Shown here piece by piece: positions 1-64,000 of a stretch of DNA of 64,000 bases (position 1 is its first letter; each line of letters starts with the position of its first letter). The stretch comes from Geosiphon pyriformis uo1 (taxonomy: Eukaryota > Fungi > Glomeromycota): the NCBI GenBank assembly GCA_016748015.1, contig JAAOMT010000294.1, forward strand, positions 102,541 to 166,540. Reading direction: 5' to 3'. A program made the position numbers and the translations under genes. Below the pieces are notes generated by a model. It saw only the letters and a program-made list of their open reading frames with translations, was not told the origin of the DNA and ran no database searches.

Positions 1-920
1 ATTTAATAATTTTTAATTAATACAAATTTGAATTTATTTATGTTGTTTTAATTCTTAATAATATGTATTAATATTATTAATTTGTATGTAATAATATATA
101 AAAACTTTATATTTAGAGAATAATATATTAAAACTATGTTGGTTTTTAGTAATATAAAAAATAAAATATTAAAATTAATTGATTTTGTTTGAAGTTTTAT
201 AATTGAACATAAAAAACAAATCTGGCTAAAAAAAAAAAATTTATTAGTGCCAATAAATTTTTATTTGCTAATATTTGTGGTTTATTAATATTTTGTTTAA
301 AAATATGTAAATGTTTAGTATTAAGAAGAATTATGTTTCAAGTTTTGGTTTAAAATAGCAGTATTTGTTTTTTGTAAACTAGACAGAGATATTTTTGTTA
401 AAATAGTTTAATATAGTCTTGATTAGCTAAATGTATAAAAAAAACATGAATTATATTCAATTTAGAACACTTGGTTGTTCATTAAACTGAATAAAAAAAA
501 TTAAAACTAAATTAAATAAATTAGTTAAATACTAAACAAATTAACAGCTATATATTGAAAATAAAAAGTATTAATAGTTTTATCGAAATGTAATCAATAA
601 TTTATAATATTAAGATCAAATAATAATAAATAATTTACCGTGGAATATAAATACAAATTGCAAAAAACCTGCTTTTCAATTTTTGTTTGATTAATTCAGT
701 CATAAAATAACAAATTGCTTCCACTGATAGTTTCAAAATTTATTTAGTTATAATAAAATACAAAATATTTCTTTAAGATTCTAAAATTATCATTCTAAAA
801 TACTTTTTTTACAACATCCATTTCACGTGAACTTAAAATAAAGCTATACTTTAGCATGATGAAATAAAAATTTATAAAATAGAACTTATCTAATATATAA
901 AATTGTGGACAATCGATCAA

Positions 921-3900
921 TTAATCCAATGGCGTCGTAAAATTGCTGGGAAATAATCCTCTGACCTTTCGAGATTCATCTAAAAGTTCTCCTTCCCACC
1001 AACCATCTTCTTGCATTGCAAGAACAGCTAAAACATCATTCGCCGTGAAAGATATTTCCTCGGGTATAGTTGCTCGATAGTCATATAATGTGCGCACTAT
1101 CAAATTAAATTACCACAAAGAATGAATATTGAGAATATTGAGAATATAAATAATTTAAACAAATTTTATATGAATAAGCTCACCAGTAAAAAGAATCGGC
1201 CGCCCATCATCCGTCAATTGGGTTCCGGGTCTGTTTGAAGGTCCATTTGGACCTGGTACAATTCCAGCAGGTAATCGTGGGGATGATTGTTGGTTATGCG
1301 GTGGAGGTCTATTCCACGAAGAATTATTATTATTATTATTATTATAAGATGAAGGTCCTTGTGTTACAGAAGGACCAGGATGGCTATGGTTGGGATTTCC
1401 TCCATATACAGCGTTGGGTGGTAATGTAGCATTTCTTGACAAAGAAGATGGCTGACGTTGTTGGTGTGGCTGAAAACCAAGAGCAGGTCCCCTTGGAGCT
1501 TGATGAAAATTTGGGTTTTGATATTGAGGTCTCAATTGCTGTGGTTGGATCACTGGAGTTAACTCGGGTCGCCCATAATTAGAAGGACCTGAATCGCGAG
1601 GTGGTTGATAGCTACTAGGTAGACCATCAACATCTGGACCATAAGTATACGGAGTACTTATCGCAGTATTTATAGTATTGCTTCGTTGAATATTTGAACG
1701 TGAAATTTGTTGTTGATATGGTCCTGGTTGAGATCCACCACGATAATTGGGATGAATATTTGGATTTTGTCTAGAAAAATCATAGGTGTTTACATTATTG
1801 GTACGCAGGGAAGGCCTCCCTTGTAAAGGGGAAGGTTGATAGGCCGAGGATGGTACATATTTATGACGATTATTTTGATCCCCATTTATTGTACTGTTTA
1901 CGGAGCTGTTTGGACGAGGTTGTTGGAAGGGCGTCACTGATGAATATTCGGATTGTGGTCGGCTGGCGAAATTTGAATCGCTGATAATAGTCGGAGTAGC
2001 AGTGATTTGAAATTTGGCAGATTCTGGTGGAAGTCGTCCATCATTTTTAAGATATTTCTCAGCTAAAGTATCCTGAGTTACTCTACCATAAGCATCCATT
2101 GTTATTCCAAGAGACTTATTACTGCTATTGGTACTGGAGGAAGTGTTTATCGTATCTGTTCTCGTGACTCCTTGACTAGGCGATGTTTTAAGTTTGGGAG
2201 ATGGGATTGGAGTTGAAGAGTTACGTCTTGGAGAGGGTGACGGGCTTTGACGTATCGAAGAAGTAACTGATGATGGCTCTCCAGTTGATTCAATTTGATG
2301 AGGACTTTGTCGTAACTCATTCTTTAAGGATGGTTGCTGGTTAGGCTGAAACTGATTTGAAATTGGAAGTTGACTGGTCATAGAAAGTCGTCTTAAATCA
2401 CCTGGTCCTTGGTTAATAGTAGCCGGTGGTATCTGTGGAGATCGGGAACGATTACTTATCATTGTTTGAATTTCCATTTGTTGGGACGATCGTGGACCAA
2501 AATCCGCTGAAGGCTGACGTCGTGCATCGCCTGGTCCATTTACTATATGAGATGGGTCAAATGGTTGACCAGCGATAGCTCCATATGGTGGCTGCTGGCT
2601 ATTTGGAAGCTGTTGTTGTTGATAAGGATGAGCTTGAGAGCGAATTTGTTGGTATTGTTGATGCTGAGGTGGCTGATATTGATATTGCTGCGGATTGGGT
2701 TGATGAGGTCGCTGTTGCGGATTTAAAAACGTAGATGATGGTTTCGAGGTAGCTAAAATTTGGGATTGAGAGGAGGTTTGCGAAGAAGGGGTGTGATCAG
2801 TGCTCTGAAGTTTTGAACTCAAATGGGAATTAAAAGTTCTGGAATCGATTTGAGATTGATCCGAAAACAAATTATTGATGTTTGTATTGCTTTTATGTGA
2901 ATGAGGCTGATCAGTTTCTATTTTGTAAAGATTGGATTCTAAAGGTATAGGTGGTTGAGGCTTCTCAATTAAATGTGTCTGAATCCGTGAAATATCTTTT
3001 GATTCTAGATTTGACTGTTCTTGATTTGACTTTACGTTTGGATCCAAAGATAAATTCAACGGGGATTCTTTGATATCAGAATTTGCAGATTGACTCTCAA
3101 ATCCGGCCAAAGCTTTTTCAATCAAATATTGTTGTTCATCAATCTTGTCATTTTTCACACTAGTGTCTTGAATTTCAAAAACATTGTTACCAATTGACAT
3201 GAATTGTTTCGCTCCAACAATCGGAGGCTCAAACTCCTCTTCAAACTCAATTTGTTGCGATCGATTTAAGCTTGGTGATGAATTTTGAGTTAAAGATGCT
3301 GGTTTTGGTGAAGTCAAGGTTGAATACAAACTTGCACGTTTCATGTCTAAATCTGGACTTTGATGCGATGCTGAATCATCATCTTTAGTTGTTATCTCAT
3401 AAAGACTTTGTTGAGTTGGACTAGTGTAGCCGCTCTTTGTATATGGGTCATATCGTTGCTTGTGATTGTCTTGATACGGTGTTGACTGTAATTCATCTTG
3501 ATTGATTGATATACTCAAGTCATTTGTTTGTGAATATTCGGAAGTATTATCTGCTATATCAATAGGAACGGCACGATTTGAATCAAGTCCAAATTCATCA
3601 TTTGTCGAATTTCTCTCAAATGATGCTAGGGTGTATCTCAAGTCACTCTCTTTAGCTCCTGATTGAAAATTCACATAACTTGGTGGTTCTAATTGCAAGA
3701 AAAAGTTATAATCAAGAAATATACCCTTTAATATATGATCGAAAATTATCAAAATTCATACCAGGAATCTCTGGTCCTGTTGCACGCTCCCGAATGAATG
3801 TTAGTATATCAATTTCGACGTGGCACTGCTCTAAACAACTTCGAATACTTTCGCATGACTATTATTATAAATAGGTTTATAATTTTATAATTCATTTTTG

Positions 3901-5394
3901 TAAAAAAAACTTGAATTTTCCTCTAGATTGATAATCCTGGAAATTTTGATTAAATCAAAATTTCTATTCTCCCGAATAATTAATTACCTCGTCATCGGCA
4001 ACACAACTTGATGAAATTAAATTTGCGTACAGCCATAAATTCCTCTTCAAGAAATCGATACGTTCTTCTTCTAAATCTTGGAATTTCTACATGTTAATAA
4101 AACTCCTTTATTAGAATTGGTTTAATATGGTTTAAACTCGAAATTCATAAGCGATGATATTTACATCACAAGTAACTCTCCAATCCAGATTCCATTTTTG
4201 GGTAAGGTCTGACGCGCCTTTAAGGTAATTTTGATATTCTTGATCTAATGATAAAACACCAAATTTTACTAATCGAGAATAGGTCAAAAAATCCATGCTT
4301 AATTTAACTGGAATTTACCCGCAATTCGAAGAGCTATTTGGCTCTTTTCTAGTTTGAAATTGAACTAATCAAAATGTGAAATAGATTAATTAATATTAGA
4401 ATAGAAAATAAGTTGGCATAGAGAAATTGAATGGTATGGTCACCTTATCCAAGTCTTTACCTATAGAATTTTGTCGAGATGCTAATAAAGCATTCATTTT
4501 GACACATTCAGTTTCATATTTTTCTTTTGCCTGAACGATCCCGGATAAGAATAAAAACAAACTTTTAGAAAGGAAATCAATCGCCGATATCATTAGTCTA
4601 CGCAGAAAATAACATATACTTTGAATCAAGTATGACTTGCCTTTTGCAGATTGGCAGTTTGGGTTTGTTTGTTGCGCAAACTTCGATCCACAATTAAAGT
4701 TTGCTAAATAAATGTTGAAAGATATATTAAAAAAGATGTCTGGCCAACCAGGGTTCTAGAAATTATGATTTTACAATACCTGCTTTCTTTTTTCTTTCTG
4801 GCTAGCTATAAAAGTCGCTAATTCCTGTTCGAGTTTTGCTTTAATGTTTTGTGCAAGATTAATGTGTGATTTTGCTGTTGCCTCTAAAGCTTGTCGCGTT
4901 GTTTCAAAAGACTCCCGTAATGAGCTTTTTTTTTATGAAAATATAAGACCCATTAGTTGAAAATGGCTTTAGGAAAAGAAGGAAATCCCAAGGCTCAATA
5001 TAAGAATAGGTTCAAAGAATTGAACCTTTACCCAGTTTCATCTTTCCCAAAAATGGTCTTGGATAACTTCATCAACCGTTTTCCATAATCTTCCTCTATA
5101 GAAGCACTGAAAAAAGTAACTCTATTAGGATTCCAAGGCCTTAAAGTTGTAAAAAACGTTTAATAAAGAAATTACCGGTCATGGAGAAAAGATTTGACTT
5201 CATCGCAAGTCTGCTTTGCTTGACGCATTCTTGTCATCAAGGCTTCATGACCTGCTTCGTTTTTGCCCTATGATTGACAATAACAAACTAATCAAGCATT
5301 TGGAACCACTTGCGGGCAAAAATGAGAAGCTTACCCAAAAGTTATTTGAAAATATATGGGAGCGAGCATCCTTATTGTCCCCTTTAGAAGTCAT
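921..5394 (-). CDS. F-BAR + SH3 protein, Cdc15/Hof1/Imp2 (PCH) family; multi-exon
   Basis: Spliced N-terminus MTSKGDNKDARSHIFSNNFW|GQNEAGHEALMTRMRQAKQTCDEVKSFLHDR|ASIEEDYGKRLMKLSK is an FCH/F-BAR start; one ~2.5-kb exon encodes an S/P/Q/N-rich linker; last exon VRTLYDYRATIPEEISFTANDVLAVLAMQEDGWWEGE...GLFPSNF is an SH3 domain; GT-AG introns. Confidence 0.88.
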
Positions 5395-5655
5395 TTTCGT
5401 TGCTGATAAGCCGCTTTGTGTGAGTTGGATGGAACTAAAGGGGCAATTGATTATACACTTGTATATATATAGCCGGGAAATTTAAGTGGTTTTGCAATGT
5501 TTATGTTTCTCGAGAAACCCAATTCCGGAGTTAAAGCCAGCTCTCAACAGAATGTCTTGCAGTGTCGGAAAATTTGATGGTCAATGTATCACCACATTAA
5601 AAAAACATTGGTCCATTGTGACACTTTGATCAGGAAATTTTGACATCGTTAATAA

Positions 5656-7815
5656 ATGGCCACCAAAGGACCTCCTGTTCGAAAATCAAAAAAACGTAGA
5701 CTTGAGACTTCTAAAGTTGATAAGGAGGAAGAAAGTCAGGGCAATGTAATTGCACAACTAAAGTCGGTCGAAGGGGAGTCTTCCGGACCTCCACTGAGCT
5801 TGCCGGCTAACGTCACACCTCAACAGCTTCAACTTTTGATAAACCAATTACTAGACAACGTAAGTAAAAAATTGTAATCAGTTATGAAGGTTGAATCTTT
5901 AAACACAAACTTAAAACCTAATTATTAACCGAATTCAATTTTTCAGGAAGACCCTCTTCCTTATGCCTTCCACGTCGATGACAAAGAAATAACGACAAAT
6001 CTTTATCAGGACATTATTGAAGGATTAAATAAATCGACTGAGCACATTTTGACTATTATTTATCAACCTCAGGCCATCTTTCGGGTGCGGGCCGTGAATA
6101 GATGCAGTTCCAGTTTAAGCGGTATCAAGTTGAATTTCCCTTGCAATCCTTGATTATCGATTTGTTATTGATTATGATTTTTCTCGACATTATGCTCCCC
6201 AAATTTTTGGATCTACAGGGCATACAGAAGCCATATTGTCTGTTAGCTTTAGTCCTGATGGTACTCAACTTGCCACAGGTTCCGGTTCGTATCGATCTGA
6301 AGTTTCTTGGGCGTAATTAGGCTTTTAATATCTTATCTATTATCATCAGGTGATACCACAGTAAGAATATGGGATCTCAATACAGAAACTCCTCATCACA
6401 CATGCTCAGGTTAATACGATTAAACCGGCATAATTACAGTTTTAAAGATTGAGAACAATTATTAAATTTCTTTATACCTTTCAGGGCATACGAATTGGGT
6501 GCTGTATATCGCATGGTCACCCGACGGAAAATATCTGGCCTCTGGAAGTATGGACAACACGGTAAATTGCGATTCTGTTAGTTTTGGTCGAATATTTCAA
6601 AAATTTTTTTTAATATGCTGTGACTTTTAGGTTCGTGTATGGGATCCTTCAACAGGAAAATCAATTGGAGATGCTCTTAAAGGACACACAAAATGGATTA
6701 CGTCTTTAGCCTGGGAACCCCTTCACTTGTAATTATCCTTTTTCATTAAAGTAATACAACCATTATCTCATATTTCATTATTTTTTTTATAGAAACTCAA
6801 AATGTAATCGCCTAGCCTCTGCCTCAAAAGATGGAACGATTCGCGTTTGGGATGTCATCCTTCGGCGCCTATTATTTTCTTTAGCACAACATACGGCAGC
6901 GGTGACATGTGTCAAATGGGGAGGTGACGGCTTATTATACTCATCTAGCCAAGATAAATCTATAAAAGTCTGGGATGGTTTGGTAATTTTACATGATGAA
7001 ACTTAATTACTTGCTAATTTTTTATGTTACAATTTATTTCTTTCTTTCTTTCTTTCTTTGAAAGGGAAAACTTGTTAAGACATTATCTGGACATGCGCAT
7101 TGGGTTAATACCATGGCTTTGAGCACAGATTTTCTTTTGAGAACGGGAGCCATTGACCACACCGGTAAAACCCCAAAAGATGAGATAGAAGCAACAAATT
7201 GGGCCCTTGCTCGATATCAAGCGGGTCGAGGAAATAAAACTGAACGCCTCGTTTCAGGATCCGATGATTTCACGATGTTCTTATGGGAGCCAGCAACTAG
7301 CAAAAAGCCTATAGCCCGTCTAACAGGACATCAAAAACTTGTTAACCATGTTTGTTTTTCTCCGGATTCACGTTTTATTGCTAGTGCAAGCTTTGATAAT
7401 TCAGTAAAGCTTTGGGACGGATACTCGGGCAAATTCATTGCTTCATTAAGGGGACATGTGGGACCAGTTTATCAAGTTTGTTGGTCGGCTGACAGTCGAA
7501 TGTTGATTAGTGCTAGTAAAGATAGTACTTTAAAAATCTGGGATCTGAAAACACATAAGATCAAATCAGATTTACCCGGACATCTTGACGAGGTGAGCAG
7601 GTAATTTTCTTTTCTTAAAAGCATTTTTAAATTGATCTTTCCTATTGCAGGTCTTTAGTGTTGATTGGAGTCCTGGCGGTGATAAGGTGGCCAGTGGAGG
7701 TAAAGACGGACAGCTCAAGATGTGAGTACATTAGACATCAATAAAATGTAGATATTTGGATTTGTAATAGTCAAAATGAACGTTTTATTTCCCACAATAT
7801 AGATGGCGAAACTAA
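5656..7815 (+). CDS. RSA4: Ribosome assembly protein Rsa4 / Notchless (NLE domain + WD40 repeats); multi-exon
   Basis: NLE domain (LPANVTPQQLQLLINQLL; YQPQAIFRVRAVNRCSSSL), WD repeats (GHAHWVNTMALSTD; RLVSGSDDFTMFLW; RLTGHQKLVNHVCFSPD; DLPGHLDEV), ending KIWRN* at 7815. Confidence 0.95.
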
Positions 7816-8501
7816 TAACGCATTAGAAAACAATCCATGATCCACAATCTAATGAGATCAAGAAAAGAAAACATGGATTTCGCATAAGAATGGGATGTGA
7901 AATAAGGTAATAAATATATGTATATGATATTTATGAAGAGCCAGCTTCCACTCATGACCCGTTCTGAGATAAAAACTTCTGGGACGTTATCTTTGAGTTA
8001 ATCGAATTTCCTGCCTATCTTCCAGGAATTTATTGGCCGACATAAGAGCTCTCTTTTAATGTCCCAATATCTAAATTTTCCCAACTGATCCACAAATTCA
8101 TACAGCATTTCTTGTGCTATGTGATTCACTAGATTTCTCGTGCAGCTTGTGTTAATTTTCGAGTTAAGCCTTCGCCAGCTTCGATCAACTTCACTCCCAC
8201 CCGATATAAATGATTCAAAAAGAGCTTTTCGCAACTCTCGGATATTGTCAACTGTACTTTTTCAATAATTCCAAAAGAGAATGTTCAAGTTTTGGTTTGA
8301 TTTTCACTTCAGTAGTAGAAATCTTCATTATCTTTAGATAAATGAAGATTTTGTGGCGGCATTAGTGTTATTAATTATAAAAAAATTTAAACACGATTCT
8401 TTGAAATAATTTCTTTCACTTTATGGCCACTTGAGAATTCACATTATCAGGGTTCATGCTTTTTCAAACTTTTTTAGATCAGATTCATCCATATTCATTG
8501 G

Positions 8502-8770
8502 TTATTTGCTCTTGATGAGTGATTTATTTACTTGGTTTTCACATGTCAAATTCATTTTTTTGTCGCTTTGACACAATATATCTTTCAGGGTAAAAGCAAG
8601 CGGTTGGAATTTGGATAACCGACCAGTTACTTCGTAAACCTTTCCATGTTGGACACAAGATACACATCCTTTTGGAAGGTCCATAATTATGAATTGAGCT
8701 TTGTTAGCCCCATAATTTATTCCAACCACTTGCAATTTCCTTGAAAGATCTTCCTCATCACACTTGATAG
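8502..8770 (-). pseudogene. Relic of an uncharacterised multicopy Glomeromycotina protein family (C-terminal fragment)
   Basis: KCDEEDLSRKLQVVGINYGANKAQFIIMDLPKG...VYEVTGRLSKFQPLAFTLKDILC resembles, from recall only, the C-terminus of an expanded AM-fungal family; no start or complete gene is visible. Confidence 0.3.
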
Positions 8771-9110
8771 AAAGCTTCTAATTTCGGACAGTATTTCAAA
8801 AATAGCCTTTCTATCAAGATCAAAACCAGCCACAATGTAAAGATCAGATGAGTCAGTAGATCATCTTCAAACTAAATTAAATCAAAAAGCATTTTAATTT
8901 TCGGCTTTCGATGACGTATTTTAAGACTTGACCAAGGTTTTCTACGTTTTGCCAATTTAAGTTCATAGTCAAGCTTCTTCGTTCTAAACTTTAATTTTAA
9001 CATAATATCAAAGGCATTTGTGTCTCAAAAGATCATAACTGCTCAGCAATACTTTGTCGAAAATATTTGTCGTTAGCAATAGATCTTTTAATACTTGAAA
9101 CCTTTGTAAA

Positions 9111-12100
9111 ATGAAACAGAAATTCTCTGCACTTGATGTTCGGGCCACTGTCTCTGATTTAAGAGAGAGGTATGGAAATTATAATTTTTGGTCTTTTCAT
9201 TGCTTGATTATGATTGGCTCTTTTCCAAAATTTCTTTACACTTGCCAATCACATACGAGCAATGACCAAGGACAATTGATTGTCTCTGATCAATTTTTTA
9301 CAGGATATTAGGGCTCCGTCTACAAAACATCTATGATGTAAACGCGAAAACCTACCTATTCAAGTTCTCCAAGGTAAATTGAAATTTGAGAATCGCAAAA
9401 TCCTAATCTTTAATATCTTTTTGATATTTTTAGCCGGATCGCAAAGAACTCTTGCTTTTGGAATCAGGTATTCGTATTCATACTACACAATTTGCGCGTG
9501 ACAAATCGACGATACCATCAAACTTTTGTATGAAGGTAATTCTGTTTAGCAATCTTGTATATAGTATTTAATTTTCCAAGTATAAACAATTTCTTACTCA
9601 AGATTTCATAGCTGCGCAAACATCTTAGAACGCGAAGATTAACAGATGTTCGACAAGTTGGAATTGATAGAATCATTGATTTTGAATTTGCCGGTATTGG
9701 GGAAGGAATTACCTACCACATATTTACCGAATTTTATGCTTCAGTAAGCTTTTATTTAATCGGTGAAACTTGGAGGATCAAACCAAGAAAATTTAAATTT
9801 TGTCATTTTTAGGGAAATATTATTCTCACCGATCATGAATACATGGTTTTGGCCTTATTAAGGGTCGTCCAACCAAAAGAAAATGAGCGGATCGCCGTTG
9901 GACATACATATGACATTGGAGCCGTGGCTCGGAGCATAGAACCCATATTAAGGACGCGACTGCAAGATTTGCTAAAAAATGCTAAAAATGGTGAAACCTT
10001 GAAAAAAGTATTGAATTCTAACCTAAGTAAGTAATTGAAAAAATTTAAGCTATTGATTTTTTTAATGTAACCTCCCTTTTTTCCTTTAACCAGATTACGG
10101 ACAAACATTGACCGAACATGCAATTCGGGTTGCACAATTAAATCCGAACTTAAAAGTCACCTCTGAATTTGATACATCTGATGGTAATTTTTTTTTCAGT
10201 TTAGCAGCACTGAAAACATACTAAACAACCGGATTTAAAAATTAATAGAATCTATACAATTAAACGCGCTCTTAACCGGGTTTCAAGAAGCGGACCACTT
10301 AATTGAAGAGAGCGGCAGGAGAACTCAGAAGGTATTTCTTAATATTTATCCTCTCGATTCCTAATTTCAAATCATATCTCGTTGACCACAATCGTAACTT
10401 GGGAAAAGGGATATATTATTTTGCTCCGACGTTTCAAAAATCCTATAATTCACGATAACCAAGAGGAAGAGGTTGTGACGTACGTTTTTATTAAGATTTT
10501 TTGTAATATTCATTTCTTATCCATAAGAAATAATAAATGAAGGTTTTTACAGTTATGACGAATTTCATCCATATTTATTCGAGCAACATAAGCACAAGGC
10601 CTATAAGGAATTTGATTCGTTTGATATGGCTGTAGATGAATACTTTTCCTCGATGGAAAGTCAAAAACTAGAGATTAAGCAGCAAAACCAGGAAGAGGCC
10701 GCTTTAAAAAAGCTCGAGACCATCAAAAAGGAGCAATACGGACGCGTGCAAAACTTGGAACACGCGCAATCAGAGAATGTACGAAGGGCACTATCTATCG
10801 AGGCAAATATTGAAATAGTAGATCAAGCTATAATGGTTATACGGAATGCAATAGCAAGTTCAATAGACTGGAAAGACCTTGAAAATCTGGTAGCAGAAGA
10901 GAGAAAGAAACACAATCCAATTGCTCTTATAATTGATAAATTAAAATTAGATACGAATCAAATATCTTTGTCGCTCAGGTATACGCTCTTATCTTTCATA
11001 TTACTTTTTTGTGATTCATCTCTGACAAACCCTCAACAAAATAAGTTAATTTTAGAGAACTTGATCAAGAAACTTTTTATGATTCCTCTGATGATGAGGA
11101 TAAAGGAGAAGAAACAAAACCCAAAACTCCATCCAATCTTTCCAAGATAGACGTTGACATTTATTTATCGGCTTTTGCTAACGCTAGGAAATATTATGAT
11201 GCCAAAAAACAATCGGCTCTCAAACAAGAAAAAACTTTAGCCGTTGCTGACAAGGTGATTAAATATATTCAATAAAATCTCTTTAACTCTAATTCTTGTT
11301 TTTGTTTTTTATGACTAATACATTATCTTTAAAAGGCATTTAAAAGTGCCGAACAAAAAATTAAGCAAGATCTTAAAGAAACCAAGATTACTGCTACTAT
11401 CAATAAAATTCGTAAACCTTTTTGGTTTGAAAAGTTCATGTGGTTCATTTCTTCAGAGAATTACCTTGTCATTGCTGGACGAGATATGCAACAGAATGAA
11501 TTAATAGTCAAGCGGCACTTGCGTAAAGGTAATTCATATCTTTTTAGTGGAATAAATGATATTTTGCATAAAATTTACTTTTTTGTTTTAAAGGCGATGT
11601 TTATGTTCATGCTGATTTACATGGAGCTGCTTCGGTGATAATCAAGAATTCCCATGAAGGTGAGCCAATTCCTCCGAGCACGCTATTTCAAGCAGGGGTT
11701 ATGTCGGTTTGTCAGAGTAAAGCTTGGGAAGCAAAGATTATTACTAGTGCCTATTGGGTGAATGCAGATCAGGTAATTTGATGCATATCACTTTTCGGTT
11801 TTATCATAAACGAACTACTCTGATTCTTTTCGAATTTCAAATACTAGGTGTCCAAAACTGCACCTACTGGCGAGTATCTTACCACCGGTTCATTTATGAT
11901 TCGTGGTAAAAAAAATTTTTTGCCGCCAGTTCAACTCGTGTATGGTTATGGTCTACTGTTTCGTCTAGAAGAAGAAAGCATACCTAATCATCTTCATGAA
12001 AGGCGTCCACTTAAGGTGGAAGAAGCCACCGAAGAAAATCAGGTTAGAAACTATTCAATTAATTTATAAAAAAATTATATGTATAAATTTGTGAAGCAAT

Positions 12101-13994
12101 TATAATCTTTTTATCCATTGCGATTATTCGCAAATTGTGGGAGTCTGCATCATATTGACGATATCAATGAAATATATAGCTATACTCTTTCACGATTTTT
12201 GGTCTTCTATGCTAACAGCTATATTTTGCCATCATGGAAAACCATCGTGTCCGTGAAAACAACCTTAGCTGCTTTAAATAGTGTATATGGTAAATCTTCA
12301 TTATGGAGGGTCGTTAAAAAACGTATTTTATTATCAGAATATTAGAAATTCACCTTGGTCGGAAAATAATGTAGACTCTGATAGTGTCGATTCTGTCTTA
12401 GGTAATATGGTTATTGGATTTATTTTAATCGATACAGATACTAAAAATATTCACTTTAAAAAGCCAAACCAATTGTCCAAAGTCAGCAAATTTCGTCGGA
12501 GATACAAGAAACCGAACCAGAAAGTCCACGATCATTGTTTTCTGAAGGTCACGACATTTTAGAGCTGGACGATGAAGAAAATAATTTATTTCCTGATAAT
12601 CAAGATTCAAGCTCAGAAAATTCAAAATTTGATAAACCGACTTGGGATAAATACAATCTCGATGAGTATGGTAATGATCAAGAGGAGGAGCAAGAAGAGG
12701 ACAAGGATGACAAAACCGCTGATCAAAAAACTGTAAGACTGCTCAATTTTTTTATAGAAATCATAAATTAAAGCGCTTTTAAATAACATTCATTTTCATC
12801 AACTCAGAAAAAGAAACATCTAAGCGCAAAAGAAAGGCGTACATTAAAGAAACAAAAAGAAGGAAATCCGAGTGGTGCTATTGATGGCAATCCAGAAAAA
12901 CAGAATTCTAACAAAGGAAAAGAGGTGCATAAAGTTTTAAACGCAATTCTATTCGAATATTTTTTTAAGATGACTTGCTTTTGGGTGTTTTATTTAGGCT
13001 CTAAAACAACTCGTTACCCCCACACGTGGCAAAAAGGGTAAGCTAAAAAAAATAAAAGAGAAGTACGCTGATCAAGATGAAGAGGAAAGGCAATCTCGAA
13101 TGGAGTTATTATCGGTGAGTCCACCTAATATTATCATTATGATGATAAAAACAAAGTTTTAATCAATGCTTTAATGAAGCCGGCAAAAGGGCCTCAGCCT
13201 AAGGGTAAAAAGGCCAAAAAAGAGATGCGCAATCAGATCCTTACAAAAAAAATCAAGCAAGCTACAAAGGGTGATGAAAATGATGAAGTTATTAGTACAC
13301 AGCCAACACAAGACGATGAATTTGATGAAAAATTGGTGGGTTTTCGGTCATCTTGTGACCAAGAATATTGCTTAAATTCAATTAAGTCTTCTATGAAGTA
13401 AATTAAATTTGCCATCTTCAGGAGGTTGACGAAAATGAGTCGGAGGAAGTACGACAACTTTTAAAAGAAGAAAATGTGGCTACATTAGAAAATGTATGTA
13501 ATTATTTCCTTACAGTTTGCCATTGTCCCATTGCTTTGCTATCAGAACTGTTATCTGCTATCTTCGAATTTCCCTTAGGACAATTTGACAGTTTTGGATA
13601 CACTCACTGGCGTTCCATTTCCTAACGACATTTTATTGTTTGCCGTCCCGGTTTGTGCCCCGTATAGCGCTTTGAATAAATATAAATTCAAAGTGAAAAT
13701 AACACCTGGATCTATGAAGAAAGGGAAAGGTTAGTATTGTTCTTTCTCTCAAATCTGCTTGTCCACATGACATTTTTATTGGAAAAAATCTAACAGTTGG
13801 TAAAAACCTTAGCTTGTAAAATCGCCACCAATTTCTTCCTCGCTGATTCGAGTTTATCACCCAGGGAGAAAGAGTTAATAAAAAGTGTACCAGATACTGA
13901 AATGATATCAGTCATGTTGGGGAAGTCCAAAGTTTCTGCCCCGAATATTGAGCAGTCTAAAAAATCTGGGAAAAAATCATCTGGGAAAAAATAA
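9111..13994 (+). CDS. RQC2: Ribosome quality control subunit Rqc2/Tae2/NEMF; many exons
   Basis: [10 protein letters not shown]...[10 protein letters not shown]...[10 protein letters not shown]...[10 protein letters not shown]; [26 protein letters not shown]; [16 protein letters not shown]; [27 protein letters not shown]; [22 protein letters not shown]; [23 protein letters not shown]. Confidence 0.95.
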
Positions 13995-15956
13995 GCCAAA
14001 TGGGTTGCACTCCACAACAATGAGCCCTCCCATGATTCGTGGTCCAGTGCCCCTCAAGGATTGTACATTCCCCTTAAAATATAGACATGATACAAAATAG
14101 TTTTAATCAAATCATTTTATCCAATTCTTCCTAATAGTTTTAATTTAAACTACAAATTCGTTTTGTGATTGTAAAAAAAAAAATACCCAAACAAAGTTTA
14201 AAATAATATTGTTGGTGATTTTTATTTTTATTTTTATACAATATAAATTTTGGTTTTTCTATGTTATATAATAAAATATATATTAAATTTTATAATTTTT
14301 GCAGTTTATTGATTAATTATTACTTTAAAATAGTTATAATAATTAATATAATTAATATTTTTTATTTAATAACTTGAAATTAATATACTAATTAAATTTT
14401 TTTTTAATATAAATAATTTGAAATTACATAATAATTAGTTTATAAATTAAAATTGTTTTTTTATAAATTTAAAAAAAATTATTTTAAGCAAAACTTTTTA
14501 AAATTACACAATTCAATTATTTTTATATTAATTTTTTACTATATTAAAATAATATTTTATTAATAAAAAAATATTGAAAATATTTAACATATTTATTTTG
14601 GTTTATAAATTTTTTAATACAAATAGATTTTTAGTTAATTATTTTTATATTTTTTAATCTTTTAAATAGTTAAATAAACTGGTTTAAAATATATAAAATG
14701 TTGTTAGAGTTTGTTATATTTTTAAACAATTAATTTGTTATATTAATTGTGATTTTTTGGTTAATCGGTTTTTTTATTAAATTATTATATATATTATATA
14801 TTCTAAAATGGTAGTTATTTTGGAAATTGTTTTATTGAACTTATTTTATTTTTATAATTCTAAAACAGTTTTACATTATATTTTAAAAGATGAATTTATT
14901 ATTTTTTCGCCAATAATTTTGCAAAAAATTATAAATAAAAATATATATATGAATAAATTAAAAATCAAAATTGAATAAATTATATTGAATCTAATAAAAA
15001 TAACTTTTATTTTAGGTTCATGTAATTTTAAATAAATATATTATAATAATAATTATAATTTTAGTTGATTTGCTGAATTATTATAGTATTTTGCATGAAA
15101 TAATTACTTTGTCAATTTTTACTAAAGATCTTAAAACATCTTAAAATGATTTTAAAATAGAATCAAAAATATTTTATTCAAACTCAAACACAAATAAAAT
15201 TGCAAATTTATAAACCGTTAGCTGCGAAAAGATCCACATGATTCTTGTGAAACAAATGATTGTAATTGGTCAACACGAGATGTAAATTTTTTTGAAGATC
15301 TGACTCGGGACCACGCGCAACTCAAAATTAATTTCTTAAAAAACACGAACTAAATATTCTCCTTTTCTACATACTCTCTCAACTAATTGATCACTTACCA
15401 ACAGATTCACTTATCATTTCTCGCAAATAGCCAATTTCTTTCCCTGACTACAAAATGTAATCATATTATTTGAAGTGATATTTACTTATTGAAATTGATA
15501 AAACGTGATTATGAATAAAAAATGAATATGAATCGCGCGTCATATCAGTAAAAGTTTCCCAATACTTGAACCTTCATCCTTTCTAAGGCAGTTTCCCTTG
15601 TTGAAATGAGTTTGCTTTTTTTTTGTGTATATGATCATAATTGTGTTTGAATATACCACCGCTTAATATCATTGGTTCAAACTGTTCATGCAATTTTTCA
15701 CATATACCAAGCGAATTCCTTTTTTCTGATTTCTTCGTGATTTCAAATTCATATAAATTGAGTCTATACATCCTTTCACCATATAAATTTTCTGGTTTCC
15801 CTCTTTTTCCAATACGTTCATAACATCCACTGTATAGGATTTCCGTTATCTAAAAAAAGACACCTTTAAACTTTTTTCTTCCGAATCGAAACCCTTTTCA
15901 AGAAACTATTCGTTTTCTTTATAACAAACCTTCTAACAACCTCGTTATTTTATATC

Positions 15957-16821
<865 letters not shown>

Positions 16822-18286
16822 ATTATCTTTGAGCATTGTCACCGTTAATTTGAAATAATAATTTGCTATGCTTAGAAGTTGCTTTGAGGCTTCTTTAAAA
16901 GAATGTGAATATCAACTAGTAGTTACACCCACATGAATTTCCTTTGGTAAATATGAAATATTCTCCCTAGTATTGCTAATAAGGTAAAACCTTAACTTGC
17001 ACTTTACGTAAAATTTTCCAATTATGTGAAGCAATACCTTGTTTAACTTTTCGCAAAATCAAGTAAGAAATCATCGTTAGTCTTTTACTTTCCACTACAC
17101 TCTTTACTCGCTGAAACATTGATTGTTTCTATGTTGTTTAACATAAAGAGAGGCAAATGACATTCTTTTATGGTCGAATCTATAATATAAGAATATAATT
17201 GTTGAAACAAGTCGACCCAAAAGTAAAGGGTGTCACCCGTTATGCCTAATTTGTCTTCCAACTTTCTCTTCCCAATTTCCGGTTCTGGAACTGTTCTCAC
17301 AAAAATGGTAAGATTTCTAGAAAATCACTAATTAGTTGGCTTGTCGTCATTGAACATCGATTGTAAAGTGTGAAAGTATCAAAAACCAGCCATTAGTGCG
17401 GTTTTGAACCGAAAGAAAATAATATTTCAGGAAATTTCCTTCTTTTGAGTAATTAATTTCTGCAAACTACTACTAACGGTTAACACTTATCATTGTCTAT
17501 CGTGTGTTCTTAGGGGCAGAACATTTTGAAAATCCCGAGTTTTGTTTGTTTCCCCTAATCCTCTCAATCTTATAAACTCTAAATAAGCGTTTGGCAAACT
17601 GCCTTTATTACTTTCCCTTTGAGTCTTTATTAAGCGCAAAAAATCTTTATTTAGACACCAGAAGCAACAGAAGAGAGTAGTTATAACAGAATATTATGGT
17701 CAAAGTGTTTATCGAGACAAAGAAAACATGAAAAGTCTAAAAGTCTATTTGTAGGTTTATTTCTGAAGCTTCCACTTGGTCAGTCGTTCGCACCAAAGAA
17801 ACCGGAACAATACACAAATATCATCATCTATCAGTGGTAAACGTCCCCGTGGGTAGATACCTGGTGTGGCGCTGTGTGAAAGCAGAAGGAACAGGTATGA
17901 GTTGGGTACCTGGAAACTTTAAACATCTGGAACATTATATAATCAATTTTTATTATTTTAAATTGAAAATCTATATATAAAAGATTTTTTAATAAATTAA
18001 GTAAAAATTTATCCCAATATTGTTAGTTGGAAAGTTTGTTATTTATCAATTAATGTTAATAACATACTTTTAATTTTTTTAAATTAATTAAATAAAATTG
18101 TAATATAAATTTTGTTACAATAAAAATTCGATATTATAATAATAATAATAATAAAAATAATAATAAATTCTTATTTTATTACTTTTAAAATCACCAAAAA
18201 AAAATATATTTAAAAAAGTTTTTGTTTTTTATTATTATATATATTTATTATTGTATTTAATACTTTTTTATTTAAAAATTAACTAT

Positions 18287-19142
18287 TATTACAAAATAGT
18301 TTTCTTGGTATATTAAATATTAATATCTTATTTTAATTACAATTAATTTCTTATAAGTTTTTTAATTTTATTTATATAATAATATTAATATTATATTAAA
18401 AACTTTTTTTCTGATGTTTTAATATAAGTTATTTCTCAATTTTTAATTGTTATATATATTTATGTATTTTTTTTTAAAGGCTGAACTGAAATCTATTTAC
18501 TGTTTTGGAATTTTTTTGAGATTGTTTTTATAATTGTTTGATATGTTTTTTTAATTTAAAAACATAGAATATTAATAATCTTTAGTGTTTTTCTTAATTT
18601 TTACAATAAAGCTTTTATTAATTAATAATAATATAAATAATCTTGATTAAGAATTATTCATTCAAGAAATTTAATTAATAAATAATAATTTTATTTAGTA
18701 AATAATACAAATAAATTTTTTAATACTTTTAATTATAATAATTTAATTTTTAATATTATTTTTGATTTTTTTTTAATTTAAAAATTTTTTTGAATATTAA
18801 TTAAAAATAAAGATTAAAAAATAATTAAAAATAGAAGATTAAAATCTAATAAAATTAAATTATTAGATTAATTGTTGTTTTCTTAATATTAAAGCTATTA
18901 TATATATATATGTTTATAATTTTATAAGAAAACATATTGTAATCCTTTTTTTTGATATTTTAATCTGGTATTTATTATTATTACCAATTAATATTTACTG
19001 TAAACTAGTATTTGTTATTATTATAAAATAATGCTTATTATTATATTAATTATTATCTTTTTAAAATTATTACTGTATTATATTATAATTAAATATTTTA
19101 TATTATTTTATAATTTTTTTACTAAATTGTTAGATTATAATA
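18287..19142 (-). mobile_element. Heavily decayed solo LTR, gypsy family A
   Basis: Colinear with LTR 45369-46237 (e.g. ggctgaactgaaat, acaataaagctttta) mostly via C>T/G>A changes; termini TG..CA decayed to TA..TA; flanked by 4-bp TSD CTAT (18283-18286, 19143-19146). Confidence 0.85.
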
Positions 19143-19890
19143 CTATATTAAATAAATTTAACAAATTTATATTTAAAAATAAAGTTCTGGTTTTATTATA
19201 AATAAAAAAATAAAAATAAAATAAAAAAACTTTTTATTTTAAAGATTGTTTAATTAAGTTTTATATAAAAAACAAAAATTTAATTATTTTAATAACTTTT
19301 AACAATTTTTTTTGTTTTTTTGGCAGATTTGTTCTGATATTTTTTATTTTTTTAGTAAATTATTTAATTTTAATAAGTTAATTTTATATTTTTTTTATGT
19401 ATAAATTTTTTTTTAATAAATTAATTTAATAATAAAGCAAAAAAATAAAAAATTAGTATTTTGTTAATAATTATTAATTTAAAATAATAAATCTAAATTT
19501 ATGTTTTTAGTATTTGTTAATAATTAATAATTTTTAATATTAAATTTAATAATAATAATAACAAAACATATTTAACTGTAAATTACTTAATAATATAAAA
19601 AACTATTTTTAGCTTAAATTTAAAATTAACTAAATAATTATTAAGTTTTAAACAATAATAATTATAAAAAAAAATTGGATTTTAAAGTAGATTTTTATTT
19701 TGTTAATTTGTAATAGCTAATTAATTATTAAGAAAAAAATTTTAAAATAAGATAAAATTTATATGATTTAAATAATATTTTAATTATTTATAATAATTGT
19801 TTTTTTAACTTTAATAATTTATTTATAAATATTGTTTTTTTTCCAAAAAACTTTTTTATTTAACAATATATAAATAAATTATATTATTTA

Positions 19891-21386
19891 AAAAACTTCT
19901 TTCTTTCTTTCATCTAAATTCTCCAAAAAACAATTTTTCAAAAAAGAAATTTTTGTTTTTTTTATTTCTCTTATTTTATTACTTTCAATATTTCTTAAGT
20001 TAATAATCCTTTTGTGGTAGATCTGGAGACTGCTTTGAATTGCAGTATGTCTAAGAATAAGACTCCAAAAAGTTTTTTTCATGGTTCTGTTGGTGGCACT
20101 TTTTCTTAAAAGAAAAAGGTTTCTGTTGGCAATATAAAGCACTTTAGTAATGAAAGAGATATTTTTCTTATCAAATCTGGTGTTAATGATGGCATATACT
20201 CAGATATGAACAGTGAGTTTAGTGACAATGAGCTCAGTGGTACTGCAATGAGTTCAAGTAGTGGTTCTTTTCTCAGTTTAGCTGTAATAACTCCCAAAGC
20301 TAAAAGAGTTAGTAGTGATTTGGTCAGTGGTTCCTCTATTGGCACTATAAATTTTGAAATAGATGAGAATATGGTTCATTTTTCTCTTCCTCTTAATATC
20401 TCTCTTAACAAAAAGTGGGTCAATTCCAAAGTGGTAAAAACTCAAGTTGAAGTGCCCATTAAGAAATTCTTTGCTTTGGATATTAATCTCTTAGCTGTAG
20501 AAAAAAAATTAGTAATGACAAAGACTTAATTTGTTAGAAAAATTTTTTCATTAGTTAATGGTTTTGGGAAGGCAACTATTTTCTCAAAATTTGAAGAGAT
20601 CATTAGATCTACTTTCACATCAAAGAACAGCATGGAGAAAGCTGCATTATTGGTCAAGAAAAAAGGATCATCATAAACACTAATCTTAAAAGACAAGGAA
20701 TTTGTTTAGATCGGGCTGTGGTCATTAAAAAAATTTCTATGGACACACCTAAGAATATAATCGTCACTGCACTAGCTGAATTTGGTAAAATTAAGTCAAT
20801 CAAAATTCAACTTATTGGATTATGGCAAAAAGCTGTGGTAAAATTTGCTGAATTAGATCAGGCTAAACAATAAGCTGCTAAATTGTCCTTCTTGATTGGT
20901 AAAAATTCAGTGTGTGTGGCCATGGCTGTGGGTGATCATGAGACTTGGACATCAAGAGATAAGTTCAGAGCATTGTTGTTTACTCTGCCAGTAGGAACAA
21001 CTGCTTATAATTTGGGCACTCTTTTGGATGGGACTAGTAGAAAAACCTGTATCATTAACCACTCAATAAATTCTGACAACTGAGTACACTGTGCTGTGGT
21101 TGGTTTCAAATTTGAGGAGGATTTAGAGTTTGCTAATCACACTGAGCCAATATTTGGTGGTGTTAAATTATCTTGGAATAGATTGAGCTTGGTTTACTGT
21201 GAAAAGTGTAGGAATTTTGGCCATTCTGCTCTAGAGTGTGATACACCAACTCCACCCATCTCTAAGCTCTTAAGACTTGTTAGAAGAGTCTTTTCAGAAG
21301 ACTATTATTTCTAGCTGGCAAAATTGTAGCTAAAAAGAGTGTTCCTATTTTTAAATCTGCTGTCTTTGGTGGCAAATCTTGGGTGC
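19891..21386 (+). mobile_element. LINE 5' fragment (5' UTR + disrupted ORF1 with CCHC knuckle)
   Basis: 5' end ttctttc..ttcatcYaaattcYccaaaaaa shared with the full LINE at 25242; ORF1 homology (KKFFALDINL, RALLFTLPVGT, CEKCRNFGHSALEC); stops abruptly at an LTR. Confidence 0.85.
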
Positions 21387-22357
21387 TGTTACTGAAGATT
21401 TTTGGTCTCTTTTCTTGAATGTTGTTAATGTTGATTTGCTGTGAATTCACATTTTCAGGAAGTAGTTGGACCTCCAGTAACTGAATTTATCTTCAAATTA
21501 TCTCTTATAATTTAAACTGCTGGGCTTATAAATAGAATGGCCAATTCTATGCCAATTACTTTATGTAATTACATTGTAGTAAATGTCAATTCTTTCCCAG
21601 GAATTGCTTGTCTGGAAGCTCACTAAAAATGTGTAGTTACTTTGCTGTAAAAGTCAACTCTTCTACAGGAATCTCATCTATAGGCTACTCTAATAATTAT
21701 AATAAGAAAAAAAAATAAAAATAAAAGAAATATAAAAGAAATAAAATTCTAACAAGAGAAATGTTTTTTATCCAGGTCTAGAGTCACTAACAGTTTATTG
21801 AAATTGGTAGCTAATCAATTTCAAAATGTTAGTTGTTAAGAGAATTTCAAGTGTAATAATTTTTAAGGATTTGTTTTTGAATATTTAATTTTTATTTAAG
21901 ATATGTAAAAAAAAGTGATTTGTTTTAATTAAGATATCTAAAGTAAGATACTATGGTAAGATATGGGAAGATTATTTTCTTGAAGAGAAAAGCTTTTCTT
22001 TTATACAACTTGTTGTAGTACTAGTCTTTAAACTTGCACTTTTCTCTTTTCTACAATTTGGGTGAACTAAAGATATATTTCGACAAATTACAAGTTATTT
22101 TACTGAATTTATTAATTATTTCGGCCAATTTCCATTAATTTTGGCGAATTTTGACTATGTTAAATGGTTCAGAGTATTGTGTAATTTAATTATCTTAATT
22201 TCTAGAGTACAAATTGAATTATTGATTGAGTAATGATATTTGATAATTTGATTAAATAATAAATGATAATCGAAATAATAATAATATATGCTAATTAATA
22301 ATAAAAATTATAAGGGTAATTTCATGCTAATTACTAGCTAAAATTCTACTGGTAATA
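21387..22357 (-). mobile_element. Solo LTR, family B
   Basis: Starts TGTTAC, ends GTAATA (decayed GTAACA); reverse-complement homologue of 57064-58045. Confidence 0.85.
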
Positions 22358-22723
22358 GTACTTATATGAAACAATAAAGACAAAGAAAAAAAAATAAATA
22401 AATTACAAATCACTATTTCTACAAAAAAACTAACAAGCAGTTGAAGTATTTATACTTAATACTAATGCTAAAAAAACACTTACTCTATATATTACTTAAG
22501 TGCATAGATTGCAAAAAAAAACTTTTGTTCATTGAAGTTTGCATATTACTTAAAGAGAAATATAAAACACACATATTACTATTGCAATGCATATTACTAA
22601 AAACAATTTGAATGACCAAAAAAACAAAGTAAATGAGATAATAAACCATATTTTGCTTGTAAAAAAATCTTATTTGATGAAAAAATGTCAAATAACATCT
22701 TTGGTCATAGAAAAATATATAAT

Positions 22724-24515
22724 TAGGGTTCCAATTGAACCAAACTGAATTAAACTTTGGATGTTATTCAAGTTTGGTTTAAATTACAAACCAAACTTAA
22801 ACTGAATCAATTTTTCAAAGTAAGTTTAGTTTAAATTTGGTATTAAATCTTTTTAACAAGTCTGAATTTGGTTCAAATTTGATTCAAAGTTTACAAACTT
22901 GTTTAAGTTTGATGAAATTAAAAAATATATAACTTATACTACTTGTTTATTAATCATTATTTTGTTTAATTACTATAATTAGTTAAAAAAATATATAAAA
23001 TTATACATATATAAAAACTCTACTTTTTAACTTACCAAAATAAATTTATTGTTGGTATTATCCAATGTTATTAAAGATTTAAAATTCGAAATAATAGAAT
23101 TTAATAACCCAAATAATCCAAATATTAATATATTTAGTAAACATAGTTTTTAAAATAAAGTATAAGACTATTTTAATAAGTTTGAATAAATAAATAATAA
23201 AAAAACAGCTAAATATACAGTCTCAAAATATGTACATAAACCATTTTTTTATAAAACTATGGGCATTACTAAACTCTTATGATATTATTTAGAGATTTCT
23301 TATTAAACAGTATATATTACAATAAAAAAATATTATAAAAAAAGACAAAATATTTAGAAAAATTGCAAATTAATTAAAAAAATGGTTTAATAGATGAGAT
23401 TGTTATTTTTTTTTATAATTTTTGGCCAATTTAATTAGAAAACTGCTTTAGCTTTCTGTAGTAACTGCTATTGATATTAATAATAAAAAACTTTATAACA
23501 TGATTACTATTTGGCTTATTAATTACCAGTAACTACTTCTTATAATAAAAGATTATAAATTAATTAAAATATTTTAATATTTAAACTCTACTTTTTAATT
23601 TGTTTATGCCAATACAATTAAAAATAGATAAGATTCCAATTGAACCAAATTTAACTGAATTTTGGATGTTGTTTAAGTTTAGTTCAAATTACAAACTGAA
23701 CTTAAACTAAACCAATTTTTCAAAATAAGTTTGGTTTAAATTTGACATTAAATTTTTTTGACAAGTCTGAATTTAGTTTAAAATTCACAAATTTGTTTAA
23801 GTTTAATAGAATTAAAAAAATATATAACTTGTATTATTTGTTCATTAATTATTACTTTGTTTAATTATTATAATCTAAAGAGTTATATAAAATTATACAT
23901 GTAAAACAACTCTATTTTTTAACTTACTAAAATGAATTTATTGTTAATATTATTCAATATTACAAAAAATTCAAAATCTAAAATAGCAGAATTTGATAAC
24001 TCAAATAATCTAAATATTAATATATTTGGTAAACATAGTTTTTAGAATAAAATATAGAACTATTTTAATAAGTTTGAGTAGATAAAAAAAAAACAGCTAA
24101 ATATATGGTCTTAAAATGTATACATAAATTATTTTCTTGTAGAATTACAGATATTACCAAACTCTTATAGTATTATTTAAAAATTTTTACTAGACAGTAT
24201 ATGTTACAATAAAAAAATATCATAAGAAAAGACAAAATATTCAAAAAAATTGTAAATTAATTGAAAAAATGTTTTAACAGATAAGATTGCTATTTTTTTT
24301 TATAATTTTTGACCAATCTAACTAGAAAACTGTTTTAGTTTTTTATAGCAACTACTATTAACATTAATAATAAAAAACTTTGTAACATGATTACTATTTG
24401 GCTTATTAACTATTAGTAACTACTTTTTATAGTAAAAGACCCTGAATTAATTATAATATTTTAATATTTAAACTCCACTTTTTAATTTGTTTGTGCCAAT
24501 ACAATTAAAAATAGA
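22724..24515 (+). repeat. Tandem duplication (~905-bp unit) of the hAT 5' end
   Basis: 22724-23628 and 23629-~24515 are colinear; both begin tagggttccaattgaacc/taagattccaattgaacc and both reach tgccaatacaattaaaaataga. Confidence 0.9.
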
Positions 24516-25320
24516 ATCATAAAATTTTATGTTTTAAGTAGACAAAAATTAAAAATAAGTACTGCTTTTATTATAAAATTTTTTTTTTCACTTATTTTTA
24601 TAATGTAATAAACATACTTAAGTATTATCAAGTCCAAAATTTTTTTTACATTAAATCTCTAAATATTTTCTAATAATAAAGTTTTTGTTTCTATTACTGT
24701 TTATTATATCAATAATAATTAAAATTTTTAACAAACAATAATTAATTTTGGATTAATAAATAGACAACATAATAAAATAAATATTCCAAATGAATTTTTT
24801 AAAATATTAAAAAATTATAGAATTACATCAAAAGTATGTACATATATTTTTGCATAAATTTAGATTAGTTAATAGCCAATAATGAGATTGGCATATTACA
24901 TAGCATATTAGTATTATCTAAAACTTAAAGTTATTATAATGCTTATATTATTAAAAATTATATTTTTTCAATATTGGCTTAAGTTGGTTTTTATTATTGT
25001 TTTAGAGCTAAATTTTTGGCATTAACATTATTTAAGACTTGGAGTTATTATAATGCTTATATTATTAAAAACTGTATTTTTTTAATATTAGTTTAAATGG
25101 TTTTTATTATTGTCTTAAGCCAAATTTTTGCCAAAAAAGTTAAAAAAAAATTATATTCATCTTGAATTTATCATTAATTTTATTAGCTATAATCTAATTT
25201 TTTTAATAGCTTCTTGTTATTATTTTTAATAATGCTGCAAAAAAATTTCTTTCTCTCTTTCATCCAAAATTCCCAAAAAAAAGTCAAAAGTTTTTTCGAA
25301 AGAAGTTTTTACCATTCAGT

Positions 25321-27179
25321 ATGATAAATCAAAACCATTCTTTGATTACGAGGCCACTGTTGGCTCTGTTATTGCTGTTATGAAGAAGACTATTAAAGTT
25401 TCTGGTTCTGAGAGTGGTTTTAAGATGGTTGTGTCAAGGAAGAAAAGGAAGGGAGGTGTATTGGCAGAGAGTATTGATAATAGAGGGGTTGTTGCTGAGG
25501 CTCCTAGTGCTTGTTCATGAGGTTCTGAAACAGGTGACACTACTGAGTCTGAGAGTATTGACATGGAGAAAGAGTGCTTGGTTGAAGAAACCAGTGTTAA
25601 CTATGGTGAAAATAGTGTTTTTGTGGAAGGAGATCCTAATCAAATGCCAAAGAGTTTGCGTGTAAAGACCAAAAAGATGTTAGGGAAGCCTCTGAGTGTG
25701 ATTGATTATGATACTGTCAATACAGATGATAACATGTTAGACAATTTTTTTCTCCTCCCGCCCCCTCTACCTATCAAACTGACCATTCAAGTGCCTGTTT
25801 GCAAATCTTTTGCTTTAGATATTGATCTTGTGGCCATCACTGAGAAGTCCTCTCAGGAAAAATTGAGTTTTATCAGGAAAATTTTTTCAAGTGTGAATGG
25901 TTTTGGGAGGGCTTCTACTCTCTTAAAATTTGGTGGAATTATTTGTGTGACTTTCACTTCAGAAAAGGCAATGATGGCTGTTGGGAAGTTGGCAAATGAT
26001 CATGGTATTGTGGTAAACACTAATCTCAAGCATCTTGTAAACAGCTGTATGAATTAGGCAATTGTGATAAAAAAAATTCCTATGGAAACTTCTGTGGAGG
26101 CTGTGTGTGCTGCCGTGTTCGAGTTTGGATTGATTAAGTCAATCAAAATACAACTGGTGAGTCTGTAGCAAAAAGCAATCATCAAATTAGAAGATCAGAA
26201 TCAGGCTAATCTCTTGACATCCAAATGGTCTATTCTCATTAGAAAGGATGCAGTATATGTGGCCAGGGCTGATGTTGACAAACAGACATGGGATTCCAGG
26301 AACAAATTCAGGACACTGTTATACACTTTTCTTATAGGGACAAATACTCATGACCTTTGGGATTTCATTGGTTTGATTAGTGAGAAAACATGTGTCATTG
26401 ATCATAATCCTGTTAGTTATGCTTGTGCTCACTGTGCTACTGTTTGCTTTAGGTCTGAATCTGATCTGGTTAGTGTGATGGCTGCAATCCCAGTTATAAA
26501 AGGGATTGGCCTTCGCTGGTCCCATTTCTTTTTGGCACTGTGCTCGGTCTGCAGTCTTTCTGGTCATACATCTCTCAATTGTGTTTTAGTTAAAGTTGGT
26601 TCAACCCTGAGGGGCAGAAAGACACCTCTTTCTGCTCAGGATCAGGTCAGGTTGGTGACTATCTATGCTTGGAAATTTGCATCCATTTTTCGTCCATTGG
26701 TCTTCAGTGGTAAGACTTGGACATCAGTTGTTGGTGCTCCTCTGGTGTGCAATTCTTATGGTACTGGTTCACTTCTTGGTTCTAACAATGTTAGTAAACC
26801 TCTCCCTTCTGCTGCAGATGATTTGGAAAAACATTTGGTTTGCATTGAAAGCAGTCTTGTCAGCCTCATAGGACAAATTGGTGAGTTGGCTAAGAAGTTG
26901 AAATCATTCATGCCAGCAGTTTTCCAGCCTAGTCCTGGATATTAGCTGTTGGTGACCCCCCTATCACAGAATCAAGGGGAGAATATAGTGATAGAAGTGG
27001 GTTTGGGTGATGCCACTAGTAACAAGACTGCTGCTGTTCTGGGTTCAACTGCCTTACTTGAGGTTGTAAAATTAAAAAACATGTTAAAAGATCTCTCTGC
27101 TTCAGTCATGTGTCTATCAGCACACTTGGATGGTTTGGCTTTGGCAGGTGGTGCTCTTCCTCTATCTCTTTCTCAATGA
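25321..27179 (+). pseudogene. LINE ORF1 (nucleic-acid binding, CCHC knuckle), premature stops
   Basis: ORF pieces 25563-26057, 26214-26945, 26949-27179; CSVCSLSGHTSLNC knuckle; start position approximate. Confidence 0.75.
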
Positions 27180-30100
27180 ATGGTCTGGTATGGAAAATTG
27201 CCACGTGTAATGCTCGTGGGTTGAACAATCCTGCAAAGCAAAATGATGTCATTTGTTGGCACAAGGATATGAACAATTTGGTTTCTATTTTTATGGAGTC
27301 GAAGCTTAAAAAGAAAGTTTGCCCATGGCTGGCTGACAAATTTGATGGTATTTGGATTTTTACTTCTGGTCTGAATGCTGGTTCTTTGGATACTGGAGTG
27401 TTAATTATCGTGAATTTTTCTTTAGCTAAACACATCTGCAAGGTCTTTGAGGTGCCTGGTCAGCTCCTATCCATCAAGTTACTTTTTAAAAACAAACTTT
27501 CAGTGTCTATTTTGGGGCTCTATGCAGGTGCTTCATTGGTAGTTTGGTCTTTTCAGGCTTGTAAAATCAACTCTTTCATTGTTAAAGCTGTTAATAAGTC
27601 TTTTTTTGTTATTCTTGGTGGTGATTTTAATGAGGATGGTTCTCACAAATGTGCCAGTTTCAAAAAATGTTTTGATTTGGGTTTGATTAACTCTCTGAGG
27701 GGGAGCTCTTTTGTGAAGTCACCTACTTGGTACAATTCTCGTGGTATCACTAAGACAATTGACTACGTGTTTGTTTCTTCTAATTTGGTTGATGTGGTGG
27801 TGAATCATGGTGTAGATGGCATTGGGGACTATTTTAACACTGATCACAAGGCTGTTTATGTTTCTGTGGAACTGGGTGGCCTGCTTGATATCCAGTTGAA
27901 CTCACTGTGCAAACAAGCAAATAGAGATTGTTGAAAGTATGATATCAAAAATGCCAGTAAAATTAAGTGGTCAGAATTCAGGAATGCTACGGCTGCTAAT
28001 GCTGTTATGTTCTCAGATGAGTTTGTTGCAGCTAAGCGGTTTTCTGATCTGAATGCGATGTGGGACATTATTCGTAAGATTATGGTTCTTTTGGCTGGTG
28101 GAACATTCAAAAAAAAATGGTTTAAGAGTTTCGATTGTGTTTTTAATAAGATGTCTTCCCGGTTTCATAAATTGGAGCTACTTGTGTCTAAACTAGTAAA
28201 GGTTTCTTAGTTGGTTTCTGGTGGGAATTTTGCCTCGTTGTTGAATACTTGGAACAGACTTGATTCTGTAAGCGCTTTGCCAGTGAATTTTCTGTTTCTT
28301 TTTGGTGCCAGTTTTGATGCGATCTGTTTTGGGCTGGCTAAGGCAAAAAAGTCTTACCACTCTTCTAAGTTGTTGGAATCTAAGCATATGGAAGAATCTC
28401 ATATAAGACAGGCTATTGAGAGGAGAATAGAGAGTTTTGAGATGAATAAGGGTCATACCATTAGAAGTGTTTTGGAGCATCCTTTTCGTAAAATGGTGTT
28501 GGATTATTTGGTGGACAGTAGAGAATTGGTCTTGGAGCCTGAGTTGGTTAAATCTAAGGTGGATGGAATCATGGAGGGTTGGACTAGAAAACGTGTGATG
28601 GCTTCTAATATTTCTGGTGATTGGGCAAGGCAATTTTGGTCTTTGGATTATGTCTTTGATGACACCTTCTCTGATGTGATGCATTCAATCGGTTTTGATA
28701 AGATGTTTGGTGTTGTTTCAGATTTGTCTGATGGGAAAGCAGCTGGTTTTTCTGGTATTACTAATGAACTTTGAAAACACTATGACAAGTCAGTTTTGGA
28801 TATGCTTTTGGTGCTCTTAAATTTTTGTTTGGATTGTAAGTTGGTGCCTGGATCTTGGAGAGAAGCCTGGGTCTCAATGATTCCTAAACCTTATGAGTGG
28901 GAGGGAGTTCTTACAAATACCCATCCCATTGCTTTGATTGAAACAGCTCACAAAGTCCTTTCCAAGATTTTTTCAGATCGGATATCTCTGGCTTATAGCA
29001 CTTTTGATGTACTCTGTGGGGACAATTTCTCTGTTCTGAAAGGTACGTCTACTCAATCGCCTATCTTCACTATTGGTTTGGTGATCAAAGATGCTTTGGA
29101 AAAGAACCGAGAGCTGTGGCTGGTTTTACAGGATATGTGCAAAGCTTATAATTCTGTTGGTTGGAAGCATCTTAAGAGGAGTTTGGTCAGAATCAAAATG
29201 TGTGACAAATTTATCAGATTTTTTGGTAGCATTCATAATGGTTGCACTAACAGAGTGATAACAGATTTTGGTTTGACTGATGAATATCATGATTACAATG
29301 GATTGGATCAGGGGGAGGTTTTTTCATCACTTCTCTGGCACATATTTTATGACTCATTTTTATGTGAGGTTAAGAGACAGAAGAGCATTTGTGGTTACAG
29401 GTTGATTTTTCATTTCGTTTCTAAGATTGGCTGGGTGGAATCTCAAGCTGGGCTGATGTCGTTTCTGGTTGCTGGTGCTTTTGTTAATGATACTATCTGA
29501 ATTGGTAGCAGCCAGGCTGCTACACAACACATCCTCAATGTTATTAGTGATTTTTTTCATTTGAATGATATTTCTATAAACAATGACAAGACTGTGGCCA
29601 TTCTTATCAACTGTCAAGTCACTGCTCCTTATTTGACTATTAGTGGTTTGCCAATTTCCATTGCTAAAAGAGATGAACCTCATCATTATCTGGGGATTTT
29701 TTTATCTTTTGAAGGTTTTTCGAAGCCCAGCTTGGCTAAAAAGCATTCAGATGTTTGGTTTTTCATCAATCACATTCTAAGAAAAGTTATTTCAGATAAA
29801 CAGTTTGCTTATTTGGTGTCTTCAGTTCTCTTTCCTATTGTCAGCTATAGTAACTCAGTTTAGTTTTATTCCCTTTAGTGTGTGTATTAAATGGGATGCT
29901 TTGATTCATAAGGGCCTGAAATCTAAATCTGGGCTGCCTTTGGACTTTCCCAATGATGTGCTTCCTTATTCTTCCTTGTACAATTTAAAAACTTTTGAGC
30001 AGATTTAGGCTAAAAGCAAGTCGGCTTCTGTCATTGTTTTTGTGAATTTGGTTGGTGTTTTGGGTCATTTGTTTTCCCATAGATCTCACGATTTCCAGGT

Positions 30101-31865
30101 TCTCAACTGGCATCTTTGTCACCCTTTGTTGTTTCCTGTTCATGTTGGAATCAGCCCTTCAAACAACTTTTTGGCAAGTGTGGTTTGTATTTTTTCTGGG
30201 TGTGATTTGTCTTTGGGTGGCTCTCTGGCTAGTGCTTTTTGTTTTTGGAGCAGTACTCCTATGTTTCTAGTTCTCGGCAAGACAATTTTCTCCAAATGTG
30301 TCTTTTCTCTTAGGCATTATAGTATTGCTTTCATAAAACAGCTTTGTGACCAGAATGGTATTGTTTTTGATTGGAAGACTTTCAAACATTGGAAAAGACT
30401 GGACCTCTGTGGCCCGGTCTCCTTTTGGTTTGATCTTTCTGTACATTTTCTTGGTGGTGTAGCTTTTTTTTCTGGTCATTCTCCTCATGAGAGTGTTTGT
30501 GGCTCTTCTGACATCTGTCAGTTTCTTGGTTTTGGTGCTATTTGTAATAATCTGTTGAATGTTGGTGCCACTCGCCTCTCTGTATACACAGATAGATCTC
30601 TGAATAACTTGGATACTTTTGACATATTGGCTGGTGCTGTGGCTTTCTTTGAAGACATTGATTCAGGTCTGGGTGTGGGGGTTTCTGGTTTGGTTTCTTC
30701 TACTTTGGTGGAGTTACAGGCCATTGCTTTAGCTCTTGAGTGTGTTTCTTCTTTTCATTCGGTTGACTTGTTCTCAGACAGCCAGACGGCTATAGATGCT
30801 TATAGGTCGGAGTCTTTATCGGTTGGCCCTGATTTCAGGAATTGTTGTTGGATTGAGTGTTGTCACATTGCCAATGTCATTCATCGTAAAAATTTGGATG
30901 TTAATTGGATTAAGGTTAAGGACCATTCGGGAGTTTTAGGCAACAAGCGTGCTAATGCATTGGCTAAAAATGCTGCCCTTTCTGTCTGACACCTGCCCCA
31001 CTTGGTCAGTGAGAGGTTTTTAAAGGCTAGTATTGATACGGTTTCTGGTAATTCGAGGCATTTTGTTTGTGACGTATTTAGGTCAATTTATTGCATGCAC
31101 TGGGAGGTTGGTTCTGGTTTCCGGGTTGTTCCTGGTTGTTTGCATGCTGATATTGACTGGTTGAGGTCTTCTCTGGTATGGCACCCGGATTTCCACATGG
31201 TGATTGGTTTTACTAGTATTCGGACAGCCAGCTTTCATACATATTTCATAAAAGTCTTTCATCATCATCTTTCTGTTGCTGTGTGAAAGCATCTGTATAA
31301 TAAGGGTTATCCCAGTATAGTTTGTTTGTTCTGTAGTGAGATTGAAGTCTCAGACCATGTTTTTTCTTGCTCTTCTGATACTGGTAGTTATGCCGGTTTG
31401 TTGGACACTTATGCAGCTGCCTGGGAGGTGCGTTCTAGTCTGTCTCATTCTTCTTTGTGCATATCACAGTTGTTGTTGACTTGTATTTCAGATGTGACTG
31501 TCAGTATGGCTTTGTGTAAGGGCTTTGTTTTCAGCAATTGGTATTATAAGTCTGTTTCTGTTTATAAGAATCCTAAGATGGCAATGGTTAATGTTGTGAA
31601 TTTTGTATGTGAGTTTTGTCTTGCATTTCGTGATAATATCTGGCTGGTCCATGTAAAACACTGGGCCATTATGGAGAAGAATAAGCTGATTCCACATAAT
31701 GGTTCCATTCCTGTCGCTGTTTCTGGTTTTTCTATACAGCTTTTAGCTAAGGTGGTTAGGTTGTTGGGTGTTGTTAATGCACTTAGCATCAGTTTTAGGT
31801 ATCATAAACATTGTTTGTTTTATGCAAGTGTTGGTGACATGGCTTCTGTTCATATAAGTATGTAG
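27176..31865 (+). pseudogene. LINE ORF2: AP endonuclease - reverse transcriptase - RNase H - Zn finger, disrupted
   Basis: IATCNARGLN, ILGGDFN, TIDYVFVS, TDHKAV (APE); PIALIE, QDMCKAYNSV, QGEVFSSLLW, AFV(D)DT (RT); VYTD(G)SL, ELQAI, FSDSQ, KVKDHSGVLGN (RNase H); CLFCSEIEVSDHVFSC. Confidence 0.92.
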
Positions 31866-33629
31866 TGTTGTTCTGACTAGTCTGAGTGTTTGGTCATGTA
31901 TAACAAAGGCATGATTTACACCTAGTTTAGATTATTTGTATGATGTATAGCACTAAGTGGCATTTGGACTTCACTCATTAAAAAAAAAATGCTGCAAATA
32001 ATAATATTTTTATAAGAGAGTTAGTAAAAAAAATTAAAAAAAGAAAACTTTCAATAGAATTCAAAGAATCTTTGATTTTAATGCTTTAATTATATTCTAA
32101 ACTTGGCAGTGCAGATGGCTTTAGATGAAATAAAAAATGATGTTTTTAAGGTATTTATTAAAAATCCAAACTAAATATATTTATTTAAAATTTTTTTAAT
32201 GTAAACTTTATATAAATTAAAAATTAGAGAACTTAACTCTGCAATTCATATCTTATACTAACATTTTAAGCTTTTTGAACATATTTGTAATATATGTTAA
32301 ATTAAATACTATAAACTTATTTTGGATTGTTTTACCCAGTAGAATTTTACTTATAACATAGTTAGAAATAAGTTATTTTTTAAATTGGCAAGTTATTTAT
32401 TTCTAATTCTATATATTTTGAATGCAAAAATTTTAATTGTAAATTTATAAACATTAAATACTCTTACTAGTACTCATATTAACTTTTATTAATATGCTAT
32501 TTTACATAATTAGTAAACTGTCTTCAATAAAATTACTAAATTTCTTAAATTATTTAAAGATATTATAATTAAAATATTAGCCAATTCAAATAATACTGCT
32601 TTTTTAATTATTTTTCTCTTTAATATTATTTTTAATTACATTGAAAACACAGTTGATGATAATAAATTTGGTAAAGTATTATAATTTCAATTGTATTTAT
32701 TTAATTATTTATATAATATATTTAATATTAGATTTATTATTTGTTGTAGTAACTAGGATAACAAAAGAAAAACTAATTAAATATTATTCTAAAACAAACA
32801 CAACTATAATGTTCTGTATTGTATTAAATTCAAGAAAAAAATTCTATTATTTTACAAAAAGTGAATTTTTGAATAACAATATTAATTTATTTAAATGTTT
32901 TTATTTTCTAACTTTTACATAATAATAAATCTTTAAAATATGTACTTTCTTTGAAACAAAGTACATATTGAATATTATACCAACATTAAATAACAGTTTT
33001 TTATTAAATAGTAATTTTAATAATATTATAGTATTAGTCATATAATCTATATTAGAGGAAGATTTTGACTATAATAAAAAGAAGAACTTAATAAAATTGA
33101 TCATTATATCTCTAAAAAAATGGCCAATAGAAAAATAAATATAATAGTATAGTGGAAAATATATTATAAAAATATTTATCTAAATTAATATTTTATTAAT
33201 AATTTAATATTTAGATATATTAAACACAATTTTCTCATTTTGTATATATAACTTATAATTATTTGGCAATCCAAGAATTATTTATTGCTTCTGAACATGT
33301 TTTTTTTGTAGATGAGAATATGAATACAGATACAAAGTTTTGTTTAATGCTTAAAACTAAAAAAACAGTACAGTGTTTTTAATTATAAATACAGAAATTA
33401 TTAAAAAAAAATTAAATAATAATATAGTATAATATAATATTTTTAATAATTAAACCTAAACATGTTCATAAACTTTGAATTGAACTTGAATCAGACTTGT
33501 TATATGTGTTCAGGTTCAATTTAAGTTCAATAATTTTAAGTTTAATTTAAGTTTAAGTTTAAAATTTTGCCAAATTTTTTGTTCAAGTTTAATTCAGTTC
33601 AGTAATTTAATTGAACTTAAATCAAACTA

Positions 33630-34500
33630 GACCAAATATCAAAATCTTAACACAAACAACTTTACCAAACACACTAAAAATTATCTTAATATTAATAGTA
33701 AATACACCCAAAAACACATTATGCAGTACAATAACAGCAAAAAAAAAATTAGACTCAGAATTCACCAAAAACTTGGTAATTTTAAGAGTAATCAAACAAA
33801 CAAAGCTTATAAACTTAATCAAAAAGCAGTTTTCAAAGACTCTTAAGAAACAAAATCCATATAAAAGAGCTTTATATTGTTTTTTGACACTAATTTTGCA
33901 CTTAAAAACTCATATACAGACTGAAAAACAGCTTTAATATAAGCCAATTTAAAAGTAGTACTAAATACCAAAATAAAGATTATCCATCCAGCAAATTTTT
34001 AATAATTAATAATAGTTTTCTAAGCACTATTAATGACAGTACTAAAAACCAATAAGAAGGATAATTTAGTTTCTATCTGGTTAGTTTAGTTTTAAAAAAT
34101 AAGTAATTCTATAAGAAATAATTATTTTGTTTCTAAAACCAACATAGATCTACCAGAAGACACCATATTTGGCAATACTAAGACTAATCTAAATGTGTTT
34201 TTTTGAAAGAATTTTGACTGAAAAAAAACCAGTTAAAAATAAAAAAAATGTTTTAATGGTCACCAAAGACAGTCTTTTACTATCAATATTTAAAGAAAAA
34301 GCTTTAAAGATATTTTCTTTAACAGTTTCTATAACAAAAAATATTTATCTGATTAAAATTTTATTAGATATCTTAGAAAAAATAACAAGTGCTGTTTTTT
34401 TACTCTTTGTTTTGATTATAGTCATAAAATTAAGAAAACAAAAAGTTTTTTTTAGGATTATTAACTTATTTAAAAAACAAAAAAACAAAACTAAATTTTA
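33630..34500 (-). mobile_element. Decayed LINE 5' fragment (ORF1 relic)
   Basis: ORF 33622-33822 (VLHNVFLGVFTINIKIIFSVFGKV) resembles the ORF1 segment of the other LINEs here; boundaries approximate. Confidence 0.5.
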
Positions 34501-34520
34501 TTAATTATAATTAAGTAATA

Positions 34521-35750
34521 TTTTTTTTTTATTTGCTTAATAAGTGAGATCCAAATACTACCTAAACTATACATCAAAGAAATAATCTAAACTAGGTATG
34601 AATCATGTATTTTCTATATGTGACTAGCCACTTAAGCTAATCAGAACAATACTATGCAGTTATATAAACTGAGACTAAGTTACTAACACCTAAAAAAAAT
34701 CAACAAAGCTTACAAAAGCCAAAATGAACACCAAATGCTTCAGCAATCCTAAGCAATCTGACCACACTAGCCAAGAACTTTAAAGCTGAACCAGAGATTG
34801 AGAGATTAATCCATTTTTTTTTATATAAGCATAATGTTTAGCATGAATCACCCAGATATTATCTCTAAAAGCAAAACAAAGAGAATGCACAAACTCTACA
34901 ATCTTCAAACCAGCAATTTTGGAATTCTGAAAGACAAAGATAGCTTCTTAAAGCCAACCATCAAAAACAAAACCCTTATAAAAAGCCATAGACACAGAGT
35001 CACCAGAAACACAGAATAACAACAGTTACAATACACATGAAAAAGAAAGAGAGAAACCAGAAATTGCCTTCCAAGAAGTCATATAAGTGTTTAATATCTA
35101 ATGATAAACAGAAACATCAATATTACAAGAGAATACATAATCTGATATTTCCACACCATCACAATATAAACACAACACACTAGAATAGTGTCTGTCATAA
35201 AAGTGCTTTCAAATAACAACAGACAGCTAATAATATAGAGCTTTTATGAAATAAGTGCATACATTAGCTAAAGGCCTGCTAATAAAACTAGTGGCTATGT
35301 GTAAATCAGATTGTTATACCAATAAGAAGTTAAGCCAATCAATGTTTGAAAGTAAACTATTAACCAAAAACCTAGAGCCAAAACCAACCTCCCAATATAC
35401 TCAACAAATAAAACAAAAAACATCATAGATGAAGTGCTTAGAATTGTCAAAAACAACATCACTATTAACAACTATAAAGCATTTTTTTAAATATAGAGGA
35501 AGATACCAATTAAAAAGAGAGACAACATTAGCAATCACATTAGCATACTTATTTCTTATAACATTAAAGTAACTTTTTACCTTGTACTAATCAACTTTCA
35601 AATTCTTATCATGAATAATATTCATAATATATCAACATTTAATTCAGCATTAATTATAAAAATCAGAATACACCAAACTCAATTCCAACTTACAAATATT
35701 CAAAGCAGGTTGACTATCTAAAAATAAGTGAACAGAGCTAGACAGGAGAT
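34521..35750 (-). mobile_element. 5'-truncated LINE (3' UTR, Zn finger, part of RNase H), decayed
   Basis: T-run 34521-34530 is the poly(A) tail; 3' UTR homologous to 31866-31987; relic ORF2 C-terminus. Confidence 0.85.
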
Positions 35751-35959
35751 TAAGTAATATATATTAAATTAAATATAATTACAAATAATTATTATAATTT
35801 TACTAAAAAATAATTTTTAAAAATATTTTAATATTTTTATTTTTTATAAAATAATTTAAACAGATAAATTCAAAAAATAAATTGATAAAAAGTTATATTA
35901 TTTTACATAAATAAATTATTTATAATATTATATTGTATTAAATAGTAATTAAATCTTAT

Positions 35960-36620
35960 ATTTTTTATTTATTTATTTATTTAACAAGTGAGATTCAAAC
36001 ACTACTTAGTGCTATACATCAAAAAAATGATCTAAACTAGACATGAATCATGCACTTTTTACACATAACCAGTCACTCGGGCTGATCAAAACAACACTAC
36101 ACAGCTATATGAACTAAGACTAAGTCATTTATATCTAAGAAAAATAAACAAGATTTGTGGAATCCAAAACAAACTTCAAAAGCTTTGGTAATGCCAAGCA
36201 ACTTGATCACACCAGCTGAAAACTCCGATGCCAAACTGGAAATCAACACAAAAGCCGAACCATCCAATGAAATCAATCCAGTCTTTTCCATATAGGCATA
36301 ATGTTTAGCACTAAACATCATCTTTAAAGACAAGACCAAGAAAACACACAAATTTGACAACCTCCGAACTGGCAACTTTGGGATAATAAAAGATGGAAAC
36401 AGCCTTACAAAATCAAATATTAAAAACAAAACTCTTATAAAAAGTCATAGATACAAAGAAATCAGAAATACAAGATGACAACAGCTGCAGCATATTTGAA
36501 AAAAAGTGAGAAAAACCAGAAAAAGCCTTCTATGAAACCATGTAGGAGTCCAATATTTAATGTCTAGTAGAATTGTTGATCTTACAAAAAAACACATGAT
36601 CTGACACTTTTATATTACTA
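35960..36620 (-). mobile_element. 5'-truncated LINE 3' end
   Basis: (AAAT)n/A tail, conserved 3' UTR; ORF 36097-36429 end matches the ORF2 C-terminus (SAGVIKLLG...FGFHKSCLFF). Confidence 0.85.
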
Positions 36621-37123
36621 TCTTATATTAAAAACAAAAAAATTAAAAATATTGTATTTTAATTCAAATTTTTAATTAAATAAAAACACATATTAAAATA
36701 CAATTTTTTTTGCTTTTTTAATAAAAATAATTATATTAAATAATATGACCAAATATTAATTAAGATTTTATTTAATAAATATCTTATTTTAAATTGAAAA
36801 AATATTAATATTTATAACTTATCAAAACAGTTAAAGTTTTCAAAAATTGCAAAACTAATTTTTTAAAAAAAACTTTGCTATTAAAATCTAGTTAATTTTT
36901 ATTGATTATTTAAAACACAAAAAAATTGTACTATTTAACTTAATTCTTTTTATAATTAAGAAAACTTTTTAAATCGTTGCTTTTCAATGATTAAAGAAAA
37001 AGTGGTAATTGTCATGACTTCTGATGAATTAAAATAGCGTTGTGTAACAATAAGCAATAGGGTTAGATTTGATAGACAGAGTTTTCCTCCCTAGTTTTGG
37101 CCATTTTTATTTTCAAACTCAAA

Positions 37124-37967
37124 ATGCCTAAAATCCGACACTTACGCACTAAAAAGCCCCCGGAGGGCTTTGAAGACATAGAGCCGACCTTGGCAGAGTT
37201 TGCCCAGAAAATGAAAGACGGTAAGCCTTGTAAGCGAAATATTTCATCTAAATTGAAATGTTGCTAATAAAATTACTTTGAATGGCATACGAAGCTGAGA
37301 ATGAACCTCACGAAGGCAAACGTCGTGTCGAATCTCTATGGCCGATATTTCGACTTCACCATCAACGCTCGCGCTATGTCTATGATTTGTATTATAAACG
37401 CGAAGCGATTACTCAAGAGGTTTATGAGTACTGTTTAAAAAATGGTTACGCTGATGCTAACCTGATAGCAAAATGGAAAAAGGTTGGCTCGTTATTTCTT
37501 GAGTTTCGCCCAATATATTTTGACCGAGTTTTGACGGATTGATTGTGCTAAAAGGACAACCATGTAATATAGCCCGGTTTTGAACGTCTCTGCTGTCTTC
37601 GTTGCATCCAGCCCAAGGATACCAATTTTGGGACGACTTGTATATGTCGAGTACCGAAATCAAAATTGGAAGAGGGTAGGGTGGTCGAATGTGTGTTGTG
37701 TGGGTGCAGGTATTCAATATTTTTCTATCAATATTTTCCCATTTGGATACCTTGGTTTACATCTAATTAATACATTTTATACTCAGAGGATGCTCGAGCA
37801 CTGACTTCACATCAACCAAGAAAGAACCTAGGAACAGACCGCGTAACGCCGGTGATGAAGACGACACAGGGAACCCTTATGTAATCCCGGAAGATCCTTT
37901 GGATCATTCTTCGCACAGTCGACATGTGGAGCATCGTCAGCGTGGCAAGGAATCAGATGATGAATAA
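37124..37967 (+). CDS. BUD31: Pre-mRNA splicing factor Bud31/G10/Cwf14, 4 exons
   Basis: [23 protein letters not shown]...[24 protein letters not shown]...[11 protein letters not shown]|[13 protein letters not shown]...CICRVP...ECVLCGCR|GCSSTD plus an extension. Confidence 0.95.
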
Positions 37968-39030
37968 AAAAGTAATAACATTTATATTTTAACCAGTGGA
38001 TCATACTGATTTACTACATTAGCTACTTTTTCGTGTATTTTGCTCTTTACATATCAAAGAAACAACGGACTTTGGTTATTGACTCTCGTCAATTTGGTCA
38101 TACTTCTAAGGAGAAATAGCCTTTATTCATCAATAACGTGGCTGTTTCACTGAAGCTTCCAGAAGATCTTTTCTCGCTATATGACAAATAGATATTATAT
38201 CAAGATACACAAAAGATGTTTATGTTGCAAGGGATCAAATGTTGATTCAAGTATGAAAGCTTTTTAAAGTGACACATCCGAGTAATCTATTCAATGACAA
38301 AGAACATCGCATCTCCTTTATTTTACAAATAAATCTTAACGGTTGATTTCTATGTATATTTGACATGGCAAATATAGCATTTTAGCGTTCCTCGGAGAAA
38401 TTGGTTAACTTATTAAAAAATCGAAGGCATATGCTGGTTAGGTCAAAAATCCCAGATTCACGAATGATTGAATCAAAAAATGATGTCATGGTTTGACAAG
38501 GGTAGGCACCAAAGTAGATGATCCATAGGTAGTAAAGGTGACGAATTTGATCATCACTAACCAGATATGATGGATCTTCTATTCTCATTATTGCAAATTT
38601 AACAACATGTGTTGTGTTCGACGCTTGAAATTAAATCGAAAAAGGCGAAGATTTGATTCAAAATATTCACAATTGCTTTGCTAAGAGATTTGTGATTTAG
38701 CCTGTAAAATGTACTAGGTTATTATTCACTTTGTACTCTTGAAAATCATTATTTGAGTCAATATTTACATACTAATTTGTAAATAGCAAAAGAAACTTAC
38801 TGTTTACTATAAAATTAGCAAATAATAGACTTATCTAGTAACTATGCAAGTGGTTATGCCTTTTCATTTTACATAAAAGAAAATTATAAAAGATTTTTTA
38901 CAACAAAAAAAAATTGTTTTGATTCAAATCATTACGTATTATATAATTATTAATTAAATTAAAATTTGGTATAACTTGGTTAATTATATTGTTGTGAATA
39001 TGTCCAAAACATTTTAAATTTTGTATATAG

Positions 39031-39863
39031 TATTATGATTTAAGAATTTAGCAAAAGAATTATAAAATAATATAAATTATTCAATCATAATATAACACAG
39101 TAATAATCTTAGAAAGGTAATAATTAATATAGTAACAAGCACTATTTTGCAATAACAGCAAACATTAGCTTGTAATAGTAATAAACACCAACTAATAATA
39201 GCAGTAAATACCAGATTAAAATATTAAAAAAAGAATATTACAATGTGTTTTTTTATAGAACTACAAATATATATATATATAATAGCTTTAATATTAAGAA
39301 AAACAACAATTTATTTAATAGTTTAATCTTGTTAGATTTTAATTTTTTACTTTAATTATTTGTTAGCTTTTATTTTTAATAAATATTTAAAGAAACTTTT
39401 AAATTAAAAAGAAATTAAAAACAATATTAAAAACAAATTCAAAGTATTAAAAAACTTACTTGTATTATTTATTAACTAAAACTCTTAAAAAAATAATTTC
39501 TGATCAAAATTATTCATGTTATTATTAATTGATAAAAACTTTATTGTAAAAATTAAGAAAAACATTAAAAACCATTAATATTTTATGTTTTTATACTAGA
39601 AAAACACATTAAACAATTACAAAAATAGTTTTAGAAGAGATTTTAAAACAGTGAGTAGATTTTAGTTTAGTTTTTAAAAAGAAGTACATAAATATATATA
39701 CAAAAATTAAAAATTAAAAGATAAATTATATTATAACATCCAAAAAGTCTTTAATATAATAATATTATTATTATATAAATAAAATTAAAAAACTCATAAA
39801 ATACTAATTGTAATTAAAATAAGATATTAATATTTAATATATTAAAAAAACTATTCTGTAACA
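39031..39863 (+). mobile_element. Heavily decayed solo LTR, gypsy family A (opposite orientation to the other copies)
   Basis: Reverse-complement match to 45369-46237; starts TATTAT (decayed TGTTAC), ends GTAACA; flanks ATAG / ATAA. Confidence 0.85.
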
Positions 39864-40229
39864 ATAATTAAAATTCTGTTAAAAAAAATTTTAAAAAAAT
39901 TTTTCTTGTTATTTTAATAAATAGAATAGATTATATGTTTGTTAAAATGTTTTTTACTTATATAATTTAAAAATTTATTAACATTTAAGCTTTTTTTTTA
40001 TTTAAAATTATTTTTATATATAAACAAAAATTTATTATATTTAATAAAAAGTTCAAAACAATTTTATTATAGTATTTTTATATTTTATTTAAAATTATGT
40101 ATTTTTTAATTTATATTTTTATAATACAATCTGTTTTAATTTAATTTGTATAATATATAAATATAGCTAAATATAATAATCAGATTATATAATATTCTAA
40201 ACTATCTAATATTTAAAAATTTAATAAAA

Positions 40230-40630
40230 CATTTACAGTTTACCAAAATAATTAATAATTTGTAGAAATAATTTATAATTTGCCAAAATATACTTTTAGT
40301 TTAATAAAAATATAAAATTATTATATAATAAGTTGTATAAAAAAGACTTTTTACTTTAAAAAATTGTATTTTATTTTAGATTTAAGACTTTAATTAATTA
40401 TTACAAATTAACAAAAATAAATATTTATTTAAAAATCAATTTTTTTTATAATTATTATTGTTTAAAATTTACAAATTATAATTAATATTTTAAAATTAGC
40501 TATTAATTTTAATAATTATTTAATTAATTTTAGACTTAAACATAAAACAATTTTTTTATATTTTTTGATTTTAATTTTCTTATTTTTAATTTTTACAACA
40601 AAGTAATTACATATTATTAAAGAACTTATA
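40230..40630 (+). mobile_element. Very decayed LTR relic related to family B
   Basis: agtttaccaaaata...aatttgccaaaata...aagttgtataaaaaaga and tttacaacaaagtaattaca match 57320-57455 and ~57781; boundaries not resolved. Confidence 0.55.
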
Positions 40631-43600
40631 GTTAAAATTTCCTATAAAAAAGTTAATTTTTACTATAAAATAATTACACAAAATAATTAATATAAAATTA
40701 GTTATTTTATTATAAATTTAACAGTATAAATAAGTTTAAAATATAAAAAAATACTTTGAAAATAAATTAACTTATTGGTTTTTGTTAATACAAAAATATT
40801 AAATAATCTAAAACAACTTTTTTAAAAATTTTTTTAATATATTTTAATTATTTTATCTTTATTTTTAGCAAAAAATTTTATTTGTTTATTATTAACCAAA
40901 TAAATTTTTATATTTTCAATTATTTTAATTTTAAATAATTTTAAAGATCTATTATTTTTTAATTTTAGCCAAAATTTAAAAAATAAATATATAATAAATA
41001 TTTATATACAAAATTTTTTAGAAATTACTGGTTTTTAACTAATTTAATTTGACTTAACCAACAATAAAACTTTTAATTTAACTTTATTATCTAAATAATA
41101 AGTTTTAATATCTTTAAAACTAATTTTTTTAACTAAAATAAATTAAAATTATAAGATTAAACTTTAAATATTTTATTAACTAATAAAATTATTACTTTTT
41201 TTAAAAAATTTTACATAGTATTAACATTTAAAAACTTTTTAGCAAATATAAAAATGTTAAAAATATTTAATATAATAATTAAAAATTCAGCCAAGAACTT
41301 TTTTTATTTGTTAATATTTAAATTTATATTGTATTAAAAAACTTATTTATATCTAAAACTTTTTGTTTAATTATTGTATAAAAAAAATATTTATTAATTA
41401 AAATAAAATTAATAGTTTTTTTAATACTTTTAAATAAGCTATTTAAACTGTTTATTAAAACATTATATTAATTTATATTAAAATATTAAATTAAATTAAT
41501 ATTGTGTTTAAAATTATTTTATTAAGATTTTTTTATTATTTATCTTAGCAATTAATTTATATACTCTTAAAGTTTTGGTTGTTTTCTTATTTATTAAAAT
41601 TTTAACATATATATTAACAATAATTATAAACAATTTATTTTTAAAAAAAAGTTTAATATTTAAAACTCTAATTAAAATTAAATTGCTTATAATTTTATAT
41701 TATTTAACAATATTTATTTATTTTGTAAAATTGTTTATTTTTTTAATATTATATGTAATCAGTTTTTTAATTAAATTAAATATTAGAAAGATACATAAAA
41801 AAATTATTATTAGCAAACAAAAAATTTAGATTTAGAAAAATAATATCAAAAAAACTTAAAAGCTTAATTATTTTGGTTTTTAAATTTTTAAATTTTAAAA
41901 CAAAAACACGAAATACATTAAAATTCAAAGATAACAAAATATTAATCTTATCAAAAAAACAGAAAAAAACAAATTATTTAGAATTATATTTAAGTCAAAT
42001 AATAATATAATAATATAAATTAAAAATATATATAAAAACAAAAAATTTAATCTAAATATTAAACTAACTATTTTATATTTTAAAAACTTTATATTTTTTA
42101 ACATATTTAATTTAAATCTTAAAAAAATATAAAGTCATTAAAAAAAATTTAGCATTTGGAAAAAAATCAAAATCAAAAAACTAAATAAAAAACAAAAAAA
42201 ATATTATTAACAATTTAAATCTAAGTTTTATTTTTAAAAATAATAAAATAAACAATATAAATTAATTTTTTAGTATATAATATATTAATTATTGCTATTT
42301 AACAATTATATTTGTGTTTTTTTTAATATAACCAGAATTTTTTTTAAATTATATTTAGCAAATATATATTTAGTTTATTTGTATTTTATACAAAATAATA
42401 AAAATATTTTAATTTAACACAAAATTTATTTTTTTAAATACATAATTATATACAAAACAGTTTTTTAAAATTCATTAATTTTAAAACAAACAATATATAT
42501 TTAATATAAATATAAACTTTTTTATTATAAAATACCAGAAGATTAAACAAATTATAAGCAGTTGTGTTTATTAATAATATATAAAAAAGTATTTAATAAT
42601 AATTTTTAAATATTTATAAATGTTTATTAATATTAATTTTTATTATATATATTAAATTTTTATTAATTATAACTAATTAATTAAAAACTATTAATTTAAT
42701 AATTTTTTTATTAACAAATTTTATTACTGTTTTTTTACAAATTTGTAAGCTATAACTTAATTAATATTATTTTATTAACTTAATAAAAACTATTTTTACA
42801 ATTAATTTATATATATTTACATATATATTTTTTTTATTGTTTAATGAGTAAGGTCCAAATACCACTTAGCATAATACATCAAACTAAGTGATCTAAACTA
42901 GGCACAAATTATGCATTTTTTACATGTGACCAGCCATTCGAGCCAATTAGAACAATACTATAAATTCAACAGAACAGACACTATACTATCAATGCCAGCA
43001 AAAAAGCAACAATGTTTGTGAAAACCAAAACAGATACCAAGAGCCTCAACAATTCCAAGTAACTTCATGACTCTAGCCAAAAACAAATATGACAAACTAC
43101 AGACTACAAGAAAAGTAAAAATATCATGGGAAATCAAACCACTCCTCTTCATAAAAACCCTGTATTTAGCCCTAACCAACCAAATTTCAGCATAATGAGC
43201 AGCACCCAAACTCCAAACAAAATTAACAATGAAATTCTCTACAGACTTGGTGTCATCAAAAATGGACAAGACTTCTATAAACCACTCTTTAAATAAGAAG
43301 CTTTTGTTCACAATGGTATACAATACATCATCAAAAGCACACAGTAAAAGCATCTGTAAGACCTGAAAAGAAGAAAAACCCAAACTGAACACAACATGTC
43401 AATCAGTCAGATGGGATGCAAGCAGATTTTTATGAACACCAGAATTAAACGAATACACAAATGAATGATTGGAACTCTCTACCTCTCCACAGTGAAGACA
43501 CAAAACACTTGGATAAGCCCTATTATACAAATGTTTTTGCACAGCAACTGGTAGACAGTAGTGAAGTGTCTTCAAAAAATATAAACACAAATTAGCTGTA

Positions 43601-45368
43601 GACTTACAAGGGAATCTAGTCATCATGTGTGAGTCAGAGTGCCAAATTGAAACAGTACAAATCCAATTCACATCACTAATCAAGTTTTTGTCAACAATAT
43701 TAGAACCAAGCCCAACTTCCTAATGAGCATGATTCACAGACCTGAAAACCTCACAGACAATATGTCAAATGTTACTAGACACTGCCACCCCATTAGTCTT
43801 AATGTACTTTTTTTTTATTAAAACAAGAAGCACCAAATTGGAACCAGCAGCCAAACCAGTTAACACATTAGTACACTTATTACCCAAAACATCCAAATGT
43901 CCCTTAACCTTACACTAGGGAACATCAAGCCTTTTTTTTTTTAATAAAATTAACAATACTATGTCACTCTATCCAACAACATTTGTAAAAGTCTGGAAAA
44001 GCCAAAGCCAATTCAGCAACACAAACATTCAAGACAGTTTGACTGTCTGAATAAACTGTAACAGAACTGCCAAAAAGAACACACTCCAAAGTCAGAGCAA
44101 TTGCCTGCAATTCAGCCATAGTAGAGGACACCAATCTACCAACTCCAATGCCAATGTCCAGATCCAAATTAGAGAAATATGCAGCTGCCTCACACTTTAT
44201 TTTACAGGAACCCAAATTTCTCAAAGATCCATCTGTGTAAACATTAATAATGTCCAAATAAATGGCAAAAAGACACTGCTCCAGCCTAGAAACACCACCC
44301 AAACCATAAACATTCAGAAACCACAAACCAGTAATATACAATTCATTAAAAGGAAAAAAATGAGCCAGAAAGTTTTGAGCCAAACTGAACCAACAAGAGA
44401 CAGGGCCCTTCAGATCAAGTCTTTTCCAACAACAAAAGCTTTTCCAATTAAAAATTAAACCCTTTTTGGTGTACAGTTGTTCAACAAAAATAACTCCAAA
44501 TTTTTTAAGTGATTGTGAAACATCATAAAACAATGGGCTCCCCAGAATTGTAAACATTGATGTCCTACTAGTGAAATGGAATGCAGTAAGAAAAAAGTTG
44601 TCAAGAGACATATTACAATCCAAAAAAATTCTGACAACACCAGCCAAAAAATTATTAACTGAACTAACATATAGTCTAACTGGATGACATAAAAAATGAA
44701 TGGGCGACCAACTTAAAACTTGTAAGTCCAAAGATCTATGATCGAACAAACAACCAAAAATTTCACTAGCATTCAAAAAATTTAGCACAGAAGCCAATTT
44801 AGACTTGAATTGCAACTGCTCAAAAGATTTTAAGCCATACAAAAATGGATGATGAAGAGCTTCATTCGAAAAATCTCTAGATAGTCCAATTTTAAGTTAT
44901 AAATCCTTTCTAATTAATGTGTTTCACTTAACACATATATTTTAGAAATAAAACTGAACTGCATTCTATAACTGACAATGAGTTGTAGTACTGTTAACAT
45001 CATATAAAGGAACTGCTTGTCTGAAATAGCCTTTCTTAAAACCAAATTGACAAAGAATCTGACATCTGAATGAGTCTTAGCCAGACTAGGTGAGGACAAT
45101 CTCTTAGATGACAAATAGATACCAAGATATCTATGAGACTTCCCCTTATAAGCAACTAAAATTGGTAGACTATTTATTAACAATAAAGCATTACTAACTC
45201 TCTGATTGATAGAGATGGTCACAGTTTTCTCATTATTAATAGAGATATCATTCATCTTAAAGAATTCACTAGCAATGTCCAAAATATATTGAGTAGCAGC
45301 TCTACTACTCCACACCCAAATTGTGTTATCAACAAAAGCACCAGCTGCCAGAAATAAAATCAAACTGT

Positions 45369-46237
45369 TGTTATGGGATGGTTTTCTTGTTATATTTAAT
45401 TGCTGATATCTCACTTTAATTGCAATCAGTCTTTCGTGAGTTCCTCAATTCTATTTGTGTAATAATGTCACTGTTACACTGAAGGCTTTCTTTTTACTGT
45501 TGCGATGTAAGTTATTCTTTAATTCTTGATTGTTGTGTGTGTTTATGTACTCCTTCTCAGAGGCTGAACTGAAATTTACCCACTGTTTGGGGTCTTCTCT
45601 GAGGCTATCCTTGCAATTGCCTGATGTGTTTCTCTAATCTAGAAACACAGAATGTTAATGGTCTTTAGCACTTTTCTAATTCTCACAATAAAGCTTTTAT
45701 CAATTAGTAACAACATGAATAATCTTGATCAAGGATTATTCTTCCAAAAGATTCAGTTGATGAATGATAGTTTCATTCAATAAATAATACAAGTAAGTTT
45801 CTTAATACTTTGGGTTGTGATAGTTCCGTTTTAAATATTCTTTTTCATTTCTTTTTGATTTTTAAAAGTTTCTTGGGATATTTAATTTGAAAGTATGATT
45901 TAAAGTGGAGTTTGTTGGATAAAATTGGATCTGTTGCTTGATAAGTTATGATTTTTTTATTACTTGATTGATTATTTCCCAATATTAAAACTACTGTATA
46001 TATACATGTTTGTAGTTCTACGAGAAAATACTTTCTTTTTGATATTTCAACCTGGTGTTTGCTGCTATCACCAGTTGGTGTTGGCTGCTATTGTGAACTG
46101 GTGCTTGCCACTATCACGAGATGGTGTTTGCTACTATGTTAATCATTACCTTTCTAAGATTATTACTGTGCTATATTATGATTGAATAGTTTGTATTATT
46201 TTTATGATTCTTTTTGCTAAATTTTTAAACCGTAACA
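45369..46237 (-). repeat. 3' LTR of gypsy A (869 bp)
   Basis: TGTTAT...GTAACA; adjacent polypurine tract AAGGAGGGGA (46241-46250, - strand). Confidence 0.95.
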
Positions 46238-46250
46238 TTATCCCCTCCTT

Positions 46251-46919
46251 TCAAGATTGAGCTCCGTCGAAATCAAAGTTAATTTCTTCATTAAATTCTA
46301 AGTTACTATAGTGGTTCAATACTGTGTTATTAATTTGTTGTTGTAATTCTTGAAATTGCGAGTTGGTAAGTTGTCCAATACTGTTGGTTGTTATTATGTT
46401 CATGGTTGGATCCAACAATAATTTGTGACAGTTTTCAAATGCTTTGAAAATTCTGTAAACTGTTTTTGAATGGAATGTAGTATTGGTTTTTCCAATAAAA
46501 GGTTCTAATAGTTGGATAGTTGTTTTGTCAAACACTCTAGTTGAGTCTTTTGAGTATAATGTTTGTATGTTCAAGTGCTTTCCTAGTTGATAATAACAGT
46601 AATTAATTGGAAATTTCGTTTTCAAGTTGCTAAATGTGTCTGGTGTTAATTCACTTATTTCTATTTCTTCCATTATTAATATATTGCCCAATGCTATCTC
46701 TAATTTTTCAATAACTTTGCTAATAAATTTGTTGTTATATTTGGCAATATTATATGGTTCGAAATTATGTTCTTTTCTTGTTTTTGGATTTTCTATTGTT
46801 CTTTTTATGTATGTTATTTTGGAGCTATTAACTGTGATTTCTAGATCGGATTTTAATTGTTGTAAGCTTTCAACTAATTGTTGAGTTATATTGTTGATGT
46901 TTTCTGGAATAAGTATCAT
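46251..46919 (-). CDS. Gypsy A 3' accessory ORF (222 aa, unknown function, env position)
   Basis: Intact ORF after integrase whose stop abuts the PPT; homologue at 58699-59319. Confidence 0.8.
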   Translation of the reverse strand: MILIPENINNITQQLVESLQQLKSDLEITVNSSKITYIKRTIENPKTRKEHNFEPYNIAKYNNKFISKVIEKLEIALGNILIMEEIEISELTPDTFSNLKTKFPINYCYYQLGKHLNIQTLYSKDSTRVFDKTTIQLLEPFIGKTNTTFHSKTVYRIFKAFENCHKLLLDPTMNIITTNSIGQLTNSQFQELQQQINNTVLNHYSNLEFNEEINFDFDGAQS

Positions 46920-47003
46920 TGTTTTAATTTTGACTGTTATTTTGGAATCTTTTGCATGCGTTTTTATGGTTGTTAAATCATTTTTGCTGTGATCTAAAAT
47001 TAA

Positions 47004-48332
47004 TTATCTTTTCGAATAATGTTCAATTAAAACTATTGGTTTTAAATCTTGTGAAATTTGTTCTGGTAGAATTAAAGGTAATTGTGTTCCAATTCTGGGT
47101 GTTTTTGTTATTATTACTAGTTTACTGTAATAGAATTTCAGCCGGTTACCATGTGCTGCTTTTCTTAATNNNNNNNNNNNNNNNNNNNNATGTTAATGGT
47201 CTTTAGCACTTTTCTAATTCTCACAATAAAGCTTTTATCAATTAGTAACAACATGAATAATCTTGATCAAGGATTATCCTTCCAAAAGATTCAGTTGATG
47301 AATGATAGTTTCATTCAATAAATAATACAAGTAAGTTTCTTAATACTTTGGGTTGTGATAGTTCCGTTTTAAATATTCTTTTTCATTTCTTTTTGATTTT
47401 TAAAAGTTTCTTGGGATATTTAATTTGAAAGTATGATTTAAAGTGGAGTTTGTTGGATAAAATTGGATCTGTTGCTTGATAAGTTATGATTTTTTTATTA
47501 CTTGATTGATTATTTCCCAATATTAAAACTACTGTATATATACATGTTTGTAGTTCTANNNNNNNNNNNNNNNNNNNNGTTCGTTACTAATTTTTGCCAG
47601 TGATTTGCATAATGTGCGATTAAATCTTTCAACTAATCCATTTGTTTGAGGGTGGTATGGTGATGACAGTGGTCACTTAATTCCAAATTTTTGGCTAAGT
47701 TCTTTTAAGGTGCTGTTTACAAAGTGTGTGTCTTGATCTGATAGCAATTCTTGTGGACATCCATGTCAGCAAATTAAGTCTTCATGTATGAATTGAGCTA
47801 CGGAAATAGCATCAGCTGTTTTAATAGCTCTAACTTCTGGCCATTTGGTGAGATAGTCTATGGCTACTGCAATATAACAGTTGTTTCTTGTTGTTATTGG
47901 TAAGAGTCCAACTAAATCAATTCTGATTCTGTCAAATGGCTGTCCAACTTTTATTGGTCTTAATAATTCCGTTGTTTTTGCTCCTCCTCTTCATTGGCAT
48001 GGGTCACAATTTCTTATGTATTGGATTATGTCTGAACTCATTTTTGGCCAATAGTAATGGCTAGTTGCACGTTGGATGGTTGCTGTTTTTCCAAAGTGGC
48101 CTGAATGAATATCTGAGTGCATGTTAAATAAGATAGTTTCTTTTTCATCCATGGTTATAACTCTTAATAGATTATCTGGATTTTGTCGATTCCAGTAATA
48201 AAGTATGTGATTTTGGATGAAATAGTGTTTTGCTAATTTTTGGAGCTTAATTAGTTCTTTTACTGGCATTTTTTCGTCTATTTGTAGTGTTTCCAAGTAT
48301 TGGCTGAAGTTTTTGTAAAAGTGATTGTTCAT
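47004..48332 (-). pseudogene. Gypsy A integrase (HHCC + DDE core + C-terminal domain), disrupted and gapped
   Basis: MHSDIHSGHFGK...YYWP...CDPCQ; IDLVGLLP; LSDQDTHF; PYHPQTNGLVERFNRT; AAHGNRLKFY...DLKPIVLIEHYSKR*; no chromodomain. Confidence 0.85.
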
Positions 48333-48361
48333 TGTTGTTGTGGCAGGTGGGTTGGTGATTT

Positions 48362-51300
48362 TTATGTGTGTCTCATTCTTGACAAACAGTCGGCATTAGC
48401 ATTTTTGGTACCTTCTTTGTATTTGATAATATAATTGTATGGTGCTAACGTTTGTGACCATCTGGCATATTTTCCTTTTAGTGCTTTCTTGTTATTTAAC
48501 CAGACCAGACCTCTATGATCTGTCGTAATCTCAAAGGGTTGGTACCGTAAATATGTGTCAAAGTGAACACAACTCCAGACTACTGCTAAGCATTCAAGTT
48601 CATGTGCTGCGTAGTTTTGTTCTGCCGTACTGAGACTTCTGCTGGCATAAGCGATTACACATTCTCTTCCATTATCATTTTTTTGTGACAGAATGGCTCC
48701 AAGTCCAGTTCCAGAGGCATCTGTGGCCAAAATGAATTTCTTGTTGAAATTCAGATAGATTATTATTGGTGATTCAATGAGCTTTTGTCTAAGGTACTCA
48801 AAAGCTTTTTGTTGTGCTTCAGTCCATTCAAACTTCACATTTTTAGATAGTAGGTAATTAAGGAGTTTGGCGATGTTTGAAAAGTTTTCTACAAAGCGGC
48901 GGTAGTAAGATGCGAATCCTAAAAAGCTTCTAACTTCTGAAATGTTTCGAGGTACTGGAAAATTTTTTACTTTGTCTATTTTTGATGGATCTGGTTTTAT
49001 TCCATCTTTTCCAACTATGTGTCCTAAAAATGCTAGCTCATTTTTCCCAAAGAAACATTTTTCTAGATTTAGTTTAAGTCTAGCGTGTCTCAATCTCTCA
49101 AAAACTTGTTGTAAATGTTGGAGATGATCCGTGAATTTTGACGAGAAAACATTTGTATCATCCAAGTAGACAACAACGGATTGCCACAGGATTCCGGAGT
49201 AAATTACGTCCATTAGTCTTTGGAATGTCGCGGAAGTGTTTATTAATCCAAATGGCATTACATTGAACTCATAATTGCCATTTTGTGTTGTGAATGCTGT
49301 TTTATGCCTGTCCTTTGGGTCCATTTCCACTTGCCAGTACTCACTGGTCAAGTCCAGTGTAGAAAACCATTTTGCTCCTCCAAAAACGTCGAAGATTTCG
49401 TCAATTAACAGTATTGGGTATGAGTCTTTAGTTGTTTTGCTGTTTAGTTTGCGATAGTCAATGCAAAATCTAATTTTTCTGTTCTTTTTCCTTACTAAAA
49501 CAACTGGTGAGGACCATGGGCTCATTGATAGTTGTATTATTCCTTTTTCCAACATGCTTTGGACTTCTTCTCTGATAAAATTATGCTCCATTGGTGGGAC
49601 ACAGTAAGCGTGTTGTTTTTCAGGTCTGGCATCTCCAGTGGGGATTTGGTGTTAAACCAAGTTGGTTCTTCCAAATTCACCATTTTTTGAAAATATATCA
49701 GAGTATTTTAAAATTAATGCTTTTAATTGTTGCTGTTGGTCAGGATCCATTGTTCCAATGTTTAATTTGGCCAATTCTTCTGGCGTAAATTAATAGCATT
49801 CTACTGGTTGTTGCCAATTTATTGAAGTGAGTTCACAGTAGAGGGCAATTTCTGGGAAATTTAGAATTTCTTGTGGTGTTGACACATTTTCTAGCTCCGT
49901 TCCAAGGTATCCAATGATGGTATCTTCCGGAATGTAAACGGGTTCTTCTGTGGTGTTTGCAATAGAAATTTTTATCCATTGAGCTTTATCAGCTGGAATA
50001 AAAAGATTAGTAAGTCCTATGAGAAACTGTTGGCAAGTTTCTGGGTAGGGCTCAAATATTAGGTCTTTTTCTTTAATTGTCCTTTTTATTCTTATTTTTG
50101 ATTTTCTATATGGTAGGAGCATAATAGACCGCTCATTTTTAATTATTTCGCCTTTTTCCTCTATTGTTTCAGTGAAATTCACTTCAATTCCTTTTCCTGT
50201 CAATCCGAAACCAAAAGTTTCTCTCGTTGTTTGTGACAATTCCTCACGATTTTCCACTGGCACAAATTTCCCAATTTTTACCAATGGTAGGAAAATTGCT
50301 TGTGCAATCTTTTCCTTAGATTCAATGGTATAAGGCTTTTCTGAATTGTTCTGTAGCAAAACCATCAAATTTCCAGTGTATCTGGAGTCAATTACTCCTC
50401 CTTGAACGCTTATTCCTTTTTTCGCGACGCCATTTGAACCATTATTCCTGGCAGAATTTCAACTGCTATTTTTAGGTCGATTTTGGTGATGCTCCTGGGT
50501 GGTAACGTTGTGGATTGGTCTTCCGGATAACGTAGATCGAATCCGGCGTCGGTTGGATGGGCTCTTTCGGGTATTATTCCTAAGTGCCCGTTGTCGAAGT
50601 ATCAGATGTTGGTCACCTGTTCTAGGTTGGTATAGGCTACAAATTTTTCTGACTCGGGACTGTCAGGTAAGTCTTGTTGATTTATTGATTGATTTTGAGA
50701 CTGCTGATTCTCAATTTCCATTTTTCTTTCTAAGTCCCTTTCATCTTGACACTCTTCACAGCACTGATTTTGGCATGGGATGAGACAGTTTTCGCAAAGG
50801 TAAGTGTTGATTTGGGTGAGGTATTGTTCTTGCTCTTGTCGAGTGGAGCATAGTTGTTGGTAGTAGTCCTGGAATTCGTCCACTGGGTCGAACATGTTGT
50901 AGTTGGCGACTTCATCAGCTACTTCGGCTGACTCTTTCCAACGTCGTATTTTTTCGGCGGTTTCTCCTCTTACTTTGGCTTGTGCGGTGTTGTACAACTT
51001 ATTCTCGTTGTGTGAGTAGTGCTGTAGTCTTTTTAACGCTCTGTTGAACACTGCTTCGAATGGCGTTTCTCCTCTTACCCAGTCACAGATGAGGATCGTG
51101 TATTGGCAAGTTGCATCACACGTTCCTCCTCTGCCTGGTAAGTTGTTCCAGTTGCACCCTCTTGGTAATGGTTCTCTACAAGCGAGGCACGGTTCCTCAT
51201 CCCATTTTTCGTGTCTTTCTGGGTAACCATATTTTTTTTTGTTATAACGGTTACAATAGTAGTGGGTGGGATTTCTTGGGTTTTCGTCCAGTGTACTGCA

Positions 51301-54057
51301 CACAGTCATAGACGAGAGTTTCTTCTTGCAAACCAAGCATTCTAGCTTTGGTCTGTGTCGCTGGTGGTTTCTTTGTGAACTTATCTGGTTCTATTTGGAT
51401 CTTTCTTTGCTGGTCCATGTTGGTACGGCTGGTAGTCCTGTTCTTTGGTCATCAGCCCAAGAGAGCTGATAGGTTTCGATGACTGGTAGTGCTGGATTTT
51501 CCTCAAATTCAAAGGTAGGTCTTTAGTTGGTGCTGGGTTTTTGGAAGTGGCCACAGGTGGCTGGAATTTTGGCCTGGTGGCCATTATAATTGATCAGAAG
51601 CTCTTGGGTGGTCCAGTCTAGAGTGGCGTTGGCTTTTATTAGCCAGTTATTCCCTACTAATGCTTGATATTGTATAGCATCCATTACTAATACTTTTGTA
51701 GATATTACTATGCCATTAATTTCAAAAGGGAATGAGTCGATTTCGTCATGAGGCAGCTTTGTACTTCTATCGGCTGTTATGATTTGGGACGTCACGGCAC
51801 GATCAACTTTGAGACCCAGTTGGTTTACTAGTTGAAGCATTACAATGCTTCCAGCAGATCCACTATCTAAGATAAGTTTGATTGGGGTATTGTTTACAGT
51901 GGCTTCTGTATACATAGCAGTGATTGGGCGTTTTTTGTCCAATGCTGCTCTACTAAACATAGCTTCATTTTCCTCTAATTCAAAAGGAAAAATAGCTGCG
52001 AGGCTGCTATCTTCAGTAGCAACTGCTGGTGGTATTGTCTGGCTCAATTTGGAGGAATTTTTGGTTCTGTTTATGTTTCTACCATCATTGTTTCTGATGA
52101 TCAGGTTTTCCGGTATATTAAGGTAAGTTTGTTGATAATTTTGGTAGTTTGGATTGGTTTGCTGATTGGTTCCAGCGCGGTTTGGATTCCTTTGGACCAA
52201 TGCGTTCTGGTTCTACATGGGCTGATTTCGGGCCTCGGGACGCCAATTCGGGTTGGCTATCATGGGCTGTTGCTGGTAAGCTCTTTGATTTTGATACGTG
52301 GTGGGATATTGGTGTGGTATTGGCGTGTACTGGTTTCTGGGCATTTGGGGTGGCATGTAGTAATTATTTTCGCGTGCTTCCTGCATCATTTGCGTTCGAC
52401 ATTGACTAATCAAATGTTCTACGCGTTTGCAAAAATGGCAGGCGCGTGTTTCTGTTCTGAATTTCTGGCGCACCGAGCAATTATTTCAACTGTCGCTGAC
52501 TTCCTGGCTGCGTCTTTGGGGTGGTTGGTATGTATTTTTTCTCAGATCTGGGATGAGGTAACTTTCTATTTTCTTAGAGAGTTCCTCCCCTAATCGCGTT
52601 ACTCTTTTTTCTAATGTTTCTGTCTTATTTTCCTCCATTACCATGTTAACCATTTGACTATGGTTAGCTTCTTTCTCAGCCAATTCAAGGGCTCTGGTGA
52701 GCGTAATGGCTTCTGGTAAGGAATTAGGGTGGGCAGGGCGTACTCTTCCTAAAATGCTGCTTTTTAATCCTCTAATAAACTGATTTAAAACCTGAAGATC
52801 AGTGTAGTATCCTTGTTCAATCACTTCAATCTGACGGCGAATTCAATTGAATCGAGCAAGGTATTGGGTGACAGTTTCACCGGTATTTTGCTTGATAGTA
52901 TTGAATTCATTCTGTAGTTGGATTACGGCGTTTGGGTCGCTAAAATACTCCAGGAGTGCATTTTTAAATTTGGCAAAGCTCGTGGGTTTTGTTTCCAGGC
53001 TTTGATACCACAAGTCGGCTGTGCCTTTTAGGAAAAAAGGTAATGTTTGAATTGCTCTTTGGTCATTCCAGTTATTTGCCTGGATGGCTTTTTGTGCTTC
53101 TCTGAGCCATGTGTGCACATCTGTTTCTTCTTCCTCTCCTGAGAAATCTGTTAGTCTTGTAATATATGGTGTGGTCATTTCGTTGCCGTTTTCTGCTGGT
53201 GGGTTTATTGGTCTAAGAGGAGGTGAGATGATATTTTCTTGAGTGTTCCTAAAGGTGGCTTCCCTTATATCTGGTTCTTCCTCTTGATCACGAGTTTCTT
53301 GGTTTCTGGACTGGCTGCTTGTTCCAGTGACTGGTCTTGTGATTGTTTTTTCGCTGGTCTCTTTTTCGGATTCCGATTCAGACTCCTCTTCACGGTTTTC
53401 AAACCCCGTTCTAAATTTTGGCTAAAAAAGAGAGTTTTGGAATAGTGATGAATATTCTCTTGTAATTGGTATGTCTCCCCAGTTACGTTGTTTAATTTTA
53501 TCAATATAACTAGGAGTTCTTGGTGTTTGTGAAGTTGATGTTGATAATGATGCAGCTTCTAATGGAATTTGTATCTTATTTTCTAGTGAAAAATGGTATG
53601 ATTTATCTTCTGGTGAATAAATACTTTGTTTCTTTATTGATTGAGTGACAGTTTTCTTTGGCATTTGAGCTGGTGTTCCTAGTTTTTGCTGGTTACTTTC
53701 CTGATTAGTTTCTAAATTTTCTTTGGTTTTGTTGGCGCGTTCCCTAGTGTTTCCTGTGGATATTAGAAAATTTTCGTTGGTGTATTGCTCAATTTCTCGA
53801 TGGATTTTGACAATAGTTGCGGCTATTACTGCTACTTCTTTTGTAGTGTATTGTAATAATTTTCTATACAATCCAAGTTTTGCGTTGTGTAGTTCTTCTT
53901 CCTTTCCTATATGATAATTTATTCTGGCGTTGATATAATAAGTGAGGGCAGATTCTGCTGGACAACACCCTTCTGGTAATCCAAGATCACTCTGATTTTG
54001 TGTGTAAATAGCACAGCAGAATTCAAAAACAATAAGATTAGGGGTTTTTGTCGCCAC
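48362..54057 (-). pseudogene. Gypsy A gag-pol polyprotein: N-terminal extension, gag, CCHC, aspartic protease, Cys-rich domain, dUTPase, RT, RNase H
   Basis: ORF pieces 54057-50602 share one frame; CHFCKRVEHLISQC; ILDSGSAGS; DAGFDL..GGVIDSRYTG; SPWSSPVVLV, RFCIDYRKLN, YLDD, TDASGTGLGAIL, NANADCLSR*. Confidence 0.9.
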
Positions 54058-54120
54058 TTTTGTCTTTTCCTTTTTAGCAATGAATTATTGCTAATTATTA
54101 TTTCCTTTTTGATTTTCTTT

Positions 54121-54137
54121 CCTCGTAGGGTTCACCA
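54121..54137 (-). other. Primer binding site TGGTGAACCCTACGAGG
   Basis: Begins TGG 2 nt inside the 5' LTR; complementary to a tRNA 3' end ...GGGUUCACCA; tRNA identity not determined. Confidence 0.8.
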
Positions 54138-54139
54138 AA

Positions 54140-54843
54140 TGTTATGGGATGGTTTTTTTGTTATATTTAATTGCTGATATCTCGCTTTAATTGCAATTAG
54201 TTTTTCGTGAGTTCCTCAATTCTATTTGTGTGATAATGTCACTGTTACACTGAAGGCTTTCTTTTTACTGTTGCGATATAAGTTATTCTTTAATTCTTGA
54301 TTGTTGTGTGTGTTTATGTACTCCTTCTCAGAGGCTGAACTGAAATTTACTCACTGTCTGGGGTCTTCTCTGAGGCTATCCTTGCAATTGCCTGATGTGT
54401 TTCTCTAATCTAGAAACACAGAATGTTAATGGTTTTTAGCGCTTTTCTAATTTTCACAATAAAGCTTTTATCAATTAGTAACAACGTGAATAATCTTGAT
54501 CAAGGATTATTCTTCCAAGGGATTCAGTTGATGAATGATAGTTTCATTCAATAAATAATACAAGTAAGTTTCTTAATACTTTGGGTTGTAATAGNNNNNN
54601 NNNNNNNNNNNNNNNNNNNNNNNNNNNNNNNNNNTACTTTCTTTTTGATATTTCAACCTGGTGTTTGCTGCTATCACCAGTTGGTGTTGGCTGCTATTGT
54701 GAACTGGTGCTTGCCACTATCGCAAGATGGTGTTTGCTACTATGTTAATCATTACCTTTCTAAGATTATTACTGTGCTATATTATGATTGAATAATTTGT
54801 ATTATTTTTATGATTCTTTTTGCTAAATTCTTAAACCATAACA
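54140..54843 (-). repeat. 5' LTR of gypsy A (contains an N gap)
   Basis: Near-identical to 45369-46237; followed by TSD CTGT. Confidence 0.95.
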
Positions 54844-57063
54844 CTGTCTTGGTTTTCCAGCCTGCTAGTTTTAGCAACAAATCTAATGTCAATTCAGTAG
54901 CCACACAAACTTTTCTGTCTCTTAACTTCATACAAAAAAGAATCATAGAAGATTCTCCACAACAAAGGAAAAAACATCTCACCCTGGTCAAGACCATCAT
55001 AAACCCAGTACCCATCAGTCAGACCAAAATTAATCATAACATGATTAACATGATCATTGTAAATACTGCCAAAAAACCTGATAAAACATTCACACATCTT
55101 AATTTAAACCAAGCTATTTTACAAGTAATGCTAACCCATGGAATTATAGGCTTTATACATATCTTGTAAAACAAGCCAAAACTCATGATCTTTTTCCAAA
55201 GCATCCTCAACTACTGATCCAATAGCAAAAATAGGAGATTAAGTAATAGTGCTTTTTAGTACAGAAAAATTATTACCATAAAGGACATCAAACATACTGT
55301 ATGTCAATAAAATCTTATTAAACAGTATCTTAGAAAGAATTTTATGGACAGTCTCAATCAAAGCAATCAGCTTAGTATTAGTCAAAACACCTTTCCATTC
55401 ATAAAGTTTAGGAATCATAGATACCCAAGCTTCCTTCCAAAGATGAGGTACAGATTTATGTACCAAACAGAGATTCAATAGAATCAAGAGTAAGCCAAGC
55501 ACAGAGCTATTGCAATGTTTCCAAAGTTTATTTGTAATACCAAACAAACTAGCAGTCTTATTATCTGGCAGATTTTTGATCACATGCAACAACTTATCAT
55601 AACCAATGGCATTCATAACTCCAGAAAAAACACCATTGTTAATGTAATCCAATAACAGGTATTGATGCTGCCACAACTCAGGAACATTCTTTAGCACAAC
55701 TTTTTTCCTTGTCCAGCCTTCCATAATTTTGTCAACCTTCCCTTTAATTTTAACTGGGTCCAAAATTAAATTGCCATCAGAGACCAGATGGTTTAATACC
55801 ACCTTGCAAAAAAAGCATTCCAATACATTACAGATTGTGTGGCCTTTGTTGACCACAAAGCTTTTTATTCTTTTCTTAATAGCCAACCTAATGTCTGACT
55901 CTTCAGTCTGCAATGATTTAGCAAGCTTGGAGACATAATAAGATTTTCTTGCATTACAGAAAACAAAATGAACATGATCTAAACTTGCACCAAAGCTTAC
56001 AAGATCTCCAACAATAGAAGCTTTGTCATTATCAAGAGTAATCCAGCACTCCAAAAGAGAGATGAATTGGTCAAGATCCACTTCATGAGAAGTCTTAACA
56101 ATCTTCAAAACCAAAATCTTTAGCCTATAAAACTTTGAAGACTCTTTGGTAAAAACTTTATTGTAACTTTTAAACCATTTTTTTTTAAAAGTTTCATTGG
56201 CCAAAAAAGCCATCACTTTGTGAACAATATCCCACATAATATCCAGATTCAGAAGTCTTTTGGCCAAAACAAACTCATCTGAGAACATAGCAGCATTGGC
56301 CACTGTAGCATTTTTGAACTCACACCATTTTACTTCATTAGCATGCTTGATGTCAAATTTCAACAATTCTTGTTAGTCTGCTTGCACAGTAAGTTTAGCT
56401 GCACATCTAGCAAACCACCCAAACCCACGGAAACATAAACAGCATTATGATCAGTATTAAAATAATCTCCAACATCAGCAACACTACAAACAACCACTGC
56501 ATCAACCAGATTTGAGGAAATAAACAAATAATCAATTGTTTTAGCAACATCCCAAGAATTGTACCAAGTCAGCACTTTTAAAAAAGAGCTTCCACTCAAG
56601 GAATTGACCAAACCCAGATCAAAACACTTTTTAAAACTGGCACATTTGTAAGATCTATCCTCATTGAAATCACCTTCTAGGATGACAAAAGAAGACTCAT
56701 TTACAGCCTTTGCAATCATAGAGTTAATATCACTCACTTAAGAAAAATACATTACCAGAGATGTCTCAGCATAAAGTCTCAGAATTAACACAGAAAGTTT
56801 GTTCTTGAAAAGTAACCTAATAAAAAAAAGCTGGCCAGTATTACAGGTGATTATTTCTGTTGTTGAATTGAATAACAAACCCGTAACTTGGTGCTCAAAA
56901 GCTACTTTTGTGGATGATGTGCAGAAGGTATGGTATCTGAAGATTTTGGTTGATCTAAAGATTTTGTTGTGGAGTTCTTTGTATAATAGACAGAGATTCA
57001 GTGGTGATGATAGTAGTTTTCTTGGAGTCGCAATTATGCCCAATTTCTTTCTCAGCTTGGCAG

Positions 57064-58045
57064 TGTTACCAGACGAAATTAGAGATATCATTTAGCATAA
57101 AACTATCTCATAATTCCTATCATTAATTAGCATATATTATTATTTCAAATTATCACTTATTACATTAGCAAAGAATGTCCGAAATTATTATTTAATTAAT
57201 AACCCAAATTGTACACAACACAAATATAACCTAATTACAATGATCAATCATGCAATACCCCGAACTATGTAACATTCAAAAGTTTGCCGAAATTTATAGA
57301 AATTCGCCAAAATAATTGATAGTTTACCGAAATATCTAATAGTTCGCAGAAATAACTTGTAGTTTGCCAAAATGTATCTTTAGTTCAGCGAAATTGTAGA
57401 AAATAGCAAAGTTCAAGTTCATAGAATAGTGTTACAACAAGTTGTATAAAAGAAGAGCTTCTCTCTTCGAGAAAATGTATCTTACTTTAGATTTATCTCT
57501 CAAAACCATTCTTATACACACAAAAAGAAATAAATATCAAATAATTCGAAAAACCAAATTCTTTAAATTATTACACTTGGAAAAATCCTCAAAACCCAAC
57601 TAATGTTTTGAAATTGATTAGCTACCAATTTCAGTAAATTGTTAGTGACTCCAGGCCTGGATAGAAAACGTTTTCCTTGATAAAATCCTATTTCTTTTAC
57701 ACTTCTTTTATTTTTCTTTTCTTTTCTTATTACAATCATTAGGGTAGTCTACAGACAAGATTCCTGTAGAAGAGTTGACTTTCACAACAAAGTAACTACA
57801 CATTTTTAGTGAGCTTCCAGATGAGCAATTCCTGGGAAAGAGTTGACGTTTACTACAACATAACTACATAAAGCAACTGGCATGGAATTGGCTATTCCAC
57901 TTATAAGCCCAGCAGTTCAAATTATAGGAGATAATTTGAAGATAAATTCAGTTATTGGAGGTTCAACTACTTCCTGAAAATGTGAATTCACAGCAAATAA
58001 GTATCAACAACATTACAGAAAAGAGACCAAAAACCTCCAGTAACA
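57064..58045 (+). mobile_element. Solo LTR family B nested in the 3' LTR of gypsy C
   Basis: TGTTAC...GTAACA, 982 bp, 4-bp TSD GCAG (57060-57063 / 58046-58049), TATA-like gtataaaag at ~57444. Confidence 0.9.
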
Positions 58046-58698
58046 GCAGCCGGATTTATTCTGGCAGTCATGCCCTTCTGGTAAGCTATCTGTTAATATA
58101 TATAATTCTACCCTTATTTTTGGGTCTTTTACCAGACTATCCTTGATGTCAATAACTCAGTACTTAATCTTTTTACTCAATTAGTATACAACAACAAAAT
58201 CAAAGAAAGAAAAGAAAATAAAAAGAAAGAAAGAAAATAAATTTAAAGAAAATAAAGAAAATAAGCCAAGGCAATTCGGTATGTTAGTATCTCGTCAATA
58301 GCTGTGATCAAGAGCTATTGTTCCAGCATGGTTAAGTATCAATTACTATCAACATGAAATGTTGATAGTGGAGAGTGGATTGAGATATGGAATAATTATT
58401 TATTTGATGATTGGTTTCTTGGCTAAGGATTCTGTGGTATCAATTCTGTCTTTTCTGTTTCTAACACTACTGCTATATATACATAATTGGGATTCCTCAA
58501 TTTCTCAATTCTTTATAACAGGAATCCTGGAATTCCTGGAATCCTGCAATTTCTCATTAGGGAATTCTGAAATTTCTGGAATCCTGCAATTCTTGAGAGG
58601 AATCCTGGAATTCCACATTTACTATGCTTACTTCTGATTGGCTAATAATTATGCTAATATATTTCCTATATTTTTATGAGTAACATTATTCCTTTCTT

Positions 58699-59319
58699 TT
58701 AATATTGAGCTTCATCAAAATCTAACTCATGTAATTCCCTCTCTTGAAGTATTTCTTAGATTTCATTTTCGAGAATTACTTGTGTTATTTGGGTCTGTAA
58801 TTCTTCAAATTGAGCATTGGTGATTTTTCCCAATTGATTACTGGTAACCATATCCATTGCTCTGTTGAGCAATATTTTTGGTTTATCCTGAAATGCTGTG
58901 TGTATTCAGTATATGGCTTGGGCTTGTGTGAATAAGTTGTTCTTTCCCACAAAATGTTCTAATTGTTGTAGTATTCTTTTGTCAAATAATCGCTTTGTTT
59001 TATCCATATATAGATTCTGGATATTTACATGTTGTTCCAAGTAAAAATAACAATAGTTTCATGAAAATTGTTGTATCCACCAATTCCAAGTTTCTTTAGT
59101 CAACTCTTGATATAGTGACTTTTTTGTCAATTCTTTTATTGCTAATTTTACTTTTGCCATGATTTTGTTCACAGTATTTTCAGTTTTCCTCTGTGTTCTG
59201 AGTTGAAATGTCTTTTGATATTGAATGGTTTGTTGATTGATTGTAATCTCCATTTCCTGGTGTTGGATTAATTGAAAGAGTTGTTGTGCTAGTGAGTGAA
59301 TGTTGTCTGTAATTTCCAT
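58699..59319 (-). pseudogene. Gypsy C 3' accessory ORF (homologue of 46251-46919)
   Basis: One frame of 207 codons with three internal stops that revert by T>C; NYCYFYLEQHVNIQNLY...RLFDK...LGKITNAQFEELQTQI...LDFDEAQY*. Confidence 0.8.
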
Positions 59320-59379
59320 TTTTTCTGATATTTTCTGTCACGTCTACCATGTTTTTATATATTCTTTTGATGGATCAAT

Positions 59380-60757
59380 TTAATGTGTTGTTGTTGATAA
59401 TAATAATTAGTTTCAGATCTCGTGAAATTTCATCTGGTTGGATTAGTATTCTCTGTACTCCTAATTGTGGAATATTATTGGTAGATGGTAGTGTGATGTT
59501 GTGATATGGTTTCAGTCAATCTTCATGTGCTGCTTTGGTTAAAATTTTGTTATCCAATCTTAATTTTTAAGCTCCATTTCCTAAAATTTCTTCTATGTAA
59601 AATGGTCCGTCTCATTTGGAGTCAAATTTTCCACTCCATTGTTTTTCCGCTTTGGTACAATGTAGTAATACTTTGTCTCTGATCTTGAATTCAACTGGTT
59701 TGTTTGGTAATTAACTATCATGTCTTTTTTTCTGTGTTTTTTGTAACTTTTGGATATTATCAGCTGCTCTTTTTCATTTGTTTTCCAATGTTTCCATTGA
59801 GTCATATGTTCTTCTCAACAATGTTTCTTGAAAATTTTCCTCTGTTATTGGTTCAGCTGGATATGTATTAATTTCTCTCTTTACTGGTAACATTGCTATT
59901 CTCCCATATACTAATTCAAATGGTGTTGCTTGTTTAATATCTTGTTTCATTGTCCAATAAGCAAATAGTACTAATGGTATAAACAAATCCCAATCGTTCT
60001 GGTTTTCTTGGCTGAGCTTGGCTATTGCTTTACACAATGTTCTGTTGAATCTTTTTACTAATCCGTTGGTTTGTGGATGGTATGATGATAATAATGGTCT
60101 CTTAATTCCGAATCTTTGGCTCAATTTTGTTAATGTTCTGTTCACAAAATGAGTTCCTTGGTCTGATAATAATTCTTTTGGACATCCATGTTAACAAATC
60201 AAATCCTGATGAACGAATTTGGCAACGGATTCTGCATCTGCTCTTTGAATTGCTTTCACCTCTGGCCATTTAGTGAGATAGTCCATAGCTACTGCTATGT
60301 ATCTGTTTCCTCTGCTGGTAATTCTTAATGGTTTGATTAAATCAATTCCCATATGGTCAAATGGTTGTCCCACTTTGATTGGTCTTAATAATTCACTGGG
60401 TCTTGTTCCTTCTCTTCGCTGACAAGCATTACAATTTTGAACATATTGAATGATGTCTGGGTATATTGATGGCCAATAGTATCTTTTTCTAGTTCTTTCC
60501 ATGGTTGCTTCTTTGTAAAAATGTCCTGCTGTTGGATTTGAGTGCATGTTGAATAATATTGTCTTTTTTTCTGGCTCCATAATTACTCTAGTTAGTTGAT
60601 CTGGATCCCTTCTATTTTTCCAATAAAGTATATTTTGGTGAGTGATAAAATATTTTGATTGTTGTTTGATACTCCTTCATTCTGTATGAGATAAATTTTC
60701 CTTGAACTGTTGAGTGTTTAAATAATGTTGCAATTGTTGATATTTTTGTATGTTCAT
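59380..60757 (-). pseudogene. Gypsy C integrase
   Basis: MNIQKYQQLQHYL...MHSNPTAGHF...YYWP...CNACQ; GIDLI; SYHPQTNGLVKRFNRT; GPFYIEEILGNG; end approximate. Confidence 0.88.
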
Positions 60758-60820
60758 CTTTTGTTGTATTTTTCTGTTGGTATTGTTCTGGTTTTATTAT
60801 ATTTTTGGGTTGAAATGTTT

Positions 60821-63800
60821 TTAGATTTGTCTTATTCACAATAAACCGTCAGCATTTCCATTGTCTTTTCCTTTTTTGTAATGTATAGTATAATTGTATG
60901 GTGTGAGTGCCATTTTCTATCTTGACTGTCTTCCATCTTCAAATTCTTGTTTTTGGAGTGATGTTAATCCCTTGTGATCTGTGTATACTTCAAACTTCTG
61001 GCTCAAGTATTCTTTCCATTTCATGATGGCCCAGTATATTGCTAAGTGTTCTTGTTCCAGTGTTCCATAGTTCTTTTTGGCTGGTGTTAAACCTCTGCTG
61101 GCATATGCTACTGGATGTTTTCTACCGTCCAGTCCTCTCTGAAATAATACTGCTCCCAATGCTTGGCCAGATGCATTGGTGGTAATGATGAATGGTTTGC
61201 TGTAATCTGGATAGATCAGTACTGGAGCTTGAATAAGCTTTTTCCTCAAAATATCAAAAGCTTCTTGTTGACTTTCTGTCCATTTATATTTCGCATTTTT
61301 GTTTTACAGTTGATTGAGTGGCTGCACTATCTTAGAAAAGTTCTTGATAAAACAATGATAGTAGCTGGTGAATCCCAAGAATGATTTCAGTTCTGTTATA
61401 TTGGTTAGCACTGGAAAGTTCTTTACTATCTCTATTTTCTCTGAATCTGTTTTGATGCCATTTTTGCTGACTATATGTCCCAAGAATTTGAGTTCTGTCT
61501 TGCCAAAGAAGCACTTTGTCACATTTAACTTTAGTCCTGCTCTTCTTAGTCTTTCGAACACTTGTTGAAGATGATAAAGATGATCATTAAATGTCTTTGA
61601 GAATACATTGGTGTTGTCCAAGTATACAACTACTGATTTCTATAATAAGCCAGTATAAATGATTTCTATTAGCTGTTGGAAAGTTGCTGGGACATTGGTT
61701 AAGCCAAATGGCATCACTTCAAATTTGAAATTCCCTTCTCTAGTAGTAAATGCCGTTTTCTCTTTGTCAGCTGGATTCATGGCTACTTGCCAGTAATTAC
61801 TGTCCAAATCTAATGTAGAGAACCATTTGTTCCCACCAAAAGCATCAAATAATTCCTGTATTCATGGAGTTAGATAACTGTTTTCATGAGTTACACCATT
61901 GAGTTTCCTGTAGTCTACACAAAACCGGATTTTTCCATTTTTCTTATGAATAAGTATCACTGGTAACAATCATGGACTCATTGATGATTGAATTAGTCCA
62001 TTGTCAAGCATTCTGTTTATCTCTTGACGAATAATCTTGTGGCTGGCTGGCGGCACTCTGTATGCTTTTTGTTTAATTGGCATTGCATCTCCAGTCTTGA
62101 TCTGATGCTGGATGATGTCAGTTCGGCCAAACTCATTTTCACTGGCAAAGATGTCATTGAAATTGTTGAGTAACATCTTGAGCTGCATACATTGGAGTGG
62201 ATCTAAGTTTTCCATGTTCATTTGTTCCAATTGTTCTGATTGGAGCAAATAACATTTGTCTCATCCATAGATTGTTTGTGATGTGATGTCAACATATCCA
62301 CAAAGTTGTGGAAAGTCTGGAATGGGATTTGGTGGTTGGTCTTCTATTTCTGTGGTTAAATATCCGATGGTGGTTTCTTCTAGTATGTTGATGACATTGC
62401 CAGTGTTATTGTAGATGGGAATTTTTATGCTGCTATAGCTTTTGGCTGGTATGTAGAGATTGATCAACCCAATCTCTCCTGATTCACAAAGGGTTGCTTC
62501 TGCTTCAAAAATTTGTTTTTGCTTCTTTTCCTTTCTTTCTATTGCTAACATATACTGGCTATATGGTGGAATGAAAATAGCTTGACCAGTTGAGATAATT
62601 TTTCCTTGGCCAACAATTTCTTCCTCTGCCATATTAACTGGTATATTTGTTCTACCTGTTGATTCAAATCCTTGTATTTCTCTTGCTGTTATTCCTAATT
62701 TCTCCCTCTTTCCCACTGACACTAACTGAGCTACTCTAATCAGAGGCAGGAATATTGTCTGTGCTATCTTTTTGTTGGGCTCTATTATATAAACTTTTTT
62801 TGAGTCATTTTGTAACATGGTGATAATATTTCTTACATATCCCGTGTCAATTATTTCTCCTCTTATATTGATCACTTTTTTCGCTAAACTACTCCTAGAT
62901 GCTAATTGAACCATTGTTGTTGCCGGAATTTCTAGTGCTATTTTCAAATCAATGCAGATGCGTGAATGCGGTTCCAATTTGATGGCATCTTTTCCTGGAT
63001 ATCTCAGATCAAACTCTGCATCTGTATCATGCACACGTTCTAGCATAATGCCTTCCCCATTGTCACTATACCATTTCAACTCTTGTTTCTTGGAGAGATC
63101 TGGTAGTGCAATGTATTGTTCATAATTTAAATTGGGTTTTGAATCTAAGTCTGAATCATTTTCGTTATTATTGCCATTTTAAATGGAGCTGAAACTGGTG
63201 TTTTTATCATCATTGTCGGAGTCTGGATCACGATTAATCAGCGATTCTGATTCTGATGCACAGCTGCTGATTGGTTCTTCTTCTTCAGGGATCGAGTAGA
63301 TCATGTGTGGTGGTAGATTGTAAATGAAGTCACAATCATCACAATATTCAAAGTCATTGGGAATTAAACAATGGCGACACAGTTTTGTATTTAACTGTGC
63401 TAGCCATTGTTCTTGCTCTTCTCTAGTGAGTGCCAAGTTTTGATAGTGTTCATGGAACTCTTCTGGTTCTAGAAAATTTATAACTGGCTCTGCGTCTCAG
63501 TCAAGCTCGATGGGTTTTGGTGGGTTGTTTTTAATTGTCCAGATTTCTTCTGGTGATGCGCCTTCAATTTTGGCAGTTGCCATTCTCCAAATTTTGTCGT
63601 CATCATGTGGACAACTGTCTAATTATCGCACTGCTCTTTACCAAACAGCTTTGATTGGTGTCCTCTTTTTAACCCAGTCACTGATCAGAATCGTGTATTA
63701 ACACTCTACGTCATATGTTCCTCCACATCCAGGAATGTCATGCCATATTCCTTTGTCCAAGAGAGTCTCTCCACAAGCTAAGCATGGCTGATTGTCCCAT

Positions 63801-64000
63801 TTCCCTACTCATTTTGGTCTTCCAAAGTGTTCAAGGATGCATGGGTGGCAATAGAACTTAGTTGCCATTGAATATTCCTCATCGTTCCCACAGCATGTGC
63901 CTATTGATGACAATTTCTTGCCACAATTAACGCATATAAGCTTAGGTCGATGATAGGTAGATTATTGTGGTATAGTGTAGGTGTTATAAGTGGTGATGGT
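60821..64000 (-). pseudogene. Gypsy C pol (Cys-rich domain, dUTPase, dUTPase-like domain, RT, RNase H), partial
   Basis: All pieces in one frame; DAEFDLRYP, LASRSSLAKK, IIDTGY, KIAQ, GFESTG; PIKQKAYRVP; NASGQALGAVL. Confidence 0.9.

Follow-up and report, generated by a model that had tools for sequence, protein, structure and literature searches.

The window, a stretch of 64,000 nucleotides with three N gaps, comprises a gene block at 1–17.9 kb, a BUD31 island at 37.1–38.7 kb, and nested LINEs and Ty3/gypsy elements. The host genes that serve as controls are a WD40 gene (5656..7815, + strand, nine introns), which we take to be Rsa4/NLE1-like, the NEMF/Rqc2 gene, which keeps its CpG (9111..13994, + strand, end coordinate read by eye), a histone H3 gene (15957..16820, + strand, three introns) and BUD31 (37124..37968, + strand), a CpG-intact island (observed/expected 1.02) with desert on either side. 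The spliced NEMF model equals the G. pyriformis protein G9A89_009377 at 671 of the 671 residues checked, and its exon at 10554–10976 matches a Geosiphon pyriformis protein with 100% identity, the next matches being other Glomeromycotina at 68–74%. The initial annotation, made from the letters alone, had proposed a non-Dikarya host; the host is indeed Geosiphon pyriformis, of the Glomeromycotina.

Unique DNA in the window retains its CpG. The observed/expected ratio is 0.93 in host coding sequence and 0.76–1.15 in unique intergenic DNA of 31–35% GC, while 27 introns (26.4% GC) hold 35 CpG against 35.6 expected and four-fold sites stand at 36.9% GC. Geosiphon-specific changes in NEMF, relative to 15 Glomeromycotina proteins, comprise 22 of C>T type, 12 of the reverse and 41 of transversion type, a comparison that spans deep time in a gene under selection. 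Judged by composition, C:G>T:A decay is confined to repeated DNA and is lacking in introns, four-fold sites and host protein; the control is composition plus one selected gene rather than a neutral substitution spectrum. Neighbouring genes thus keep CpG, as the initial annotation had stated, and the general AT drift that it named as a counter-reading is not seen in the composition of introns, which lie at 26% GC with CpG at expectation. A GC-richer stretch at 17700–17930 also keeps CpG and ends abruptly at a desert edge; it is possibly an exon or promoter, and an Rfam search of the window, this stretch included, returned no matches.

The focal feature at 18287..19142 (− strand, the sense of its parent Ty3/gypsy element) is a decayed solo LTR of a family termed here LTR A, identified by full-length homology to the LTR of a gag-pol element and by its target-site duplication (TSD). 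It is 856 bp long with 10.5% GC and no CpG, it lies between perfect 4-bp duplications (CTAT/CTAT at 18283–18286 and 19143–19146), and its TG...CA ends have decayed to TA...TA. With a decay-aware matrix it aligns to the young LTR at 610 bits, against 22–29 for shuffles. A second decayed solo copy lies inverted at 39031..39863 (+ strand, 833 bp, 14.5% GC, no CpG), with the TSD TTAT/CTAT in which one copy has changed by C>T. The young Ty3/gypsy element (45369..54843, − strand as read from PBS-like and PPT-like sites) sits inside a LINE with the TSD CTGT/CTGT and carries gag, protease, a dUTPase-like region, RT, RNase H and integrase. Its 3′ LTR (45369..46237, − strand, 30% GC) served as the reference; its 5′ LTR (54140..54843, − strand, 30% GC) is interrupted by an assembly gap of N at 54595–54634.

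The initial annotation had presented these sequences as a young pair and two solo copies that keep length and TSDs but have lost most C and G. The description of the solos is accurate, and the young pair is present, but its second LTR is gapped and the solos belong to another branch of the family. Diagnostic sites and indels are common to both solos and absent in the young pair, with matching loose ends among short-read contigs, so the solos derive from a sister subfamily and not from the element at 45369–54843. The young LTR is therefore a proxy for the ancestor only, and many of the 18 transversions that separate it from the focal solo are shared by both solos and represent older subfamily differences. 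An origin of the two solos by one segmental duplication was rejected: their flanks are unrelated, and a longer BLAST match is AT noise. A 369-bp, 99.7% copy of LTR A at 47190–47558 lies between two 20-N gaps (47170–47578) and is likely an assembly artefact. All five 4-base TSDs (18283, 39027, 45365, 57060 and 21383) have TG, CA or TA at their centre, which are the decay forms of a CG centre.

The substitutions that separate these copies are strongly directional. The young pair differs by 21 transitions and no transversions in 653 columns; 6 of 32 CpG sites have changed against 15 of 412 non-CpG sites (p=0.002), a roughly sixfold faster rate at CpG, with 15 of the 21 changes outside CpG. From the young LTR to the focal solo, leaving out the poorly aligned columns 526–712, C:G>T:A change affects 150 of 216 sites, T:A>C:G 14 of 467 and transversions 18 of 683, and a whole-LTR alignment with a symmetric matrix has the same outcome (180/255). 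Both strands are affected alike (C>T 75/104, G>A 75/112), as is every 3′ context: CpA 69/93 (74%), CpC 23/30 (77%), CpT 49/74 (66%) and CpG 9/9 (100%). The second solo repeats the pattern, with C:G>T:A at 123 of 211 sites (CpA 55/89, CpC 21/30, CpG 7/10, CpT 40/72), and the two solos differ from each other by 99 transitions and 13 transversions in 742 columns. Alignment gaps are few but present, nine from solo to solo and twelve from young LTR to focal solo. The earlier claims that CC, CT and CA cytosines are lost as well as CpG, on both strands and with few indels, are accordingly upheld.

Plain CpG-limited decay was rejected as the cause. Non-CpG sites contribute 141 of the 150 changes in the focal solo, and the excess, which the initial annotation allowed might disappear once CpG sites are removed, persists without them (141/197 against 14/467 for the reverse, p ~1e-79), although CpG is depleted in repeats and not in genes. 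APOBEC-type editing of cDNA, which would leave a one-strand G>A bias set before insertion and common to both LTRs, was likewise rejected: C>T and G>A changes number 75 each, and the LTR pair, the TSD copies and the tandem duplicate described below all contain differences. Differences between the two LTRs of one element, within two TSD pairs and between tandem copies imply action on chromosomal DNA after insertion.

Other repeats in the window show the same pattern at several stages, and two LTR families step down from 30% to 8–10% GC. In a second LTR family (LTR B), GC falls from 30% to 25% to about 10% across a least decayed solo (57064..58045, 12 CpG, TGTTAC...GTAACA, TSD GCAG/GCAG), an intermediate solo (21387..22357, 4 CpG, TSD GTGC/GTAC) and a fossil copy within a 9.5% GC desert (40137..40778, 221 bits, where shuffles reach 29 at most). 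The fossil copy has C:G>T:A at 123 of 190 sites and the reverse at 8 of 436; the least decayed pair is noisier, with 89 transitions, 32 transversions and 20 gaps. An LTR B remnant in the desert to the right of the focal solo (19597..19724) matches 40390–40556 at 62 bits, against 22 in shuffles. The candidate assignment of 57064–58045 to LINE sequence was rejected, as it is a solo LTR of this second family. A tandem duplicate with a unit of about 905 bp (22707..24515, both copies 18% GC) differs by 114 transitions and 9 transversions in 826 columns, divided into 57 changes per copy. The start of its unit (22730–22913) has an inverted relative at 33449–33615 (64 bits against 26), which marks the unit as a dispersed repeat of unknown class. 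In the two old pairs, tandem copies and solo LTRs A, the loss of C per C site, corrected for double hits and reading all transitions as C loss, runs at about 90 times the per-site transversion rate.

LINE sequences extend the series. An early-stage decayed LINE with endonuclease, RT and RNase H (25250..32035, + strand, start approximate) has 39% GC and a CpG observed/expected ratio of 0.22; in young elements the ratio is 0.2–0.6. Of 50 protein matches to a LINE RT piece, 46 are named G. pyriformis. A decayed RT piece adjoins the second solo LTR (38833..39014, − strand, 82 bits against 22–24 in shuffles). A weaker match at 41674..41814 (− strand, 43 bits against 23–25 in three shuffles) is likely a fossil LINE endonuclease piece, with C:G>T:A at 46 of 57 sites. 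The segments 42788–45362 and 54848–57060 are one LINE, interrupted by the young gypsy element and a second time by the solo LTR B, and its two halves are collinear with the LINE at 27456–32035. Comparisons of LINE with LINE and gypsy with gypsy were kept out of the counts, as divergence between active families is mixed into them.

Several features of the gypsy elements were also observed. Within 47991–49651 a stop at 48362 closes the RT/RNase H frame, and the integrase zinc-binding domain is encoded in another frame, with its first Met beyond that stop. Related extra ORFs without a Pfam match follow the integrase in both gypsy families (46251–47003 and 58643–59069). A dUTPase domain lies between protease and RT in each, at 62261–63178 by Pfam and at 49790–50458 by likeness, and its presence is of note given the heavy C>T pressure in this genome.

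The dUTPase-bearing ORF of the second gypsy family (62261..63178, − strand) was the query for a genome-wide protein test. Its best 120 of 624 matches, all 120 named G. pyriformis, were compared at columns that held at least 60 sequences with a 60% majority and that agreed with the codon in the window, with ambiguous routes skipped; as these are the best-scoring stop-free copies, the load distribution is trimmed and transversions may be depressed. The window ORF itself departs from the family majority at 23 places, 21 of them of C>T/G>A type (21:1:1 for C>T type, reverse and transversion type). Across the best 120 of 624 matches, amino-acid changes of C>T origin per opportunity reach 2089/18167 (0.115), compared with 0.0084 for T>C and 0.003–0.004 for each transversion, that is, 14 times T>C and 30–40 times each transversion. 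Rates in the same copies are 0.12–0.15 at CpC, 0.10–0.12 at CpT and 0.21 at CpG; CpA is at 0.11 with a third-codon-position neighbour and at 24/576 (0.042) at the few codon-fixed sites. By 5′ base they are 0.152 at TpC and 0.077 at ApC.

Short reads extend the pattern to the LTR family. Among 3798 contigs of run X1 placed on LTR A, 67 variable places comprise 64 transitions and 3 transversions; this run may be the assembly's own source. The family is abundant, with 876 of the 3798 contigs at 99% identity or more, and 497 are under 90% alike. The alternative that sequencing or assembly errors created the AT-rich copies draws on the three N gaps, on the near-identical LTR duplicate between gaps and on read evidence that covers the LTR family rather than the solo loci. 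Errors, however, would produce indels and not directional transitions, the solos have TSDs of their own, the short-read contigs vary by transitions in the same way, and the protein set is genome-wide as well; we regard an artefact as extremely improbable. Repeat-restricted, all-context, both-strand C:G>T:A decay is thus confirmed as real, strong and genome-wide.

Contigs of runs X2 and X3 skip 45507–45707, 45791–45865 and 45893–46015 in the young LTR, with about 2.1–2.2 kb upstream of the LTR in these contigs. On the + strand, antisense to gag-pol, two of the skipped stretches have GT..AG ends and the third fits them once shifted by 2 bases. They likely reflect a spliced antisense transcript that some copy produces across LTR A. 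A scan of metagenomes with the LTR pattern gave no matches, and the 26 related RT loci in metagenomes include none that is close (31–56% identity).

The AT deserts, which the initial annotation had interpreted as fossil transposons, amount to 7600 bases in 200-bp tiles below 15% GC. That interpretation holds for the 2230 bases (about 30%) covered by assigned transposon remnants; the remainder has no partner in the window. Decay-aware alignment within the window found no parent for 1–560, 14190–15180, 17945–18286, most of 19143–19900, 24500–25400, 32040–34450, 36620–37050 or 42100–42800. These include a desert at 14200..15100 (10.5% GC), in which TpC is depleted and GpC enriched, and the desert that hosts the focal insertion (17945..18286, 9.4% GC). 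The sharp boundaries described earlier are found at about 17930, where GC drops from 42–56% to 10% within 50–100 bp, but the edge near 14190 is graded over about 150 bp. RIP indices in the deserts are close to 1 (TpA/ApT 0.98–1.16; (CpA+TpG)/(ApC+GpT) 0.75–1.16), so they would likely appear marginal in a screen that relies on CpA.

Parentless deserts share a residual signature, with C at 0.059 after T and at 0.12–0.18 after other bases. In young LTRs and in unique intergenic DNA the preceding base makes no such difference, and TpC is depleted in deserts only. These deserts are likely either relics of greater age or unique DNA that has come to lie in silent chromatin. Rates derived from the protein test predict an equilibrium of 8.9% GC, and the deserts lie at 8–10.5%, which suggests that decay comes to equilibrium at its end point near 9% GC. 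A genome-wide C>T bias that acts with no targeted mark, with genes, introns and promoters protected by selection, open-chromatin repair or GC-biased gene conversion, would account for the AT-leaning introns (26%) and four-fold sites (37%), for a clock-like load and for the roughly 70% of desert DNA with no identified transposon parent; the unique-DNA control, being composition and one selected gene, leaves it room. Against this, introns have CpG at expectation and GC three times the predicted equilibrium, host protein has no such excess, TpC depletion is limited to deserts, and C>T in repeats runs at 14 times T>C and 30 times C>A, compared with Ts/Tv of 0.9–1.5 in fungal mutation-accumulation lines (PMC10234303). 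We consider a bias of this kind improbable.

The initial annotation described the process as context-relaxed, which is correct in that all contexts are lost, but the loss is not flat: CpG decays 2–6 times faster in young copies, and TpC about 1.3–2 times faster than other 5′ contexts. A tally by 3′ base gives CpA 120/460, CpC 39/170 and CpT 113/488 (p=0.52 among non-CpG), with CpG at 24/62; the CpA preference usual for RIP is absent. TCH sites were lost at 58/71 and 48/62 in the two solos, compared with 83/126 and 68/129 at the remaining non-CpG sites (p=0.02 and 0.001). UV dipyrimidine damage was rejected as the main cause, because purine-C-A sites were lost too (33/48 and 26/48). The TpC preference, in the solos and in the proteins (0.152 against 0.077 at ApC), is what an AID/APOBEC-like or toxin-type cytidine deaminase acting on chromosomal repeat DNA, independently of methylation, might leave behind. 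Such an enzyme is nevertheless quite unlikely to be the cause, as the preference is only 1.3–2-fold, strand-coordinated clusters are absent, strand symmetry and changes that postdate insertion rule out editing of cDNA, and the CpG-first order would need methylation anyway.

RIP mutation is episodic, clustered and strand-biased within a copy. The load among the best 120 of 624 protein copies is unimodal (0.034–0.208) and rises with that of transversions (rho 0.50, p 4e-9), strand overdispersion is absent (chi2/df 0.82), and none of seven strand-run tests was significant. Because load rises with transversion load and strand-biased bursts are absent, slow wear fits better than episodic RIP. The RIP-like character proposed by the initial annotation is retained as regards repeat restriction and action after insertion, but RIP in the strict sense is less well supported by the unimodal load, its correlation with transversions and the lack of overdispersion.

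True RIP would have RID/DIM-2 recognise duplicated premeiotic DNA, with little context preference and in many weak rounds over cryptic sexual cycles. The near-pure C:G>T:A spectrum is in its favour, as are the equal effects on both tandem copies (57 and 57), although on the question of a homology trigger decay passes the limit of about 80% identity below which RIP weakens (PMC8016269), running far beyond it, and partnerless deserts carry the same signature. Arbuscular mycorrhizal fungi (AMF) are said to carry RID and DIM-2 (PMC8298701); in Neurospora, DIM-2 mediates RIP of older heterochromatic repeats (PMC11969663), and no process other than RIP yields overwhelming C>T (PMC10234303); and CpT and CpG signatures are known in other RIP fungi (PMC4352252). 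Conversely, CpA is not preferred and CpG is fastest here, whereas a survey of 1239 genomes found CpA preferred across RIP-like defences (PMC12543289). Strand-skewed copies or runs are absent and load tracks transversions, although many mild rounds could mask bursts. LTR A is also still very abundant (876 of 3798 contigs at 99% or more), and LTRs make up 41.2% of the Geosiphon genome (PMC11952901). On balance, true RIP appears unlikely, while retaining more weight than a deaminase or a genome-wide bias.

Dense all-context methylation of repeats by a DIM-2-like enzyme, followed by deamination, is the explanation we favour, with modest confidence. Silenced repeats would be densely methylated at CpG and non-CpG cytosines by predicted DIM-2-type and maintenance enzymes, and the methylated cytosines would deaminate at a steady high rate, whether spontaneously or through the methyltransferase itself, with genes and introns spared. 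The CpG-first loss points to methylation, and 5mC is the presumed substrate, probably written by a DIM-2-like enzyme; the order CpG > TpC > other may mirror methylation density or enzyme preference. Methylation in Rhizophagus irregularis covers 32.5–49.5% of all cytosines, and DNMT1, DNMT2, DNMT5, DIM-2 and RID are said to occur in the AMF clade (PMC8298701); a 2026 review places RID in Ascomycota only (PMC13297926). At 28% GC, the Gigaspora value, CpG could hold only about 14% of C, so much of the R. irregularis 5mC is presumably non-CpG.

Other fungi with DIM-2 may speak against wear through methylation, as their cases differ from this one. Dim2 in Zymoseptoria drives a more than 10-fold mitotic C>T excess in repeats, over 98% of it at CA (PMC8016269). 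H3K9me3 DNA of Neurospora has no mitotic C>T excess (Ts/Tv 0.93; PMC10234303), which implies that sparse methylation would be insufficient and keeps RIP in play. Phycomyces has a DIM-2 homologue, yet only 0.9% CHH methylation (PMC11258239). A gradual appearance would also result from RIP in many mild rounds.

Four known systems come closest to the Geosiphon pattern. The Dim2 mutator of Zymoseptoria tritici is similar in being nearly all C:G>T:A, repeat-confined, non-CpG and steady over time; it needs no sexual cycle and is tied to a non-CpG methyltransferase (PMC8016269). More than 98% of its changes fall at CA and CG is spared, whereas in Geosiphon, a member of another phylum, CpG is fastest, CpA, CpC and CpT are about equal and there is a mild TpC bias; in Geosiphon both the enzyme and a mitotic origin are putative. 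RIP in Neurospora and the Pezizomycotina (PMC12543289, PMC11969663, PMC10234303) shares with Geosiphon the repeat-restricted C:G>T:A change, the effect on both duplicates and AT-rich relics beside intact genes. Geosiphon differs from it in the lack of CpA preference and of bursts or strand clusters, in a load that tracks age, in reaching about 9% GC and in the abundance of the family. CpG-limited decay of the DNMT1/Masc2 type in rusts, Microbotryum and Tuber (PMC4352252) likewise removes CpG first and leaves young elements CpG-poor, but in Geosiphon most changes lie outside CpG, 141 of the 150 in the focal solo and 15 of the 21 between the young LTRs. Rhizophagus irregularis, of the same subphylum, has methylated repeats and very high total 5mC; in the parts of these sources available, only the CG context is mapped and all-context decay is not described (PMC8298701, bioRxiv 10.1101/2021.03.30.436303).

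Repeat-directed hypermutation is viewed as largely ascomycete, with a CpA signature (PMC12543289). According to Dallaire et al., RIP signatures went undetected in Gigaspora margarita or Mucoromycotina (bioRxiv 10.1101/2021.03.30.436303). The 130 species to which Badet and Croll 2025 assign a strong signal are ascomycetes, and CpA is preferred in them; Geosiphon is absent from that paper's text and from the 12 of its 19 supplementary files searched (PMC12543289). The accessible portion of an AMF transposon survey mentions neither RIP nor deamination (PMC11952901). The full-text literature covered, which also took in parts of PMC12344493 and PMC7862722, holds no description of the pattern in Geosiphon; a prior mention is possible in the Geosiphon genome paper or in Bewick et al. 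2019. The repeat-restricted C>T decay reported here thus appears to differ from described forms, with none found described for the Glomeromycotina lineage, and its mechanism is a reading of sequence data.

A further, doubtful reading would make this an active repeat-directed C-to-T mutator without 3′ context preference, a RID/DIM-2-based variant of RIP predating the Dikarya split, which erases transposons to about 9% GC and is barely visible to CpA-based indices; if premeiotic, it would record repeated cryptic sex in a lineage long called ancient asexual. If the process is only methylation wear, as we favour, it would be an extreme and apparently undescribed case of known chemistry. A context-free form in Glomeromycotina with an outcome of RIP strength would escape the usual indices. 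Transposon ages and repeat content in these genomes would be misjudged, because old copies turn into AT-rich DNA that goes unrecognised and because transitions outpace transversions by tens of times. The pattern also raises two questions: is non-CpG methylation heavy in mycorrhizal fungi, and do their RID/DIM-2 genes act as mutators of repeats? The second of these has a bearing on cryptic sex.
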